From: Anaerolineae bacterium
Lineage (GTDB): Bacteria > Chloroflexota > Anaerolineae > JAADDB01
Direction of reading: 5' to 3'
Assembly: GCA_015490995.1 (NCBI GenBank)
Contig: WFWT01000001.1
Span: forward strand, 10,021-74,020
Length of the DNA: 64,000 nucleotides
Positions 1 through 64,000 of this stretch are shown one piece after another. The position numbers were made by a program, and so were the translations under genes. Within the stretch, counting starts at the first letter, position 1. Each line of letters starts with the position of its first letter. The notes below the pieces were generated by a model that worked only from the letters and a program-made list of their open reading frames with translations, was not told the origin of the DNA and did not search any database.

Positions 1-53
1 TCGGTAACTAAGGCATATTTCCCTTCTTGATCTCAATACATGTATGATTCCCT

Positions 54-752
54 TCACCGACAGCCTCGGTGCAAGCCCAACCGCTTCATCAATTTGGCCA
101 CTGTACTGGCCCCGTGCACCCACGCAGGACTACGGCGGCCCTCCACGCGAGCGTGCCGCAACGCCTTACGCAGGCTATCGGCGTCCTCGAATGGGGGTAC
201 CCAGGTGATCACACGTCCTAGCTCCCAAAGCGTATGGGCGTCTGACCCCCCAAAACGACCTAGACCGTGTTCGCGGGCCAACTGTTCGGCCGCTATGTCC
301 CACACCGCCCGGCGTGTGCGCGCGTTGAATATCTCCAAAGCATCCACGGCCGTCGCCCACCGCAGGGTGTTCTCCCGGCCCATAGCCGACCCCCGGAGCG
401 CGTCAAAGGGATGGGAAATGGCAACCACCGCGCCCTGATCCCGAAGCCGGGCAAGCGCTTCGGCAGGGGGCAACCCAGGCGGCACTTCCTCCTGGACGAA
501 AAAGGCGATAAACTCGCCCTCGGTGGTCAACACCTCCTCGCCCACGACAATGAGGTCGGGGGCGAGAGCCTGGGCGGCTAATGCCCCACGCAAAGTGTTG
601 TGGTCGGTCACCACTACCCGGTCCAACCCCAACGCTCGGGCCCGCAAGATCAGCGCTTCCGGCGTCACCAGGCTATCCGGTGAATAACATGTGTGACAGT
701 GAAATTCAACGCGCCACCACCCTTCCATCGTTGTCCTTTCCCTTACCTTCAC
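54..752 (-). CDS. PHP-domain (polymerase/histidinol-phosphatase family) metal-dependent phosphoesterase
   Basis: N-terminal HCHTxxSPDS motif typical of PHP domain, with further His/Asp metal ligands (ISHPFD, GGSDAHT). Start is ambiguous: GTG at 752 overlapping the upstream stop, or ATG at 728 with an AAGGGAAAGGA SD. Confidence 0.7.
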   Translation of the reverse strand: MKVRERTTMEGWWRVEFHCHTCYSPDSLVTPEALILRARALGLDRVVVTDHNTLRGALAAQALAPDLIVVGEEVLTTEGEFIAFFVQEEVPPGLPPAEALARLRDQGAVVAISHPFDALRGSAMGRENTLRWATAVDALEIFNARTRRAVWDIAAEQLAREHGLGRFGGSDAHTLWELGRVITWVPPFEDADSLRKALRHARVEGRRSPAWVHGASTVAKLMKRLGLHRGCR

Positions 753-1744
753 CCGTGATGGCGGGGAGCATTGGTCCCAGAACTCGCCGTCAACGCAGCT
801 GCCGGCCAGAATCGATGCCGGTGTTTGAGAAGCACCCCTGCCCCTAACACCACACCTAACCAGAGAGTGAACAACCGAATGAGGAGGGTCGCTGCTACTG
901 CCAACGCCTCATCTGGGGTCACCAGCAACAACAGTAACCCTGTCAAGCTGCCCTCCGCCGCCCCCAATCCCCCTGGCAAGGCGGAGACCGCGCCCACAAT
1001 GGTGGCAAACGACAGAATAAACACGGCATGTGCTAATAAAGTAAACGAGGGCTCTAAGCCCAGACCGACCAGTATCAGGTAAAACGCGATGCCTTCCCCA
1101 CCCCACGAGACCAACCCCAGCATCACCGCGGGGATAAGGGCCTCCCAGCGCAGAAGCTGATACGTGCTATCGTACACCACATGGAGCGTATGAACTATGC
1201 GTCCCACGTACGGTAGCCCTTCGCCCCACGTCAGCACCTTCATCGCCCATGAACGCACCTGAACTACGAGGACAAAGGCCATCATAACAGCGGCCACCAC
1301 CATTACCACCCCCCGCGCGGCGGTATAAGAGGCCAGCCCTACCGTCGCTAACAGCGCCATCGCCAGCCCATCGGTCAAGCGCTCGGCCAAAACGATAGGA
1401 GCCCCGCGCGCCACCGGGGTACCGGTTACTTGTTTCAAAAGATAGGCCTTGAACACCTCCCCTACTTTGCCCGGCGTCATCACCATGACAAAATTAGCCA
1501 CAAACACCCGTAATGAATCGGCCCAGGAGATGGAACACACTCCCAGGCGATGGAGATAATAGTGCCACTTGAGGAAACGGAGGGCATAATTGAGCAGAGT
1601 TAACCCCACGACGGGTATCACATAAAGCCACTGAAAACCCTGGAGCACCTGTAGTGTCCGTCGCACATCTGCCACCAACATCAACACCAGCACGACGCCA
1701 AAGGCTAACCCCAGGGAGAGCACAAGGTGGCGCCGCCAGTTCAA
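749..1744 (-). CDS. Integral membrane protein, lysylphosphatidylglycerol-synthase-TM/flippase-like (UPF0104) family
   Basis: 331-aa polytopic membrane protein with multiple hydrophobic helices. Pattern is RxLxxLQxF...LRFLKWxxxL at the N-terminus; stop overlaps the start of the PHP gene. Confidence 0.55.
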   Translation of the reverse strand: MNWRRHLVLSLGLAFGVVLVLMLVADVRRTLQVLQGFQWLYVIPVVGLTLLNYALRFLKWHYYLHRLGVCSISWADSLRVFVANFVMVMTPGKVGEVFKAYLLKQVTGTPVARGAPIVLAERLTDGLAMALLATVGLASYTAARGVVMVVAAVMMAFVLVVQVRSWAMKVLTWGEGLPYVGRIVHTLHVVYDSTYQLLRWEALIPAVMLGLVSWGGEGIAFYLILVGLGLEPSFTLLAHAVFILSFATIVGAVSALPGGLGAAEGSLTGLLLLLVTPDEALAVAATLLIRLFTLWLGVVLGAGVLLKHRHRFWPAAALTASSGTNAPRHHG

Positions 1745-1949
1745 CGCTGCCCCTCCTTAAGCACAACAGACTGTAGGCTCGGGGGCCGATTGTAACACAG
1801 CCACACAGGGACCACAATCCCCCCATGCCCACCGGCCAGCTATTGCAGCTTCATTTGGCCCTACAAAAGAGATAAATTGAATCCAATTTTCAAAAACCGT
1901 CCTTGTGAACAAAAGCACTTTATGACGCGCATCAATGTATTTACGGAAA

Positions 1950-1995
1950 GGTCGTGTTACACTTGGAGGGTATGATTTGTATCACCTATAATCCT
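1950..1995 (+). promoter_or_regulatory. Putative sigma-70 promoter of nifJ (-10 TATAAT at 1987-1992)
   Basis: AT-rich 350-bp intergenic region, TATAAT hexamer about 105 nt upstream of the nifJ ATG, and GGTGAGGAGAAGG SD at 2080-2092. Confidence 0.4.
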
Positions 1996-2096
1996 AACTA
2001 AGACGTCCCACCGTTGCCTGGTAACCTGGCCTGATGGGACGATCGTGGCATACAGGCTGACACACGCACCATCACGATAGGTGAGGAGAAGGAAAG

Positions 2097-5000
2097 ATGG
2101 CACGGCGAATGGTGACCATTGATGGCAATGAAGCAGTTGCCCGGGTAGCTTACATGACCAACGAGGTGATCGCCATTTACCCGATTACCCCAGCTTCTCC
2201 TATGGGGGAGCTAGCGGACGCGTGGGCAGCCGAGAGACGCCCTAATCTGTGGGGTACGGTACCGCTGGTCGTGGAAATGCAATCCGAAGGTGGTGCCGCC
2301 GGCGCGGTGCACGGGGCCCTGCAAACCGGCTCCCTCACCACAACGTTTACCGCCAGTCAAGGGCTCCTCTTGATGTTGCCCAACATGTACAAAATCGCAG
2401 GGGAGCTCACCAGCACGGTCTTCCACATAGCTACACGTACGGTGGCCACACACGCCCTCTCCATCTTTTGTGACCACAGCGATGTAATGGCAGCCCGCAC
2501 CACAGGTTGGGCTATCCTGTTCTCCAGCTCTGTTCAAGAAGCTCACGACTTCGCCCTGATCGCACAAGCGGCCACTCTTCGCGCTCGGGTGCCTTTTATT
2601 CACGCCTTTGACGGCTTTCGCACCTCGCACGAGATCAACAAGATCGTGCTGCTCTCCGAAGAGGACATGCGGGCCCTGATCGACGATGACCTCGTACGAG
2701 CACACCGGGAGCGGGCCCTCTCTCCTGACCGGCCGTTTATCCGAGGTACAGCACAAAATCCTGACGTCTTTTTCCAGGCTCGGGAGCGCATTAATCCCTT
2801 CTACGAAGCTACACCTGCCATTGTCCAAGAAGTGATGGACCAGTTCGCAGCCCGTACAGGTCGTGCCTACCACCTGTTCGACTACGTTGGCGCGGCCGAT
2901 GCCGAGCGGGTTATTGTTATCATGGGCTCCGGCGCAGAAACGGTGGAAGAGACAGTCAAGCACTTGGTAGCCGCCGGTGACAAGGTAGGTGTTGTGAAGG
3001 TGCGACTGTATCGCCCCTTCTCGGTAGCTCACTTCCTCCAAGTTCTACCCCCTACCGTGCGCGTCCTCACCGTGCTGGACCGCACGAAGGAACCGGGGGC
3101 CACAGGCGAACCGCTGTATCAAGATGTCGTTACTGCAGTTAGCGAAGGTCTAACTGCCGGCACCACACCCTTTGACCACATGCCTCGCATCCTCAGCGGC
3201 CGATATGGTCTCTCCTCAAAGGAATTCACGCCGGCCATGGTGAAGGGTATCTTCGACGAAATGACCAAAGAACAACCAAAGCACCACTTTACAGTAGGCA
3301 TTATCGACGACGTCTCTTACACCAGCATTGACTACGACCCCGAATTCTTCATTGAGTCACCCGATGTCACCCGAGCGGTGTTCTACGGCCTAGGCGCTGA
3401 CGGAACCGTCAGCGCTAACAAGAACTCCATCAAGATTATCGGAGAGGAGACTCCCTACCACGCCCAAGGCTACTTTGTGTACGACTCCAAGAAAGCGGGA
3501 GCGCGCACCGTCTCCCACCTCCGGTTCGGCCCTCACCCCATCAAAGCGCCCTATCTGATCCAAAAGGCCAACTTCGTGGCCGTACACCAGTTCGGCTTCT
3601 TGGAGCGATATCGTGTGCTGGACATTGCCGAAGAAGGAGCCACTTTTCTCCTCAACGCGCCTTACAGCCCGGAGGAGGTGTGGGACCACCTGCCGCGCGA
3701 AGTTCAGGAGCAAATCATTGCCAAACGCCTGAAGTTCTACGTCATCGACGCATACCGTTTGGCCAAAGAGTTGGGATTAGGTCAGCGCATTAACACCATC
3801 ATGCAAACGTGCTTCTTTGCCATCACCAACATTATTCCCTTAGAGGATGCCATCGCCCACATTAAAGAGGCCATACGCAAAACGTACGGCAAGCGAGGCG
3901 AGGTCATTGTGCGTAAGAATTTCGCAGCCGTGGACGCGGCACTGGAACACCTCCACGAGGTCACATACCCAGAGCGCGTGACGTCCACCCATACCATGCC
4001 TCCACCGGTGCCTCCGGAAGCACCCCAGTTTGTCCAGCAAGTGACCGCTTTCATGATCGCGGAACAAGGGGACCAGCTTCCGGTGAGTGCCATGCCTGTG
4101 GATGGTACGTGGCCTAGCGGCACTGCCCAATGGGAAAAGCGTAACATTTCGTTGGACGTGCCCGTGTGGGAACCGGATATCTGTATCCAGTGTGGTAAAT
4201 GCGTGCTTGTCTGCCCCCACGCGGTCATTCGGTCTAAAGTAGTGGATCCGGCGGACCTGAAGGACGCGCCGCCCACCTTCAAGTATGTGGACGCGCGTTT
4301 CCGGGAGTTCAAAGGTCAAGGCAAGCAGTACACCCTCCAGGTTTCGGTCGAGGACTGTACCGGATGTACCCTGTGTGTGGAGGTGTGTCCGGCCAAGGAT
4401 AAAACTCAGCCCAGCCGTAAAGCTCTGAACATGGCCCCCAAGCTGCCCATCCTGGAACAGGAACGGGAGAACTGGCGTTTCTTCCTCACGCTACCTGAAG
4501 TGCCACGACATAACGGCATCAAGTTCGACACGGTACGCAATGTGCAATTGTTACAGCCGCTGTTTGAGTTCTCGGGAGCATGTGCTGGGTGCGGTGAAAC
4601 GCCATATCTCAAACTGCTGAGCCAACTTTTCGGCGATCGCGCGTACATTGCCAATGCGACAGGGTGCTCCAGCATTTACGGCGGTAACCTCCCCACTACC
4701 CCGTGGACGTTCAACAAGGAGGGGCGTGGCCCCGCGTGGAGTAACTCCCTCTTTGAGGACAACGCAGAATTCGGTCTGGGCATGCGTCTCACTATTGACA
4801 AACAAGGGGAATATGCTCGGGAATTGGTACGTCAACTGCGGGAGTTAATCGGCCCGGATTTGGCCGACGCGATCCTAACCGCGGATCAACGTGATGAAGC
4901 CGGTATTGAGGCACAACGGGAACGGGTTGCCCTTCTAAAACAACGCCTGGCAGGCATCGATCACCCCCGTGTGCGCGATCTGTTGGCTGTAGCAGACATG

Positions 5001-5675
5001 CTCGTGCGCAAGAGCGTGTGGATCGTGGGAGGGGATGGTTGGGCCTACGATATTGGTTACGGCGGCCTGGACCACGTCCTCGCCAGCAACCGAAACGTCA
5101 ACATCCTTGTCCTTGATACAGAGGTCTACTCCAACACAGGGGGGCAAGCCTCTAAAGCGACCCCTCTCGCTGCCGTAGCCAAGTTCGCCATGGGCGGTAA
5201 AACAACCCCTAAAAAGGACCTAGGGCTCATGGCAATGACATACGGTAACGTGTATGTTGCTCAGGTGGCAATGGGGGCCAACGATGCCCACACCGTTCGC
5301 GCCTTTCTGGAAGCGGAGTCTTACGACGGACCCTCGCTCATCATCGCCTATAGCCACTGTATTGCCCACGGCATTGACATGGCTAAGGGGATGGAACAAC
5401 AGAAGCTCGCAGTGGAATCGGGCTACTGGCCTCTGTTCCGGTTTGACCCGCGCCGAAAAGCCGAGGGTAAGAATCCCTTCCAGTTGGACTCCAAAGCCCC
5501 GCGCATCCCCTTACGTGAGTACATGGAACGAGAGGCACGCTTCCGCATGTTACGCCAGACGAACCCAGAGGCCTTTGAACGCCTCATGGAGGCCGCGCAA
5601 AACGCGGTTCTGGAACGTTGGCGTCTTTACGAGCGTTTGGCGCAGGTCTGGGAACCGGAAAAGGTGATAGCCTAA
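2097..5675 (+). CDS. nifJ: Pyruvate:ferredoxin (flavodoxin) oxidoreductase, single-polypeptide PFOR
   Basis: 1192-aa ORF with a TPP/pyrimidine-binding N-terminus and two CxxCxxCxxxCP ferredoxin motifs (CIQCGKCVLVCP, CTGCTLCVEVCP). Also has the C-terminal TPP GDG motif and the canonical NifJ/PorA length and domain order. Confidence 0.95.
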   Translation: MARRMVTIDGNEAVARVAYMTNEVIAIYPITPASPMGELADAWAAERRPNLWGTVPLVVEMQSEGGAAGAVHGALQTGSLTTTFTASQGLLLMLPNMYKIAGELTSTVFHIATRTVATHALSIFCDHSDVMAARTTGWAILFSSSVQEAHDFALIAQAATLRARVPFIHAFDGFRTSHEINKIVLLSEEDMRALIDDDLVRAHRERALSPDRPFIRGTAQNPDVFFQARERINPFYEATPAIVQEVMDQFAARTGRAYHLFDYVGAADAERVIVIMGSGAETVEETVKHLVAAGDKVGVVKVRLYRPFSVAHFLQVLPPTVRVLTVLDRTKEPGATGEPLYQDVVTAVSEGLTAGTTPFDHMPRILSGRYGLSSKEFTPAMVKGIFDEMTKEQPKHHFTVGIIDDVSYTSIDYDPEFFIESPDVTRAVFYGLGADGTVSANKNSIKIIGEETPYHAQGYFVYDSKKAGARTVSHLRFGPHPIKAPYLIQKANFVAVHQFGFLERYRVLDIAEEGATFLLNAPYSPEEVWDHLPREVQEQIIAKRLKFYVIDAYRLAKELGLGQRINTIMQTCFFAITNIIPLEDAIAHIKEAIRKTYGKRGEVIVRKNFAAVDAALEHLHEVTYPERVTSTHTMPPPVPPEAPQFVQQVTAFMIAEQGDQLPVSAMPVDGTWPSGTAQWEKRNISLDVPVWEPDICIQCGKCVLVCPHAVIRSKVVDPADLKDAPPTFKYVDARFREFKGQGKQYTLQVSVEDCTGCTLCVEVCPAKDKTQPSRKALNMAPKLPILEQERENWRFFLTLPEVPRHNGIKFDTVRNVQLLQPLFEFSGACAGCGETPYLKLLSQLFGDRAYIANATGCSSIYGGNLPTTPWTFNKEGRGPAWSNSLFEDNAEFGLGMRLTIDKQGEYARELVRQLRELIGPDLADAILTADQRDEAGIEAQRERVALLKQRLAGIDHPRVRDLLAVADMLVRKSVWIVGGDGWAYDIGYGGLDHVLASNRNVNILVLDTEVYSNTGGQASKATPLAAVAKFAMGGKTTPKKDLGLMAMTYGNVYVAQVAMGANDAHTVRAFLEAESYDGPSLIIAYSHCIAHGIDMAKGMEQQKLAVESGYWPLFRFDPRRKAEGKNPFQLDSKAPRIPLREYMEREARFRMLRQTNPEAFERLMEAAQNAVLERWRLYERLAQVWEPEKVIA

Positions 5676-5680
5676 CGCGC

Positions 5681-5730
5681 GGTGGCGGGGGGACAGCATT
5701 GCCTCATGCCATCACTGTCCCCCCGCCACC
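5681..5730. terminator. Bidirectional hairpin terminator between convergent nifJ and ferredoxin genes
   Basis: Perfect 16-bp inverted repeat GGTGGCGGGGGGACAG ... CTGTCCCCCCGCCACC with an 18-nt loop, 6 nt after the nifJ stop. No U-tract, which is common in high-GC genomes. Confidence 0.5.
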
Positions 5731-5754
5731 GGGTCAGGCGCTCTGCCGAAGAGC

Positions 5755-6117
5755 TCACATCCAGTCGGGATAAATCTGGGTGCCGTCCAACTCGTATAGG
5801 CGAATCGCCTGAGTAGGGCACTCCTGTGCTGCCTTTAGCAATTGCTCCCGCGTAGCAGCGCTGGCATCAACTACCACTGCAATGTTTTCATCGTCCAGCT
5901 CGAACACTCCCGGAGCGATCTTTATGCACTCAGCCATACCCGTACAGGACTGACGATCGATCTCTATACGCAACACCGGTTGACGACCGGGTGGGGTAGG
6001 TGCTACTCCGGGCAAATCATCTTCCTCTTCAAAGTATATCTCCGCGTCCGTGACAGTCTCCGTGCGGTCAGGCTCAACGTCCTCCTCGCGCCCAAACAAT
6101 TTTTTGAAGAAACTCAT
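5755..6117 (-). CDS. Small ferredoxin (single-cluster, Pyrococcus-type fold) with acidic N-terminal extension
   Basis: C-terminal 60 aa match CxGxxxC...APxVFExDD...ECPxxAI of single-cluster ferredoxins, but only 3 Cys (Asp/Cys positions substituted). ATG at 6117 is preceded by a GGAGGAGGTG SD; the ORF-track start at 6150 is rejected. Confidence 0.7.
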   Translation of the reverse strand: MSFFKKLFGREEDVEPDRTETVTDAEIYFEEEDDLPGVAPTPPGRQPVLRIEIDRQSCTGMAECIKIAPGVFELDDENIAVVVDASAATREQLLKAAQECPTQAIRLYELDGTQIYPDWM

Positions 6118-6146
6118 AGTTTGCACCTCCTCCGTTAGGCTACCCC

Positions 6147-7301
6147 TCATCGCGCCTGCAAAGGTGTGTACGCCAGCTCTTCGGCTCCTGTGTACAAAGC
6201 CCGAGGGCGAATTAACCGATTGTCGGCATGCTGCTCCATCACGTGAGCCGTCCAGCCCACAATGCGGCTGACAGCGAAGAGCAACGTGTAATATTCCGGC
6301 GGAAAGCCCAGGTAGTATGCCACAAGTCCTCCATAGTAGTCCACATTTGGGTAAAGCCGGCGCTCCTGGAAGTACGGATGTTGTAACGTGCGTTCGGCCA
6401 GCCGTTCAGCCAGTTCAAACCATTGAGGTTCATCCGACTCGCTAGCTAAGATACGTGCCTGTTCACGCAGAATCCGCGCGCGGGGGTCCCATGTCTTGTA
6501 CACCCGATGCCCAATGCCCATAATGCGTCGCTTTTCCTTCAAGGCCCGTTCAAACCACGCGTCCACGTTATCCGGCGCGCCGATCTCGAGGAATTGGCGC
6601 ATCGCCGCCTCCATCGCTCCCCCGTGAAGTGGGCCCTTAAGCGCGCCCAGAGCCGCAGTGACAGAGGAATACATATCGCTCATGGTCGAAGCCGTCACCC
6701 GGGCCGTAAAAGTGGATGCGTTAAAGCCATGATCGGCGTACAACACTAGAAACGTGTCCATAGCCCGAGCGGCTGCTGCAGAAGGCTCACGGCCGTGGAA
6801 CATATACAGGAAATTGGCTGCATGGGAGAGATCATCTCGGGGTAAAACCGGCTCTTCACCCTGACGAATCCGGTGCAGAGCCGCGGTCATGGTGGTAAAC
6901 GTGGCCGTCAGGCGCCGTGCGTGGTACAACTCCGCCTCGGGCGTTGTCGCGTCCGCGTTGGGCTCCCATGCCGCTAGGGCCGACACCATCGTCCGCATCG
7001 CGGTGACCGGGGTCGTCTCCCGGGGTAAGTCATACAGCACACAGTATAACCGCGCCGGCAAGCGACGGCTCTGAGCAAGTTGCTGAGAAAACCTCTCCAG
7101 CTCAGTCGCGGTCGGCAAATGCCCATGCCATAGCAAGTATGCCGTCTCCTCAAAACTGCCCTGCTCGGCCAGGTCTTCAATGGCATAACCGCGGTAGAAC
7201 AACCGCCCCCGCTCACCATCCACCCGGGAGAGCTCCGTAGTAGACACGTAGACCCCTTCCAATCCGCGAATGACCTGGGCCTGTTCCACTTTTGTCGTCA
7301 T
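6147..7301 (-). CDS. gltA: Citrate synthase
   Basis: 384-aa protein with citrate synthase hallmarks (GYAIEDL, LHGGA, MGFGHRVYK-like GIGHRVYK, catalytic His/Asp region). ATG at 7301 with a GGGAGGA SD. Confidence 0.9.
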   Translation of the reverse strand: MTTKVEQAQVIRGLEGVYVSTTELSRVDGERGRLFYRGYAIEDLAEQGSFEETAYLLWHGHLPTATELERFSQQLAQSRRLPARLYCVLYDLPRETTPVTAMRTMVSALAAWEPNADATTPEAELYHARRLTATFTTMTAALHRIRQGEEPVLPRDDLSHAANFLYMFHGREPSAAAARAMDTFLVLYADHGFNASTFTARVTASTMSDMYSSVTAALGALKGPLHGGAMEAAMRQFLEIGAPDNVDAWFERALKEKRRIMGIGHRVYKTWDPRARILREQARILASESDEPQWFELAERLAERTLQHPYFQERRLYPNVDYYGGLVAYYLGFPPEYYTLLFAVSRIVGWTAHVMEQHADNRLIRPRALYTGAEELAYTPLQAR

Positions 7302-7399
7302 TGGTGTATCCTCCCTTGAAGTTGCCCTATTAAGGTGCCGCTCACTAGTGGTTGCACGCGCCGGGTACACTTATCGTTCAAGCAACAGGGTTGCGGGGC

Positions 7400-7590
7400 A
7401 TCATGTCAGATGTCGGACATAAGATATTCTACCGGAACCCCCCCGGGGAACAAATTCCCTTGTCGCGTTCAGCCCGTTGAACCTCCGCCCTTCCACCACC
7501 CGGTTAACACCGTTTGGAGGGAAAACCCCTCTCCCGGGTATACTTCACGGTTGAATCACTTCGCAGAACGGCTATCGCAATGGATGGAGG
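7400..7590 (+). ncRNA. Candidate cobalamin riboswitch in cobT leader (tentative)
   Basis: Roughly 290-nt untranslated leader upstream of a cobalamin-biosynthesis gene, with segments resembling riboswitch core elements (GGGGAACAAATTCCC, GCGTTCAGCCCG, CCACCACCC). It does not match the consensus B12 box exactly. Confidence 0.25.
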
Positions 7591-7594
7591 ACCC

Positions 7595-8662
7595 ATGCAG
7601 ATTGAAAAGGACCTGCAATCGTTGATCGATGCTATTCCCCCGCTGGACGTCACCGCCATGGAGGCAGCAGCTTCTCGGCAAAAAACCCTCACCAAACCGC
7701 CGGGGAGTTTAGGGCGCTTGGAGCAGCTTTCCGTACACCTCGCGGGCATTATGGCCACACCACGCCCCCAGATACGCCACAAAGTTATTGTCACCATGGC
7801 GGGCGATCACGGTGTGGTCGCTGAAGGGGTGAGCGCTTACCCTCAAGAGGTCACTGCTCAAATGGTGTACAACTTCTTACACGGAGGGGCGGCCATCAAC
7901 GTTTTGGCTCGCCACGCGGGGGCACGCGTGGTCGTGGTGGACATGGGCGTGGCCGCGGATTTAGACCTCCACCCCGACTTGGTGGACAAGAAGGTGGCGA
8001 AGGGAACGGAGAACATCGCTCGCGGACCGGCCATGACCCGTGAGCAGGCGCTGCAAGCCGTCCTGAACGGCGCGGCAGTGGTGGAAGCGGAACTGGAAAA
8101 GGGCCTGGACATCCTGGGCACCGGGGACATGGGCATCGGCAACACCACGCCTTCTGCAGCCATCGCGGCCGCGATCACCGGCCGGGCCCCGGCGGAGATC
8201 GTCGGCCGCGGCACCGGCGTGGACGACGCCGGCCTGGCCCGCAAAATCGCCGCGGTGCAGCGGGCGCTGGCCGTGAACCGGCCGGACCCGCACGACGGTA
8301 TCGACGTGTTGGCCAAGGTGGGTGGCTTTGAGATCGGTGGATTGGCGGGGGCTATCCTGGCTGCCGCGGCCCACCGCAAACCGGTAGTGGTGGATGGATT
8401 TATCTCCACCGCGGCCGCGCTCATCGCCGTCACCCTGGCGCCACAAGTGCGCCCTTACCTTATTGCCGCACACCGCTCACAGGAAAAAGGCCATCAAATT
8501 ATGCTCCAATGGCTTGGCTTACCCCCCCTTCTGGACTTGGACCTCCGACTGGGGGAAGGAACAGGGGCCGCCCTGGCCATGCACATCGCCGAGGCTGCCT
8601 GCAAAGTGCTCGACGAAATGGCCACCTTTGCCGAAGCAGGCGTCTCGGACCGGAACACCTAA
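7595..8662 (+). CDS. cobT: Nicotinate-nucleotide--dimethylbenzimidazole phosphoribosyltransferase
   Basis: Conserved CobT motifs (PPGSLGRLE, MAGDHGV, GIGNTT, GGFEIGG); ATG at 7595 with a GGAGG SD. Confidence 0.9.
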   Translation: MQIEKDLQSLIDAIPPLDVTAMEAAASRQKTLTKPPGSLGRLEQLSVHLAGIMATPRPQIRHKVIVTMAGDHGVVAEGVSAYPQEVTAQMVYNFLHGGAAINVLARHAGARVVVVDMGVAADLDLHPDLVDKKVAKGTENIARGPAMTREQALQAVLNGAAVVEAELEKGLDILGTGDMGIGNTTPSAAIAAAITGRAPAEIVGRGTGVDDAGLARKIAAVQRALAVNRPDPHDGIDVLAKVGGFEIGGLAGAILAAAAHRKPVVVDGFISTAAALIAVTLAPQVRPYLIAAHRSQEKGHQIMLQWLGLPPLLDLDLRLGEGTGAALAMHIAEAACKVLDEMATFAEAGVSDRNT

Positions 8663-8704
8663 AGTTCTATCCCATTCATCGCTCTTGTATCGGAGGAAAG
8701 CCCC

Positions 8705-9439
8705 ATGAACGCACCACAGGAACTGTTACTTCTTCTGGCCACCTTACTGTTGGGCCTGCGCCACGGCGTCGATTGGGACCATATTGCAGCTATTAGCGAC
8801 ATTACCTCAACACAGGAACGCAGTAAAACGGCATTGTGGTTGGGTACCGTGTATGCCCTGGGCCACGCCACGGTGGTAGGAATTTTAGGCCTCCTGGCCG
8901 TGTTGCTGGACCTCCGCTTGCCCGATTCGGTGGATGCCCTAATGGAGCCTGTTGTGGGCCTCACGTTGCTTTTACTGGGCGGTTACGTGATATATTCACT
9001 GTGGGAACGGGGAGCTGACTTTCAATGGCGCAGCCGATGGCTTCTTCTGTGGGATTGGCTGGAGGCGGGATATTATCGCCTGCGCGGCCAAACGCGCTCT
9101 CAACGTCGCCCCCGAACGTACACCGTACTTTCCGCTTACCTTGTAGGCATGATTCACGGCATCGGCGCAGAAACCCCCACCCAAGTGTTACTGTTCGTTG
9201 CCGCAGCTGGTGCTGCCGGCACCCGTGAGGGCTTATTACTTGTGTTCACCTTCCTGGTAGGATTACTGATATCCAACACCCTTATCGTCATTACATCCAC
9301 CCTGGGCTTCCACCAGGCCCGACGCCATACCACGGCCCACATGCTTCTGGGCGGCGTCGCCGGTCTTTTCAGCATGGCCGTAGGCACGTTATTCCTCGTG
9401 GGGATGGGCGATGTGCTACCCCCTATTTTCAGCCGGTAA
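8705..9439 (+). CDS. NicO/HoxN-like nickel/cobalt transporter-family membrane protein
   Basis: 244-aa polytopic membrane protein with the H-x4-D-H signature (LRHGVDWDH) of the NicO/NiCoT family; sits between cobT and cobS. Confidence 0.55.
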   Translation: MNAPQELLLLLATLLLGLRHGVDWDHIAAISDITSTQERSKTALWLGTVYALGHATVVGILGLLAVLLDLRLPDSVDALMEPVVGLTLLLLGGYVIYSLWERGADFQWRSRWLLLWDWLEAGYYRLRGQTRSQRRPRTYTVLSAYLVGMIHGIGAETPTQVLLFVAAAGAAGTREGLLLVFTFLVGLLISNTLIVITSTLGFHQARRHTTAHMLLGGVAGLFSMAVGTLFLVGMGDVLPPIFSR

Positions 9440-9475
9440 GCACGACAGCACGTGCTTTAAGGAGGCAGAAGCTAC

Positions 9476-10228
9476 GTGGGACAGGCGATCATTCTCGCCT
9501 TCCGATTCCTTACCGTAATGCCCATACCCTACCGGGAGGTCACCCCATCCCCCCAACAGCTGGGCAAGGCCGTCACGTTTTTTCCGCTGGTTGGCGTGAT
9601 ACTGGGGGGGATACTGGCGGGCGCGGCCTATGTGTTGAGCACGGTATTCCCCCCACCCGTTGCCGCTGCCTTCGTGCTCGCGCTCTGGATCGGGATCACC
9701 GGTGCACTGCACCTTGATGGATTGCTGGATGCCTGTGATGGCCTTTGGGGTGGTACCTCTCCAGAAGAACGCTTACGCATCATGCGGGACGAACGTGTAG
9801 GAGCATTTGCCTTCGCCGGCGGGATAGTCGTGATGTTGAGTCAGTATGCCGCCCTGTTGGTCCTCCTACAAAACAGTCCCGCTGTATGGGGGCCCCCACT
9901 TCTCATCGCCCCGGTATTAGGCCGCCAGGCAATGGCGTGGGCGATGGTTATGTTCCCTTACGCCCGACCAACTGGCTTAGGGCAGGAAATGCAAGCCCAC
10001 GTCTCACCACGGGAAGTCGGAATAACCACCCTTCTCACCGGTGGGCTGGCCGGAGGCGTGGGGAATGCCTCGGGCTTCTTCAGCGTTATTCTCGCTCTGG
10101 GCTTAACCTGGGGAAGCGGACGATGGCTCAGACACCGTGTTGGCGGATTTACCGGGGATCTCTACGGCGCACTGTGCCTTCTGGTAGAGGTCATCACCCT
10201 TCTCACCTTCACCGCTCGGGCGCCATAA
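9476..10228 (+). CDS. cobS: Adenosylcobinamide-GDP ribazoletransferase (cobalamin synthase)
   Basis: 250-aa membrane protein with CobS motifs (FLTxxP, GLLDACDG); GTG start preceded by an AAGGAGG SD. Confidence 0.85.
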   Translation: MGQAIILAFRFLTVMPIPYREVTPSPQQLGKAVTFFPLVGVILGGILAGAAYVLSTVFPPPVAAAFVLALWIGITGALHLDGLLDACDGLWGGTSPEERLRIMRDERVGAFAFAGGIVVMLSQYAALLVLLQNSPAVWGPPLLIAPVLGRQAMAWAMVMFPYARPTGLGQEMQAHVSPREVGITTLLTGGLAGGVGNASGFFSVILALGLTWGSGRWLRHRVGGFTGDLYGALCLLVEVITLLTFTARAP

Positions 10229-10337
10229 TCCACCGGGAATTTGCCAAGCGCGTCGCTTTTGGGCATCCTTAACTAGACGGCAGGGTAAGCGATAAGCGGC
10301 GTTGGTGCAGGGTAACGGTGCCTGCACTGGAGGCATT

Positions 10338-11135
10338 ATGGGAGATTTAACCGATCAGGTCGCGGTGGTCACGGGAGGAGGGCGTGGGTTAGGTCGGGCA
10401 ACAGCCCTGTTGCTCGCGGAACAGGGTGCCCACGTGGTGGTCATGGCGCGCTCCTCACGCGAGATCACTGCGGTCGCCGAGGAAATTACGGCCCGTGGTC
10501 GACAAAGCTTACCCCTCACAGTGGATATCTCCTCGTGGCCTAGTGTATCCTCTGCCGTGGACCGGGTCATAGCTACCTTCGGTCGGGTAGACATTCTGAT
10601 CAACAATGCCGGTATCATTGATCCCATTGCCCCGGTCCACCGAGTAGATCCAGAGCGCTGGAGCTACAACATTGACGTCAACCTGAAAGGGGCCTTCTAT
10701 CTCGTACGGAGTATCGTGCCGCACATGCTGGCCACCGGCCAAGGGGTTATTGTGAACGTAGGAAGCGGCGCAGCCCACCGAGTCATTACAGCCTGGAGCG
10801 CGTATTGCGCGGCGAAAGCCGGACTGTACCATTTCACCAACGTACTAGCCACCGAACTGATGGGCACCGGCATTCGGGTGAACAGCGTCCGGCCTGGCGT
10901 GGTGGACACCCGGATGCAAGAGCACATCCGTGCCGCCAGCGAGGCGGACTTCGGCGCCGAAAACCTGGACCATTTTCGCCGCCTAAAGGATGAAGGCCGT
11001 CTTTTGCCCCCGGAGTACCCGGCCCGCCTGATCGTGTGGTTGTGCACTGACGCGGCAGCTGACGTTCACGGCCAGGAGGTTGACATTTACGAAGCGTATT
11101 GGCGTGAACGGGCCGGTCTAGAGCCGTTGCCCTAA
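10338..11135 (+). CDS. SDR-family oxidoreductase
   Basis: TGGGRGLG Rossmann motif, NNAG, catalytic Y-x3-K (YCAAK); ATG at 10338 with a GGAGG SD. Confidence 0.8.
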   Translation: MGDLTDQVAVVTGGGRGLGRATALLLAEQGAHVVVMARSSREITAVAEEITARGRQSLPLTVDISSWPSVSSAVDRVIATFGRVDILINNAGIIDPIAPVHRVDPERWSYNIDVNLKGAFYLVRSIVPHMLATGQGVIVNVGSGAAHRVITAWSAYCAAKAGLYHFTNVLATELMGTGIRVNSVRPGVVDTRMQEHIRAASEADFGAENLDHFRRLKDEGRLLPPEYPARLIVWLCTDAAADVHGQEVDIYEAYWRERAGLEPLP

Positions 11136-11270
11136 ACCGCGTACCTGCCACAAAAGAACGGCCGCCCACGCATACGTTGCCCCACGCTTTTGGGTGTGAC
11201 CCACAGGAAGTCGGCTGCCCAAGACATCTATCGAGTGCTGATAACTCACAAACCAAGGAGGGTACTAAGA

Positions 11271-12521
11271 ATGGGTTACGCAAAGATCGTCGTTCCGCCG
11301 GGTGGCGAACGGATCCGTGTGGACAATGGTAAGCTGGTGGTCCCCGACACCCCTTATGTGTGTTTCATCGAAGGAGATGGCATCGGGGTGGATATCACCC
11401 CGGCGATGCGTCGTGTTTTGGATGCCGCAGTGGAAAAAGCGTACCGTGGCCAACGGCGCCTCATCTGGGTGGAAATTTACGCCGGTGAGAAAGCCTACGA
11501 CCTCTACCGAGAGTATTTACCGGAGGAAACTTTTGAGGCGCTACGAGACTTTCTGGTCGGGATTAAAGGCCCCCTCACCACCCCGGTGGGAGGCGGCTTC
11601 CGTAGCCTGAACGTGACCTTACGTCAGGTGCTGGACCTGTACGCGTGTGTGCGCCCGGTACGCTGGGTGCCCGGTGCCCCTAGCCCGCTCCGGCACCCCG
11701 AGCAGGTAGACATGGTAATCTTCCGGGAAAACACTGAGGATGTCTACGCAGGCATCGAATGGCCCGCACAGTCCCGGGAAGCCCGTCGACTCATCGAGTA
11801 CATGAACGATCATCTGGGCGTTCGCGTGGCCACGGACGCGGCCATTGGGGTCAAGCCGGTGACAGAACAGGGCTCAAAACGGCTGGTTCGCAAGGCTATC
11901 CAATACGCGCTGGAACGCAAACGCCGCAGCGTGACCCTAATGCACAAAGGCAACATCATGAAGTACACCGAAGGTGCTTTCCGAGAGTGGGGCTACGAGG
12001 TGGCCGCGCAGGAGTTCGGCGACGTCACCGTGACCGAAGCCGAAGTGTGGGAGAAGTACAACGGCGAGGTACCCGCGGGCAAGATCCTCATCAAAGATCG
12101 CATTGCGGATAATATGTTTCAACAGATTCTGACCCGCACCGCTGAGTACGATGTGATCGCCACCCTTAACCTGAACGGGGACTACATCAGCGATGCTGCC
12201 GCGGGGCTTATCGGCGGCCTGGGTATGGCTCCAGGTGCAAACATCGGTGACGTGATCGCCCTCTTTGAGGCGACCCACGGTACCGCACCTAAGTATGCTG
12301 GCCAGGATAAGGTCAACCCCAGTTCGCTAATTCTCTCCGGCAAAATGCTGTTGGAATACCTGGGATGGGATGAAGCCGCCGAACTGGTATGGCGCGGGTT
12401 GGCAGGAGCAGTCCGCCAAAAACGGGTGACCTATGACCTGCACAGGCAAATGGAGGGAGCAACGCTCCTAAAAACTTCGGAATTTGCCGAGGCCATCGTC
12501 GAAAACATGGACACAGAATAA
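11271..12521 (+). CDS. icd: NADP-dependent isocitrate dehydrogenase
   Basis: Typical prokaryotic IDH N-terminus ([11 protein letters not shown]...IEGDGIG), SLNVxLRQ, and the NLNGDYISD motif; ATG at 11271 with an AAGGAGGG SD. Confidence 0.92.
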
Positions 12522-12618
12522 TATAGAGGGTACCCTCGGAACCGGAAGGAGCAATACACTCTTCCCTCATCTGGCCCCACACCAGGTTCAACAGCAGACC
12601 GAAAGCAGGAGGTGATAC

Positions 12619-12990
12619 ATGAGCGTACTCGAGGCCGTATGGCGTGGTGTCACCTACCGAGGTGGTATAGGCCACTGGGCTTGGTTGCTCCATCGCGTGT
12701 CCGGTATCGGTGTCGCCGTGTTTCTTACCCTGCACATCCTGGACATCTTCTCCACTGCCTTTGGGCCGGAAGTGTTTAACCGGCTTCTCTTTATCTATCA
12801 TAGCATCTTCTTCCGGCCCTTTCTGGTCATGCTGGTCTTCGGCGTCACTTACCACGCGTTGAATGGCCTTCGTCTTATCCTGGTGGACTTCTGGCCCGGA
12901 CTAATGACCCGATATCACAAAGGCATGTGGTATGTCATTCTTGTCATTTCCCTGATCGCGACGGTTATCAACGCGATAGCCATGTTTTAG
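12619..12990 (+). CDS. sdhC: Succinate dehydrogenase cytochrome b556 subunit
   Basis: 123-aa 3-TM protein with an HRxSG heme-ligand region, leading the sdhCDAB cluster. Confidence 0.8.
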   Translation: MSVLEAVWRGVTYRGGIGHWAWLLHRVSGIGVAVFLTLHILDIFSTAFGPEVFNRLLFIYHSIFFRPFLVMLVFGVTYHALNGLRLILVDFWPGLMTRYHKGMWYVILVISLIATVINAIAMF

Positions 12991-13002
12991 AGGAGGTGCT
13001 CT

Positions 13003-13404
13003 ATGACGTACTTGAGCGAGACGGGCGGTCGTCCTCGCCCCGGGGCAGGGTTTGCCTTATGGTCGTGGTTCTTCATGCGCATCTCCGGCCTCATTCTGAT
13101 CTTCCTGGTCCTTTTCCACCTTTTCTGGATGCACCTCTACATTGGACTGGACAACATCACCTTTGAAACCATCGTAAATCGTTGGACCGGTCCCCTAGGC
13201 GCGTTTTGGCGCATGTATGATTTGATCATGCTGGTCTTCGCGTTTACCCACGGCATGAACGGCGTCCGTTGGGTGATCGAGGATTACGTGCGACAGCCAG
13301 GATGGCGCCTCGCCCTCATCTCCACGCTGGTCGTGGTGTACGTTGTGGTACTTCTCGCCGGTATATACATTATCTTCGCCTTTCCGGTGGTGGAATTGGA
13401 ATAA
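13003..13404 (+). CDS. sdhD: Succinate dehydrogenase hydrophobic membrane anchor subunit
   Basis: 133-aa 3-TM protein immediately between sdhC and sdhA. Confidence 0.7.
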
Positions 13405-13427
13405 GACCGTGCAGGGGAGGGAATACC

Positions 13428-15227
13428 GTGAACTACCACAAGTTTGAGACGGTTATCGTCGGTGCTGGCGGCGCGGGGTTGATGGCAGCTCTGTACGCGT
13501 CCCGCGGCGCCCAGACGGCCGTTATCAGCAAGCTATACCCCACCCGCTCCCACACCGGCGCGGCACAGGGCGGCATCGGCGCAGCCCTCGGCAACATGGA
13601 GGAGGATCACCCAGAATGGCACGCGTTCGACACGGTCAAGGGCTCTGATTACCTGGCCGACCAAGACGCGGTTGAGCTGATGACCGCCATGGCCCCCGAA
13701 ATTGTGTTCGAGTTGGAACACATGGGCTTACCCTTTGACCGCACCCCCGAGGGCAAGATAGCCCAACGGCGCTTCGGAGGACATACCAACAACCGTACGG
13801 GCAAACCGGTCATGCGTGCCTGCCACGCAGCGGACCGAACCGGACACATGATCTTGCAGACCCTGTACCAGCAATGCATCAAAAACAACGTTACCTTCTT
13901 CGATGAGTTCCAGGTGATGGACTTGTTAATCAACGAAGTGGAAGGACGCGTAGTGGGAGTCGTTGCCTATGAAATCGCCACCGGCGAACTACACGTCTTC
14001 CACGCTAAAAGCGTTCTCTTTGCCACCGGCGGTTGGGGACGGGTGTGGGAAGTGACCAGCAACGCGGCCACCCTCACCGGAGACGGCGCGGCCATTGCGT
14101 TTCGCCGAGGCATCCCCCTGGAGGACATGGAATTCTTCCAGTTCCATCCTACCGGTATCTATAAACTGGGCATTCTCATCACCGAAGGCGTGCGCGGGGA
14201 GGGGGGCGTGCTCATCAACAACGAAGGGGAACGCTTCATGAATCGCTACGCCCCCACTGTGAAGGATCTCGCCTCGCGCGATGTCGTCTCTCGGGCAATC
14301 TACCTTGAAATCCGGGCTGGCCGAGGGATTAACGGTCAAAACTACGTTTACTTAGATGTCCGTCCGGAAACGGTCAACAAGTACTTCGCGGAGGACGGCG
14401 TCCAAGGGCCTGACGGCAAGCCTAAACAGGTCACGGCCGAATATCTCCTGAAGAAGCTCCCCGACATCATCGACTTCTGCAAAACCTACCTGGGCATTGA
14501 CCCAATGCAAGAGCCCATGCCGGTCCAACCCACGGCCCACTACGCCATGGGAGGTATACCGACCAACATCTACGGCGAAGTAGTCATTGATGAGCAGAAC
14601 ACCGTACTGCCCGGATTTTACGCCGCCGGTGAGACGGCCTGTGTGTCCGTTCACGGCGCCAATCGCCTGGGAACCAACAGCTTGCTGGACATTGTGGTGT
14701 TCGGCAAACTGGCAGGACAACGCATGGCGGAATTCGCCCGCGCCAACGACTGGGCCCCCTTACCCCAGGAGACGTGGGAACCCACCCAGGCCATGCTGGA
14801 CCGCATTCGCAACAGCCGTGGCAAGGAGCGCGCCGCCCGCCTGCGGGAGGAACTCCGTCGGCTGATGATGGACAACGTGGGCGTGTTCCGCACCGAAGCG
14901 CTGTTAAACGATGCCTTGACCAAAATCCGAGAACTGAAGGAACGCTACCAGCACATCGCCATTGACGACAAGGGCAAAACCTTCAATCAAGACCTCATCG
15001 AAGCGTGGGAGGTTGCTAACCTGCTGGACATCGCCGAAGTCACCACTGTAAGTGCCCTGGCACGTCGGGAAAGTCGGGGCGCGCACTACCGGGAAGATTA
15101 CCCACAACGAGATGACGAGCAGTGGCTTAAGCACACCCTGGCCTACCGCCAACCGGACGGTTGCATTCAACTCCGGTATAAACCGGTGGTAATCACCAAA
15201 TGGCAACCAAAAGAGCGCGTCTACTAA
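13428..15227 (+). CDS. sdhA: Succinate dehydrogenase flavoprotein subunit
   Basis: FAD-binding [10 protein letters not shown] and [10 protein letters not shown] (FAD-linked His) motifs; GTG at 13428 after a GGAGGG SD. The longer ORF-track start at 13269 overlaps sdhD and is rejected. Confidence 0.92.
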
Positions 15228-15291
15228 CTGCTAACGCACGCCCCGGCCCGCGGCCCGGGCGACCAGCAAGGGCAACAACAGGAGGTGGCCT

Positions 15292-16008
15292 ATGGCCGAC
15301 GTCTTCCAGGCAACGGTGCGCATCTTTCGGTACAACCCCGAAGTGGACACTAAACCGCACTGGAAAGAGTACACGGTGGAAGTGGAACCCACCGATCGCG
15401 TCGTAGATGTCTTGCATAAAATAAAATGGTACCAAGACGGCACCCTCGCGTTTCGGCGATCGTGCCTCCACGGCATTTGTGGTTCCGATGCCATGGTCAT
15501 CAACGGCCGCAATGCCCTCGCCTGCAAGGTGCTTATGAAAACTTTGGGGCCGAAAGTGGTGATCGAGCCCCTGCGGGGCTTTCGGGTGATAAAGGACTTG
15601 GTCGTGGACATGGAACCCTTCTTTGCCAAATACCGTTCCATCTTGCCCTACCTGATCAACTATGATCCCCCTCCGGCGCGGGAACGACGACAGTCGCCGA
15701 CAGAACGCGCGCGCTTTGACGATACGACCAAGTGCATCCTTTGTGCAGCTTGCACCACCTCCTGCCCCTCCTTCTGGGCTAACCCCCACTATATCGGACC
15801 GGCAGCCATAGTACAGGCCCACCGCTTCATCTTCGACAGCCGAGATCAAGCCTGGGCCGAACGGCTGCGCATCCTGGCGGATCGGGACGGCGTATGGCGG
15901 TGTCGCAGTGTGTTCAACTGCGTGGAAGCCTGCCCCCGAGAGATCAACATCAAAAAGGCCATTGCCGAAGTTCAACAAGCCATCATCACGGGATCTCGTG
16001 ACCTGTAG
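15292..16008 (+). CDS. sdhB: Succinate dehydrogenase iron-sulfur subunit
   Basis: 2Fe-2S region (CLHGICGSDAMVINGRNALAC) plus CxxCxxCxxxCP and a second Cys cluster (CRSVFNCVEACP). Confidence 0.92.
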   Translation: MADVFQATVRIFRYNPEVDTKPHWKEYTVEVEPTDRVVDVLHKIKWYQDGTLAFRRSCLHGICGSDAMVINGRNALACKVLMKTLGPKVVIEPLRGFRVIKDLVVDMEPFFAKYRSILPYLINYDPPPARERRQSPTERARFDDTTKCILCAACTTSCPSFWANPHYIGPAAIVQAHRFIFDSRDQAWAERLRILADRDGVWRCRSVFNCVEACPREINIKKAIAEVQQAIITGSRDL

Positions 16009-16256
16009 AGGAAGCACAGGCACCGGGGGCACGCCTTAATATGCCCTCGGTGTCACGTTCCAGCGGGCATTTCGCAAATTTGCCTTCTCCGACGGTTGAT
16101 ATTATAATAGGCGTGTGTGCAAACGTGTGCAGCCCCTGACTTAGCCAGGAAGGAGGCGGAGCAGGTGCACTCACGTCGCTTACACCCTTCATAAGCATCC
16201 CCCAGCTTTCCTACGCGGTTGGTGTCAAACCTTTACGCACGTAAAGGAGGGGTACA

Positions 16257-17756
16257 ATGAAACGACGGATGCGGTGGGTTCTTTTGATCACGGTGTTGAT
16301 GGTCGCCTCGCTGATCCTGGTCGCCTGTCCCTCCCCAACACCGGAGGTGATCCGGGAGACGGTGGTGGTGACCAAGGAGGTGGAGAAGGTCGTCACCAGG
16401 GAAGTGCAGAAGATCGTGACTAAGGAGGTCACCAAGGTCGTTGAGGTCGAAAAGGAGCCGGAGCTCGAGGTCATCAAACTGACCGCGTGGACTATCGGCC
16501 CTGATGAGCCCTCCTTCTACCGCCGGGACAACCTCATTGACGCGGCCAAACGCCTGAACCAAGACCTGGAAGCCCTGGGGTCCAACGTGCGGGTGGAGCT
16601 GGAGGCGACATTTGACACGGGTGACTGGGGCGACTACAAGCAGAAGTTCATCCTTGCCGCCCAAGCAGGTAACGCCCCTGACATTATCCTCAGCAGCCAC
16701 CTGGACGTGGCTCCCTGGAGTGAGGCCGGTTATATTATTCCGTTGGACGACTACATTCAGGAATACTGGGAAGAAACGTACCAGGACATTATTCCCACCC
16801 TCTGGAAGGCCGTAGAATACAAGGGGAAGAAGTGGGCCGTACCGCAGGACACCGAAGCCCGCCCGATGTTCTTCAGCAAGAAGCTCCTCCGCGATTGGGG
16901 CTGGACAGAAGAGCAGATTAACGCGCTGCCGCAGCAGGTGCGGGCCGGTGAGTTCACCCTCTATGACATGCTCGAACTGGCCAAGCGGGCCCAGGATGAG
17001 GGCATCATTGAAGAGGGGAACGGCTATTGGACCCGCCCCAAGAAGGGCGCAGATTTCTACCACATCTACTTCGCCTTTGGTGGTGAAATGCAGGACCCCG
17101 AAACGGGCAAGCTCGTCGTCGTGCGCGACGCGCTCCGCAAGTGGCTCCAGTTCCATTATGACAGCGTCTTCACGTACAAGACTACACCCGAAGGGTTCAT
17201 CGGCACCGACTGGAAGATCTGGCACGAGACCGTAAGCAAGGCGGACAAGGTCCTCTTCTGGAACGGCGGTACCTGGCACTGGGCTGAGTGGACCCAGAAG
17301 TACCTGGACGGCAACGAGGACTACCTGTGGGAGAACGTGGGCTTCATGCTCATCCCCGCGGGCGAGCCTGGCCTGCAGCCGACCACCCTCTCCCACCCGC
17401 TGGTGTACATGGTGACCAGCAATTCCAAGTACCCGGATCTGGCCTTCCGCATCATCACGCTGGCCACCACACCGGACCTGAACAGCCGGCACGCGGTGAA
17501 CTCCGCGCACCTGGCCATCCTGCAGTCCCAGATCAACCACCCGGTTTACAAGGCGAACCGCTTCCTGCAGGAAGTGGCTTACATGGTAGAATACACCAAC
17601 TTCCAACCCAACAGCGCGGACTATGGCGAATATGACCGTGTGCTGTGGACCGCGCTGTCTGCGGTGATGGCCGGCGACATGAGTGTGGACGATGCGGTGG
17701 CCTTCGTCGAGGAGGAGATGCAGGCTGCTCTCGGCGATAAGGTGATCTTCAAGTAA
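16257..17756 (+). CDS. ABC transporter substrate-binding lipoprotein (carbohydrate, family 1)
   Basis: Signal peptide plus lipobox (LVAC), a repetitive VTKEVEKVV linker, then an extracellular solute-binding domain; followed by two permeases and an ATPase. Confidence 0.85.
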   Translation: MKRRMRWVLLITVLMVASLILVACPSPTPEVIRETVVVTKEVEKVVTREVQKIVTKEVTKVVEVEKEPELEVIKLTAWTIGPDEPSFYRRDNLIDAAKRLNQDLEALGSNVRVELEATFDTGDWGDYKQKFILAAQAGNAPDIILSSHLDVAPWSEAGYIIPLDDYIQEYWEETYQDIIPTLWKAVEYKGKKWAVPQDTEARPMFFSKKLLRDWGWTEEQINALPQQVRAGEFTLYDMLELAKRAQDEGIIEEGNGYWTRPKKGADFYHIYFAFGGEMQDPETGKLVVVRDALRKWLQFHYDSVFTYKTTPEGFIGTDWKIWHETVSKADKVLFWNGGTWHWAEWTQKYLDGNEDYLWENVGFMLIPAGEPGLQPTTLSHPLVYMVTSNSKYPDLAFRIITLATTPDLNSRHAVNSAHLAILQSQINHPVYKANRFLQEVAYMVEYTNFQPNSADYGEYDRVLWTALSAVMAGDMSVDDAVAFVEEEMQAALGDKVIFK

Positions 17757-17772
17757 ACTTGAGGTAATGTGC

Positions 17773-17806
17773 GTCGGCCCGGCGGTTTCGAGACCGCCGG
17801 GCCGAC
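17773..17806 (+). terminator. Intra-operon hairpin/attenuator after the SBP gene
   Basis: 14-bp perfect inverted repeat GTCGGCCCGGCGGT ... ACCGCCGGGCCGAC with a 6-nt loop, 17 nt after the SBP stop. Confidence 0.4.
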
Positions 17807-17894
17807 CTCTTCAACACGCGCTAGAGGGATAAGGGCCACGACAGCCCTCGCAAATTACAGGTAAGTGTTTAAGGTACGTGTAAGGAGAAACAGC

Positions 17895-18869
17895 ATGGCG
17901 CAACAAACGGTAGTGGCGGAACGGGCTGCCCTCCAGGTGGAACCCAGTTGGCGCGCCCGGTTGCGCGCTATCACTACCCCTGCCTTTTTCATCGGCCCAG
18001 CATTACTCCTGATTCTCATCTTTTTCTTCATTCCGGTGATTCTCACCATTCTCATCAGCCTGACAGACATGAGCGTGGCCACCATCAGCGACATTAACTT
18101 CGTTGGGCTGAAGAACTATGAACGCATCTGGCGCAGTCGCACCACAATGAAAATTCTGAAGAATACGTTCATTTACGTGGGGTTCACCCTCACTCTCTTC
18201 AACGTCGGTATGGCCCTGATCCTTTCCCTGATCACCACACACATTCCCGAACGGGTGGGCACCACGTTCCGTACGTTCTGGCTTCTCCCGCGCATTACCC
18301 CTTCGGTGATCTATGCCATTATGTGGACGTGGTTCACCGCTGACGCGCCGTACGGTATTGTCAATCAGTTTCTGTCCCCCTTTGGCATCACGCCCAAAAA
18401 CTGGCTTAACGCACAACCCTGGCTGGTAGTCATCGCGGCCAACGGGTTTGTGGGCACCTCCTTTGGGATGATCATCTTCACATCGGCCATTCACGCTATC
18501 CCGGTGGATTACTTGCGAGCCGCGCTGGTGGACGGCGCGAGTACCCTACAACGCATCCGGTACGTGATCCTTCCTATGATTCGCTGGCCTATTCTCTTTG
18601 TGGTCACGTACCAGACCCTCTCTCTGCTGGCATCGTTCGAGTACATCTTGCTCTTGACCGATGGTGGTCCAGGATTTTATACCACTGAAGTGTGGAGCCT
18701 ATACGCGTATCACCGCGCCCTGTCCAACTACTTTGGGAACGTCCAGTTCGGCTTTGGTGCGGCTCTGGCCGCTATCCTCGTTATTATCGGTGTAATCGCG
18801 TCTGTCGTTTACTTACGCGTTTTCCGCTTCAGTGAAATGGTCGCAGAACCTAAGATCGAGGTGCTATGA
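17895..18869 (+). CDS. ABC transporter permease (MalF/UgpA-like)
   Basis: 6-TM permease with an EAA-like loop; ATG at 17895 with an AAGGAGAAAC SD. Confidence 0.85.
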   Translation: MAQQTVVAERAALQVEPSWRARLRAITTPAFFIGPALLLILIFFFIPVILTILISLTDMSVATISDINFVGLKNYERIWRSRTTMKILKNTFIYVGFTLTLFNVGMALILSLITTHIPERVGTTFRTFWLLPRITPSVIYAIMWTWFTADAPYGIVNQFLSPFGITPKNWLNAQPWLVVIAANGFVGTSFGMIIFTSAIHAIPVDYLRAALVDGASTLQRIRYVILPMIRWPILFVVTYQTLSLLASFEYILLLTDGGPGFYTTEVWSLYAYHRALSNYFGNVQFGFGAALAAILVIIGVIASVVYLRVFRFSEMVAEPKIEVL

Positions 18870-19711
18870 TGGCTGAGCACGCAGGTAGCCGCATTGGCCA
18901 GATCATTCTCGGGATTATTGTGTTGCTCCTGTCCATGCCCTTACTGGTAATGTACATCTGGCTGGTGGAATCCGCCTTCTCCCAAATCACGTACGGCATC
19001 ATCCCGCAAGGATTCACGTTGAGCAACTGGCGATTCCTATGGGAAGGCTTTACGAACATGCCATCCATCTGGCGTATCACCTGGAACACGCTAGTCTTTG
19101 CGGTGGTAGTAGCCACCATTGAGGTGTTCATCGCTTCCCTTACCGGGTACGCGCTCTCGCGCATGAAGTTCCCCGGCCGGCGCATGTTCTTATCATTGAC
19201 CCTGGTCCTGCACGCCTTTCCTGCTGTCACGTTGCTCATCGCCATCTTTTACGTGTTGTTGGTCCTCGGCCTATACGACACGCTTGTGGGCGTTATCATG
19301 GTCAAGGCAGCCCTGGAACTGCCGTTGGGCGTGTGGATCATGAAGGGGTTCTTCGACAACATCTCCTGGGACATGGAGATGTCCGCCCTTATTGATGGGT
19401 GTTCCCGGTTGCGCACGTGGTGGGAAATCCTCTTGCCCAACATTCGACCGGGCATTGCTGCCCTGTCTATCTTTGCTTTCCTGTCAGGGTGGAGTGAGTT
19501 CCTCTTGCCCTACATTTACACGTCCAGTTTCGAGAATTTTACCCTCTCCGTTCTCCTTCGCCGGCTGGTGGGTGACTTCCGGTTCGTGGACTACGGACTG
19601 CTAACGGCCACGGGGCTGTATTACATGATGCCCGTGTTGTTGTTCTTTATCTTCACCCAGGAGTACCTGTTGAACATCTACGCGGGTGGCACTAAAGGAA
19701 CCACCGTCTAA
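18866..19711 (+). CDS. ABC transporter permease (MalG/UgpE-like)
   Basis: 6-TM permease overlapping the upstream stop by 4 nt. Confidence 0.85.
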   Translation: MMAEHAGSRIGQIILGIIVLLLSMPLLVMYIWLVESAFSQITYGIIPQGFTLSNWRFLWEGFTNMPSIWRITWNTLVFAVVVATIEVFIASLTGYALSRMKFPGRRMFLSLTLVLHAFPAVTLLIAIFYVLLVLGLYDTLVGVIMVKAALELPLGVWIMKGFFDNISWDMEMSALIDGCSRLRTWWEILLPNIRPGIAALSIFAFLSGWSEFLLPYIYTSSFENFTLSVLLRRLVGDFRFVDYGLLTATGLYYMMPVLLFFIFTQEYLLNIYAGGTKGTTV

Positions 19712-19831
19712 ACTCAGCCCCGGACAAAGGTGACCAGGAGGAAGGGAGGGGAAATGTAACACGAGGTGAGTCCCCTATCCTGGAGAAATGTTCCTGAATA
19801 TCTGGACAAGCTTAAAAAGCGGGGGAGCACG

Positions 19832-20920
19832 ATGGAAGTCCGATTAGAACGTTTAAGCAAACACTTTGGCAGCGTAGTGGCAGTGGACGACCTTACCCTC
19901 CACATCAAGAGCGGGGAGTTCGTAGCCCTGCTGGGACCCAGTGGCTGCGGCAAGACAACCACTCTTCTCATGCTGGCCGGTATCTACCGCCCTACCGGCG
20001 GTGAAATCTGGTTTGGCGACCGGTTGGTTAACGATGTCCTACCCAAGGACCGAAATATCGGCATGGTGTTCCAGTCGTACGCACTGTATCCCCACATGAC
20101 GGTGTTCGAAAACATCACCTTCCCCCTGAAGCTAAAGAAAGTGCCCAAGGAGGTCATGCGCGAAAAAGCCCAGCGCGTGGCTGACATGATGCAGATAGGT
20201 CACCTCATGGACCGCCGTCCAGCCCAACTGTCAGGAGGTCAGCAACAACGCGTCGCCTTAGCACGTGCCCTGGTAAAAGAACCGGATATTCTGCTCTTCG
20301 ATGAGCCTCTCAGCAACCTTGATGCCAAGTTACGCCTCACCATGCGGGGCGAGATCAAAAGGCTACAACATGATTTGGACATCACCTCTATCTACGTGAC
20401 CCACGATCAGGTCGAAGCCATGACCATGGCTGACCGCATCGCGGTCTTACGAGATGGTCGTCTGCAAGCCTTTGCTACTCCGGACGAACTATACAACCGG
20501 CCGCGCAATCTCTTTGTGGCCGGCTTCATCGGCAGTCCCCCCATGAACTTCCTGAATGCCCGTCTGACCGCACAGAACGGTCAAGCCATTGTGGAGGGGA
20601 ACGGCTTCCGTATTACTTTGCCTGAAGATCTGGGACGCAAAGCTCTCTCACAGGCACAAAGGGAAGAGGTGATCTATGGCATCCGGCCGGAACATATCCG
20701 CCTCGACCCTGACGGAGAAGTGGAAGCGGAGATCTACGTCATTGAGCCCCTCGGACGGGAAGATCTGCTCGATTGTCGGCTTCCCGATGGGACTTTGTTG
20801 GGCGTTCTAGTACCCTCCGGACACGGCGTGAAGATAGGTGAAAAAGTGCGCTTGAAGTTCCAGTTGGACCACAGCCAACTCTTTGACCCACATACGGAAC
20901 AATCCTTGTTGTGGAATTGA
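19832..20920 (+). CDS. ABC transporter ATP-binding protein (MalK/UgpC-type, with C-terminal TOBE domain)
   Basis: Walker A GPSGCGKTT, LSGGQQQRVALARAL signature, Walker B ILLFDEPLSNLD, and a C-terminal MalK-like regulatory domain. Confidence 0.9.
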   Translation: MEVRLERLSKHFGSVVAVDDLTLHIKSGEFVALLGPSGCGKTTTLLMLAGIYRPTGGEIWFGDRLVNDVLPKDRNIGMVFQSYALYPHMTVFENITFPLKLKKVPKEVMREKAQRVADMMQIGHLMDRRPAQLSGGQQQRVALARALVKEPDILLFDEPLSNLDAKLRLTMRGEIKRLQHDLDITSIYVTHDQVEAMTMADRIAVLRDGRLQAFATPDELYNRPRNLFVAGFIGSPPMNFLNARLTAQNGQAIVEGNGFRITLPEDLGRKALSQAQREEVIYGIRPEHIRLDPDGEVEAEIYVIEPLGREDLLDCRLPDGTLLGVLVPSGHGVKIGEKVRLKFQLDHSQLFDPHTEQSLLWN

Positions 20921-21026
20921 TGACATGCCTACACTGACATAAGGGGATTATCCGACCATACCGAAGGATCGTACAATTCCGTTCGCGGTAGGAGGCACTC
21001 TCACACACGTAACGTGCAACGACGAT

Positions 21027-21064
21027 GAGCCGTCTCCAATAGGGTGAGACGGCTCTAATTTTAT
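21027..21064 (+). terminator. Rho-independent terminator of the sugar ABC operon
   Basis: 10-bp perfect stem GAGCCGTCTC/GAGACGGCTC, 9-nt loop, followed by TAATTTT. Confidence 0.6.
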
Positions 21065-21118
21065 GCCAACCAACTTTCCTAAAACCTGGATGGAAAGGGG
21101 GGGACACAGCAACATATC

Positions 21119-22582
21119 ATGCACGCGACACAGACGTTAACCCAACAACGTGCTCTGGCAGAACGGTACACACCCATTATTTTTGCCGATGAGGCCGAAC
21201 CCTTCCAGCCAGAACTGGTAGGGTATACAATCTTCCGGCAGAGTGGTCCGTCCCTCTCCTTCCCCCGTACTATTGACGTCCATCCCCCGGTGTGGCGGGT
21301 GATCGAATATGCCATCTGGTGGGATTGGGATATCGGTCACCTCTACGAGTTGGAACACGTGTGGGTATACATTGACGAAGAGGAACGCGTTATCAAAGTA
21401 GAGGCATCCTGGCACGGGACGTATCACGAGATGCGAGTTGACGGGAGTATTCCCCTGGAAGGCACGCACCCCATTGTCTACGCTGAACCTGGCAAACACG
21501 CAATGGCCCCCTCGCCGGAGTGGCATACCCGTCGTGCATCTCAGATCATCCTTGCCTGTACCCGATTGGCCGGTGCTGGTGGAGTGTGGGAAAACGTGCT
21601 TTACGGTAGGCCCGAAGTGAAATCCCCACGTGTCGATCGGTTGGTGCGCACGTATCTACGGCGCAAAGCCTTTGTACCCACGTTCCGCTTTACACGCCAA
21701 ATTGCCGTGAAACCGGATATTCTCGTCCCCTGGCGGGAAATGGAACGCTTAATCCCAGCCCGCCTGCGGGTTTGGGTTCACCACCTGGAGCGCGCTTTGC
21801 CCGAGGAAGAACTTACCATGTTGGCTATCGCACACCGAGGAGCGTCGGCCCACGCACCAGAAAACACCCCTCTTGCCATCCGCTTGGCCGCCAGCATGGG
21901 AGCCGACATGGTGGAAATGGACGTCCGGGTCACAGCTGACGGGGTGCCCATCGTCATCCACGACCACGACCTCAAACGTTTGGCAGGCCGTGGTATCGAC
22001 GTTCACGAATTGACGCTGGAAGAGATTCAGGAAGTTCCGTTGCCGGAAAACCAACACATACCTACCTTGCACGAAGCCCTTTCCCTGTGTCGCGAGCTGG
22101 CCATCGGCGCCTACCTGGAATTGAAGGAGCCGGGCACAGCGATTCCGGCCGCGTTATTGGTCCGTCAGACGGGCATGACCTTTCACACGATTTTTAGTTC
22201 TTTTCACGCCGAGCTGTTGCGGGAAGTGAAACGTGTTCTGCCCCACGCCAGCACAGCTATTCTCTTCCGAGATATTGACGTTGATCCATTAGATCTGGCT
22301 GCGCAGGCGGCGGCGGATTACGTCCATCCTGCTTGGGAAAAAGCGGCGCCCCGTCCCGATTTCCTCCTTTCGCGGGCCTGGGTGGAACGAGTCCACGCCC
22401 AGAATCTGGGCATCATCACTTGGCATGAGGAACGCCCTAACGTAGTACGTGCCCTCCGTCACCTGGGCGTGGACGGCATTTGCAGTGACCGGCCAGATGT
22501 GCTTATGTTGGCCAAAAGTGGTCCCGCACTGCCAGGCAACACCCGATGGCACAACGATGGGTACACGTTGACGGGCAATTGA
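21119..22582 (+). CDS. Two-domain protein: N-terminal 230-aa domain of unknown function fused to a glycerophosphodiester phosphodiesterase (GDPD) domain
   Basis: C-terminal half carries GDPD motifs (IAHRGAS..PENT, EMDVRVTADGVPIVIHD, ELK); the N-terminal half has no family I can recognise. Confidence 0.75.
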   Translation: MHATQTLTQQRALAERYTPIIFADEAEPFQPELVGYTIFRQSGPSLSFPRTIDVHPPVWRVIEYAIWWDWDIGHLYELEHVWVYIDEEERVIKVEASWHGTYHEMRVDGSIPLEGTHPIVYAEPGKHAMAPSPEWHTRRASQIILACTRLAGAGGVWENVLYGRPEVKSPRVDRLVRTYLRRKAFVPTFRFTRQIAVKPDILVPWREMERLIPARLRVWVHHLERALPEEELTMLAIAHRGASAHAPENTPLAIRLAASMGADMVEMDVRVTADGVPIVIHDHDLKRLAGRGIDVHELTLEEIQEVPLPENQHIPTLHEALSLCRELAIGAYLELKEPGTAIPAALLVRQTGMTFHTIFSSFHAELLREVKRVLPHASTAILFRDIDVDPLDLAAQAAADYVHPAWEKAAPRPDFLLSRAWVERVHAQNLGIITWHEERPNVVRALRHLGVDGICSDRPDVLMLAKSGPALPGNTRWHNDGYTLTGN

Positions 22583-22631
22583 CCTCTAGGGCCCAGAGAA
22601 CTCCCACCCAGATGCCTGGATAGGAGCGAGC

Positions 22632-23774
22632 ATGGTGAGCCAAGTCGTCGAAACCACGGTCAGCGTCGGTTGGATTCTGGCCGCGGATGTGGTGGACGCT
22701 ACTATCCTGCGCGCGTACTACCAGGCACGAGATATCGTTTTGCGCATCTTACAGGACCAATTTCCGGAATTCTCCTGGGAGATGCCCTTTGTCGAGCGCA
22801 GGGTGTATATGCCCCTGGGCGCATTAGACCCCCTTCCTCTGGCCGAACTGGGCGCGGAAGAGAAGATTTACCGTCACTGGGACTACGCCATCGTGCTGGT
22901 GCCCAACGAGCTCAACCCCCGACATCGCATCTTTACCCTAGCGTTGCCCTCTTCCGCCCTGGAAGTAGCCGTTGTCTCCAGTGCGCGCCTTGGTCACGAT
23001 GAGGGCGCAGCAGAACGCTTGGCCGCCCTAGTCCTTCACGAGTTAGGGCACCTGTGGGGGCTGGATCACGCCCCAGAAGGACCTATGGTGCCACCAGCGG
23101 TGCCGGAACAGCTACAGGTCACTCTCTTTCCGCGTGAACAACAAGAGGCCATCATCGCCCACCTGCGGCCCATCGCGGACGCCCGTCTGGAAGAACAACA
23201 ACCGCGCTGGAACATTTTCCTCTTTTACATTCGCACCTTCTTCCTCAATCCACGTGAGATTCTATTGAGCATCTGGGGATACACTCCCTGGAGAATGCCC
23301 CTATACCTCGGGCGCCTCACAGCAGCGGCGGCCATCTCCACCATTTTCCTGCTCCTAACCGCGGAGGCATGGGAAGTGGGAAGTCATCTTCCGGGCAACA
23401 CGTTCTTCTTTGCTCCCCTGGGTGCTATCCTCCTGGCCACACTGGCCCTTTTCTTCGGCCAGAACATGGGACAAGTTACCCGGGAGATAGCCCTACGAGA
23501 ACAGGCCGCCCGAACCCGCATAGTGCTCTTCGGCACGCTCCTCCTCGGCATGAGCGCGGTTTGGGGTGTAATTTACGTTATCTCTTTGCTCATCGCCTTT
23601 TTGCTCCCCCGTAGTGTACTCGCGCAGTGGGCCGGTATCAACCTCGACACCTTGGCGGTGCTTCGCTACGCGAACTTCATGGCCACTGTAGGGGTCCTGG
23701 CCGCTGCCCTGGGGGGCAACTTAGAAGAAGAGGGAGACATCAAAGCAGAAGTGCTCTTTGACGAGGAAACATAA
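22632..23774 (+). CDS. Putative membrane-anchored zinc metalloprotease (metzincin-like HExxHxxGxxH)
   Basis: HELGHLWGLDH motif in a soluble N-terminal domain, followed by 4-5 predicted TM helices. Confidence 0.45.
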   Translation: MVSQVVETTVSVGWILAADVVDATILRAYYQARDIVLRILQDQFPEFSWEMPFVERRVYMPLGALDPLPLAELGAEEKIYRHWDYAIVLVPNELNPRHRIFTLALPSSALEVAVVSSARLGHDEGAAERLAALVLHELGHLWGLDHAPEGPMVPPAVPEQLQVTLFPREQQEAIIAHLRPIADARLEEQQPRWNIFLFYIRTFFLNPREILLSIWGYTPWRMPLYLGRLTAAAAISTIFLLLTAEAWEVGSHLPGNTFFFAPLGAILLATLALFFGQNMGQVTREIALREQAARTRIVLFGTLLLGMSAVWGVIYVISLLIAFLLPRSVLAQWAGINLDTLAVLRYANFMATVGVLAAALGGNLEEEGDIKAEVLFDEET

Positions 23775-23867
23775 GTGACGAACAATCCCCCGCACCGTTT
23801 ACCCATTACCTGAGACATTTGCTTTCACCCCTCCCCTGTAACGCTCAATCCGGCAGGATAGGAGATC

Positions 23868-25826
23868 ATGGACAATAAACGCCGGTATGGTATTGGGCTC
23901 CTGAGCATTACCGGGCTCGCTTTTGGCCTGCGTTGGGCTTATCCCACGCTCGTGGAGTTCGGATTTGATGAGGCCCACGTCTCCCGCCTTGCCCTGTTTA
24001 TCGCCCATTATGGCTATCGCCCGGTGTTCGGGGTGGAATCGTCCATTGGAGTACGGCAGTTTCCCCTGTTCCTGTACCTAGCTTCCCTGCCTCTCCGCCT
24101 ATGGCCCCACCCGTTAGCTATTGTATTTTTCATCGCCGGTCTGAACGCGTTGGCCGTACCCCTCACGTACATGCTGACGCGACGTTACTGGGGGCCACGC
24201 GCAGCACTTGTAGCCGCGCTGTTATTTGCCGTGAACGGGTGGGCTGTCCTTTATGGTCGCAAGATATGGGTGCAGAACATTACCTTGATCACCGTTCTTT
24301 TCGGCATGGTCTTTTTCCGGGCCTTTGTGGACGACCGTCCTTGGGCTTGGCTTGTGGTCTGGCCAGCAGTGGCGGCGTTAATCGGGCTCCACCTCGAGGG
24401 CCTTGCCTTTGTGGTGATCGTACTCCTGGCAATGGTCCTGCGAGGACGACACGTGCCTTGGCGATGGGCCATCACGGGCATTGGCTTGTCCGCTTTAGCG
24501 TTAAGCCCCTACCTCATAGCTGACGCACGCGCGGGGTGGCGTAACGTGCACAATTTCTGGCACTACATCGGACAAAGCCCAGGCCTTGTGACGCTGGACG
24601 CCTGGCAGTTTGCCCTTCGGCTGGCCAGTGGACAGGCACTCACGGTGCTAGCCGGCCAAAACACGGCACAACTCACATCTCAACTCCCACCGTTCTGGCT
24701 GTTGGATACCGGCATGGGGATCTTGTCGGCCCTTGGTCTCCTCTACGCGCTGGCGCGTGGCCTAAAAGATCGAACCTGGGGAGGACGCCGTTACGTGGCG
24801 TTGGTGTTATGGTTTGTTATTCCTGTACTTTTACAAACGTATCACACCCGCCCCGTGTACCCACGTTATTTCACGATACTCTACCCGGTGCCCTTCATGC
24901 TTGTTGGAGCTCTGGTAGCAGAGGGCCTCCCTGCGCTCAGAAACTGGTTAAGCGATCGTGTGGTAGGCTGGCTCCGATGGTGTGTTGGCGGTTGGCTGGG
25001 CGCGTGGGCCGTGTGGCAATTCGTTCTTTTGCTGGCCATCTGGCGTTTTGTGGACTCTTACCCAACACCGGGCGGCTTCGGAACTCCGCTGAAATATCCT
25101 TGGTCGGCTGCCGAGGTGGCCAAAGCTACAGCCGGAGAGGGGGAGATTATCGTGATGGCCCCTGCCGGTGAACTGGAGTGGAGTGTCCCCCGCCAGATGT
25201 TTGACGCGCTGCTCTTTACCCACGAACGGCGCTTTGTCAACGGCCAGGAGACAATTATCTTGCCCAAGGGCTCTGTCGTCTATATCGTCGGACCTCTTGC
25301 GCCTCAGGACGACGCTATGGCTGCAACGTTAACCTTCCTAGAGACTTACGGTAACGTCCAACGTATCACCACAATAGAGGATCCCAACGACCAGCGGTTT
25401 ATCGTGCTGCGCCGTACCGATGGGCCGCAGTCTATGCCCCCCACGTTCACGTTGTGGACGCCTCCGGTAAGGTTGGCCAACGGCGTGCGTTTCTTTGCGT
25501 TTGCCATACGCCCTGTCGACCACGCTTGGGAAGTGTGGCTGGGATGGGACATCGAACGTGTGTCCGAGGAAATGTACCGCATTTATGTCCACGGGTTGAA
25601 CGCTCAAGGCAATATCGTTGCCCTTGGAGACATCAGTGGTCTATTGCCTTATTATCGCCGAGAGGGGGATCGCCTGTTCAGCCGAGTGGTGCTTCCCACA
25701 TCCCCTAATATGGTCAGGATTCGCGTGGGCATGTACATCTACCCTACACAACAACGGATTCCCATTGTGTCACCGCCTGCTTGGGCAGGGAAGGATGGGG
25801 TCACGTTAAGCTTAGCACCCCAGTAG
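23868..25826 (+). CDS. GT-C-fold glycosyltransferase (ArnT/PMT family-39-like) membrane protein
   Basis: 652 aa with roughly 12 N-terminal TM helices including the characteristic first-loop region, plus a C-terminal soluble domain. Confidence 0.6.
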   Translation: MDNKRRYGIGLLSITGLAFGLRWAYPTLVEFGFDEAHVSRLALFIAHYGYRPVFGVESSIGVRQFPLFLYLASLPLRLWPHPLAIVFFIAGLNALAVPLTYMLTRRYWGPRAALVAALLFAVNGWAVLYGRKIWVQNITLITVLFGMVFFRAFVDDRPWAWLVVWPAVAALIGLHLEGLAFVVIVLLAMVLRGRHVPWRWAITGIGLSALALSPYLIADARAGWRNVHNFWHYIGQSPGLVTLDAWQFALRLASGQALTVLAGQNTAQLTSQLPPFWLLDTGMGILSALGLLYALARGLKDRTWGGRRYVALVLWFVIPVLLQTYHTRPVYPRYFTILYPVPFMLVGALVAEGLPALRNWLSDRVVGWLRWCVGGWLGAWAVWQFVLLLAIWRFVDSYPTPGGFGTPLKYPWSAAEVAKATAGEGEIIVMAPAGELEWSVPRQMFDALLFTHERRFVNGQETIILPKGSVVYIVGPLAPQDDAMAATLTFLETYGNVQRITTIEDPNDQRFIVLRRTDGPQSMPPTFTLWTPPVRLANGVRFFAFAIRPVDHAWEVWLGWDIERVSEEMYRIYVHGLNAQGNIVALGDISGLLPYYRREGDRLFSRVVLPTSPNMVRIRVGMYIYPTQQRIPIVSPPAWAGKDGVTLSLAPQ

Positions 25827-26042
25827 TACTGGGCCACAATGATTCTTTGAGTGAAGGTGAAGGCAAACAGAAGCAGCCGGTTTCCCCTTCTTCCACGAAC
25901 CTCCCTTGGCCAGGCACAGCCATAACAGTCATAAAAGAAATCACCGTGGTCAGGCAGCAGGACGCTGGACATAATGGACTTGTGTCAGAGTCTGGAGGCT
26001 TGGAAAAGGAGACCGGCGGCTATTTAGCCAAAGTTCAGTAGT

Positions 26043-26636
26043 TTAGGAACCCGAGGGGCTAGGAGGTAACCATGATGTATGAGCGTTGAGACGGGTAGCG
26101 ATGTCCGCGTGAAGCTGTGGGATGACGGTAGCGTACAGGAGTTCCCCGGCCTCTGTGGACTCAGCACCTAAGGTAACTGCAGCTTCAACATCCGCGACAG
26201 GGCCGTGGAAAAACACGAGGCCTTTACCCCCCAGCCCATCGGCCAAACGCACTTCCAGAAGCTGGACCTCCGCTCCTTTCCGACCGGCATCCGCAGCCCG
26301 GATGGCCGCCGCTACCGTGCGTGTTTCGACAATGCCAAGCGCTTCCAACACAGGCGGCCAGCGAGCCCCCTGTTCAACCGCCGCGACTACATCCTCGTGT
26401 ACTCCGGGTAAGTATACCTCACCTACCAGAGCAGCCGCGCCGGCCCGGCGACCGGCTACCAGAGCTTCCTCAACTTCTGCCACCGCGCCGGCCACTAATA
26501 CCAACAGCTTTCCCGGCTGGACAGTGCCCACGTGTACGTGGGCTACCGCCGCTCGTTTCACCATCGCATCGGCTGCTTCAATGCCCACAGCAATGCTGTC
26601 AAACTCCAGCAACGCCAAGGCCGGGTAGGTAGTCAC
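26043..26636 (-). CDS. BMC shell protein, tandem BMC-domain trimer type (BMC-T, PduT-like)
   Basis: Two consecutive PF00936-like BMC domains ([26 protein letters not shown] ... and ALGIVETRTVAAAIRAADAGRKGAEV ...), collinear with PduT. The pore Cys of PduT is replaced (GTVQPGK); GTG start with an AGGAGGGAAGG SD. Confidence 0.8.
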   Translation of the reverse strand: MTTYPALALLEFDSIAVGIEAADAMVKRAAVAHVHVGTVQPGKLLVLVAGAVAEVEEALVAGRRAGAAALVGEVYLPGVHEDVVAAVEQGARWPPVLEALGIVETRTVAAAIRAADAGRKGAEVQLLEVRLADGLGGKGLVFFHGPVADVEAAVTLGAESTEAGELLYATVIPQLHADIATRLNAHTSWLPPSPSGS

Positions 26637-26651
26637 CCTTCCCTCCTGGGC

Positions 26652-28157
26652 TTATACAATACGGAAGTGGTCAACCAGGGTGCAGCGGCGTGGCCGGGCA
26701 AAGGTGCGTGCGTTGGTCAACCCTTCGCCGGTAGGACTGGCGATGCTGAAGGAGGTATATCCTTCCCCGCCATAGCCTAACCCGGCCAAGTTAGGCCCGT
26801 TCTTCACAAAGATCGAGGTGTTTATCTCTCGGGCCATCCGGCTTAGATTATCCAGATTTCGGGACCACATCACAGCCGTATGGCCAAAACCATGTTCGGC
26901 CTCCACGGCCAGCCTGATCGCTTCATCCACATCCCGCACTCGCACAATGGGCAATACCGGCATCAATTGTTCTGTCCACACCAGTGGATGCTCTACAGGC
27001 ACCTCAATGATAATCAGGCGGACACGGTCATCTGCAGGGATGCCCAACTCCTTAAGGAGGGCTGCGGCCGATTTCCCCACCCACGATTTACGAATGACCC
27101 CCGGCCGACGTGGTCCACGCATTTCCTCAAAAATGATCTTCTCTAAACTGCGGACGCGATAGGATGGTAATTCTACGGCGCCGTGAGCTGTCATAGCCTG
27201 TTTCAGGGCATCTGCGACTTGATCTACGACGAACACCTCCTTTTCATCGGTGCATACGATGTTATTGTCAAAGGATGCCCCCATTACTATGCCCTGACCG
27301 GCCTTTTCAATGTCGGCCGTCTCATCTACTACCACGGGGGGATTTCCAGGACCGGCACAGATAGCCCGCTTACCCGAGCGCATGGCCTCTCGCACCACCC
27401 CCGGCCCACCGGTAACCAGCAATAACCGCACACCGGGATGACGCATAAGTGCCTGTGCCGTCTCTATGGTGGGGTCCGCGCACGCGGTGATCAAGTCCGG
27501 CGGTCCCCCTGCCGCTCGGATAGCTCGGTTCAGCAACTGAATCTGGAAGGTGTTCACCTGTTTGGCACCGGGATGTACATTGAATACCACGGCGTTGCCC
27601 GCGCTAATAATGCTGATTGCGTTGTTGATGACCGTAGCCGTGGGGTTGGTGATAGGTGTAATCGCGGCAACCACACCGTACGGAGCCCACTCTGTAAGGG
27701 TCAACCCGTCATCACCACTCCATGCTACCGGCTCTAAAATTTCTGGTCCCGGGGTTTTGGTAGCGACTAGCTCGTTCTTTTTGACCTTATCCTCCACTCG
27801 ACCGAGACCCGTTTCCTCATGGGCCATGCGTGCCAGGAGCTCAGCGTTTTGCAGAGAGACGTCCCGAATGGCCTGAATGATGCGCTTTCGCGCGGCAAGG
27901 CTCAAACGGTTTAGCTTCTGATAAGCCACCCGTGCCGCGCGCACGGCGCTATCCACATCTGGATAGATGCCATCCTCGCCGGAGACCACAGGAGGAGCGA
28001 TTTCTCGGCCAACCCGGCCTACATGTGAAAGGTGAGGAGGTGGCCCTTCCTCCTTCTGCACCTGAGAAGCTCCCGTCACCGTTCGGCCTTCACGCTCCTT
28101 TAAAGCGGTCAGAACACGCTGTGTGATCGCCTCGATAGTACGTTCATCCAAAGGCAT
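26652..28157 (-). CDS. CoA-acylating aldehyde dehydrogenase (PduP/EutE family) with N-terminal encapsulation peptide
   Basis: Catalytic region VCTDEKEV and overall PduP/EutE-like architecture. N-terminal amphipathic helix ERTIEAITQRVLTALKE followed by a Pro/Gly-rich linker, as in BMC-targeted aldehyde dehydrogenases. Confidence 0.88.
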   Translation of the reverse strand: MPLDERTIEAITQRVLTALKEREGRTVTGASQVQKEEGPPPHLSHVGRVGREIAPPVVSGEDGIYPDVDSAVRAARVAYQKLNRLSLAARKRIIQAIRDVSLQNAELLARMAHEETGLGRVEDKVKKNELVATKTPGPEILEPVAWSGDDGLTLTEWAPYGVVAAITPITNPTATVINNAISIISAGNAVVFNVHPGAKQVNTFQIQLLNRAIRAAGGPPDLITACADPTIETAQALMRHPGVRLLLVTGGPGVVREAMRSGKRAICAGPGNPPVVVDETADIEKAGQGIVMGASFDNNIVCTDEKEVFVVDQVADALKQAMTAHGAVELPSYRVRSLEKIIFEEMRGPRRPGVIRKSWVGKSAAALLKELGIPADDRVRLIIIEVPVEHPLVWTEQLMPVLPIVRVRDVDEAIRLAVEAEHGFGHTAVMWSRNLDNLSRMAREINTSIFVKNGPNLAGLGYGGEGYTSFSIASPTGEGLTNARTFARPRRCTLVDHFRIV

Positions 28158-28160
28158 GGG

Positions 28161-28457
28161 TTACTCCGCTCCTTTGCGGTATTTCACCTCACCGTTCACT
28201 TCCCACTCGTCAATGATAGCCATGATCACCGCGTCACAGGGTCGCTTGTCCGTCAGGACGGTCTGGCGGGCTGAGGAGCCCGTGGCATACAACACATATT
28301 CACCAACACCTGCTCCCACTGCGTCCACGGCCACCACATATCCCTCTTTCTCCTGGCCGTTGACGTCTACCTGGCGCAGGAGAAGAAATTTCAACCCCTC
28401 CATCTTTGGGTCCTTCCGGGTTGCGACAACAGTACCCACCACTTTGCCTATGAGCAT
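28161..28457 (-). CDS. BMC vertex protein (BMC-P; EutN/PduN/CcmL family)
   Basis: 98-aa protein [15 protein letters not shown]...LKFLLL matching the EutN/CcmL fold signature. ATG at 28457 with a GTGAGG SD; an alternative GTG at 28469 overlaps the upstream stop. Confidence 0.8.
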
Positions 28458-28465
28458 GGTTCGCC

Positions 28466-29308
28466 TCACTTGGGCTTTAGCTCTATGTCGACGGATGGGG
28501 ATTCGGACGTGGGCGGTTCAACCTGGGCTTTGGGTTGACGTGGTACCCCGGGGCGCGTTGCCACTCGGGGACGCCGGGCGCGCTTGGGTGGAGGCGCCGT
28601 GCGCGCGATAAACGCGCGCAACCGTTCACCTGCCCGGTCCGTCAGCACCGGCCCATGGCCAAAACACGCTACCTGTACATTCTTCAGCCGCCCTAGCTTA
28701 CGCAGTGAATCGCGCACAATCTCAGGCTGAGGGGTGAACACAGCCGGTGGAAGCGCCAGTTTTCCTCTCCGATGAGAAATTACATCCCCCACAAAGAGTA
28801 CTCCTGTCTCCTTGTGATAAAGGGACATATGGCCTGGCGTGTGACCGGGCGTGTGGATGACCTGTAGACCGTTGTCCAGTACCTCGGTATCCACCACCAA
28901 CAGGTCGGGCTGCAAGCGGGGTAGCCGTAACACGGTGCGACTGAGCAAGAAGTAAAGGGGGGTGATCAACACGCCCAGGGGATGTCGGAAATTAGGCCAC
29001 CGATGCCATTTCCCTTTAAAAAACATCGCCTCAATGGCATGCACCACTACGCGCGCGCCTGTCGCCTCTCGGATCACCCGCAACCCACCGGCATGATCGG
29101 TGTCGGCATGGGTGATGAGAATCTCCTTTATGTCTTCTGGGTTAAACCCTGCTTCCTTGATTGCGTTTAGGATCTTCTTACCATGCCATGGAAGGCCGGT
29201 GTCAATGAGGGCGAGATGACCATCCCATCGCCACAAGTAGACGTTTACCGAACTACCGATATCATCAATGTGCCACACATTTTCGGCTATCTCCTTCACG
29301 CGGCTCAC
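28466..29308 (-). CDS. MBL-fold metallo-hydrolase embedded in the BMC operon
   Basis: Beta-lactamase-fold motifs: the metal-binding motif reads [11 protein letters not shown] (H-x-D-x-D-H variant of HxHxDH), plus downstream HTPGHTPGH and a GD..H ligand region. Pro/Arg/Lys-rich C-terminal tail of about 45 aa. Confidence 0.8.
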
Positions 29309-29335
29309 CTCCTCTTAAGTTCGGTTATTCTCATT

Positions 29336-29632
29336 TCACGTGTTCTCCACTGCTTCTTGACGACCCAGGGGGAGCACACGGTCCACGTTCGGGTGCGGCC
29401 GCGGAATGACGTGGACAGCAACGACTTCACCCACACGCTCGGCGTTACGTGCACCTGCTTCCACCGCTGCCTTTACCGCCGCCACGTCGCCCCGCACAAT
29501 AGCGGTGACATACCCGCCCCCGGTTTTCTCGTATCCTACCAGTTCAACCTTTGCTGCCTTGACCATAGCATCCGCGGCTTCCACCACGGCGGCAAAACTA
29601 CGGCATTCGATCATACCCAACGCTTCGGCCAT
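29336..29632 (-). CDS. BMC hexamer shell protein (BMC-H, PduA/CcmK-like)
   Basis: MAEALGMIE...[42 protein letters not shown]...VHVIPRPH is a near-canonical BMC-H sequence; ATG at 29632 with an AAGGAGGG SD. Confidence 0.92.
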
Positions 29633-29752
29633 TGTGCCCTCCTTGCCCATTTGAAGTAAAGTTAAAAATGACGGTTCACTCTTTCACAGCCTCATGTTTC
29701 GGGCTAAGAGAACGTCCCATAGGACGAACGGGAGCTCTCCCAATAATCGTGA

Positions 29753-30385
29753 CTATCCGCCGCTCAGGGGACGACCGGTAATGCTTTCGATGGCTTCCAC
29801 GGCTGCCCCATAGCCGGCCATGATATCCCGCTCCTCACCACCCAGGTAAACACGACCAAACGCTCCAAAGGCCCTCACCTCCAAGATGTTGATGTGGGCC
29901 CGCTTCTCGGCCTCGTTGGCAGCAAGGGCTGCATACCCCGCGGGCTCAACTTCTAAGACATAAAGGGTTTGCCCGGGAATAAGCATGTGCCCATGACGCA
30001 TCCGGTTGATCAGCTGGGCTTGAAGTCCGTGTACGTTCCGAATAATTTGGCTGGAAAGAATGCGAGGCTTCAGCCGGTCCTCCTCTTGGAGGCCCAGAGC
30101 CTCCAAAATAGCCACGCCCGCCGCGCGCACATCCGCTTGGGATGGCCCGTGCACTTCTAACAGGCCATACCGTCGTTCCACAATTTGCATGCCCGGGAAC
30201 ACCCCCGTGGCTTTGATGGCAATATCCGTCACCCGGTTGATCTCAATCCCCGGTGAGATCTCCACCCACAAGGAGGCATCGCCGGCCAACGGGAGGAATC
30301 CCTGGGCTACCGTGCCCAGAAAGGCGGCAAATTGGGGTTGCAAGCTATCAATGAACACAAACGACCGGAGTTGCACGTCACTCAT
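29753..30385 (-). CDS. BMC shell protein, double-stacking tandem-domain type (BMC-T, CcmP/CsoS1D-like)
   Basis: 210 aa with two BMC-like halves (...[20 protein letters not shown]... and ...[18 protein letters not shown]...GGEERD...), strongly reminiscent of carboxysomal CcmP. Overlaps the deoC stop by 8 nt. Confidence 0.72.
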
Positions 30386-31292
30386 AGAGGGCCTCCTTTT
30401 GATGGGAAGGGTGTGCTACCTGGGCGGACGCAGAACCGGACTCGGTAACAATTTTCACACCCGCACTGGCACCGATACGTGTGGCGCCGGCGGCGATCAT
30501 TTGCCAGGCAACCTCTGCAGTGCGAATACCACCAGCAGCCTTTACCCCTACTTCTCCACCGACCACGCGACGCATCAGCGCGACATCCTCTACTGTAGCG
30601 CCGCCTGGACCGAACCCGGTGGAGGTTTTTACATAATCGGCTCCTGCAGCTTTCGCCAGCACACAGGCCTCCACTTTCTCTTCATCGGTCAGCAAGGCAG
30701 CTTCGATAATAACCTTCACGATCGCTCCCTGCCGATGGGCCACCTGGACTACAGCAGCGATGTCCTCTGCCACTGCCGCGTACTGCTTGGACTTAAGGCG
30801 GCCGATGTTGATGACCATGTCGATCTCACGTGCGCCATGCGCTATACTCCGCTCGGTCTCATATGCTTTTACCTCGGTCAACGTCGCCCCCAGGGGAAAG
30901 CCCACCACGGTACACACGGCAACATCGCTCCCGGCCAGCAGCTCTCGGCACAGGGCCACCCAGGTGGGATTAACACACACCGCAGCAAAACGGTATTGTT
31001 TAGCTTCCGCACACAAACGACGAACTTGCTCCTCAGTAGCATCCGGTTTGAGCAGAGTGTGGTCAATGTACCGAGCTAAATCGGAAGCCACATTGCCTAC
31101 GCCCAATCGGGCGCTTAACCGATCGGCCCCGGCATTCAACATGGCGCGGGCCGCTTCCGGGCTGTGAACAACGCAATTGCCATCACAGGAGGTACACACT
31201 TCGCAGGACGCGCGACCGTACCGACGCAGCACTTCGTCGGTAATGAGATCGATCAGTTGATCCAAAGTGTACTCCCCAATACGTTCAACCAT
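30378..31292 (-). CDS. deoC: Deoxyribose-phosphate aldolase (DERA) with 80-aa N-terminal extension (encapsulation-peptide-like helix plus CxxCxxCx3C motif)
   Basis: DERA core from [15 protein letters not shown] through the catalytic Lys regions ([14 protein letters not shown]). The N-terminal [18 protein letters not shown] helix and [13 protein letters not shown] motif precede the catalytic domain. Confidence 0.88.
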
Positions 31293-32013
31293 CTTTCCCT
31301 CGAGACCGCATGTAGCGTCGTTCGATTTGCATGATCTTATCCACCCGTCGCCGGTGTCGTCCGCCGCCGTACGGCGTCTCCAACCAGGTTTTCACAATCT
31401 GTTTGGCCAGGTTCGGGCCGATGAGGCCCGCGCCCAGGGTTAGCACGTTCGCGTGGTTGTGTTCACGGCTATTCACCGCGGTAGCTATATCATAGCACAT
31501 CGCAGCACGAACGCCCGGAACTTTGTTACACACCATACAGGAGCCAATCCCCGCGCCGTCGATCATGATGCCATACGTCACTTTACCCTGGGCCACCAGT
31601 TGTGCCACCGCGTACGCGAAGTCCGGATAATCGACGCTTTCCGTACTGTGAGTGCCCACGTCGACACAATCCCACCCCAGCTCTCGCAGATAAGGCTTGA
31701 GGGTTTCTTTCAACGCGTATCCCCCATGATCGGCCCCAATGGCAATCACACGTGCATCCCGAGCCGTGACGTTGGGCACCAGCGTATCTTCCACCAGTTG
31801 AATACCACGCTCGCGTGCCCGCTCGCGGGCCAGAGGGGTAACAATAGCACCAGAGGGGACATGAACCACATCACCTTCCGAGAATCGCTCCACAAAAGCC
31901 GCGTCGATAAGGCGACGGTCCTCAGCGGTATTGTCTGTCACAGCCTGCTCAGCCACGAGGCGACGCACGATCTCTTCCACCAGACGACGGACATCCTCGC
32001 GAGAGGGATTCAC
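31285..32013 (-). CDS. rpiB: Ribose-5-phosphate isomerase B (RpiB/LacAB family) with 90-aa N-terminal extension carrying an encapsulation-peptide-like helix
   Basis: RpiB core begins [14 protein letters not shown] and includes the active-site Cys region [11 protein letters not shown]-terminal [17 protein letters not shown] amphipathic helix; start overlaps the lepB stop (ATGA). Confidence 0.85.
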
Positions 32014-32645
32014 GGCTCCTTCTCTCCAGATGACGGATGTTCAAAGGAGGATGGGTACGTGGCGTGGGGCACGGGACCGAAGCGGTCAAGCGGCCAGAAG
32101 CGCCACACGGCCTTGCCCACAATTAAATTTTGTTTCAACACGCCCCAGCTGTGGGAATCGTTGGAGTTGTTACGATTGTCTCCCAACACGTACACCTCGT
32201 CAGGCCCCACGGTGACCGGCGCGGCCGTGTATGTCGGAGACGCGAGAATATACGGCTCTGGAAGGGGCTGCCCGTTGATGTACACCCGCCCATCCTGGAT
32301 GGCCACCGTTTCCCCGGGCAAACCGATCACGCGCTTGATCAGCGTGCGTCGAGGGTTTAGAGGATATCGGAAGACAATGATATCCCCGCGCTGGGGATGA
32401 CCTTGCCAATACGCCATACGGTATACAAACACGTACTCCCCATCACTCAAGGTTGGCTCCATGCTGGTACCGGAAATACGAAAGTTGATGAACACAGCCC
32501 GCAACGTGAAAAACAAGATGAGGGTAATTAGAAAAACCTCCAACAATTGACGCAGCGCGCGGGCTAACTCCGAGGCTTCGATCTCATCCCCGGCCAGTGT
32601 GATGTACTCTTCCCTCACCTCTGAGATGCGCTCCTGCACGGTCAT
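32010..32645 (-). CDS. lepB: Signal peptidase I
   Basis: GTSMEPTL (catalytic Ser box), RGDIIVF, and GDNRNNSNDSH boxes; ATG at 32645 immediately after the gltX stop. Confidence 0.85.
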   Translation of the reverse strand: MTVQERISEVREEYITLAGDEIEASELARALRQLLEVFLITLILFFTLRAVFINFRISGTSMEPTLSDGEYVFVYRMAYWQGHPQRGDIIVFRYPLNPRRTLIKRVIGLPGETVAIQDGRVYINGQPLPEPYILASPTYTAAPVTVGPDEVYVLGDNRNNSNDSHSWGVLKQNLIVGKAVWRFWPLDRFGPVPHATYPSSFEHPSSGEKEP

Positions 32646-32649
32646 CGGT

Positions 32650-34170
32650 TCACACCGGCGTCGTTGCAATTAAGCGCTCGAGGCGGGCAATGGCCTCGTC
32701 CAAACGGCGCAACGTGGTTTCCCGTCCCAGGGCCAGGATCATGTCAAACAACGGAGGCGTGACTTTCTTTCCCGAGATAGCCACTCGGATAGGGCTGAAC
32801 ATCTGGCCAGCTTTCAAGCCCATGGCAGCTGCTTTGTCACGCAGCGCTTGTTCCAAGGCCTCCGCTTCAAAGGGCACGGTAGCGATAATCTCGCGCGCCG
32901 CACGCAACGCGGCCAAAGTCTCGGTCGCCGAAAGCTTCTTCGCGATCAACATCTCCGGATCATACGTTAAGGACTCGGCATACAAAAAGTCAAGCAGCGC
33001 CGTGGCCTCGGTAAGACGTTTAATCCGTTCCTGCACCGCTGGCAAAAGGCGACGCAACCGCTCGTCCTGACGCAACGTTTGCGCTGGAATTCCCAAATCA
33101 TGACTGAGGAAGGGAATCAGCCGCTCCAACAGCTCCTCTGTAGGGAGAGCACGAATGTAGACGCCGTTCAACCATTCCAGTTTGCTGTAAGGGGCAGCGG
33201 CCGGTTTCGGGTTGATATCCTTAATGTCAAAGTGCCGAACCGCCTCTTCCAGGGTGAATACCTCGGCTTCATCCGGAGGGGTCCACCCAATACGCGCCAA
33301 CCAGTTCACTATCGCTTCCGGCAAATATCCTTGTTCGCGAAAATCGCGCACCAAGATGGGCAAACCACTCTGCGCCGCGCGCCGTTTACTCATCTTGCCC
33401 TTGCCAGAAGGGTCAAGAATTACCGGCAAATGACAGTGAACGGGCATAGGCCACCCGAACGCGTCGTACAAAAGCTTGTGGCGGGGCAAGCTGGGAATCC
33501 ATTCCTCCCCACGGAGCACATGTGTGATTCGCATGTGATGATCGTCGACCACTACGGCCAAGTGATAAGTGGGAAACCCATCAGACTTCAACAACACAAA
33601 GTCATCCAGCGTATGCGCAGCTACCACTACCTCTCCCCGCAAAAGATCTTGAGCCACAACTTGGCCCTCCAGAGGGCTTTTAAAACGGATGACATAAGGC
33701 CGCCCTTCTGCCTCACGACGGGCTACCTCAGCAGGAGAGAGACGACGACAGCGGCGATCGTAGCGCGGCGGTTCACCACGAGCCTGCTGCTCCCGCCGCA
33801 TTTGGTCTAACTCCTCCGGTGTACAGAAACACTTGTACGCGTGCCCCTGCGCCACCAGCCAGTGAGCCCATTCCTGATACAGCTCCAACCGCTCGGATTG
33901 AACATAAGGCCCATAAGGACCACCTACATCAGGCCCTTCATCCCAGGCAAGCCCTAACCACCGCAACCCGTCCATGATGTCCTGTACCGAATCGGGCACG
34001 TAGCGCTTCCTGTCCGTATCTTCTATGCGAAGAACGAAAACCCCACCACAGTGACGCGCGTACAGCCAGTCATAAAGGGCGGTTCGAGCCCCACCTATGT
34101 GCAGGTAGCCTGTCGGGCTAGGTGCAAAACGCACGCGCACGGTTGTGGATATCGTTCCCTCGGATGCCAT
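32650..34170 (-). CDS. gltX: Glutamate--tRNA ligase
   Basis: Class-I HIGH region (PSPTGYLHIGGARTAL) and KMSKR motif; start at 34170 or 34188 (uncertain). Confidence 0.9.
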   Translation of the reverse strand: MASEGTISTTVRVRFAPSPTGYLHIGGARTALYDWLYARHCGGVFVLRIEDTDRKRYVPDSVQDIMDGLRWLGLAWDEGPDVGGPYGPYVQSERLELYQEWAHWLVAQGHAYKCFCTPEELDQMRREQQARGEPPRYDRRCRRLSPAEVARREAEGRPYVIRFKSPLEGQVVAQDLLRGEVVVAAHTLDDFVLLKSDGFPTYHLAVVVDDHHMRITHVLRGEEWIPSLPRHKLLYDAFGWPMPVHCHLPVILDPSGKGKMSKRRAAQSGLPILVRDFREQGYLPEAIVNWLARIGWTPPDEAEVFTLEEAVRHFDIKDINPKPAAAPYSKLEWLNGVYIRALPTEELLERLIPFLSHDLGIPAQTLRQDERLRRLLPAVQERIKRLTEATALLDFLYAESLTYDPEMLIAKKLSATETLAALRAAREIIATVPFEAEALEQALRDKAAAMGLKAGQMFSPIRVAISGKKVTPPLFDMILALGRETTLRRLDEAIARLERLIATTPV

Positions 34171-34375
34171 GGCCCGTTTTCCTCGCAAAGTTTCTAAGGA
34201 ATTTCCGAACGCCCTCGAATAGTGATGCCAAGATACCCCAAAGGCAGCCCAGCAAGGTCCGCCCCACTACCGGATACATGTCCAACCACCACATTGCGAT
34301 TGTACCCGGAACAGAACGGATGAGCAATTGCGCTCACCCAAGAATGCCAAACCCACACCAACATTGATACCCCCT

Positions 34376-34433
34376 TTGACAGTCTTATGCCCACACCGGG
34401 TATAATCCTGTGAAGCAGCTGACAAGACACCTG
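34376..34433 (+). promoter_or_regulatory. nadCAB-niaR promoter (TTGACA-N19-TATAAT) with candidate NiaR operator
   Basis: TTGACA at 34376-81, TATAAT at 34401-06, followed by the imperfect palindrome CAGCTGACAAGACACCTG (34416-33) between -10 and the start codon. Confidence 0.4.
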
Positions 34434-34458
34434 CCGGACATCTGCTGGAGCATACTTT

Positions 34459-35421
34459 ATGACCATAAGTAAAGTAACACCTCCAGCGTTCTGGGAAGTG
34501 GCCCTCCCGGAGGCCCACCGCGCGACGATGTGGGACACGTTGTGCCGGGCCGTCGCCGAGGATGTAGGTGACGGCGACGTCACGACCGCCGCGATTGTAC
34601 CTCCTGAGTTGTACGGACATGGCTATTATGTTACTAAAGCGGAAGGCGTCATTGCCGGCTTGACAGTCGCCAGAGCCGTATACTACCTACTGGATCGCCG
34701 TGTGCAGTTTACTCCTCACGTGGCTGAAGGCACACTTGTGCGCCCAGGACAGGTAATCGCCACCGTCCACGGGCCTGTCCCTGCCCTCCTGACCGGTGAA
34801 CGGGTAGCACTCAACTTTCTCCAACGCATGTCAGGAATCGCCACCTTAACACGTCAATTCGTAAATGCCATAGCCCACACGCGTGCGGTCATCCTTGACA
34901 CCCGCAAGACCGCTCCTGGCCTGCGATTGTTCGATAAATGGGCCGTACGTATCGGAGGGGGCGAAAACCACCGTCTGGGCCTGTATGACATGGTGCTTAT
35001 TAAGGAAAATCACATTAGCGCCGCCGGTACCCTGACCGAGGCAGTACGGCGTGTGCGTGCCCGCTACGGAAGACAATACCCGGTCGAAGTAGAGGTTCGC
35101 ACCCTGGAAGAACTGGTAGAAGCCCTACACTTAGGGGTGGATCGCATCCTGTTGGACAACATGGATGTGGCCACCTTGCGGAGGGCGGTTGCATTGGCCC
35201 AAGGTCGCGTGCCCCTGGAGGCGTCGGGCAATGTGACCCTGGCCAATGTGCGCGCGATTGCCGAAACAGGTGTGGATTACATATCCGTAGGGGCGTTAAC
35301 GCATTCTCCCCGCGCGCTGGACATTAGTTTCCTCTTACATCGGAAGAGCGGGGACGAAACAGAGACAGGCACCCAGCCCACACCAGCACAGCACAGGGAG
35401 GAAGCGCGATGCCGGCTGTAG
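34459..35421 (+). CDS. nadC: Nicotinate-nucleotide pyrophosphorylase (quinolinate phosphoribosyltransferase)
   Basis: QPRTase motifs (TRKTAPGLR, IKENH, LDNM) with a short C-terminal extension. Confidence 0.88.
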   Translation: MTISKVTPPAFWEVALPEAHRATMWDTLCRAVAEDVGDGDVTTAAIVPPELYGHGYYVTKAEGVIAGLTVARAVYYLLDRRVQFTPHVAEGTLVRPGQVIATVHGPVPALLTGERVALNFLQRMSGIATLTRQFVNAIAHTRAVILDTRKTAPGLRLFDKWAVRIGGGENHRLGLYDMVLIKENHISAAGTLTEAVRRVRARYGRQYPVEVEVRTLEELVEALHLGVDRILLDNMDVATLRRAVALAQGRVPLEASGNVTLANVRAIAETGVDYISVGALTHSPRALDISFLLHRKSGDETETGTQPTPAQHREEARCRL

Positions 35422-36473
35422 CAAGCGTTATCTCGGCAGAACAATTGTACGAACGGCTAAAGGCGCAGCTAGACGGTATTGCGCCGGATGTGGAACTCCG
35501 CTATAAAGCACAACTGGCGGCGGAAATCCTCCGATTAAAAGAAGAACGTAACGCGCTGATCCTGGGCCACAATTACATGGAACCCGCCCTGTACTATTCC
35601 ATTCCGGACTACACCGGAGACTCCCTGGAGCTCAGTCGCAAAGCGGCCCAAACCGACAAGGACATTATCGTGTTCTGCGGAGTCAAGTTCATGGCGGAAA
35701 CGGCTAAAATCCTCAACCCAGATAAACTGGTCCTTCTACCTTCGGAAAAGGCGGGGTGTTCCTTGGCCGGTAGCATCACCGCGGAGGATGTCCGCTGGTT
35801 AAAAGCGCGGTTCCCGGGAGTACCCGTCGTAGCGTACATTAACACGTACGCTGAGGTCAAAGCCGAGGCAGATATTTGCTGTACCTCCAGCAACGCGGCT
35901 GCGGTAGTAGAGTCCCTAGGCAGCGATACAGTGATCTTCATTCCAGACGAATACCTGGCCCGCAACGTGGCACGAGAAACCGGTAAGCACATCATCGTGC
36001 CCGTACGGCTACCGAACGGCCAACTCTCCGTTGATGATACTGTGGTTGACTACCAAATCATCGGCTGGTACGGCCGTTGTGAAGTTCACGAAAAGTTTAC
36101 AGTGGCCGACATCGAGGCCATTCGAGCACAGTTTCCCGACGTCGTAGTGCTGGCGCACCCGGAGTGTAGCCCGGACGTTGTGGCTGCGGCAGACTTTACG
36201 GGTAGCACCAGCGCGATGATCCGCTTCGTGCAGCAATCCTCCGCCCAACGTTACGTGCTCTTGACAGAATGCGCGATGGGCGACAACGTAGCAGCCGCGA
36301 CCCCAGATAAGGAAATGGTGCGTCTCTGCAGCATCCGCTGTCCGCACATGAACCAGATCACTTTGGAGGAAACTCTGAGCGCCCTCCGCCAGTTGCGGTA
36401 TGTTATCGATGTCCCTGAGCCCATTCGCTCTCGGGCACGTCGCGCCGTAGAACGTATGCTACACATCGGATAG
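35409..36473 (+). CDS. nadA: Quinolinate synthase
   Basis: NadA motifs (LILGHNYM, VKFMAETAKILNP, conserved Cys ligands); overlaps the nadC end. Confidence 0.9.
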   Translation: MPAVASVISAEQLYERLKAQLDGIAPDVELRYKAQLAAEILRLKEERNALILGHNYMEPALYYSIPDYTGDSLELSRKAAQTDKDIIVFCGVKFMAETAKILNPDKLVLLPSEKAGCSLAGSITAEDVRWLKARFPGVPVVAYINTYAEVKAEADICCTSSNAAAVVESLGSDTVIFIPDEYLARNVARETGKHIIVPVRLPNGQLSVDDTVVDYQIIGWYGRCEVHEKFTVADIEAIRAQFPDVVVLAHPECSPDVVAAADFTGSTSAMIRFVQQSSAQRYVLLTECAMGDNVAAATPDKEMVRLCSIRCPHMNQITLEETLSALRQLRYVIDVPEPIRSRARRAVERMLHIG

Positions 36474-36479
36474 GGCACC

Positions 36480-38039
36480 ATGCCCCACACCGTGGATGTT
36501 GTCGTTATCGGATGTGGCATTGCCGGTGGGATTGCTGCCCTGCGCCTCGCGGATGCGGGCCATAGGGTTGTCCTTCTCACCCGGAGCCATGACCCGCGAG
36601 AAGCTAACACATATTACGCTCAAGGCGGCATCGTCTACCGAGGGCGTAACGATTCACCCCAACAACTGGCCGATGACATCTTCCGCGCCGGAGCATATCG
36701 CAACCACCCCGACGCTGTCACCCTGCTGGCAGAAACAGGACCTTCCCTGGTAGAGCAGTGGCTTATCCGGCGACTGAAGGTCCCCTTTGACCGAGAGGCC
36801 GGCACATTCAGCTTGGTACGAGAAGGGGGCCATTCCGTGCCGCGCATCTTACATGCAGCAGATGCGACCGGCAAGGCCATCCATATCGCCCTTCTCCGGG
36901 CATTACAACAACACTCTCACGTTAATCTGTACCCAGGGCACACAGCTGTGGACGTGATCGTGGACAGGGAAACGACCACACCGCGGTGTGTGGGCGTGTG
37001 GGTGCTGGATCAAAGGACCGGCCAGATAATACCCATTCTGGCTCCGTTTACCATCCTAGCCACAGGAGGATACGGATACCTTTACGCCCGTACCACCAAC
37101 CCGGTCACCACACGGGGAGACGGTGTGGCTATGGCGTGGCGCGCGGGGGCGCGTGTGGGCGGGTTGGAGTACGTCCAGTTTCATCCCACGGCTTTCGCCC
37201 ACCCAGAAGCTCCGCCCTTCCTCATCTCTGAAGCCGTTCGCGGGGCCGGCGGCCGTCTTGTTCACGCGGATGGCTCCCCGTTCATGGCACGGTACGCGCC
37301 GGAATGGCAAGATCTAGCTCCCCGCGATATCGTCGCTCGGGCCATATTTGAGGAAATGCGCACTCACCACCTGAGCCACGTGTACCTCGACCTGTGCTCC
37401 GCATTGCCTGCCGAACACATCCGTCAGCGTTTTCCCACCCTGTACCTACGCTGTTTGAGGTACGGCGTAGACATTACCCGAGACCTTATTCCGGTCGCAC
37501 CGGCAGCTCACTACACTTGTGGCGGTGTACAAAGCGACCTGTGGGGACGCACTACACTCCCCGGCCTGTACGCCGTAGGTGAGGTTGCCTGGACGGGTGT
37601 ACACGGTGCAAATCGCCTGGCCAGCACATCTCTGTTGGAAGGACTGGTCTGGGGGGTGCGGGCTGCGGAGGACATCCTAAGCATGTCCCGCCCCGCCATT
37701 CCCTCCCGCATACCAGAGAAGTCTCCTCCACGGTTGCACAAATCCCCTCCTTCGACTATCCTTAAGACGTGGCGCGAGCAAATTCGGCAGCTCATGTGGG
37801 AGCATGTAGGCATTGTGCGGGATGCCCAGGGACTGGCCCTTGCCCGAGAACGGTTGGCGACCTTGGCGGAGGCCATAGAGGCAGCGTACAGTACATATGG
37901 TGTGACAGACAATCTGGTGGGTTTGCGTAACATGGTCCAGGTTGCACTCTTGGTGACAAGGGCGGCAGAAGCGAACCCCCACTGTGAAGGATGTCACTAC
38001 CGGGCAGACACCGTCCAGGCAGAGGCTCATGTCCGCTGA
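36480..38039 (+). CDS. nadB: L-aspartate oxidase
   Basis: FAD-binding VIGCGIAGG N-terminus, succinate-DH/fumarate-reductase flavoprotein fold (HPTA, GEVAWTGVHGANRL); directly follows nadA. Confidence 0.9.
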   Translation: MPHTVDVVVIGCGIAGGIAALRLADAGHRVVLLTRSHDPREANTYYAQGGIVYRGRNDSPQQLADDIFRAGAYRNHPDAVTLLAETGPSLVEQWLIRRLKVPFDREAGTFSLVREGGHSVPRILHAADATGKAIHIALLRALQQHSHVNLYPGHTAVDVIVDRETTTPRCVGVWVLDQRTGQIIPILAPFTILATGGYGYLYARTTNPVTTRGDGVAMAWRAGARVGGLEYVQFHPTAFAHPEAPPFLISEAVRGAGGRLVHADGSPFMARYAPEWQDLAPRDIVARAIFEEMRTHHLSHVYLDLCSALPAEHIRQRFPTLYLRCLRYGVDITRDLIPVAPAAHYTCGGVQSDLWGRTTLPGLYAVGEVAWTGVHGANRLASTSLLEGLVWGVRAAEDILSMSRPAIPSRIPEKSPPRLHKSPPSTILKTWREQIRQLMWEHVGIVRDAQGLALARERLATLAEAIEAAYSTYGVTDNLVGLRNMVQVALLVTRAAEANPHCEGCHYRADTVQAEAHVR

Positions 38040-38541
38040 ACAACGGCGCCAACGCATTCTCGAGATCCTGCGCTCATCCACAACACCGGTAACCGGTACT
38101 CAGTTGGCAACCTGGCTCGGCGTCAGCCGTCAAGTGATTGTCCAGGATATAGCCATCCTGCGCGCGGCCGGGGAAGCCATCTATGCCAGCCCACGCGGGT
38201 ACTTCCTGTACGAACGCGCACCGGCCCGACAACGTACCGTGATCGCCGTACGCCACACCCCCGCGCAAACAGAGGACGAACTGCTGGCGCTCGTTGACGC
38301 CGGGGTGGAAGTGATAGACGTCATCGTCCAACATCCCATTTACGGCGAACTGCGGGGAATGCTACACATCGCCTCTCAAGCCGACGTGTACGCGTTCATG
38401 GAACGTATGCGCATCACGCGCGCGCACCTGTTGAGCGAACTCACGGACGGCCTCCACCTACACACATTGGAAGCACGCGATCCGGCCGCCCTGGAACGAG
38501 CACGGCAGGTCATGCGAGAACGAGGATATTTAGTGGAATAA
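38029..38541 (+). CDS. niaR: Niacin-responsive transcriptional repressor (NiaR/YrxA family: HTH_11 plus 3H domain)
   Basis: N-terminal HTH (RILEILR...VTGTQLATWLGVSRQVIVQDIAILR) and C-terminal 3H-domain His residues; ATG at 38029 overlaps the nadB 3' end by 11 nt. Confidence 0.75.
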   Translation: MSAEQRRQRILEILRSSTTPVTGTQLATWLGVSRQVIVQDIAILRAAGEAIYASPRGYFLYERAPARQRTVIAVRHTPAQTEDELLALVDAGVEVIDVIVQHPIYGELRGMLHIASQADVYAFMERMRITRAHLLSELTDGLHLHTLEARDPAALERARQVMRERGYLVE

Positions 38542-38751
38542 CAGCGCCTTTCCCCCTCGCGGATCAAATTGCCTCTCTGGCAGTACCCTCACGCGTTTTA
38601 CCCGTTTATCGCTTATGGGGATGGGATATCCGATCATAAGAGCGCCCGATTCAGGCCTATATGTCCAACCTGTAGTATAATCCTATCTAATGAGACTTTC
38701 ATATCGGCCTAACCCAAGCAACAAACAGCATACCCTTCTGGTACGTTAACT

Positions 38752-39588
38752 ATGAGTGATGACAAAGACCTAGAACGTTCAGCGCCATCATCGTTGCACA
38801 TCTTTACTCCGGTCCGATCAGGCAACGCGTTTGAAGAGACCGTGAGCAAACTGGCCGGGGCGATTAAAGCCCGCCTGTTTAGCCCAGGGGATCGCCTTCC
38901 GCCGGAACGGGAGTTAGCCCGCCACCTTGGGGTCAGTCGGTCCACCCTCCGGGAAGCGTTGCGCGTCCTCGTGGAAGCCGGGTACCTAGAAGTGAGGGTA
39001 GGACGTCATGGAGGTACCTTTGTCGCGCGTTGGCCAGACGTGCCCCGTGGCCCGCGCCAGGCAGCCGTGCTGGAGCGCATGCGCGATGAACTACCGGGAT
39101 TACTGGACTACCGTCGCGCCCTGGAGCCCACCGCGGCCGAATTGGCCGCTTTACGGGCCACCTCAGAGGACATTACCCACCTTGCACGCATTCTCGAGGA
39201 CATGCGCGGAATGGAGAAAACGTTCGATCAATACCGGGCAGGCGACGCCCGCTTCCACGTGCGCATAGCTCAGGCGGCCAAAAGCCCTCTCATTCTCCGG
39301 GGGGTCATTGAAGTCCAAACCGCGCTAACGGAGATCCTCGACCTCATCGTTTACCACTCCCGCCGCACGTTGCTCCACTCCACCGAATACCACTGGCAAA
39401 TCTTCGAGGCCATCCAACAGCGAGAGCCTCACCGCGCGCGGCAGATCATGCTTGACCACATCATGGCTACAGAGCACATCATCCACGGCCTTATCCCCGA
39501 AGCGGACTGGCCGTTAGAAGTACTCCCCAACAACCGCCAATCCCCGGACAACGTGACAGGGCTATCCTCTCATTCGGGTGTAATATAG
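38752..39588 (+). CDS. GntR-family (FadR/FCD subfamily) transcriptional regulator
   Basis: GntR HTH (ERELARHLGVSRSTLREALRVL) plus an FCD-like C-terminal domain; extended -10 TGTAGTATAAT at about 38665-38676. Confidence 0.8.
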   Translation: MSDDKDLERSAPSSLHIFTPVRSGNAFEETVSKLAGAIKARLFSPGDRLPPERELARHLGVSRSTLREALRVLVEAGYLEVRVGRHGGTFVARWPDVPRGPRQAAVLERMRDELPGLLDYRRALEPTAAELAALRATSEDITHLARILEDMRGMEKTFDQYRAGDARFHVRIAQAAKSPLILRGVIEVQTALTEILDLIVYHSRRTLLHSTEYHWQIFEAIQQREPHRARQIMLDHIMATEHIIHGLIPEADWPLEVLPNNRQSPDNVTGLSSHSGVI

Positions 39589-40343
39589 GCCGCGGTAATG
39601 CCGCCATCCACCACCAAGGCTGCCCCGGTGATGTACGAAGAGGCATCACTGGCGAGAAAAAGTGCTGCTTGAGCCACTTCGTGTGGACGGGCAAAACGCC
39701 CCAGGGGGATGTGAACGAGGCGGCGTTGTCGGCGTACGGGATCGGCCAGCAGGTCTGCCAGCAAAGGTGTCTCCACTGGTCCAGGGCATAGCGCGTTAGC
39801 CCGAATGTTCTGGCGAGCGAATTCGACTGCAATCTCGCGAGTGAGGGCCAGCACTCCCCCCTTGCTGGCCGTGTACGCAATTTGGGATACAGCCGCTCCC
39901 ATCAACGCCACAAAGGACGCCATGTTGATGATAGACCCTCCTCCGGCGCGCAAGAGGGCCGGTATGCCGTACTTACACCCCAGGAAAACTCCCTTTAGGT
40001 TCACCGCGATGACGTGATCCCAGATGTGCTCATCGGTCTCTAAAATAGAGGTATCCTTGGGGTGAAAGATGCCCGCGTTGTTGAACAAGACATCCAACTG
40101 ACCATAGCGCTCCTCGGCAAAGGCGACCATGGCCTGCACATCTTCAGCCTTAGACACATCTGCCCGGACGAAAGCCGCTTCACCCCCTGCGTCCCGAATC
40201 AACCGCACGGTCTCCTCACCACGCTCTTCGTCCACGTCGGCCACCACCACGCGAGCGCCTTCGCGGGCAAAGAGCAACGCGGACTCTCGTCCGATACCAC
40301 TCCCTGCACCCGTGATCAATGCCACTTTGTTCTCCAGTTGCAT
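39570..40343 (-). CDS. SDR-family oxidoreductase (FabG-like)
   Basis: TGAGSGIG, NNAG, and YTASKGG (Y-x3-K) motifs; last gene of the minus-strand cluster. Confidence 0.8.
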   Translation of the reverse strand: MQLENKVALITGAGSGIGRESALLFAREGARVVVADVDEERGEETVRLIRDAGGEAAFVRADVSKAEDVQAMVAFAEERYGQLDVLFNNAGIFHPKDTSILETDEHIWDHVIAVNLKGVFLGCKYGIPALLRAGGGSIINMASFVALMGAAVSQIAYTASKGGVLALTREIAVEFARQNIRANALCPGPVETPLLADLLADPVRRQRRLVHIPLGRFARPHEVAQAALFLASDASSYITGAALVVDGGITAAYITPE

Positions 40344-40474
40344 GTGTATCGCCTCCTTCCGAGCCGAAACGCCGGGCTACGTTCGTCTCAGCCCGACCGT
40401 CTCGGCCCGACCGTTGGGTGATGTCTATCCGCCACGTGATTTACAAGGGGTACCGGGCGTCACGCTCGTTAAGG

Positions 40475-41863
40475 TCACACTCGCTCAAAATAGCGACGCC
40501 GTTCCCAGCTAGTGACCACCTCGTCAAACTTCCGCTGCTCGGTGCGGAAAAAGTGGATGTAATGCTCCACCACTGCTTCACCGAGCACCGACCGCGCCCA
40601 CTCACTCGCTTCCAGCGCAGCCACAGCCTCCTGCAGGGAGGTAGGCACTTGGGGCAAATCCGGACGGTGATAGAGGTCGCCGCTCATCATAGGCGGAGGC
40701 TCTATACGGTTCAACACCCCATCCAGGCCTGCAGCCAGGGTTACAGCAAAGGCCAGATAAGGATTTGCATCCGCGCCGGGTGCCCGGCACTCTATACGTA
40801 GTGATGTCCCTCGCCCTACCACCCGAAAGGCGGCGGTACGGTTATCGTATCCCCAGGCGATGGTAGTAGGGGCAAAGGAGCCACTGGTGTATCGTTTGTA
40901 CGATGTGGGATATGGCGCATAAAAGGCGAAGAGCTCATGTATATGGGCCATCCACCCACCCAAAAACCACCGAAAAAGGGGAGAAACCATCACCGGCCCC
41001 AGGGGTTCCTCGCCGGGAAACAAAGGGTTTCCCTCCAGATCCCACAAACTGGCGTGCAAGTGCATGCTAGAGCCCGCATATCGAGTATCCCACTTGGCCA
41101 TGAAGGTGATGGCACAACCCTGTTGCCACGCGATCTCCTTTGCTGCGTGCTTGTAAATGGTGTGACGGTCCGCCATCTCCAGAAAGTCCGCAAAGTGCAG
41201 GTTGATCTCTCGCTGGCCCGGGCCCCATTCCCCCTTGGAGAACTCCACAGGGATTCCTGAACGTTCTAAGTGACGGCGGATTGCCCCTACAACGAACTCT
41301 TCGCGTGTGCCCTGAAGAATGTGGTAATCCTCAATATACCATCCCAGTGGGGTGAGGTCATTGTAGTCTTTCGCCGCGGCTTCCTCGTACGTCTCGCGGA
41401 AGATGTACATCTCCAGTTCCGAGGCGCCCATAGCCACATACCCTAACTCGCGGGCACGTTCTACCTGTTGGCGCAGTATTGTGCGGGGGGCCACTACGAC
41501 CGGTTCGCCGGTACGTTCATCGTACACATCACACAGCACCAGGGCTGTCTTCTCCAGCCAGCTGGCAATCCGTAACGTCCGCCAGTCCGGTACTAGATGA
41601 ACATCCCCATACCCCGTTTCCCAACTGGTAAAGGTGTACCCCGGCACCGGGTCCATCTCCATGTCACAGGCCAACAGATAATCACACGCGTGAAGTCCAT
41701 GGGTAAGGACGTGGTCCACGAAAAACCGTCCGGTGATACGTTTGCCCACCAATCGCCCATACATGTCCGGAAACGCGGCAATAACCGTGTCGACGTGGCC
41801 TTCCTCTATGACCTGTTGCAGTTGTTCCACCGTCAAGCGGCCTTGCAGGGCTGTATCTGCCAT
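40475..41863 (-). CDS. Glutamine-synthetase-family ligase (GlnA3/GlnA4/PuuA-like gamma-glutamyl-amine synthetase candidate)
   Basis: GS catalytic-domain signatures (KGEWGPGQREINLHF, MAKWDTRYAGSSMHLHASLW). Start set at ATG 41863 (AGGAGGG SD) rather than the TTG at 41926. Confidence 0.78.
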   Translation of the reverse strand: MADTALQGRLTVEQLQQVIEEGHVDTVIAAFPDMYGRLVGKRITGRFFVDHVLTHGLHACDYLLACDMEMDPVPGYTFTSWETGYGDVHLVPDWRTLRIASWLEKTALVLCDVYDERTGEPVVVAPRTILRQQVERARELGYVAMGASELEMYIFRETYEEAAAKDYNDLTPLGWYIEDYHILQGTREEFVVGAIRRHLERSGIPVEFSKGEWGPGQREINLHFADFLEMADRHTIYKHAAKEIAWQQGCAITFMAKWDTRYAGSSMHLHASLWDLEGNPLFPGEEPLGPVMVSPLFRWFLGGWMAHIHELFAFYAPYPTSYKRYTSGSFAPTTIAWGYDNRTAAFRVVGRGTSLRIECRAPGADANPYLAFAVTLAAGLDGVLNRIEPPPMMSGDLYHRPDLPQVPTSLQEAVAALEASEWARSVLGEAVVEHYIHFFRTEQRKFDEVVTSWERRRYFERV

Positions 41864-41922
41864 AGCAAGCCCTCCTGCGAGTGAGGGATCACCTTCCTCC
41901 CGCCTTATCGCTCGAAGTGTGG

Positions 41923-42741
41923 TCAAGGATCACGCAACACGCGTGCCAAACGGTGAGGAAAATCGGTAAAAATACCCGTCACGCCCCACGCGAGCAGGCG
42001 ACGCATGTCCGACTCTTCGTTCACTACCCAAACATTGACCCCACGACCGGCCGCGCGCAGGCGTTGAATGCGCTCTCGTGTGGCCAAGGAGAGGCGCAAA
42101 TTATATGTAGGAAATTCCAACGTATCCCAATCCACCTCTTGCGCTTCACCATACCCTATCAACGCGGCCACCTCCAGGCGAGGATTAGCCTCCCGGACCT
42201 CCCGCAGCCACCGATGGACAAAGGAAGAGATCACCACACACTCCTCCGCCCGTTCCTCGGCAATGAGGGTCAGCACCTTTTCCACCACCGGAAAATCTTC
42301 CATGGGAGGGGGTAAAGCTTTCAGTTCCAAGTTAATGCGCCAGTGATGGGCCTGGGTAAAACGCAACGCCTCTCGAACAGTAGGGATGGATTCCCCCCTG
42401 TACTCGCGTATGTCCTCGGGTGAAACGTGCCCTGCCTGGATCTCACCGAAGGGGTCCTCTTCCACAAACCATGACCCGGCATCCAGGGTATCCAACTCCG
42501 CTTTGGTGAAGGTGGTGACCGTCCAAGGTGCTCGGTGGGGAAAACGCGCGGCCACATTGGTCGTGCGGGCGAGGGAATCGTCGTGCATGAGCACCAGCTC
42601 ACCATCCGCGGTGACGGAGATGTCCACCTCCCACATGTCAGCCCCGGCGGCAAGGGCCTTGCGGGCTGCTGCCAGCGTGTTCTCTGGAGCCAAGCTGCGT
42701 GCCCCGCGATGCGCGATGTTCAGGACACGGCAACGGGTCAT
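41923..42741 (-). CDS. ugpQ: Glycerophosphodiester phosphodiesterase
   Basis: GDPD motifs (NIAHRGARSLAPENT, EVDISVTADGELVLMHD); the ATG overlaps the ugpE stop (ATGA). Confidence 0.85.
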   Translation of the reverse strand: MTRCRVLNIAHRGARSLAPENTLAAARKALAAGADMWEVDISVTADGELVLMHDDSLARTTNVAARFPHRAPWTVTTFTKAELDTLDAGSWFVEEDPFGEIQAGHVSPEDIREYRGESIPTVREALRFTQAHHWRINLELKALPPPMEDFPVVEKVLTLIAEERAEECVVISSFVHRWLREVREANPRLEVAALIGYGEAQEVDWDTLEFPTYNLRLSLATRERIQRLRAAGRGVNVWVVNEESDMRRLLAWGVTGIFTDFPHRLARVLRDP

Positions 42742-43586
42742 TTTTCCTGTCCCAGCGCGAAACCGCGCATCAACTGCTGATGTAGGAAGATGAACACGAT
42801 AAGGGGAGGCAACATTGCCAGCACCGCGCCGGCCATAACCACGCCCCAGTTGGTGGTGTCCTGCACGGCAGTCATGCCTCGCAGGCCCACCTGAATCACC
42901 TGCCGTTCGTTTTCCCGGATGATCACCAACGGCCACAGGTACTGATTCCATACGTAAATGAACTGAATAAGCGCCAGCGCGCCGATCGCGTTCCAGGACA
43001 TGGGCACCAAAATGCTCCACAGGAAACGAAGGGGGCCGGCTCCGTCCACGCGCGCCGCATCAGCCAGCTCACCGGGTATGCTGGCAAAGTGTTGCCGGAA
43101 GAGAAACACTCCCGTAGCACTGGCCATAAAGGGCACAATGAGGGCCAGATAACTGTTGCTCCACCCCAGGTCCGACACCAAATTGAACAGAGCCACGATC
43201 AGGATTTCCGTGGGCATCATGAGAGTGAACAGGATGAAGTAAAAGACCCCATCCTGAAGGGGATAATCAAAGTACACCAGGGCAAGCCCTGCCAGCAGGG
43301 AGAGAATCGTCTTGGCGAATGTGACAGCCAGAGCCACGATGAAACTGTTTTTCATGAACATGCCCAGTTCAAACGAATACCAGGCAGTGCGGTAATTGTC
43401 CAGCAGCGCCGTACCTGGTCCCAGGATCGGCGGATAATGGAAAACCTGCGCGCGCGTTTGGGTCGATTTCGAAACGGCAAAAAGTACCGGCACCAACACC
43501 AGGAAACACACCACAATCAGCGCAATGTGGGTCAGAATTTCGTTGCGCACCTTCCGCCGCACGTGAAACTTCAGCGCCATCATCAC
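42738..43586 (-). CDS. ugpE: ABC transporter permease (UgpE-like)
   Basis: 6-TM ABC permease with an EAA loop (ELADAARVDGAGPLRFL). Confidence 0.82.
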   Translation of the reverse strand: MMMALKFHVRRKVRNEILTHIALIVVCFLVLVPVLFAVSKSTQTRAQVFHYPPILGPGTALLDNYRTAWYSFELGMFMKNSFIVALAVTFAKTILSLLAGLALVYFDYPLQDGVFYFILFTLMMPTEILIVALFNLVSDLGWSNSYLALIVPFMASATGVFLFRQHFASIPGELADAARVDGAGPLRFLWSILVPMSWNAIGALALIQFIYVWNQYLWPLVIIRENERQVIQVGLRGMTAVQDTTNWGVVMAGAVLAMLPPLIVFIFLHQQLMRGFALGQEK

Positions 43587-44473
43587 CCTCCATAGTGGAC
43601 ATATCGCCCAGACGTGCGGAATTGTAGCAGGGTCAAACCGACCACCAACAGGAAGAGAATCACGGACTGGGCCGCGGCATATCCGCTCTTGTAGTACTCA
43701 AACGCGTCTCGGTATAGGTTGTAGATCATGACGTTCGTCGCGTTCATCGGCCCGCCTTTGGTCACAATGTCGATCATGCCAAAGAGGTCGAAGAAGGAAT
43801 AGGTGATATTGGTGATTAACAGGAAAAAGGTGATGGGAGAGAGCAGCGCGAAGGTCACCGACCAGAAACGCCGCCAGGGGCCGGCACCGTCAATTTCCGC
43901 TGCTTCTAAGATCTCCGTGTTCAAGTTTTGTAGGCCGGCCAGGTAAAAGACCACGTTGTACCCCAGGTTCTTCCAAATGCTCGCCATAATAATGAGCACC
44001 ACCGCCAACCGTGGATTCCCCAACCAGTTCAACTCTCGTCCGATCACCTGGGAAAGCAAGTAATTGATGGCTCCAAAGCCCGGGGCGAAAAGGAACAAGA
44101 AGATCACACCTGCTACCGCGGGCGAAAGCGCGTAAGGCCAAATTAGCAAGATGCGGTACACGGAAGCACCACGGATGTTTTGGTTGGCCAGCATAGCAAT
44201 GGCTAGCGAGATAGCTAACCCACCAATAACCACGGCCACGGTGATCACCAACGTGACCCGAACCGTGTGCCAATAATCCGGACTTTGCAAGAGACTGACA
44301 AAGTTATCCAGCCCCACAAACTGACGTCGCATACCTAGAAACGCGGTGCGATACAGAGAAAGCCGGAACGTTTGAATGACCGGATAGTACAGGAAAACCA
44401 GGAGAATGGCCAGGGTAGGGGCCAGTAACAAGAAGGGCAACAACCGTCCCTTAAATTTGGCCTGATAAGGCAT
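43583..44473 (-). CDS. ugpA: ABC transporter permease (UgpA-like)
   Basis: 6-TM ABC permease with an EAAEIDGAGPWRRF loop; ATG at 44473 with a GGAGGGG SD. Confidence 0.82.
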   Translation of the reverse strand: MPYQAKFKGRLLPFLLLAPTLAILLVFLYYPVIQTFRLSLYRTAFLGMRRQFVGLDNFVSLLQSPDYWHTVRVTLVITVAVVIGGLAISLAIAMLANQNIRGASVYRILLIWPYALSPAVAGVIFLFLFAPGFGAINYLLSQVIGRELNWLGNPRLAVVLIIMASIWKNLGYNVVFYLAGLQNLNTEILEAAEIDGAGPWRRFWSVTFALLSPITFFLLITNITYSFFDLFGMIDIVTKGGPMNATNVMIYNLYRDAFEYYKSGYAAAQSVILFLLVVGLTLLQFRTSGRYVHYGG

Positions 44474-44630
44474 AGATCTTCCCCTCCGTCTCCTCATAGC
44501 GTTGCCGACAGCGGTCGCCTTATCCTTACCTCAAGAGAGTAGGGCGAACGCGCCTCCCGGGTGTCATGTAGCCGTCGCAACGGGAACCCTTTACGGTGCT
44601 TTTTTCATTATAGCGCGAAGCCCCGCCCTG

Positions 44631-44677
44631 AAAATAAGGGGACGGGCCGGGGCAAGGAGATACATTACCCCGGCCCG
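44631..44677 (-). terminator. Hairpin attenuator/terminator after the ugpB-like SBP gene
   Basis: 10-bp stem CGGGCCGGGG/CCCCGGCCCG followed on the minus strand by TTATTTT. Confidence 0.4.
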
Positions 44678-44691
44678 TGCGGACATCGCGA

Positions 44692-46128
44692 TTACTGGCC
44701 GATGGACTTATTATACTCCTCGAGGGCCCGGTCTGCCTTCTGTTTGGCCTCGGCCAGAGCGTCGTCCACGCTGGCCTCGCCCGCCAGCACCTTCTCGACA
44801 GCCTGCTCGATGATGGTCCGGATCTCGGGGAAGGGTCCCATCAGAGCGCCCTGGGTCGCCCGGTTGGCCTTGGTCTGGAGAAGCTGGTCAAAGGCCGCCC
44901 GATAGGCCGGGTTGGTCTCGAACCAGCGCTGCTGACGGAGGACCTCCACAGCGGACTTGCGGATGGGGAAGTAACCGGTTCCCTTGTGCCAGCGGATCGC
45001 GTTCTCCGTGTTGGTGAACCAGACGATGAAGTCCTTCGCCGCCTGCAATTCCTCAGGCGGATGGTCCTTGGTCAGCCAGAGGCTCGCGCCACCGACCACT
45101 ACACCCTGCCATTCCTGATCGCCGGGATAGGGCAAGTACGACGTTCCCAGCTCAAAGCCGTTGGCCACCGCGTCTCGCTGCCGCTGGACTACATCGCTGG
45201 TGGACGTGATCTCCATGGCGGCCTGGCCGGACACAAAGATGGCATCAGAGCCATCCCAGTCCTCCAGCTTACCGCTGTAAGCGTAGTAACCCTTGTCGTA
45301 CATTTCCTTCCACCAGGACACGATCCGTTTGGCCGCGTCGCTGGTCAGGAGCACCTCGGTGGCGCGAGCATCCCGACCGTTGCCGTTGTTGGCCAACATC
45401 GCGCCCTGCACTGCCATCCACTGTTCGAAGAACCAGGAGTGCAACGGCCAGGTCACGCAGTTCTTTGCCGCACCGCTGGAGACAATCTGTTCGCAGACGT
45501 CCAGCATCTCCTCAAAGGTGCGCGGCGGCTTCTCGGGGTCCAGACCGGCTGCGCGGAAGATGTCTTTGTTGTAATAAAGGATGGGATTAGAGGAATTCCA
45601 GGGCATGGAGTAGAACTTGCCGGCAAAGTTGTAGTAGTTGGCCACACCTTCGATCAGATCATCCGGCTGGTATTCCTCGGGCTTGGCCAGATCTGCAAAG
45701 GGCACAAAGATGCCCGAATCCAGAGCCAGCTGCGACCCCACTTCGAAGATCTGCACGATGTGTGGGGGATTCCCCTGTTGGGCCGCCAGAATGGCCGCGT
45801 TCAGCGTATCCCGGTAAGAGCCCTTGTACTCGGCCCGTACGTAGATGCCCGGGTGGGTGTAATTGAAGTCGTCCACCATGCGCTGAATGAACAACTTTCG
45901 CCCACCACCAAACGCGTGCCAGAACTCGATAACAGTCGCTCCCTCGGGGATCTGCTCTTCAGGGGCCTGCTCTACAACGCGCGTCACCTCCACAATACGG
46001 GTGACCTCAACCACTTGCGGTTGAGCCTCTTGGGGCTGTTGCTGTCCGCCTGCACAGGCCGCCAGCAACGCCAACATCACTAACGTGGCGAACAGCACAC
46101 TCCACATGTACCTGCGCCGGTTCAACAT
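44692..46128 (-). CDS. ugpB: ABC transporter substrate-binding lipoprotein (UgpB-like, family 1)
   Basis: Signal peptide with lipobox (LLAACAGG) plus a solute-binding domain; ATG at 46128 with an AAGGAGGGGAG SD. Confidence 0.8.
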   Translation of the reverse strand: MLNRRRYMWSVLFATLVMLALLAACAGGQQQPQEAQPQVVEVTRIVEVTRVVEQAPEEQIPEGATVIEFWHAFGGGRKLFIQRMVDDFNYTHPGIYVRAEYKGSYRDTLNAAILAAQQGNPPHIVQIFEVGSQLALDSGIFVPFADLAKPEEYQPDDLIEGVANYYNFAGKFYSMPWNSSNPILYYNKDIFRAAGLDPEKPPRTFEEMLDVCEQIVSSGAAKNCVTWPLHSWFFEQWMAVQGAMLANNGNGRDARATEVLLTSDAAKRIVSWWKEMYDKGYYAYSGKLEDWDGSDAIFVSGQAAMEITSTSDVVQRQRDAVANGFELGTSYLPYPGDQEWQGVVVGGASLWLTKDHPPEELQAAKDFIVWFTNTENAIRWHKGTGYFPIRKSAVEVLRQQRWFETNPAYRAAFDQLLQTKANRATQGALMGPFPEIRTIIEQAVEKVLAGEASVDDALAEAKQKADRALEEYNKSIGQ

Positions 46129-46257
46129 GGCTCCCCTCCTTTCATCCCACAAAATGTTCGCCAACGACCCGCCGTGGGCACTTACCTGCAATTACCATCC
46201 ACCAGCACTCTCACCTCCTTTCATCATTAGGTAGGGGGATGGCACGGTGAGGGTTGC

Positions 46258-47133
46258 TTACCGCCGCAAAGCGGGTAAGACCAGGTACTCCAACCAGTTA
46301 CGTATCTCCCGCTCCCGTATATCCGGGTTCAAAATGTCTTCCCCAACGGCCAACGCCTCTCGAAGTGTTCGATCTTCCGGGTGATGGTGCAACGCCTTCA
46401 TTTGAGAAGCGTACGCGGCCACAGCGGCCTCATCAGGGAAAAACCCTTCCTTGACCAGGGCGGAGGCGCGCGCCGCGATAAGCCGTCCCATCTCATAGAG
46501 GTTGTATTCGGGATGATACTGGGTTGCCCAAAATGTCCCCCCTTGATACTCCACTGCCAACGCCTGAACAGGTGTATGATCGTTGGTGGCCAACACCGTT
46601 CCCCCTGGGGGCACACGGGTCACTTCGTCCAGGTGCATGATAAACGCATCAAAACAGTCGGGCTTGCCTTGGAGCAACTGCGAGTTCCTGCCAGCAGCTG
46701 TACGTCGGATATTCCGGGCAATGCCCCACTCCCGCCCACGTGGGTTGCGGCGTACCTCCCCACCGGCCGCAACCGCAGCCATTTGCACCCCCCAACAACT
46801 GCCGAACATAGGCACCCCTGCCGCAAAGATCGCCCGCGCCAACTCAACCTGACGCGTCACCCGCGGGTCATCGTGGTAAATCGTGAGGTCCGAACCGGTC
46901 CATATGTACCCATCGTACGAACGCAACGCCGTTCCCTGGGGCAACGATTGGTCCAGGTCCGCCACAAAGAGCACATCAATGTGCACGGTCGGCAAATATC
47001 GCCGTAACACCGCAGCATACAAGTCATGGGGATGACCGACATCCAAACGGTCAAAGTTTTCCCGGCTGGGACGGGGGTATCCGTTCAATATGCAAATCGC
47101 GATGTTGAGGTCAACCTCCACGTTGATGGGCAT
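46258..47133 (-). CDS. Class-I glutamine amidotransferase-like gamma-glutamyl hydrolase (PuuD/C26 peptidase family)
   Basis: GATase1 nucleophile elbow (FGSCWGVQ) and His region (QYHPEY); ATG at 47133. Confidence 0.72.
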   Translation of the reverse strand: MPINVEVDLNIAICILNGYPRPSRENFDRLDVGHPHDLYAAVLRRYLPTVHIDVLFVADLDQSLPQGTALRSYDGYIWTGSDLTIYHDDPRVTRQVELARAIFAAGVPMFGSCWGVQMAAVAAGGEVRRNPRGREWGIARNIRRTAAGRNSQLLQGKPDCFDAFIMHLDEVTRVPPGGTVLATNDHTPVQALAVEYQGGTFWATQYHPEYNLYEMGRLIAARASALVKEGFFPDEAAVAAYASQMKALHHHPEDRTLREALAVGEDILNPDIREREIRNWLEYLVLPALRR

Positions 47134-47274
47134 CGAGCCGTCACCTTTGTGCCACGCTTCTCCCCCGAGAGGGCAGGAGCTTGCCACAACCGTCCCACAA
47201 AAACACAGCCTCACGGCTAGGGCATCACGTGGGACCGCTGAAGTGATGGGCGTCATCGCTTCCGATGGCGGGAG

Positions 47275-47303
47275 TGATTATACCCTGCCCTCTCGGAGGT
47301 GTC
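47275..47303 (-). promoter_or_regulatory. Consensus sigma-70 promoter (TTGACA-N17-TATAAT) upstream of the PuuD-like gene
   Basis: Minus-strand sequence TTGACACCTCCGAGAGGGCAGGGTATAAT, about 140 nt upstream of the 47133 start and just 3' of the AOR gene. Confidence 0.5.
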
Positions 47304-47350
47304 AAGTTTCGTCGCTAAAGGCATGAAATAAGACCATATTCCCCACACGG

Positions 47351-49246
47351 TCAGAGGCCTAGGCGATCGGCCACCCAAGCAAGGCCCACCCCTTCCAGGG
47401 TGGCCCGTGTGGGGTTACCCGTGGCCACATCCCACCCGTTTAAGGCATAATATACGTCCTTTGCCTGTTCCAGCTCCGCCTCGCTCAGGCGAATACCATC
47501 GCTCTTTCCGCCTCTTAACGCTTCCTTGAAGAATCGCTTGGGCAACGTGTCCGCCTCTCGGCCAAACCCTTCCCGGGCGTTAAATGCCCGCAGGAGATTT
47601 AGACGCCGGCGTCCCACCTCCATTAACTCGTACAAGCTCACGTTCCATCCGGTGATCGCGTTAAGCGCCTCCACCAACTGTAAAGCATCGTACAGCTGCC
47701 AGGCCGGTCCAAAGACGAACTGACACACGTTGACTGTGTCCAACGCGCTGTACAACCACTGGGTGCGTACGGCAAAGGTGACCTTTTCACCGTTTAACAC
47801 CTTTGGCGCTACCGGATCCTTTAGATCCAGCGTGGCCATGCGTTCCGGATACTGCACGTAGGCAGGATCGTGCTCGCTGGACTGGTGATCTGCGCCGAAG
47901 GGGTTCACCGCGTAGATCAGGCCTAACGAGCGTTTGAGGTGGGGCATGTGTGCGGGCACTTCCTGCCCCTTGACCGCCACCACAAACTGCTCTGTACCGC
48001 GACCGATCAGCTGGGCTGCCCTGGCCGAGCCTTCCGCCAGGATGTGGCCAAAACCCTCCCGTTTGGCGATCTTCTCCACCATTTGTACCATGGCCTCCGC
48101 GTTGCCGAACCGCAGCTCCACCCCATCGGTGTCCTCCTTTGTCAACAGCCCGACCTCGAAACACTCCATGGCCCAGGCAATGGTCGCGCCACAGGAGATG
48201 GTGTCCATACCGTACATGTTACACAGCTGGTTAGCATAGGCGATCGCTTCCAAGTCATCCACGCCGCAATACGCGCCAAAGGTGGCGAGCGTCTCGTATT
48301 CGGGGCCGCCATACCGGGGATGAACCTGATACCGACCATCGGTGATCTCCACGACACGCTTACATCGGACCACACAACCATAACAGGTATCCCGCTTTTT
48401 CAGGATTTCCTCGTACATGCGTTCGCCGGAGATCTGATCGGCGCCCTCAAAGTATCCCGATTGCCAGTTCCGTGTGGGCAATCCACCGACCTTATTTTGG
48501 GGCACTGTCACTACGGCTGTGCCGAAGAGGGCGAGGCCGGCAGCGTCCGAACTATCCAGATGTTGCGCTCCCCAACGGGCCATACCCTTCAGGCGGTCCG
48601 GGTGGGCCACCTTGGGCTTCCATCGATTGGAGCCCGTGGCCACAATGGCCTTTAACCGTTTACTCCCCATGACCGCGCCCATCCCCGTTCGGCCGTTGGC
48701 CCGGTTAGCCATGTTCATGATGGCCGCAAAGCGTACCCTGTTCTCTCCCGCCGGACCAACCTGTAGCACTTCCAGCCTTTTCACCCCTAACTCTTCCTTG
48801 ATGAGGTCCTCCACCTCTCCGGTCACCCTGTCCCAGAGATGGGACGCATCGCGCAATTCCGCTTCCCCATCATGAAGCCACAGATACACCGGCCGTCGGG
48901 CTTGTCCCCGAATGATAACGGCGTCAAAACCCGCGAACTTCAGTTCGGCCGGAAAATAACCGCCACACTGCGAGTCCCCGACCATGCCTGTCAGCGGAGA
49001 TTTGGCGGCCACGGTCAGACGGGACTGTCCAGAAATCGGCACGCCGGCCATAGGCCCCACAGCCATGGCCAATACGTTCTCTGCCGCAAAGGGGTCCACC
49101 CCCGCCGGCATGTCACGCAGGAGATAATAAAGGCACAGCGCACTTCCTCCCATGTACTTGCGATAAAACGCCTCCTCGGGGATCTCCACACGGAGCTCAC
49201 CGGTGGTTAGATCGACGTGTAGGATACGGCCGTGGAATCCGTACAT
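47351..49246 (-). CDS. Aldehyde:ferredoxin oxidoreductase (tungsten/molybdopterin AOR family)
   Basis: AOR N-terminal domain (MYGFHGRILHVDLTTGE) through the conserved C-terminal cluster/pterin-binding domains (e.g. DTISCG); AGGAGG SD. Confidence 0.9.
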   Translation of the reverse strand: MYGFHGRILHVDLTTGELRVEIPEEAFYRKYMGGSALCLYYLLRDMPAGVDPFAAENVLAMAVGPMAGVPISGQSRLTVAAKSPLTGMVGDSQCGGYFPAELKFAGFDAVIIRGQARRPVYLWLHDGEAELRDASHLWDRVTGEVEDLIKEELGVKRLEVLQVGPAGENRVRFAAIMNMANRANGRTGMGAVMGSKRLKAIVATGSNRWKPKVAHPDRLKGMARWGAQHLDSSDAAGLALFGTAVVTVPQNKVGGLPTRNWQSGYFEGADQISGERMYEEILKKRDTCYGCVVRCKRVVEITDGRYQVHPRYGGPEYETLATFGAYCGVDDLEAIAYANQLCNMYGMDTISCGATIAWAMECFEVGLLTKEDTDGVELRFGNAEAMVQMVEKIAKREGFGHILAEGSARAAQLIGRGTEQFVVAVKGQEVPAHMPHLKRSLGLIYAVNPFGADHQSSEHDPAYVQYPERMATLDLKDPVAPKVLNGEKVTFAVRTQWLYSALDTVNVCQFVFGPAWQLYDALQLVEALNAITGWNVSLYELMEVGRRRLNLLRAFNAREGFGREADTLPKRFFKEALRGGKSDGIRLSEAELEQAKDVYYALNGWDVATGNPTRATLEGVGLAWVADRLGL

Positions 49247-49460
49247 GAACGCCTCCTCTTCTGTCTACCAGTGATGTCCCATATTTCCTCAAATCCATCC
49301 CCCCTCACCTGTGCCATCCTGATACATGACCACGCGCCCACACCATCGATTAATCGCCATAAAATATATTTGTGATAGGTGAGTGATATGCTAAAAGTGA
49401 GGGACACGAATGTCAAATTCAAGGCTACCTGATGGGTCAGATCCCGGAGCAGACGAGTGG

Positions 49461-52019
49461 TTATTCACGCACCCGCACGTCTGCCGGCATCCCGGCTTTT
49501 AGCAGACCGTCAGGGTTGGGCACCCGCACTTTCACCCGTACGACCATCTGCACCCGATCGGAACGCACTTGCACCGCCTTAGGCGTGAATTCAGCCTCGT
49601 CCGCAATCCACACTACCTGTCCTGGGAAAACCTGTCCTGGATACGCGTCTACCAGCACGTCCACACGCTGTCCCAGGTTAAAACGTCCCAATTCAGGCGT
49701 AGGAACAAAGATAACCAGATCCAGGGTGGAGAGGTCCCCGATAACCAAGGTCGTTACACCGGCCTGAGCTACCTCACCGGACCGGACGTCTACCGAAAGA
49801 ACGGTTCCATTGGCGGGCGCAACAACCGTGTACCGTGCAAGCTGTGCCTGGACCAACGCGAGCGCGGCTCGTGCCCGTGCGACATCGGCCTTTGCTAGGG
49901 CTATCTCCTCCGGCCGTGCCGGAGCCTCCGCCACGGCTAACGCGCTCTCAGCCGCGGTTAATCTGGCCTGGGCGACCTGGAGTTCGCCTTCTGCTTGCCG
50001 TACTTGCGCCAGCAAGGCAAGAGGTTTCTCCCGTATCTGCTGCAGGGTAGTCAACAAGCGGCGCGTGCCGGCTATTTCCGCTTCAACCGCCTGGAGGGAC
50101 GCATCCGCTGCCGCGACCTGTTTCTCGGCCATTGCGAACCGAGTACGTCCTTCATCGGTAACCGCGAAACGGTAGAAATCCCGGGTGACTTCGGCCTCCT
50201 TCTTGCGGGCGCGGGCCTCTTCCAACTGCTGTTCCAACACCGCCAGTTGCGCTTCTGTTTGTCGGATGGCATTCTCCAACGCGACCGGTTTGGCCAACAC
50301 CGCGCGAGCAGCCTCTAAGCGCGTTCGAGCTGCCGCTACCTCTGCCCGCGCTTGGTACACTCCCGCGCGGGCGAGGCGTACCTCAGCCGGCACAGGCTGT
50401 GATGCCACCTCCGCCAGGCGGGCCATGGCCGCATCAAGCGCGGCTTCGGCCTCACGCACACGCTGCACCAACGGGCCGGGCTCAAGGCGCAATAACACCT
50501 CACCGGCATTGACTGTATCCCCCTCGGTTACCGTCAGTTCCAGCACCTTAGCCGTAACCTCCGGCATAACCCGCACCTTGCGCGCCTCCAACGTGCCGGA
50601 ATAAAGGGCCTCTTCCTGCGCATTCCTATCGGTTATGAGCGGTGGTGGGGGCACGGCGGTTAAGGTCACATCCGCCGGCATGCCTGGCTTTAACATACCC
50701 TCAGTATTGGGAACCACCACATCGACCGCGTACACTAGAATTACCCGTTCTTCTCGCGTTTGCACGTTCTTGGGGGTAAATTCCGCTTCATCTGCTATGC
50801 GAACCACTTGTCCTTCAAAGGGCTGTTGTGGGAACGCGTCCACCCACACATAGACCTCTTGACCTAGGGTAAAACGGCCCAGTTCGGCTTCCGGCACATA
50901 AATGGTTAAACGCAGAGTGGTGAGATCCGCGATTTCCAGCAACGGAACGCCAGGTACGGCCACTTCCCCGGGTTCCACACTGCGCTGTACAACCCGACCG
51001 TTAAGGGGGGCGGTCAGCACATACAGGGAACGCTGTGCCACCAGGCGTGCGTGCGCCGCACGGGCGCGCCGCACATTGGCTTCGGCTGCGGCAATCGCCT
51101 CCTCACTAACCGCCTCATCCAACGCGGCCTGCTGCTCTTTTGCTGCCGCCAGCGCGGCCTCCGCCTGACGGAGCGCGGTTTCGGCTGCCACTATCGGCTC
51201 CCGTCGTGCCGGATCGTCCAGTCGTGCTCGCGCGGCCGCCAGCGCGGCTTCTGCAGCCTTCACCGCGGCCTCTGCTTGCCGGTACCGGGTCCACGCCTGC
51301 CAGGCTCGTTGAGAAGCAAGGTTCCACTGGTAGTTCACTTCGTTCAATTGCTCCGGCGGGACCGGCACGCGTTGCTGCTCTCCACCGGGCAGCGTGAGGG
51401 TAACGCCCGCGTAAGCCTGCTCCGCCGAACGACGCCACAAGTCCACCAACAAGTCTGCCGCTTGCGCTTGCGCCAAGGCCGCATCTCGCCGGTAACGGGC
51501 CTTGGCCAACTCGATCTCTGCCCGAATAATGTCTGGCCATATGTCCTGTGCGGCCTCATACACTGCTTGGGCGTCGGCAAGGGCTTGTTGTGCTGCTTCC
51601 ACAGCAACACGGGCAGCTCTCACTTCGGCTTCAGCTCGCGCGCGCTCTTCTGACCGGGGACCTGCCCGCAGCAAAGCCAGTTGGGCTTCCGCCAACCGTA
51701 CCTCCGCTGCGGCTAAAGCGATCTCTTTCTCCAGCAGGGTGGTGTCCAATTGGATAAGCACCTCGCCGGAGACCACGTTGTCTCCCTCCTCAACGGCGAC
51801 CGTCACTACCCGGGCCGGAACTTGGCTCATCACCTGCACTTCAGTAGCCTCTAACACACCGGAATACACACCGTCCTGGGCTGCTCCAGAGGACCACCCT
51901 TGCCAAATCGCCTGCCATGCCACCATGGTTGTGGAGGGTATCCAACCCTGTGCGTACGCAACGTACCCCCCCACCACCAAGACAAGCAGGGTTAACAACA
52001 CACCTATCCCCCGCTTCAT
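49461..52019 (-). CDS. Tandem-duplicated HlyD-family membrane-fusion (periplasmic adaptor) protein
   Basis: 852-aa protein with an N-terminal TM helix and two consecutive HlyD units, each with biotinyl-lipoyl, long coiled-coil and beta-barrel segments. The two halves end in near-identical GQVVxIADEAEFTPKxVQ...GMPADV motifs. Confidence 0.7.
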   Translation of the reverse strand: MKRGIGVLLTLLVLVVGGYVAYAQGWIPSTTMVAWQAIWQGWSSGAAQDGVYSGVLEATEVQVMSQVPARVVTVAVEEGDNVVSGEVLIQLDTTLLEKEIALAAAEVRLAEAQLALLRAGPRSEERARAEAEVRAARVAVEAAQQALADAQAVYEAAQDIWPDIIRAEIELAKARYRRDAALAQAQAADLLVDLWRRSAEQAYAGVTLTLPGGEQQRVPVPPEQLNEVNYQWNLASQRAWQAWTRYRQAEAAVKAAEAALAAARARLDDPARREPIVAAETALRQAEAALAAAKEQQAALDEAVSEEAIAAAEANVRRARAAHARLVAQRSLYVLTAPLNGRVVQRSVEPGEVAVPGVPLLEIADLTTLRLTIYVPEAELGRFTLGQEVYVWVDAFPQQPFEGQVVRIADEAEFTPKNVQTREERVILVYAVDVVVPNTEGMLKPGMPADVTLTAVPPPPLITDRNAQEEALYSGTLEARKVRVMPEVTAKVLELTVTEGDTVNAGEVLLRLEPGPLVQRVREAEAALDAAMARLAEVASQPVPAEVRLARAGVYQARAEVAAARTRLEAARAVLAKPVALENAIRQTEAQLAVLEQQLEEARARKKEAEVTRDFYRFAVTDEGRTRFAMAEKQVAAADASLQAVEAEIAGTRRLLTTLQQIREKPLALLAQVRQAEGELQVAQARLTAAESALAVAEAPARPEEIALAKADVARARAALALVQAQLARYTVVAPANGTVLSVDVRSGEVAQAGVTTLVIGDLSTLDLVIFVPTPELGRFNLGQRVDVLVDAYPGQVFPGQVVWIADEAEFTPKAVQVRSDRVQMVVRVKVRVPNPDGLLKAGMPADVRVRE

Positions 52020-52044
52020 GTCTTGTTCCCCCCCATAACGTCGA

Positions 52045-53007
52045 TCATCCGTCTTGGTTCGGATCAACACCCGAACTAGAACGATCTCGAATGCGCGCGA
52101 TGAACACATCTTCCAAGGAAGGTGGAATCACCAGTGCACTTCGTACAGAGATACCTGCTTCGTGCAGTCGACGTCGGATGGCTTCCTCCAGCTGGGCCAC
52201 CTCCTCCGCGACCACATGGACACGCTTGCCGTATAGAGCGACTTCATCGAAAACTCCCCATCCTTTCAACACACGCACTGCCAGTTCCGGGTGGCTGACC
52301 TCTATCTCCATCACCTCGCCGTGCATCTGAGTTGCCTTGATCTCCTGGGGTGTGCCTTGGGCCACAATACGTCCTTGATGGATAAACGCCAAGCGGTGAC
52401 AATTTTCCGCTTCGTCCATGTAGTGCGTCGTCACAAAAATGGTCTTTCCCTGGTCCACCAGCGCGTACAACAATTCCCAGAATTGACGTCGCGATACCGG
52501 ATCGACCCCTGCTGTGGGCTCATCCAGAAATAGGAGGTCAGGGTCATGAAGAATGGCGGCTCCCAGGGCCAGCCGCTGTCGCCACCCGCCCGATAACGTA
52601 CGGGTAAGGGCCCGTTCTCGTCCCTGAAGGCCGGCCATGGCCAGCACCATAGCTTTGCGTTCCCGCAACGTGCGGGGAGGCACGTTATACGCCCGGCCAA
52701 AGAAGTTCAAATTTTCTTCCACCGTCAGATCCTGATACAGGCTGAACTTCTGGCTCATATATCCGACCCGTCTGCGTACCGCGGCTACCTCTTGCGGGAT
52801 CGCGTGTCCCAGAACGTAAATGGTGCCGGCAGTGGGAGGTAACAGTCCCAGAATCATGCGAATCGTGGTAGTCTTGCCGGAACCGTTAGGGCCCAGGAAA
52901 CCAAAGATTTCCCCCCGCAAGACGTGGAACGAGATGGCATCTACCGCCGTGAATTGACCAAACCGCCGGGTTAATTGTTCAACACGAATCGCCGCCGTGT
53001 CCTTCAT
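52045..53007 (-). CDS. ABC transporter ATP-binding protein (ABC-2/DrrA-like)
   Basis: Walker A GPNGSGKTT, LSGGWRQRLALG signature, and Walker B LLFLDEPTAGVD. Confidence 0.85.
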   Translation of the reverse strand: MKDTAAIRVEQLTRRFGQFTAVDAISFHVLRGEIFGFLGPNGSGKTTTIRMILGLLPPTAGTIYVLGHAIPQEVAAVRRRVGYMSQKFSLYQDLTVEENLNFFGRAYNVPPRTLRERKAMVLAMAGLQGRERALTRTLSGGWRQRLALGAAILHDPDLLFLDEPTAGVDPVSRRQFWELLYALVDQGKTIFVTTHYMDEAENCHRLAFIHQGRIVAQGTPQEIKATQMHGEVMEIEVSHPELAVRVLKGWGVFDEVALYGKRVHVVAEEVAQLEEAIRRRLHEAGISVRSALVIPPSLEDVFIARIRDRSSSGVDPNQDG

Positions 53008-53969
53008 CGTTCGCCCCGCTCGTGTACATGTTTCAGGAGGAAAATGAAAGCTTCCTCCAGATGTGGCCGAGCCTCGAACACGGTAGCAAAGGGCACCTGC
53101 GCTTGCTCCAGCGCTGTCCGGACGGCGGGGATCACCGATGGCGGGTCGGGAACGAGCAAGCGTAACCGGTCACCATGCACCTGAACATCGAGCGCGGCGG
53201 TTACAGCACTCAGGGCCTGGCGAGCTCGACGCACCGGCAGCCGTCCATCGGCAGCCGGCTGCAGATGCACTTCCACCAACCGGCCAGGAAGCCGACCGAT
53301 GATGGCTTCCGGCGTGTCCTGAACGAGGATGCGTCCCTCATACATAAGAGCTACTTGGGCACAACGCTCCGCCTCATCCATGTAGGGCGTGCTGACCAGG
53401 ATAGTCACCCCTTCCCCTAACAGGTCGGCCAATAAGTCCCAGAACTCGCGCCGGGAAACCGGGTCTACCCCTGTGCTGGGCTCATCCAGGAGCAGCAATC
53501 GCGGCCGGTGAACCAACGCACATGCGAGGGCCAGTTTTTTCTGCATCCCACCGGACAGATGCCGCGCGCGGCGGTCACGAAACCGGTCCAAACGAGCGAA
53601 ACGCAGGAGTCGCTCAAGACGCTCGCGGCGTGCTCTCCCACGTACCCCGTGCACGTCCGCAAAGAAATTCAAGTTCTCCCAAACACTCAGGTCGCCGTAC
53701 AGGCTGAACTGTTGGGGCATGTACCCTATCTGCTCACGAATGCGCTCCGCATCACGGCGCACATCCCACCCTAACACCCGGGCATCGCCGCGCGAGGGCG
53801 GCAGCACAGTAGCCAACATCCGGATCAACGTGGTTTTGCCCGCACCATCCGGGCCAATCAGACCGAAGATCTGCCCCGGCGCGATCTGAAGGGTTACCTC
53901 CCGAACAGCCTCCACTGTGTCAAAGACTCGCGTTAGCTCGTACGTTTCAATGGCCCATTGGCGATTCAT
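53004..53969 (-). CDS. ABC transporter ATP-binding protein (second NBD, ABC-2 type)
   Basis: Walker A GPDGAGKTT, LSGGMQKKLALA signature, and Walker B LLLLDEPSTGVD. Confidence 0.85.
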   Translation of the reverse strand: MNRQWAIETYELTRVFDTVEAVREVTLQIAPGQIFGLIGPDGAGKTTLIRMLATVLPPSRGDARVLGWDVRRDAERIREQIGYMPQQFSLYGDLSVWENLNFFADVHGVRGRARRERLERLLRFARLDRFRDRRARHLSGGMQKKLALACALVHRPRLLLLDEPSTGVDPVSRREFWDLLADLLGEGVTILVSTPYMDEAERCAQVALMYEGRILVQDTPEAIIGRLPGRLVEVHLQPAADGRLPVRRARQALSAVTAALDVQVHGDRLRLLVPDPPSVIPAVRTALEQAQVPFATVFEARPHLEEAFIFLLKHVHERGER

Positions 53970-53981
53970 AATATTCCCCTC

Positions 53982-55103
53982 TCAAATGCCGCGCTTACGG
54001 AAACGGGATGCGGCCACCACCAGCAACACCACGTTAAAGAGCACCACGGCCAGCACAGCATCTTGCAACTCAGGCAGCCCAACGCCCTTCAGAATGACCC
54101 CTCGGACGATGATGAGCACGTACTTCAAGGGCACGAAGTTGCTAATAAACTGCAGCACCGGGGGCATCGCGTCAATGGGAAAGAAGAATCCGGACAGGAA
54201 AATGGACGGAAGCATGATAAAGTATGTCAAGAACATGGCCTCTTGTTGGGTGTGAGCGATGGTGCTTACCAGCAGGCCGAGGGCCAGAGAACTGAGCAGG
54301 TATAGGGCGGACAGTTCTAACAAGAGCGGCAAACTCCCTCGGATAGGCACGTCAAACCAGAACACGCCCAGAGCTAAGATCTCGAGCAAATCCCAAAACG
54401 CTACTACCACATAAGGAATGACCTTGCCGATGACCAGCTCGATGGGACGGATAGGGGTCACCACCAGCTGTTCCATTGTGCCCCACTCCCGCTCCCGCAC
54501 AATGGACATGGCGGTCATCAGCATGGTGATAAACGTTAACACCATGCCGATGAGACCCGGAATCATGAAGTTCTGCGATCGCATTTCAGGGTTGTACCAG
54601 ACCCGGACCCGCACATCTATACCCGGTTGACGTTTCGGGTCCACGCGCAATCGTTCTTCAATGAGGTCCACCGAGAGGGCCTGGCCCACGGCTTGGGCAG
54701 CCGAGAACGCTGTTTGGGCAATAGAGGGGTCAGATCCATCGATGACAAAGGCAATTTGCCCCCGTCCTGTCTTTTCCAACGTACGTCCGTAACCGGCCGG
54801 GACGATAATCCCCCCCCGTAGACGTCCTCTATCAACCTCAAAACGCAATGCGTCCGCGTTGGGCAAGTATGCTACAATAGTGAAATAGTTGGAGGCCTGG
54901 TACGCGTCCAACAACGCTCGTGACTCAGGTGTGCGGTCATAATCGACCACACCTATGGCCAGGTGTTCTACGTCGGTAGTGGCAGCATACCCTAGAAGTA
55001 AAAGCTGGACCACCGGGATGAGAAACATCACAGCGAGTGAACGCGGATCACGCTGAATGTGGCGAAACTCCTTGAGGACAACGGCCCAAATACGCCGCAG
55101 CAT
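53982..55103 (-). CDS. ABC-2 family transporter permease
   Basis: 373 aa with an N-terminal TM helix, a large periplasmic loop and 5 C-terminal TM helices, typical of ABC-2 exporters. Confidence 0.8.
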   Translation of the reverse strand: MLRRIWAVVLKEFRHIQRDPRSLAVMFLIPVVQLLLLGYAATTDVEHLAIGVVDYDRTPESRALLDAYQASNYFTIVAYLPNADALRFEVDRGRLRGGIIVPAGYGRTLEKTGRGQIAFVIDGSDPSIAQTAFSAAQAVGQALSVDLIEERLRVDPKRQPGIDVRVRVWYNPEMRSQNFMIPGLIGMVLTFITMLMTAMSIVREREWGTMEQLVVTPIRPIELVIGKVIPYVVVAFWDLLEILALGVFWFDVPIRGSLPLLLELSALYLLSSLALGLLVSTIAHTQQEAMFLTYFIMLPSIFLSGFFFPIDAMPPVLQFISNFVPLKYVLIIVRGVILKGVGLPELQDAVLAVVLFNVVLLVVAASRFRKRGI

Positions 55104-55112
55104 TGTTGCCCC

Positions 55113-55709
55113 CTACCTCCGGCGTAAGCCGTCCAGGAAGATAGCTACCACCTCGCGAACGTAAGCGGCCGCGTCCGGCAAGTCTTCGGCCAGTGCAGGA
55201 AACAGGCTACGCCCCAGGGCATAACTGTTTAACATGCCGTAGAAAGCCCGCGCGCTGGCCCGCGGGTCATGCGGCCGAAGGCGTCCCAAGGTCACCTGAC
55301 GGCGAAAGTACTCCTCCAGAAAGCGAATGAAGGTCAGCAGCCCACTATCGGCCAAGGCGGTATTCGTCTCCGGTGACCGCATGGCTTCGGCCACCACGAC
55401 TCGCAACAAGCGCACCGCTTCCGGCCGGGAGAAGGTGTCCAAGTACGCTTGAGCAAAACGCGGCAAGGCCTCCTCAGGCGGGTGTTCCAGCAAGGTGGCA
55501 TCTTCTACAATGTGGGTGAGCAGGGGGGCCAAACGTTGTAAGACCGCCCGAAAGAGCTCACTTTTGTTGGGAAAATACCAGTAAATCAAGGCAGGAGACC
55601 GGAGGCCAGCGGCTTGGGCGATGGCTTTGATGGTCGCCTGATGATACCCTGCCCGAGAGAACACCTCCAGGGCTGCATCCAAAATTTGCCGTCGTCGTTC
55701 CATGTTCAC
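55113..55709 (-). CDS. TetR-family transcriptional regulator
   Basis: N-terminal TetR HTH (ILDAALEVFSRAGYHQATIKAIAQAAG), encoded upstream of the ABC-2/HlyD efflux genes. Confidence 0.8.
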   Translation of the reverse strand: MNMERRRQILDAALEVFSRAGYHQATIKAIAQAAGLRSPALIYWYFPNKSELFRAVLQRLAPLLTHIVEDATLLEHPPEEALPRFAQAYLDTFSRPEAVRLLRVVVAEAMRSPETNTALADSGLLTFIRFLEEYFRRQVTLGRLRPHDPRASARAFYGMLNSYALGRSLFPALAEDLPDAAAYVREVVAIFLDGLRRR

Positions 55710-55923
55710 CTCTAACCACCGTCTTGATTGAACGATCAGTCAAGACGGGCGCATTGTAATCTTCACCCGTCACCGAGGTCAAATGTCCGTCAGCTTATAG
55801 CACTCCAATGGGCGATTAGTACCATAAACCCATTGTAAACCGCGCTCTTTCTCCCTACACTGAACTTGAATCATTGGCATCGCCCCCACTTACGGTATGC
55901 GGTTATTAAGACAGGAGGTAGAC

Positions 55924-56763
55924 GTGGGCCGGGAAGCGGCACAAGGCCCCAAGGAGCAAGACTTTCACACGCTACTGGCGTATATCCAGGACACATACGG
56001 CCTAGATTGTTCTCAATACAAGGAGACATTCGTCCGCAGGCGAGTGGCCACTCGTCTACGCGCGCGAGGCATACGCTCATACAAGGAATACCTTCACCTT
56101 CTGCGCAAAGATCCTCACGAACACGAACACCTGTTAGCCGCGCTTATGGTGGGGTTCACCACGTTTTTTCGCGACGCGAGCATGTTTGAAGTCCTCCGGG
56201 ACATGGTACTTACACCCCTGTTGCGCACGCAGAGCCGTCGTGGTGAGCGGCGTCTCACCGTTTGGAGCGCGGGCTGTGCTACCGGAGAGGAAACGTATTC
56301 CCTCGCCATTCTGCTGTGGCAAATGCTCGGCCCTCGCCTTCGCCGTTGGCACATACACATCCTGGGCACTGACATCGATGGAGCCGCCCTCCAACAAGCG
56401 CAAGCTGGGGTATATTCTACCTGGAGTTTTCGGGGAACCCGCTGGCCTGGACTGGACAAAGCGTTTACTTCTACACCAAAGGGATATGCCGTCATCCCGG
56501 CTATCAAATCCCTAGTACAATTTCGTTACCATAACCTGCTTGCTTCACCTCCGCCGGGACGCTTCGACCTTATCCTGTGCCGCAACGTGCTCATTTACTT
56601 CCAGCGGTCACAACAAGCCCGGTTATGTCGCGCGTTCCACAGTGCATTAGTGAGCGGGGGCACACTGGTACTGGGCAAAACAGAATCGCTCCCACCGGAG
56701 GTCAGTCCTGCCTTTGAAACGCTCCACCTAAGGGAACGGATTTACCGCAAACGAGTGAGCTAA
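55924..56763 (+). CDS. cheR: Chemotaxis protein methyltransferase
   Basis: CheR N-terminal helical domain plus SAM-MTase domain ([20 protein letters not shown]); GTG start after an AGGAGG SD. Confidence 0.85.
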
Positions 56764-56789
56764 ACAGTAAACATGAGGAGGCCTTCACC

Positions 56790-58790
56790 GTGATACAACA
56801 ACTGCGCGCACATTGGAGTCGCTTATCCGTCCGGTTAACGTTGGCTTTTCTTTTCGTGTCGATCATCCCCCTTGTCCTCGTCGGAGGATATGGACTCCAA
56901 GTCAGCACGCGTACCCTACAAGAACAAACCGTACAAAGCGAAATGCTGCGCCTGGAGGATGTGGTTTTCAGCATCGAGTTGTTTTTCAACGCTGCTACAG
57001 AGGACGCGCGCTTTTTGGCGCGTTCGTTTCCCGTACAAGCATACCTGAGTGCAGAGCGAGCTAACGACCGCGCCGCCATGGGGCGCATTGAGGAGGCCGT
57101 CCGTCAGGATCTCGCAGCCCTCGCGCAAGCGCGAAATGTGTACTCGCAAATTCAACTCGTTAACCTCCAAGGAGATGTGATGATCACCGTCGGGACGGAA
57201 AAAGCGCCTTCGGCGGAACCTGGACGCGCGTTACCTGACCCGGATCTCCAATCCGCAATTGCAAAGGGATTGACTCTGGCCGAGGGGGATATCTACATCA
57301 CACGCTTGCGTCTACGCCGCCAGGACGGGGCACCGCTGGTCCCATATGTCCCGACACTTCGGTACATCGTGCCGGTGTTCGCGAACGGAGAACGAATCGG
57401 CCTGGTAATGACCACGGTGGATGCTCGTCCGTTGTTTGAGCACCTGGCCACCATGGCCACGCCGAAAATCCCTGCCGTTGACGAGCACGAGGCAGGTCTT
57501 CTCTTACTGGTGGATGAACAGGGATTTTACCTGTGGCATCCCAACCCTCAAAAGCGATGGGGGGCCCCCTGGGACCTGAACACCGGCGAACAGTTCGGCC
57601 GGGATTACCCCGAGATGGCCCACATCGTAGGCAGCAAAGAGGCCGGCACCATTCAAACAAAGCAATGGCTGGTTACGTATATGCCGGTCATCCCGGCTCC
57701 TGAGTACCGTTGGACGCTGGTGGAAGTCGTGCCCTTGCAGGCAGTACTGGCACCGGTTCAGCAATTTCGCAACTGGTTCAGCCTCCTTATCGTGCTCGCC
57801 CTGGGCTTATCGTTAGGCCTGGGAGCGGTTATCGCCCGTTCTGTGGCACGACCCATTTCCGCCCTAAGCCGTCTAACCACCCGGATGGAATCCGGCGACC
57901 TGCGCGCTACGGAGATGATCCACGCGACCGGTGAGGTGGGTGTACTGGCTCGCGCCTTTCACCACATGCAGGATGAACTGCGAGGGGTGATCCAACGTAT
58001 TGCCCGGGCCACCCAACAAACCCACGACGCGGCGGAAACCCTCTCATCCATGAGCGCTCAACTGCGCCTGAGCGCGGAACAGATTGCCAGCGCGGTACAG
58101 CAGGTGGCCCAGGGTGCCGGTGTCCAAGCTACCCAAATTGACAACATCTCCCGTGCCATCCAGCAACTGGCCCGGGCCACCGACCAGATCGCCACCAACG
58201 CCGCTCACACCCAGGACACATCCGATCAGGCCTCACATAAAGCTAACCGTCTAGTCGAAGCATTGGACGATCTGCAACATCGCTCAGAGGACATTCAGAC
58301 CATGGCCCAGACGGTCAAACGCTTTGCCGATCAGACAAACCTGCTGGCCCTGAACGCGGCCATCGAAGCTGCCCGCGCGGGCGAACACGGCAAAAGCTTC
58401 GCCGTGGTGGCGGACGAGGTCCGTCGTCTTGCCGAGAACTCCCGGCAAGCGGTGGAGGACATCAGCGCCATCAATGCCCAAGTACAAGCCACGGTGCAAA
58501 ACGTCGCTACAGCCGTCCAAGAGATCGCCAACATCGTCCACGAGACCGCAGAACGCGCCCGACAGACGGCAGAAGCCACCGCCCAACAGCGCCAAGAGAC
58601 CGAAACCGTCGCCCAGGCGGTCAACGAAATCGCTGCCCTGGCCGAAGAACAAGCCGCCAGCACCGAGGAAATGGCCACAGCTGTGGAGGAACAAATGGTT
58701 TCTACAGAAGAATTAGCTGCTGCAGCCCAAAACCTCTCCCGTCTGGCTTCTGAGCTGGAAGAGCTCGTGGCGAAGTTTCAGGTGACGTGA
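56790..58790 (+). CDS. Methyl-accepting chemotaxis protein (periplasmic sensor, HAMP, MA domain)
   Basis: N-terminal TM helix, about 270-aa sensor domain, second TM helix, HAMP domain, and the conserved MCP signalling hairpin ([39 protein letters not shown]). Confidence 0.85.
58311..58393 (+). repeat. 83-nt perfect intergenic-copy repeat shared by the two MCP genes (second copy at 59801-59883)
   Basis: Identical 83-nt string ACGGTCAAACGCTTTGCCGATCAGACAAACCTGCTGGCCCTGAACGCGGCCATCGAAGCTGCCCGCGCGGGCGAACACGGCAA occurs in both genes. Flanking sequence drops abruptly to about 75% identity. Confidence 0.6.
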
Positions 58791-58792
58791 GC

Positions 58793-60385
58793 ATGTGGGA
58801 CTTATCGGGAGGATTAGACATGCCTGTTAGTCCGGATGTACAGGAGCTGTTCAGCGAATTGCTCTTCATGCTGGGAGTAGTGGGCACCACGTTAGCCCTG
58901 TTTACGCTGGGAGTGCGTTACTACATTGGTGCCAGTATCTTGACCGGCATCATGATTTGGATAAGCGCGCTGATTACAATCACTGTGGCTGCCGCCTTCT
59001 GGATCGGACATATGGGCATTACCGTGACAACGTTTTTCACCGCTTCTCTGGTCGGCTTTATTGCCACGTTGGGCACTTTATTTATGATCCACCGCCGAAT
59101 CGTCCGGCCCATCCGTGAAATCACGGAAGCCGTTCAGCACATGGCCCGGGGAGAACGCGGCCATTGCACCCTTTATCCCAGAGATGACGAGATAGGCGCG
59201 CTCTCACGCGCCTTTTGTGATCTCCAACAATACTTAGAGGAAATTGCTCAGGCTGCAGACCAGATAGCCACCGGAACCCTGGACACCCACATCCGCCTGC
59301 GGTCGGAGAGGGATCGGCTGGGAGAAGCGCTCACCCGGATGAACACTTACCTTCAAGAAATGGCTTCCCTGGCCCAGCGTATTGCCCAGGGAGACTTTAC
59401 CCACAGTGTTCACCCGCGCGGGGAAAATGACCGTTTTGGCCAGGCCTTTGTGCGTATGCTACGCGAACTGCAAGAGATAATCCGACATGTTACCCGCACT
59501 GCTGCTCACCTAGCTGCGTCTGCCGAGGAACTTTCGGCCATGATGGAAGAGATCAACACGTCGGCCGAACAGGTCGCGGGCGCGGCCCAACAGATCGCCC
59601 AAGGCGCGTCACAACACGCCCAGCAAACCCAGGAAATCAGTACACGCTTACGCCAGATGGCCCACGCGGCGGAACAGATTGACCGAAACGCGCAAGAGGC
59701 TGCAATAGCTGCACGGGAGACCCAAGATCACATCGAACATCTGGCAGTCACTGTGGACCAGCTCAACCAACGCTCTGACGAGATTGCCACCATTGCCGCC
59801 ACGGTCAAACGCTTTGCCGATCAGACAAACCTGCTGGCCCTGAACGCGGCCATCGAAGCTGCCCGCGCGGGCGAACACGGCAAGAGTTTCACCGTGGTGG
59901 CCGACGAAGTCCGTCGCCTGGCCGAAAATTCCCTGCAGGCCGTAGAAGACATCCGGAAACTCATAGCGCACCTTCAGGAAGATTTCCACGCCATTCTCAA
60001 AGACACACAAGAGGTACGTCTGCGGGCGGAACGCACGGTGCAACTTGCCGAAAACACGGCCGTCCAGGCCCAAGAACAGCACACCCAAAAAGCCCACATC
60101 ACCCGTTCCGTGGAGGAGATTGCTACAGTGGCCGAAGAACAAGCCACGGCAGCGGAAGAAATGGCCACGGCAGTGGAACAACAGCTGAGTTCCACAGAAC
60201 AAGTCGTTCAAACAGCCCAAGAGCTTGCCGAGCTGGCCTCTCTGTTAAGTGCCCTTGTACAACGCTTTCGTTTGCCCGAAATCGCGTCGCCCACACCCCG
60301 CGTAAAGCACGACCGGCCGCCTATAGAACCGGCAACGTTATCTACACAAGAGGAGGGAATCCTATGGCCCAACCCCCGATCCTAG
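58793..60385 (+). CDS. Methyl-accepting chemotaxis protein (4-TM membrane module, tandem HAMP, MA domain)
   Basis: Polytopic N-terminus without a large periplasmic domain, HAMP repeats, and the conserved signalling hairpin. Confidence 0.8.
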
Positions 60386-60921
60386 CCCAGGATGAAAACA
60401 CCATTCGTCAATATGTGCTCTTCCAATTGCACGATACAGAGTTCGGCGTTCCCATCGAACAGGTGTGGCGCATTGTGCCCTACATTCAGGCGACCCGGGT
60501 GCCCCACGCGCCACCTGAGGTGGAAGGCCTCATAAACTTGCACGGAGAAATCATCCCTGTAATCAACCTGAAATACCGACTGGGCCTTCCCCCATCCTCG
60601 TACTCTGAAGACACACGCATCCTCGTGGTCGAGACGGATGAGCAACGGGTAGGTCTCACTGTGGACAGGGTAACCACCATCCTACGAGTGCCGATATCCC
60701 AGGTGGCCCCAGCGCCCCCCCTTCTCGACGAACACCTCCATCACCTTGGGAGCCAAATCGCCACCGTTGAGGACCGCATAATCGTGCTCCTAAATGTTCA
60801 TGATCTAATAACGACCACGGCGGAGACCATCGCCACGGCTGTATCGCCCACTCGTTCTACTTCAACGGAGGACAGGACATTATCCGATGAAAGCACAAGT
60901 GCGCGTCCTGGTTGTGGATAA
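60364..60921 (+). CDS. cheW: Chemotaxis coupling protein
   Basis: CheW-like domain ([12 protein letters not shown]...[14 protein letters not shown]) with a 30-aa Ser/Thr-rich C-terminal tail. Confidence 0.85.
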
Positions 60922-61930
60922 TTCGGCACTCATGCGTCGGTGGTTGAAGGATCTGCTGGAATCCGACCCCGATATTGAAGTTATTGCAACGGCGAAAAAC
61001 GGTGACGACGCGTTAAAATGCCTTGCTCGCGAGCACCCTGACGTCGTCACCCTGGATGTAGACATGCCCGATCAGAACGGGCTAGAAGTGCTCCAGCACA
61101 TTACGCAACACACACCAGTGCCGGTGGTTGTGGTGACCGGGCTGACCCAACCGGAGATCGCCGCGGAAGCCAAAGCAAAGGGGGCTGTGGATGTTGTGTT
61201 GAAGCCTTCCGGCCCCCTCTCCTTGGACCTTTACAAAATTCGGGATGAGCTAGTCCATAAGGTGAAAGCAGCGGCCCAACACATGCCGGACACACCCGCA
61301 GTGACTACCCCCTCCTGCCTGTCAGCGACAATCTCCAACGTACGGCCTTATCCGTACTGGGGCGTCATCATCGGGGCTTCGACCGGTGGCCCCCGGGCAG
61401 TAGAGCACGTTCTACAAGCACTTCCGGCAGAATTGCCGGCCACTGTGGTCGTGGTACAACACATGCCGGCGGGGTTTACCTGCTCCTTTGCTGCTCGGCT
61501 CGACCAGCAATGCGCCCTCCCGGTAGTGGAAGCAAGCAACCACCTGGCCCTGAAACCGGGCCAGGTGGTCATCGCTCCTGGCGATTATCACCTGCGTATT
61601 GCCCCCACGTTTCCTTACCCCCTCATTCACCTGGACCGTTCACCACCTATCAAGGGCTTACGACCGGCCGTCGACCTGACCCTGATGGATGCCGCCGCGG
61701 TGTGGGGACCGCGCACCATCGGAGTGATCTTAACCGGTATGGGACGGGATGGACTTGAGGGAGCCCAAAGTGTTAAGGATCAGGGGGGCATCATTATTGC
61801 CCAGGATCGGGAAACCAGTGTGGTCTACGGGATGCCACGTGCCGTGGCCGAAGCCGGCATTGTCGATGCCGTCCTGCCCTTGGCGGCGATTCCAAACGCG
61901 ATTGTGGACATTATTTGCCGAGAGAGGTAA
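60887..61930 (+). CDS. cheB: Chemotaxis response-regulator protein-glutamate methylesterase
   Basis: Receiver domain (VLVVDNS...DVDMP) plus the CheB methylesterase domain (GASTGGP, catalytic Ser/His/Asp). Confidence 0.9.
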   Translation: MKAQVRVLVVDNSALMRRWLKDLLESDPDIEVIATAKNGDDALKCLAREHPDVVTLDVDMPDQNGLEVLQHITQHTPVPVVVVTGLTQPEIAAEAKAKGAVDVVLKPSGPLSLDLYKIRDELVHKVKAAAQHMPDTPAVTTPSCLSATISNVRPYPYWGVIIGASTGGPRAVEHVLQALPAELPATVVVVQHMPAGFTCSFAARLDQQCALPVVEASNHLALKPGQVVIAPGDYHLRIAPTFPYPLIHLDRSPPIKGLRPAVDLTLMDAAAVWGPRTIGVILTGMGRDGLEGAQSVKDQGGIIIAQDRETSVVYGMPRAVAEAGIVDAVLPLAAIPNAIVDIICRER

Positions 61931-61942
61931 GGAACACCACCC

Positions 61943-63568
61943 ATGATGGACATGTCGGAGTTCAAGGACCTGTTTGCCAGCGAGGCACAGGAACACCTGG
62001 ATACGTTGGTCGCAAAACTCTTGGAGCTCGAACAGACACCGCATAACCAGGAGGCGGTAGAAGCACTCTTTCGCGCGGCCCACAGCCTCAAGGGAATTGC
62101 AGCCACCATGGGATACCAGGAAGTAGCACGTGTTGCTCACGCGTTTGAGGATGTGCTGGACCTGCTACGTCACCGCGATCAGCCCGTCCCATCCTCTCTC
62201 GTAGATCACTTGCTAACCGCGGTGGACACGCTGAAAGGGCTCCTAGAAGATGCCCTGGCCGAGACATCCCCCCGTGTCGTGATAGAGGAGTGGATTGCTC
62301 AGTTCAAAGAGAACGCCGACACGCTGATAAACACGCATCACCTCTCTACGCCGGCCCCACACCGTCTAGGGTCTACACCATCCGTCGACAAGGCCATGCC
62401 AACGGATGGAGCAGTATTGCCCCAAACCATCCGCATCCACACCCGGCACTTGGACACGCTGTTAAACCTGGTTGCCGAACTGGTGATCAGTCGCAGCCGC
62501 CTGTGGCGTGTGTGGGAGCACCACCGCGTGCCGGAGCTACGGGAGGCACTTGAACATCACGACCGTCTTCTTAGCACCTTACGTGATACGGTGATTCAGA
62601 CCCGCATGGTACCGGTCGGCCAATTGTTTAACCGATTCCCTCGCATGGTACGTGATCTGCTCCACGAACAAGGTAAAGAAGCGGATTTCGTAGTCAAAGG
62701 AAGCGACATTGAACTGGACCGCACTATTCTCGAACACATGGCCGACCCGATTGCCCACCTGTTACGCAATGCAGTGGACCACGGCATTGAACCCCCTGCT
62801 GAACGGGAACAGGCCGGCAAACAACGACGGGGGCGTATCCGGCTTCAAGCCAGACGAGAACGGGAATCTATCGTCATCGAAGTCAGCGACGATGGCAGGG
62901 GCCTAGATCGAGAACATATCCTGCAGACGGCCCTCCGACAAGGCCTAATTACTGCGGAGGAAGCTGAACACCTCACCGACACGCAGGTCTTTTTGCTCAT
63001 CTGTCACCCTGGTTTTTCCACCGCGTCTCAAGTCACAGAAGTATCCGGCCGTGGTGTGGGCATGGATGCAGTTTACCGGACGGTGGAATCCTTGCACGGA
63101 AGCCTGCATATCACTTCCCGGCCTGGTGAAGGTAGTACCTTCGCCTTGCGTCTTCCGCTCACCCTGGCCATCATTCAGGCCCTCCTGGTAAAGATAGGCC
63201 CTGAACGGTACGCGATCCCTCTGAGCCAGGTGGAGCGGGCCGTGGAAGTCCACTTTGATCAAACTACACCCGTGATATCCCATCGCTGGCTTCACGACGA
63301 AGAGGGCCAAACGTTCCCTCTCCTGGACCTCGGCCACCTCCTGGCCGTCCCGCAGGAAGAGCCACCGCCCCCACGGCGGTACGCCGTTGTTGTGGGCAAA
63401 GATTCTCGACGGGTGGGCCTGCTCGTGGATGCTTTGCTCGGACGCCAAGAAATTGTCATTCGCCCGTTACCCCCTCTTTTAGCCCACCTGCCGGGCCTGG
63501 CCGGAGCCTCTATCCTGGGTGCCGGGGAAGTAATTCTCATCCTAGACGCCTTGCATTTTGTGGGCTAG
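61943..63568 (+). CDS. cheA: Chemotaxis histidine kinase (compact form: Hpt-dimerisation-HATPase-CheW, apparently lacking P2)
   Basis: Hpt domain with HSLKG, ATP-binding G-boxes (DDGRGLD, GRGVGMD), and a C-terminal CheW-like domain. Confidence 0.88.
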   Translation: MMDMSEFKDLFASEAQEHLDTLVAKLLELEQTPHNQEAVEALFRAAHSLKGIAATMGYQEVARVAHAFEDVLDLLRHRDQPVPSSLVDHLLTAVDTLKGLLEDALAETSPRVVIEEWIAQFKENADTLINTHHLSTPAPHRLGSTPSVDKAMPTDGAVLPQTIRIHTRHLDTLLNLVAELVISRSRLWRVWEHHRVPELREALEHHDRLLSTLRDTVIQTRMVPVGQLFNRFPRMVRDLLHEQGKEADFVVKGSDIELDRTILEHMADPIAHLLRNAVDHGIEPPAEREQAGKQRRGRIRLQARRERESIVIEVSDDGRGLDREHILQTALRQGLITAEEAEHLTDTQVFLLICHPGFSTASQVTEVSGRGVGMDAVYRTVESLHGSLHITSRPGEGSTFALRLPLTLAIIQALLVKIGPERYAIPLSQVERAVEVHFDQTTPVISHRWLHDEEGQTFPLLDLGHLLAVPQEEPPPPRRYAVVVGKDSRRVGLLVDALLGRQEIVIRPLPPLLAHLPGLAGASILGAGEVILILDALHFVG

Positions 63569-63641
63569 TCGGTCTATCTGCTACAATCGGGGCACGCGCT
63601 TCCTGACCACTCGACCTATACCGGCTTAGAGAGAGGGCATC

Positions 63642-64000
63642 ATGGCGGGGGAAAAGCACCCTGTACTCGCGGAAGATGTGGTCCACATTCGGGATGTCAA
63701 TCAGCCCACCATCTCCCCGGATGGTCGGCGGGTTGCCTTCTGTGTAGTGACCCATGCCCTGGAAGATAACAAAACGTACAGCCACCTATGGGTGTTGGAC
63801 GTGGCCTCTGGCGAATCGCGGCAGTTTACCTTCGGGCAACACCGGGACATGCTACCGCGTTGGTCCCCCGACGGCCGCTGGATTGCCTTTCTTTCCAACC
63901 GGGGTCACGAAAAAGAGATGCACCTGTGGATCATCCCCGCCGACGGAGGCGAAGCCCGTCAAGTCACATCTGCTCCTATCGTACGTGTCATAGACTTCGA
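63642..64000 (+). CDS. S9-family peptidase (acylaminoacyl-peptidase/prolyl-oligopeptidase-like N-terminal beta-propeller); 5' fragment truncated by the window edge
   Basis: ATG at 63642 with a GAGAGGG SD and an open frame to the window end. Repeated SPDGxxxAF propeller-blade motifs (ISPDGRRVAF, WSPDGRWIAF). Confidence 0.5.
   Translation, partial: MAGEKHPVLAEDVVHIRDVNQPTISPDGRRVAFCVVTHALEDNKTYSHLWVLDVASGESRQFTFGQHRDMLPRWSPDGRWIAFLSNRGHEKEMHLWIIPADGGEARQVTSAPIVRVIDF

Follow-up and report, generated by a model that had tools for sequence, protein, structure and literature searches.

Organisation of the gene cluster

We analysed a 64,000-nucleotide stretch of contig WFWT01000001.1 from an Anaerolineae bacterium (hereafter, the window). 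Profile searches with Pfam and NCBIfam identified eight co-directional genes on the minus strand at 39570-49246 (Table 1), as originally predicted. The longest-ORF coordinates were too long for five of these genes, and their starts were shortened; the starts in Table 1, all ATG, agreed with the gene calls on an independent contig that is 99.7% identical (L081). From the aldehyde:ferredoxin oxidoreductase (AOR) gene to the short-chain dehydrogenase (SDR) gene, the intergenic gaps were 217, 129, 218, 2, −4, 59 and 131 nt. The negative value reflects a 4-nt overlap between the ugpE stop and the start of the glycerophosphodiesterase (GDPD) gene, which appears to be translationally coupled to ugpE, and the 59-nt gap separates GDPD from the glutamine-synthetase-like (GS-like) gene. 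Gene order was identical in a sister species (L170), where the proteins were 85-86% identical. The upstream genes (49461-55709; HlyD, two ABC ATPases, an ABC-2 permease and TetR) and the downstream neighbours (nadC, nadA, nadB and a NiaR-like regulator) are unrelated to the cluster.

Table 1. Features of the cluster and associated elements in the window
Feature	Position	Strand	Supporting match
AOR family protein, 631 aa	47351..49246	-	AFOR_N 243 bits, AFOR_C 427 bits
Class-I GATase-like protein, stand-alone, 291 aa	46258..47133	-	GATase 61 bits, Peptidase_C26 36 bits
UgpB-like substrate-binding lipoprotein, 478 aa	44692..46128	-	NCBIfam UgpB 248.6 bits; lipobox LLAAC
UgpA-like ABC permease, 296 aa	43583..44473	-	BPD_transp_1; NF007852 UgpA 259.9 bits
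UgpE-like ABC permease, 280 aa	42738..43580	-	BPD_transp_1; NF008210 UgpE 229.9 bits
UgpQ-like GDPD, predicted cytoplasmic, 272 aa	41923..42741	-	GDPD 149 bits
GS-like ligase, 462 aa	40475..41863	-	Gln-synt_C 313 bits
Classical SDR, NAD-type, 257 aa	39570..40343	-	adh_short_C2 243 bits
GntR/FCD regulator, convergent with SDR	38752..39588	+	GntR and FCD domains
UgpC/MalK-type ABC ATPase, second CUT1 transporter	19766..20920	+	ABC_tran, OB_MalK and TOBE_2 domains
Sigma-70-type promoter TTGACA-17-TATAAT	47277..47305	-	12/12 consensus match
Promoter-like site upstream of AOR gene	49416..49388	-	10/12 consensus match

The perfect sigma-70-type promoter lies after the AOR stop codon and ahead of the GATase start codon. 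Its −35 and −10 elements and the 40 nt upstream were fully conserved in the sister species and the leader had diverged; this promoter probably starts a GATase-to-SDR operon. The convergent position of the GntR/FCD gene was also found in L083, and homologues of the regulator occurred near GS-SDR genes in L002, L015 and L017 (65% identity) and beside cyanobacterial clusters (39-43% identity), suggesting that this protein probably regulates the GS-SDR part.

Families and genomic partners of the encoded proteins

The best PDB matches of the binding lipoprotein were E. coli UgpB structures (6x84/4aq4; E 1e-64, 222 bits), while the best sugar-binding protein reached only 89 bits, so that the protein is clearly UgpB-like by sequence. 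UgpA and UgpE were the best NCBIfam matches of the two permeases. For the GDPD, the best NCBIfam match was the UgpQ-type PRK09454 (126 bits) and the PDB matches were GDPDs; its sequence has no signal peptide, and the N-terminus leads directly into the HRG catalytic motif. Since all Ugp proteins and the GDPD scored below the NCBIfam equivalog cutoffs (UgpB 411, UgpA NF007852 335, UgpE NF008210 297 and PRK09454 264 bits), the transported diester is only putative. No ABC ATPase gene was found within the eight-gene cluster, in line with the earlier proposal of an ATPase supplied in trans, but a UgpC-like candidate lies in the same window, 20 kb away (NF008653 UgpC subfamily, 404.6 bits, cutoff 432), and we tentatively suggest that it may serve the importer.

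The GS-like protein matched PDB entries 11zs (E 1e-138, 466 bits, 50% identity) and 5dm3 (E 2e-127, 429 bits, 47%), the latter of which we take to be Csal_0679, the Chromohalobacter ethanolamine gamma-glutamylase, whereas true GS structures scored at most 175 bits, glutamate-methylamine ligase 146 bits and PauA7 (4hpp) 65 bits. It reached none of the NCBIfam cutoffs for GlnA, type III GS/GmaS or PuuA, scoring 245 bits with TIGR00653 (cutoff 429), 131 with PRK09469 (845) and 204 with the PuuA equivalog (650). These comparisons place the protein in the ethanolamine gamma-glutamylase family, and we predict it to be an ethanolamine gamma-glutamylase (gamma-glutamylethanolamide synthetase). The original prediction, a non-ammonia-assimilating ligase of the GlnA3/GlnA4/PuuA type acting on ethanolamine or a polyamine, was thus supported in its first part and, at the level of the protein family, for ethanolamine; the PuuA/polyamine reading was not supported, given the PuuA score and a cluster that contains no oxidase or aminotransferase.

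Homologues of the GS-like protein at 62-75% identity were found in 80 genomes, in a module of an amino acid permease or ethanolamine-type TRAP transporter, ALDH, GS-like protein, Peptidase_C26, SDR and sometimes GntR. The closest relatives (73-74% identity) are encoded directly 3' of a TRAP system (DctP/Q/M) whose binding protein matched PDB 4uab (E 9e-138), presumably the ethanolamine-bound Csal_0678. Csal_0678 and a Phaeobacter homologue bind ethanolamine (Westermann 2023, PMC10132767). The window SDR, which carries the TGAGSGIG and YxxxK motifs and an Asp closing beta-2, has orthologues (63-84% identity) immediately downstream of the GS-like gene or a few genes on in ~55 of the 80 loci, and its ORF cluster spans 62; we predict it to be a gamma-glutamylethanolamide dehydrogenase.

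In the GATase-like protein, the triad Cys113 (GSCWG), His207 and Glu209 (YHPE) was invariant in 36 homologues. Its AlphaFold model (pLDDT 94.9) had Arabidopsis gamma-glutamyl peptidase 1 (GGP1) as the best PDB fold match (E 1.7e-16, TM 0.79), and identity to the Peptidase_C26 of canonical clusters was only 27%. We propose that the protein is a gamma-glutamyl-amide (gamma-glutamylglycine) hydrolase. Among 84 loci anchored on this protein, SDR was found in 30, GDPD in 30, GS-like in 13, ALDH in 10 and AOR in 9; ugpBAE and a Pot-like ABC system, counted on 80 metagenome-scan contigs, were found in 6 and 14, respectively. Many GATase-SDR or GDPD-GATase pairs had no ligase within 10 kb (L174, L175, L137). 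Gene order varied: it was ugpBAE-GDPD-GS-AOR-GAT-SDR in L102, L096 ended with HAD-x-AOR-GAT-SDR, and in L176 AOR-GS-SDR-ABC was divergent from GAT-DeoR-...-GDPD. The recurrence of GDPD, GATase-like, SDR, GS-like, ugpBAE and AOR genes in reshuffled orders on other metagenomic contigs indicates that the unit is no accident of this genome. The expectation that related genomes would retain the gene set was therefore supported around the GATase-like protein but not around the ligase: ugp, GDPD, AOR and the window-type GATase were absent from all 80 GS-anchored loci, which carry ALDH with or without Peptidase_C26 in place of the AOR and window-type GATase.

Proposed pathway and alternative readings

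With moderate confidence, we read the cluster as encoding glycerophosphoethanolamine uptake and catabolism via the known ethanolamine gamma-glutamylation route, with three parts non-orthologously replaced; gene content, families and conserved partnerships fit this route, the substrates and activities of which are all predicted. The UgpBAE-like ABC importer, energised in trans, would take up glycerophosphoethanolamine, that is, deacylated phosphatidylethanolamine, and the cytoplasmic UgpQ-like GDPD would cleave it into glycerol-3-phosphate and ethanolamine. The GS-like ligase would convert ethanolamine, glutamate and ATP to gamma-glutamylethanolamide, whose alcohol the NAD-type SDR would oxidise to gamma-glutamyl-aminoacetaldehyde. 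We propose that the AOR replaces the usual NAD-dependent ALDH, oxidising this aldehyde to gamma-glutamylglycine with reduction of ferredoxin, and that the GGP1-like GATase-fold protein, instead of the usual Peptidase_C26 or formylglutamate amidohydrolase, would release glutamate and glycine. The predicted order of SDR, aldehyde oxidation and gamma-glutamyl hydrolysis is the same as in the published ethanolamine pathway, which has exactly the proposed steps (PMC6529630; PMC9397018). Oxidation by the AOR and the nature of the diester taken up carry the most uncertainty.

The AOR carries the Fe-S motif CxxCxxxC ('CYGCVVRC'), and PFOR is encoded in the window, indicating that ferredoxin-based metabolism is present. 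An unlikely alternative is that the same pathway operates with an ALDH encoded elsewhere, the AOR being a separate, neighbouring general (amino)aldehyde oxidoreductase. Consistent with this, the AOR gene has a promoter-like site of its own, and both AOR and ALDH are missing from the surroundings of several GATase-SDR-GDPD loci. Furthermore, the nearest relative of this AOR (87% identity) sits in an MttB/corrinoid/Fe-ADH cluster, another (75%) adjoins genes for a further AOR and for a histidine kinase, and others (67-77%) occur with class-III aminotransferases and saccharopine-dehydrogenase-like genes, indicating that this AOR clade is not dedicated to the ethanolamine pathway. Because of these relatives in unrelated amine/methylamine clusters and the conserved promoter between AOR and the remaining genes, membership of the AOR is the weakest link of the proposal. 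On the other hand, in L102, L096 and L176 the AOR gene is embedded in the operon with GS-like, GATase or SDR genes at gaps of 4-29 nt, a distant AOR clade (~45% identity) adjoins SDR, GDPD and GAT in L103 and L130, and the AOR-GATase adjacency is retained in L170. The AOR frequency in the GATase-anchored loci also exceeded the ~2% expected (binomial P ~5e-5, assuming 2-6 AOR genes per genome). AOR and ALDH never occurred together in these loci, and this exclusivity alone was not significant (P ~0.18 for zero overlap by chance, with 7 and 7 of 35 long loci).

It is improbable, in our view, that the pathway serves another amine or amino-alcohol head group, such as N-methylethanolamine, aminopropanol, serinol or one that is already amide-linked and is cleaved directly by the GATase. 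The ligase specificity for ethanolamine is a prediction, tight GDPD-GATase pairs occur without any ligase (L137, L157), and the partners of the GATase family at other loci include a GCS2-type ligase, a choline/ethanolamine kinase, HAD phosphatases and a protein resembling dimethylglycine dehydrogenase. However, the similarity of the window ligase to 5dm3 and to the copies beside the 4uab-like TRAP systems, together with that of the SDR to canonical-cluster SDRs, argues for ethanolamine.

Chance juxtaposition, in which Ugp and GDPD scavenge phosphate or glycerol-3-phosphate, GS and SDR use ethanolamine from another route and the GATase and AOR are unrelated, seems very improbable to us. The absence of the combination from every GS-anchored locus would be expected from such a reading, promoter-like sites occur at several places within the cluster, and the cluster looks mosaic, its GAT, ugp and GDPD genes being nearest to those of L091, L096 and L102. 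The window GS and SDR are up to 75% and 84% identical, respectively, to copies in canonical ALDH/C26 clusters and 54-64% and 54-68% identical to those in GATase/GDPD clusters, suggesting that two modules may have been brought together here only recently. Nevertheless, the same families are found together in at least five gene orders on unrelated contigs (L091, L096, L098, L102, L107, L117, L122 and L176), and the ugpE-GDPD overlap and the short GDPD-GS gap also speak against chance. Finally, the idea that the ligase is an ordinary ammonia-assimilating GS or a PuuA-type polyamine ligase, suggested by its Gln-synt_C domain and by public annotation of its homologues as 'glutamine synthetase', is hardly credible and effectively refuted by the family and structure scores and the conserved ALDH, SDR, hydrolase and ethanolamine-type transporter neighbours.

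Comparison with known systems

As in E. coli Ugp (UgpBAEC and UgpQ), UgpB is the best match of the binding protein, the permeases match UgpA and UgpE best, and the gene that follows them immediately encodes a cytoplasmic UgpQ-like GDPD; however, the window components are all below equivalog cutoffs, ugpC is missing from the cluster, and the genes, with a putative substrate, are joined to an amine-catabolic module rather than forming a Pho regulon unit. With E. coli Puu (PuuA, PuuB, PuuC, PuuD) and Pseudomonas Pau/Spu, the cluster shares masking of the amine by a GS-family ligase, oxidation to the acid and glutamate removal by a class-I GATase-fold hydrolase. Unlike in those systems, the ligase is not PuuA and is distant from PauA7, there is no PuuB-type oxidase in the cluster and the AOR takes the place of PuuC; the SDR alcohol dehydrogenase points to an amino alcohol as the substrate and not to a diamine.

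The AOR has the full-length AFOR_N and AFOR_C domains and the cysteine motif in common with the Pyrococcus furiosus AOR family (W/Mo), for which the predicted N-gamma-glutamyl aminoaldehyde substrate and the role of ALDH substitute are not described. The GATase-like protein shares the stand-alone class-I fold and Cys-His-Glu triad of Arabidopsis GGP1 (PDB 9k7i-9k7l), and gamma-glutamyl amide hydrolysis is proposed for it by this likeness, but identity is only ~19-21% and ~70 additional residues form a helical region at the C-terminus of the window protein.

The closest counterparts are the ethanolamine gamma-glutamylation clusters, namely, the C. salexigens Csal_0678-type cluster (Vetting 2015), the Phaeobacter MED193_10026-10056 'Eto' operon and S. 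coelicolor GlnA4 (SCO1611-1615; Krysenko 2019, PMC6529630). These have the same ligase family, an orthologous SDR, an adjacent regulator and the same logic: ligation, oxidation of the alcohol, oxidation of the aldehyde and hydrolysis to glutamate and glycine. The link to phosphatidylethanolamine breakdown was shown physiologically in Phaeobacter, where this lipid induces the pathway (Westermann 2023, PMC10132767). In contrast to these clusters, the window, whose host is probably an anaerobic member of the Chloroflexota, has UgpBAE and a cytoplasmic GDPD instead of an ethanolamine TRAP or APC permease, an adjoining AOR instead of an NAD-dependent ALDH in the cluster, and a GGP1-like GATase-fold protein instead of a hydrolase of the Peptidase_C26 or formylglutamate-amidohydrolase type. 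The original prediction held that the pathway had not been described as a unit. This does not apply to the ethanolamine route, which is published for S. coelicolor and Phaeobacter and, in the work of Vetting 2015 (cited in PMC10132767), for both C. salexigens and A. tumefaciens; what is new is the proposed variant, with a Ugp and UgpQ-like front end for the ethanolamine transporter, AOR for ALDH and a GGP1-like GATase for C26.

Gene content of the cluster

Domain annotation with Pfam and NCBIfam confirmed the eight co-directional minus-strand genes of the original prediction, which encode an aldehyde:ferredoxin oxidoreductase (AOR), a class-I GATase-fold protein (GAT), three UgpBAE-like importer proteins, a UgpQ-like phosphodiesterase (GDPD), a GS-like ligase and an SDR. 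Longest-ORF starts lay too far upstream for five of the eight genes and were corrected, the gene starts being set by the gene calls of L081, an independent contig of the same species with 99.7% nucleotide identity, and by ATG starts. The upstream flank holds an HlyD/ABC/ABC-2/TetR efflux unit and the downstream flank nadC, nadA and nadB with a NiaR-like regulator, both unrelated to the cluster. For AOR, GATase and the GS-like protein, the closest homologues carry the names Chloroflexi, Anaerolineae and Caldilineae, which suggests that the host belongs to Chloroflexota.

Positions of the features discussed in the window
Feature	Position	Strand	Remark
Anaerobe-like central metabolism	2097-15227		
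PFOR	2097-5675		
Second CUT1 ABC transporter region	16257-25826	+	
UgpC-like ATPase	19766-20920	+	404.6 bits against a cutoff of 432; second CUT1 system
Protein with C-terminal GDPD domain	21119-22582		487 aa
Two large proteins without Pfam match	22632-23774, 23868-25826		
Bacterial microcompartment locus	26043-32013	-	
PduT-like tandem-BMC shell protein	26043-26636	-	
Acylating aldehyde dehydrogenase	26652-28157	-	PRK15398, 659 bits
Two small ORFs	28161-28469, 29336-29650	-	may be shell proteins
CcmP-like BMC-T protein	29753-30385	-	at NCBIfam cutoff
GntR/FCD regulator	38752-39588	+	convergent on SDR
SDR	39570-40343	-	257 aa
GS-like ligase	40475-41863	-	462 aa
GDPD	41923-42741	-	272 aa
UgpE-like permease	42738-43580	-	280 aa
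UgpA-like permease	43583-44473	-	296 aa
UgpB-like binding lipoprotein	44692-46128	-	478 aa
Class-I GATase-fold protein	46258-47133	-	291 aa
Inverted repeat	47162-47177 / 47284-47299		16 nt, 94% complementary, arms 106 nt apart
Promoter	47305..47277		TTGACA-17-TATAAT, perfect match
Hairpin after AOR stop	47352-47332		
AOR	47351-49246	-	631 aa
ATPases of efflux unit	52045-53969		
Chemotaxis genes	55897-63568		

Elsewhere, the window encodes an anaerobe-like central metabolism comprising PFOR, citrate synthase, CobT, CobS, isocitrate dehydrogenase, and the flavoprotein and Fe-S subunits of fumarate reductase/succinate dehydrogenase; the presence of PFOR fits ferredoxin-based metabolism. Chemotaxis genes for CheR, two MCPs, CheW and CheA are also present. 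In addition, there is a bacterial microcompartment locus, which includes genes for an MBL-fold protein, a DeoC-type aldolase and RpiB and looks like the sugar-phosphate-utilisation type, not the Eut type.

Family and neighbourhood of the ligase

Two PDB entries stood far above the rest for the GS-like ligase, both in full-length alignments, namely 11zs (466 bits, E 1e-138, 50% identity) and 5dm3 (429 bits, E 2e-127, 47% identity). We take 5dm3 to be Csal_0679, the ethanolamine-pathway ligase of Chromohalobacter salexigens, and Vetting and colleagues reportedly found in 2015 the ethanolamine pathway of this organism with that ligase. The C. salexigens pathway and its homologues were described by Krysenko 2019 (PMC6529630) and Westermann 2023 (PMC10132767). 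True glutamine synthetases scored at most 175 bits and PauA7 (4hpp) 65 bits. A bona fide type I GlnA was excluded by TIGR00653 (245 bits against a cutoff of 429.15) and PRK09469 (131 against 845), and neither HMM cutoffs nor PDB scores showed the grouping with ammonia-assimilating enzymes that had been named beforehand as evidence against the proposal. GmaS, the type III glutamate-ammonia ligase, was likewise excluded (TIGR03105, 228.7 bits against 469.6), and the PDB glutamate-methylamine ligase 9qur gave only 146 bits. The option of a PuuA-type or polyamine ligase had to be abandoned, as the PuuA equivalog NF045547 gave 204 bits against a cutoff of 650 and domain annotation found neither an amine oxidase nor an aldehyde dehydrogenase (ALDH) as Puu partner in the cluster. 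Based on these curated HMM cutoffs and PDB bit scores, we assign the ligase to the ethanolamine gamma-glutamylase family (Csal_0679/GlnA4 type), with predicted activity on ethanolamine.

GS-like proteins with 62-82% identity occur across Cyanobacteria, Acidobacteriota (Thermoanaerobaculia), KSB1, Calditrichota, Nitrospinota and Anaerolineae. We clustered all ORFs of 80 genome loci anchored on the GS-like protein and annotated the recurrent families. ALDH was found in 54 of the 80 loci, Peptidase_C26 in 17 and an amino-acid permease in 10, and a divergent GntR gene was present in some. An SDR with 63-84% identity was detected by tblastn in about 55 loci, downstream of the GS-like gene and either adjacent or a few genes away; the SDR ORF cluster covers 62 loci. 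The window SDR gene begins 131 nt downstream of the ligase gene, which is the SDR-beside-ligase arrangement of the Eto/GlnA4 pathway. In the closest relatives (L002, L015 and L017; identity to the window 73-74% for GS, 80% for SDR and 65% for GntR), a TRAP transporter (DctP, DctQ, DctM) precedes the ligase, and its binding protein matches PDB 4uab (E 9e-138), presumably ethanolamine-bound Csal_0678. Csal_0678 and a Phaeobacter homologue bind ethanolamine (Westermann 2023, PMC10132767).

In the published route, a ligase converts ethanolamine to gamma-glutamylethanolamide, which is oxidised by a dehydrogenase to gamma-glutamyl-acetaldehyde and by ALDH to gamma-glutamylglycine, from which an amidohydrolase releases Glu and Gly (PMC10132767, PMC6529630, PMC9397018). 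Because the conserved GS-like module corresponds to this pathway, the gamma-glutamyl chemistry of the original prediction was right but not new. Within 10 kb of the GS-like gene, ugp, GDPD, AOR and a GATase of the window type were found in 0 of the 80 loci, so that orthologous clusters without the AOR and PuuD-like partners, regarded at the outset as contrary to the proposed unit, are what all GS-like-anchored loci present.

Proposed importer, hydrolase and aldehyde oxidation

No dedicated ethanolamine transporter (TRAP EtoVWX or APC permease) is encoded in the cluster, and UgpBAE-like genes and GDPD are found in that position. The naming of the importer as UgpBAE agrees with the best family and PDB matches, which are to Ugp, but exceeds what the equivalog cutoffs allow (UgpB 248.6 against 411, UgpA 259.9 against 335, UgpE 229.9 against 297); the proteins are called Ugp-like here. 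The binding protein carries a lipobox and has E. coli UgpB as its best PDB match (E 1e-64), the best sugar-binding protein reaching 89 bits, and by sequence it clearly belongs to the UgpB family. GDPD starts at its HRG motif, without a signal peptide, and shares 4 nt with ugpE, which marks it as a cytoplasmic UgpQ-like enzyme. A cognate UgpC ATPase is absent from the cluster, and the UgpC-like ATPase of the second CUT1 system could serve the importer in trans. The ATPases of the efflux unit were rejected as UgpC since they belong to that unit. The second CUT1 system is followed on its 3' side by the GDPD-domain gene and the two genes without Pfam match; given that a CUT1 transporter and a UgpC-like ATPase occur here with a GDPD-domain gene, the window may hold a second glycerophosphodiester system. 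The SDR carries TGxxxGxG and YxxxK motifs and an Asp, the last of which suggests the use of NAD+.

The canonical gamma-glutamylglycine amidohydrolase, Peptidase_C26, is absent from the cluster, and the GATase-fold protein is present. Its triad of Cys113, His207 and Glu209 is intact and does not vary among 36 homologues, and its confident structure model (pLDDT 94.9) has Arabidopsis gamma-glutamyl peptidase 1 as the best solved-structure match (E 1.7e-16, TM 0.79), with GMP-synthase GATase domains ranking below. Sequence identity to canonical Peptidase_C26 is only 27%, with a weak domain match of 36 bits; the label "PuuD-like" is acceptable as analogy but not as orthology. The family is widespread and large (4,482 database clusters at E <= 1e-10), and its public annotation goes no further than "type 1 glutamine amidotransferase" or "GMP synthase".

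A metagenome scan anchored on the GATase-like protein gave 80 loci (53-71% identity), which together with four annotated contigs made 84, and partner presence was scored by tblastn. Among the metagenome-scan contigs, ugpBAE was found in 6/80 and a Pot-like ABC system in 14/80.

Partners in GATase-anchored loci
Partner	All loci	Loci of >=8 kb
SDR	30/84	21/35
GDPD	30/84	17/35
GS-like	13/84	7/35
AOR	9/84	7/35
ALDH	10/84	7/35
AOR and ALDH in one locus	0/84	0/35

Gene orders in GATase-anchored loci
Locus	Order
L091	ugpB-A-E-GDPD-GS-GAT-SDR
L102	DeoR-ugpB-A-E-(GDPD)-GS-AOR-GAT-SDR-HAD-x-GDPD
L096	ugpBAE-GDPD-GDPD-x-HAD-x-AOR-GAT-SDR
L098, L107, L117	SDR and GS on one strand, divergent from GDPD-GAT-PotSBP-ATPase-permeases
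L122	ugpBAE-...-DeoR-GDPD-GAT-SDR-ALDH
L176	AOR-GS-SDR-ABC, divergent from GAT-DeoR-phosphodiesterase-MFS-GDPD

The same gene families recur in reshuffled orders, and these conserved partnerships are good evidence that the genes form a functional unit; on the GATase-anchored side, the co-occurrence expected by the original prediction was therefore borne out. ALDH lies beside SDR in L107 and L117. GAT-SDR or GDPD-GAT pairs often occur without a ligase within 10 kb (L174, L175, L137). In further GATase-anchored loci (L160, L119, L109 and L112), the GATase-like family, with SDR and ALDH, has as partners a GCS2-type carboxylate-amine ligase, HAD phosphatases, choline/ethanolamine kinase and a dimethylglycine-dehydrogenase-like flavoprotein. 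The GCS2-type ligase was found in 4 and the GS-like ligase in 12 GATase-anchored loci, with 0 shared, and the partnership with GCS2 may represent a parallel pathway with a different ligase. Note that the ugp-GDPD-AOR-GAT-SDR clusters of L102 and L096 come with a NagD-like HAD phosphatase and a conserved ~410-aa protein without Pfam domain (L102 9399-11529, L096 5918-8038), both absent from the window.

The GS and SDR of the window share up to 75% and 84% identity, respectively, with those of canonical ALDH/C26 clusters, and are less similar to their counterparts in GATase/GDPD clusters (54-64% and 54-68%). For GAT, ugp and GDPD of the window, the similarity is to L091, L096 and L102 (61-79%). 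Two modules may thus have fused, possibly recently, to give the window cluster. In the relative L083, whose GS-like protein is 82% identical, nt 1-447 upstream of GS-SDR-GntR are non-coding and contain a directly repeated ~30-nt element. This end, considered for joining with the sister species L170, holds no GDPD C-terminus and the contig stops there; a break in the assembly could account for it, as could an insertion at the position of GDPD in the window.

As for the aldehyde step, no Aldedh gene for an NAD(P)-dependent ALDH was found in window 38.7-49.3 kb, and AOR adjoins the cluster instead. AOR contains the family's AFOR_N (243 bits) and AFOR_C (427 bits) domains and the CxxCxxxC 4Fe-4S cysteine motif. 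The only Aldedh-family gene of the window was rejected as the missing ALDH, being of the acylating microcompartment type; its identity to canonical ALDH is 22%. AOR was present in 9/84 GATase-anchored loci, where about 2% would be expected if a genome is assumed to carry a few AOR genes (binomial P about 5e-5). It lies inside the operon in L102, L096 and L176, separated from its neighbours by 4-29 nt. An AOR from another clade (40-45% identity) adjoins GDPD and GAT in L103, L121 and L130, and in L103 also SDR, which points to repeated AOR recruitment. The zero overlap of AOR and ALDH has a chance probability of about 0.18 in the 35 long loci and is not significant alone, so that their exclusivity is suggestive and serves as support only.

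The promoter in the AOR-GATase gap is fully conserved in L170 in its hexamers and the 40 nt upstream, the leader being divergent, and AOR has its own promoter-like site (10/12 match), so that AOR is probably transcribed separately from the GATase-to-SDR genes. No terminator is claimed for AOR, as L170 does not preserve the hairpin that follows the stop codon. Rfam at gathering thresholds gave no match in the whole window, indicating that the 135-nt GATase leader holds no known riboswitch, and the regions preceding AOR, GATase and GntR showed no common operator-like motif, the sole feature found being the 16-nt inverted repeat. This repeat has one arm in the spacer of the promoter ahead of the GATase gene and its second arm in the 5' leader of that gene; in the alignment, L170 departs from the window at either arm.

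AORs related to that of the window occur in other contexts: an 87%-identical AOR in L172 with an MttB-family methyltransferase, a corrinoid protein, MTHFR and Fe-ADH, 75%-identical AORs beside a histidine kinase and another AOR, and 67-77%-identical AORs with class-III aminotransferases, saccharopine-dehydrogenase-like genes and ALDHs. Judged from these contexts, the clade is not dedicated to the gamma-glutamyl pathway, and N-substituted aminoaldehydes could be the common thread. The L172 cluster, which has AOR at its end (7614-9509; also in L173) and further includes ETF, GntR and DUF5981, suggests anaerobic quaternary-amine/choline-type alcohol oxidation by Fe-ADH and AOR, followed by demethylation.

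Predicted route and relation to the known pathway

Overall, the analysis shows gene families and their conserved partnerships; our assignment is a prediction built on gene context, from which we infer all substrates and activities. The Ugp-like system would import glycerophosphoethanolamine (GPE), GDPD would cleave it, and the ligase would gamma-glutamylate the ethanolamine at the cost of one ATP. SDR would oxidise gamma-glutamylethanolamide to the aldehyde, yielding NADH, AOR would oxidise the aldehyde to gamma-glutamylglycine, yielding reduced ferredoxin, and the GATase-like hydrolase would release glutamate and glycine. We consider it likely that the cluster encodes the gamma-glutamyl ethanolamine route in a version fed by glycerophosphodiesters, and give slightly better than even chances to the full statement including the AOR step. 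Only tentatively, we extend this to anaerobic Chloroflexota and some Desulfobacterota-like sediment bacteria, which would possess a ferredoxin-linked gamma-glutamyl amino-alcohol pathway hard-wired to a glycerophosphodiester importer and phosphodiesterase, with AOR having apparently replaced the NAD-dependent ALDH repeatedly, in two AOR clades or more.

Full-text search of an incomplete collection found no paper combining AOR, gamma-glutamyl and ethanolamine, and a GDPD/Ugp-linked cluster with a GS-like gene is apparently undescribed in the portions of the literature on GPE, GDPD and GS-like proteins that were available, both being weak evidence of absence. Phosphatidylethanolamine is a major bacterial lipid, so that the deacylated ester of its head group can be expected to be plentiful as a nutrient in sediments and in bioreactors. 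If the prediction is true, phospholipid head groups of necromass would be converted directly to glutamate, glycine, glycerol-3-phosphate and low-potential reducing power, N-acylated aminoaldehydes would be a new class of physiological AOR substrates, and the large GATase family annotated as amidotransferase or GMP synthase would gain a concrete, testable function. The recycling of carbon, nitrogen and phosphorus would also become easier to read from metagenomes.

The known anaerobic ethanolamine route is the B12-dependent Eut microcompartment, and the gamma-glutamyl route has, to our knowledge, so far been studied in aerobes; the present cluster would extend the latter to anaerobes with an oxygen-sensitive, ferredoxin-linked aldehyde step. 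Its predicted working is the same as that of the Eto/GlnA4 pathway, to whose families the ligase and SDR of the window belong, whereas the transporter, ALDH and hydrolase of that pathway are replaced in the window by non-orthologous components.
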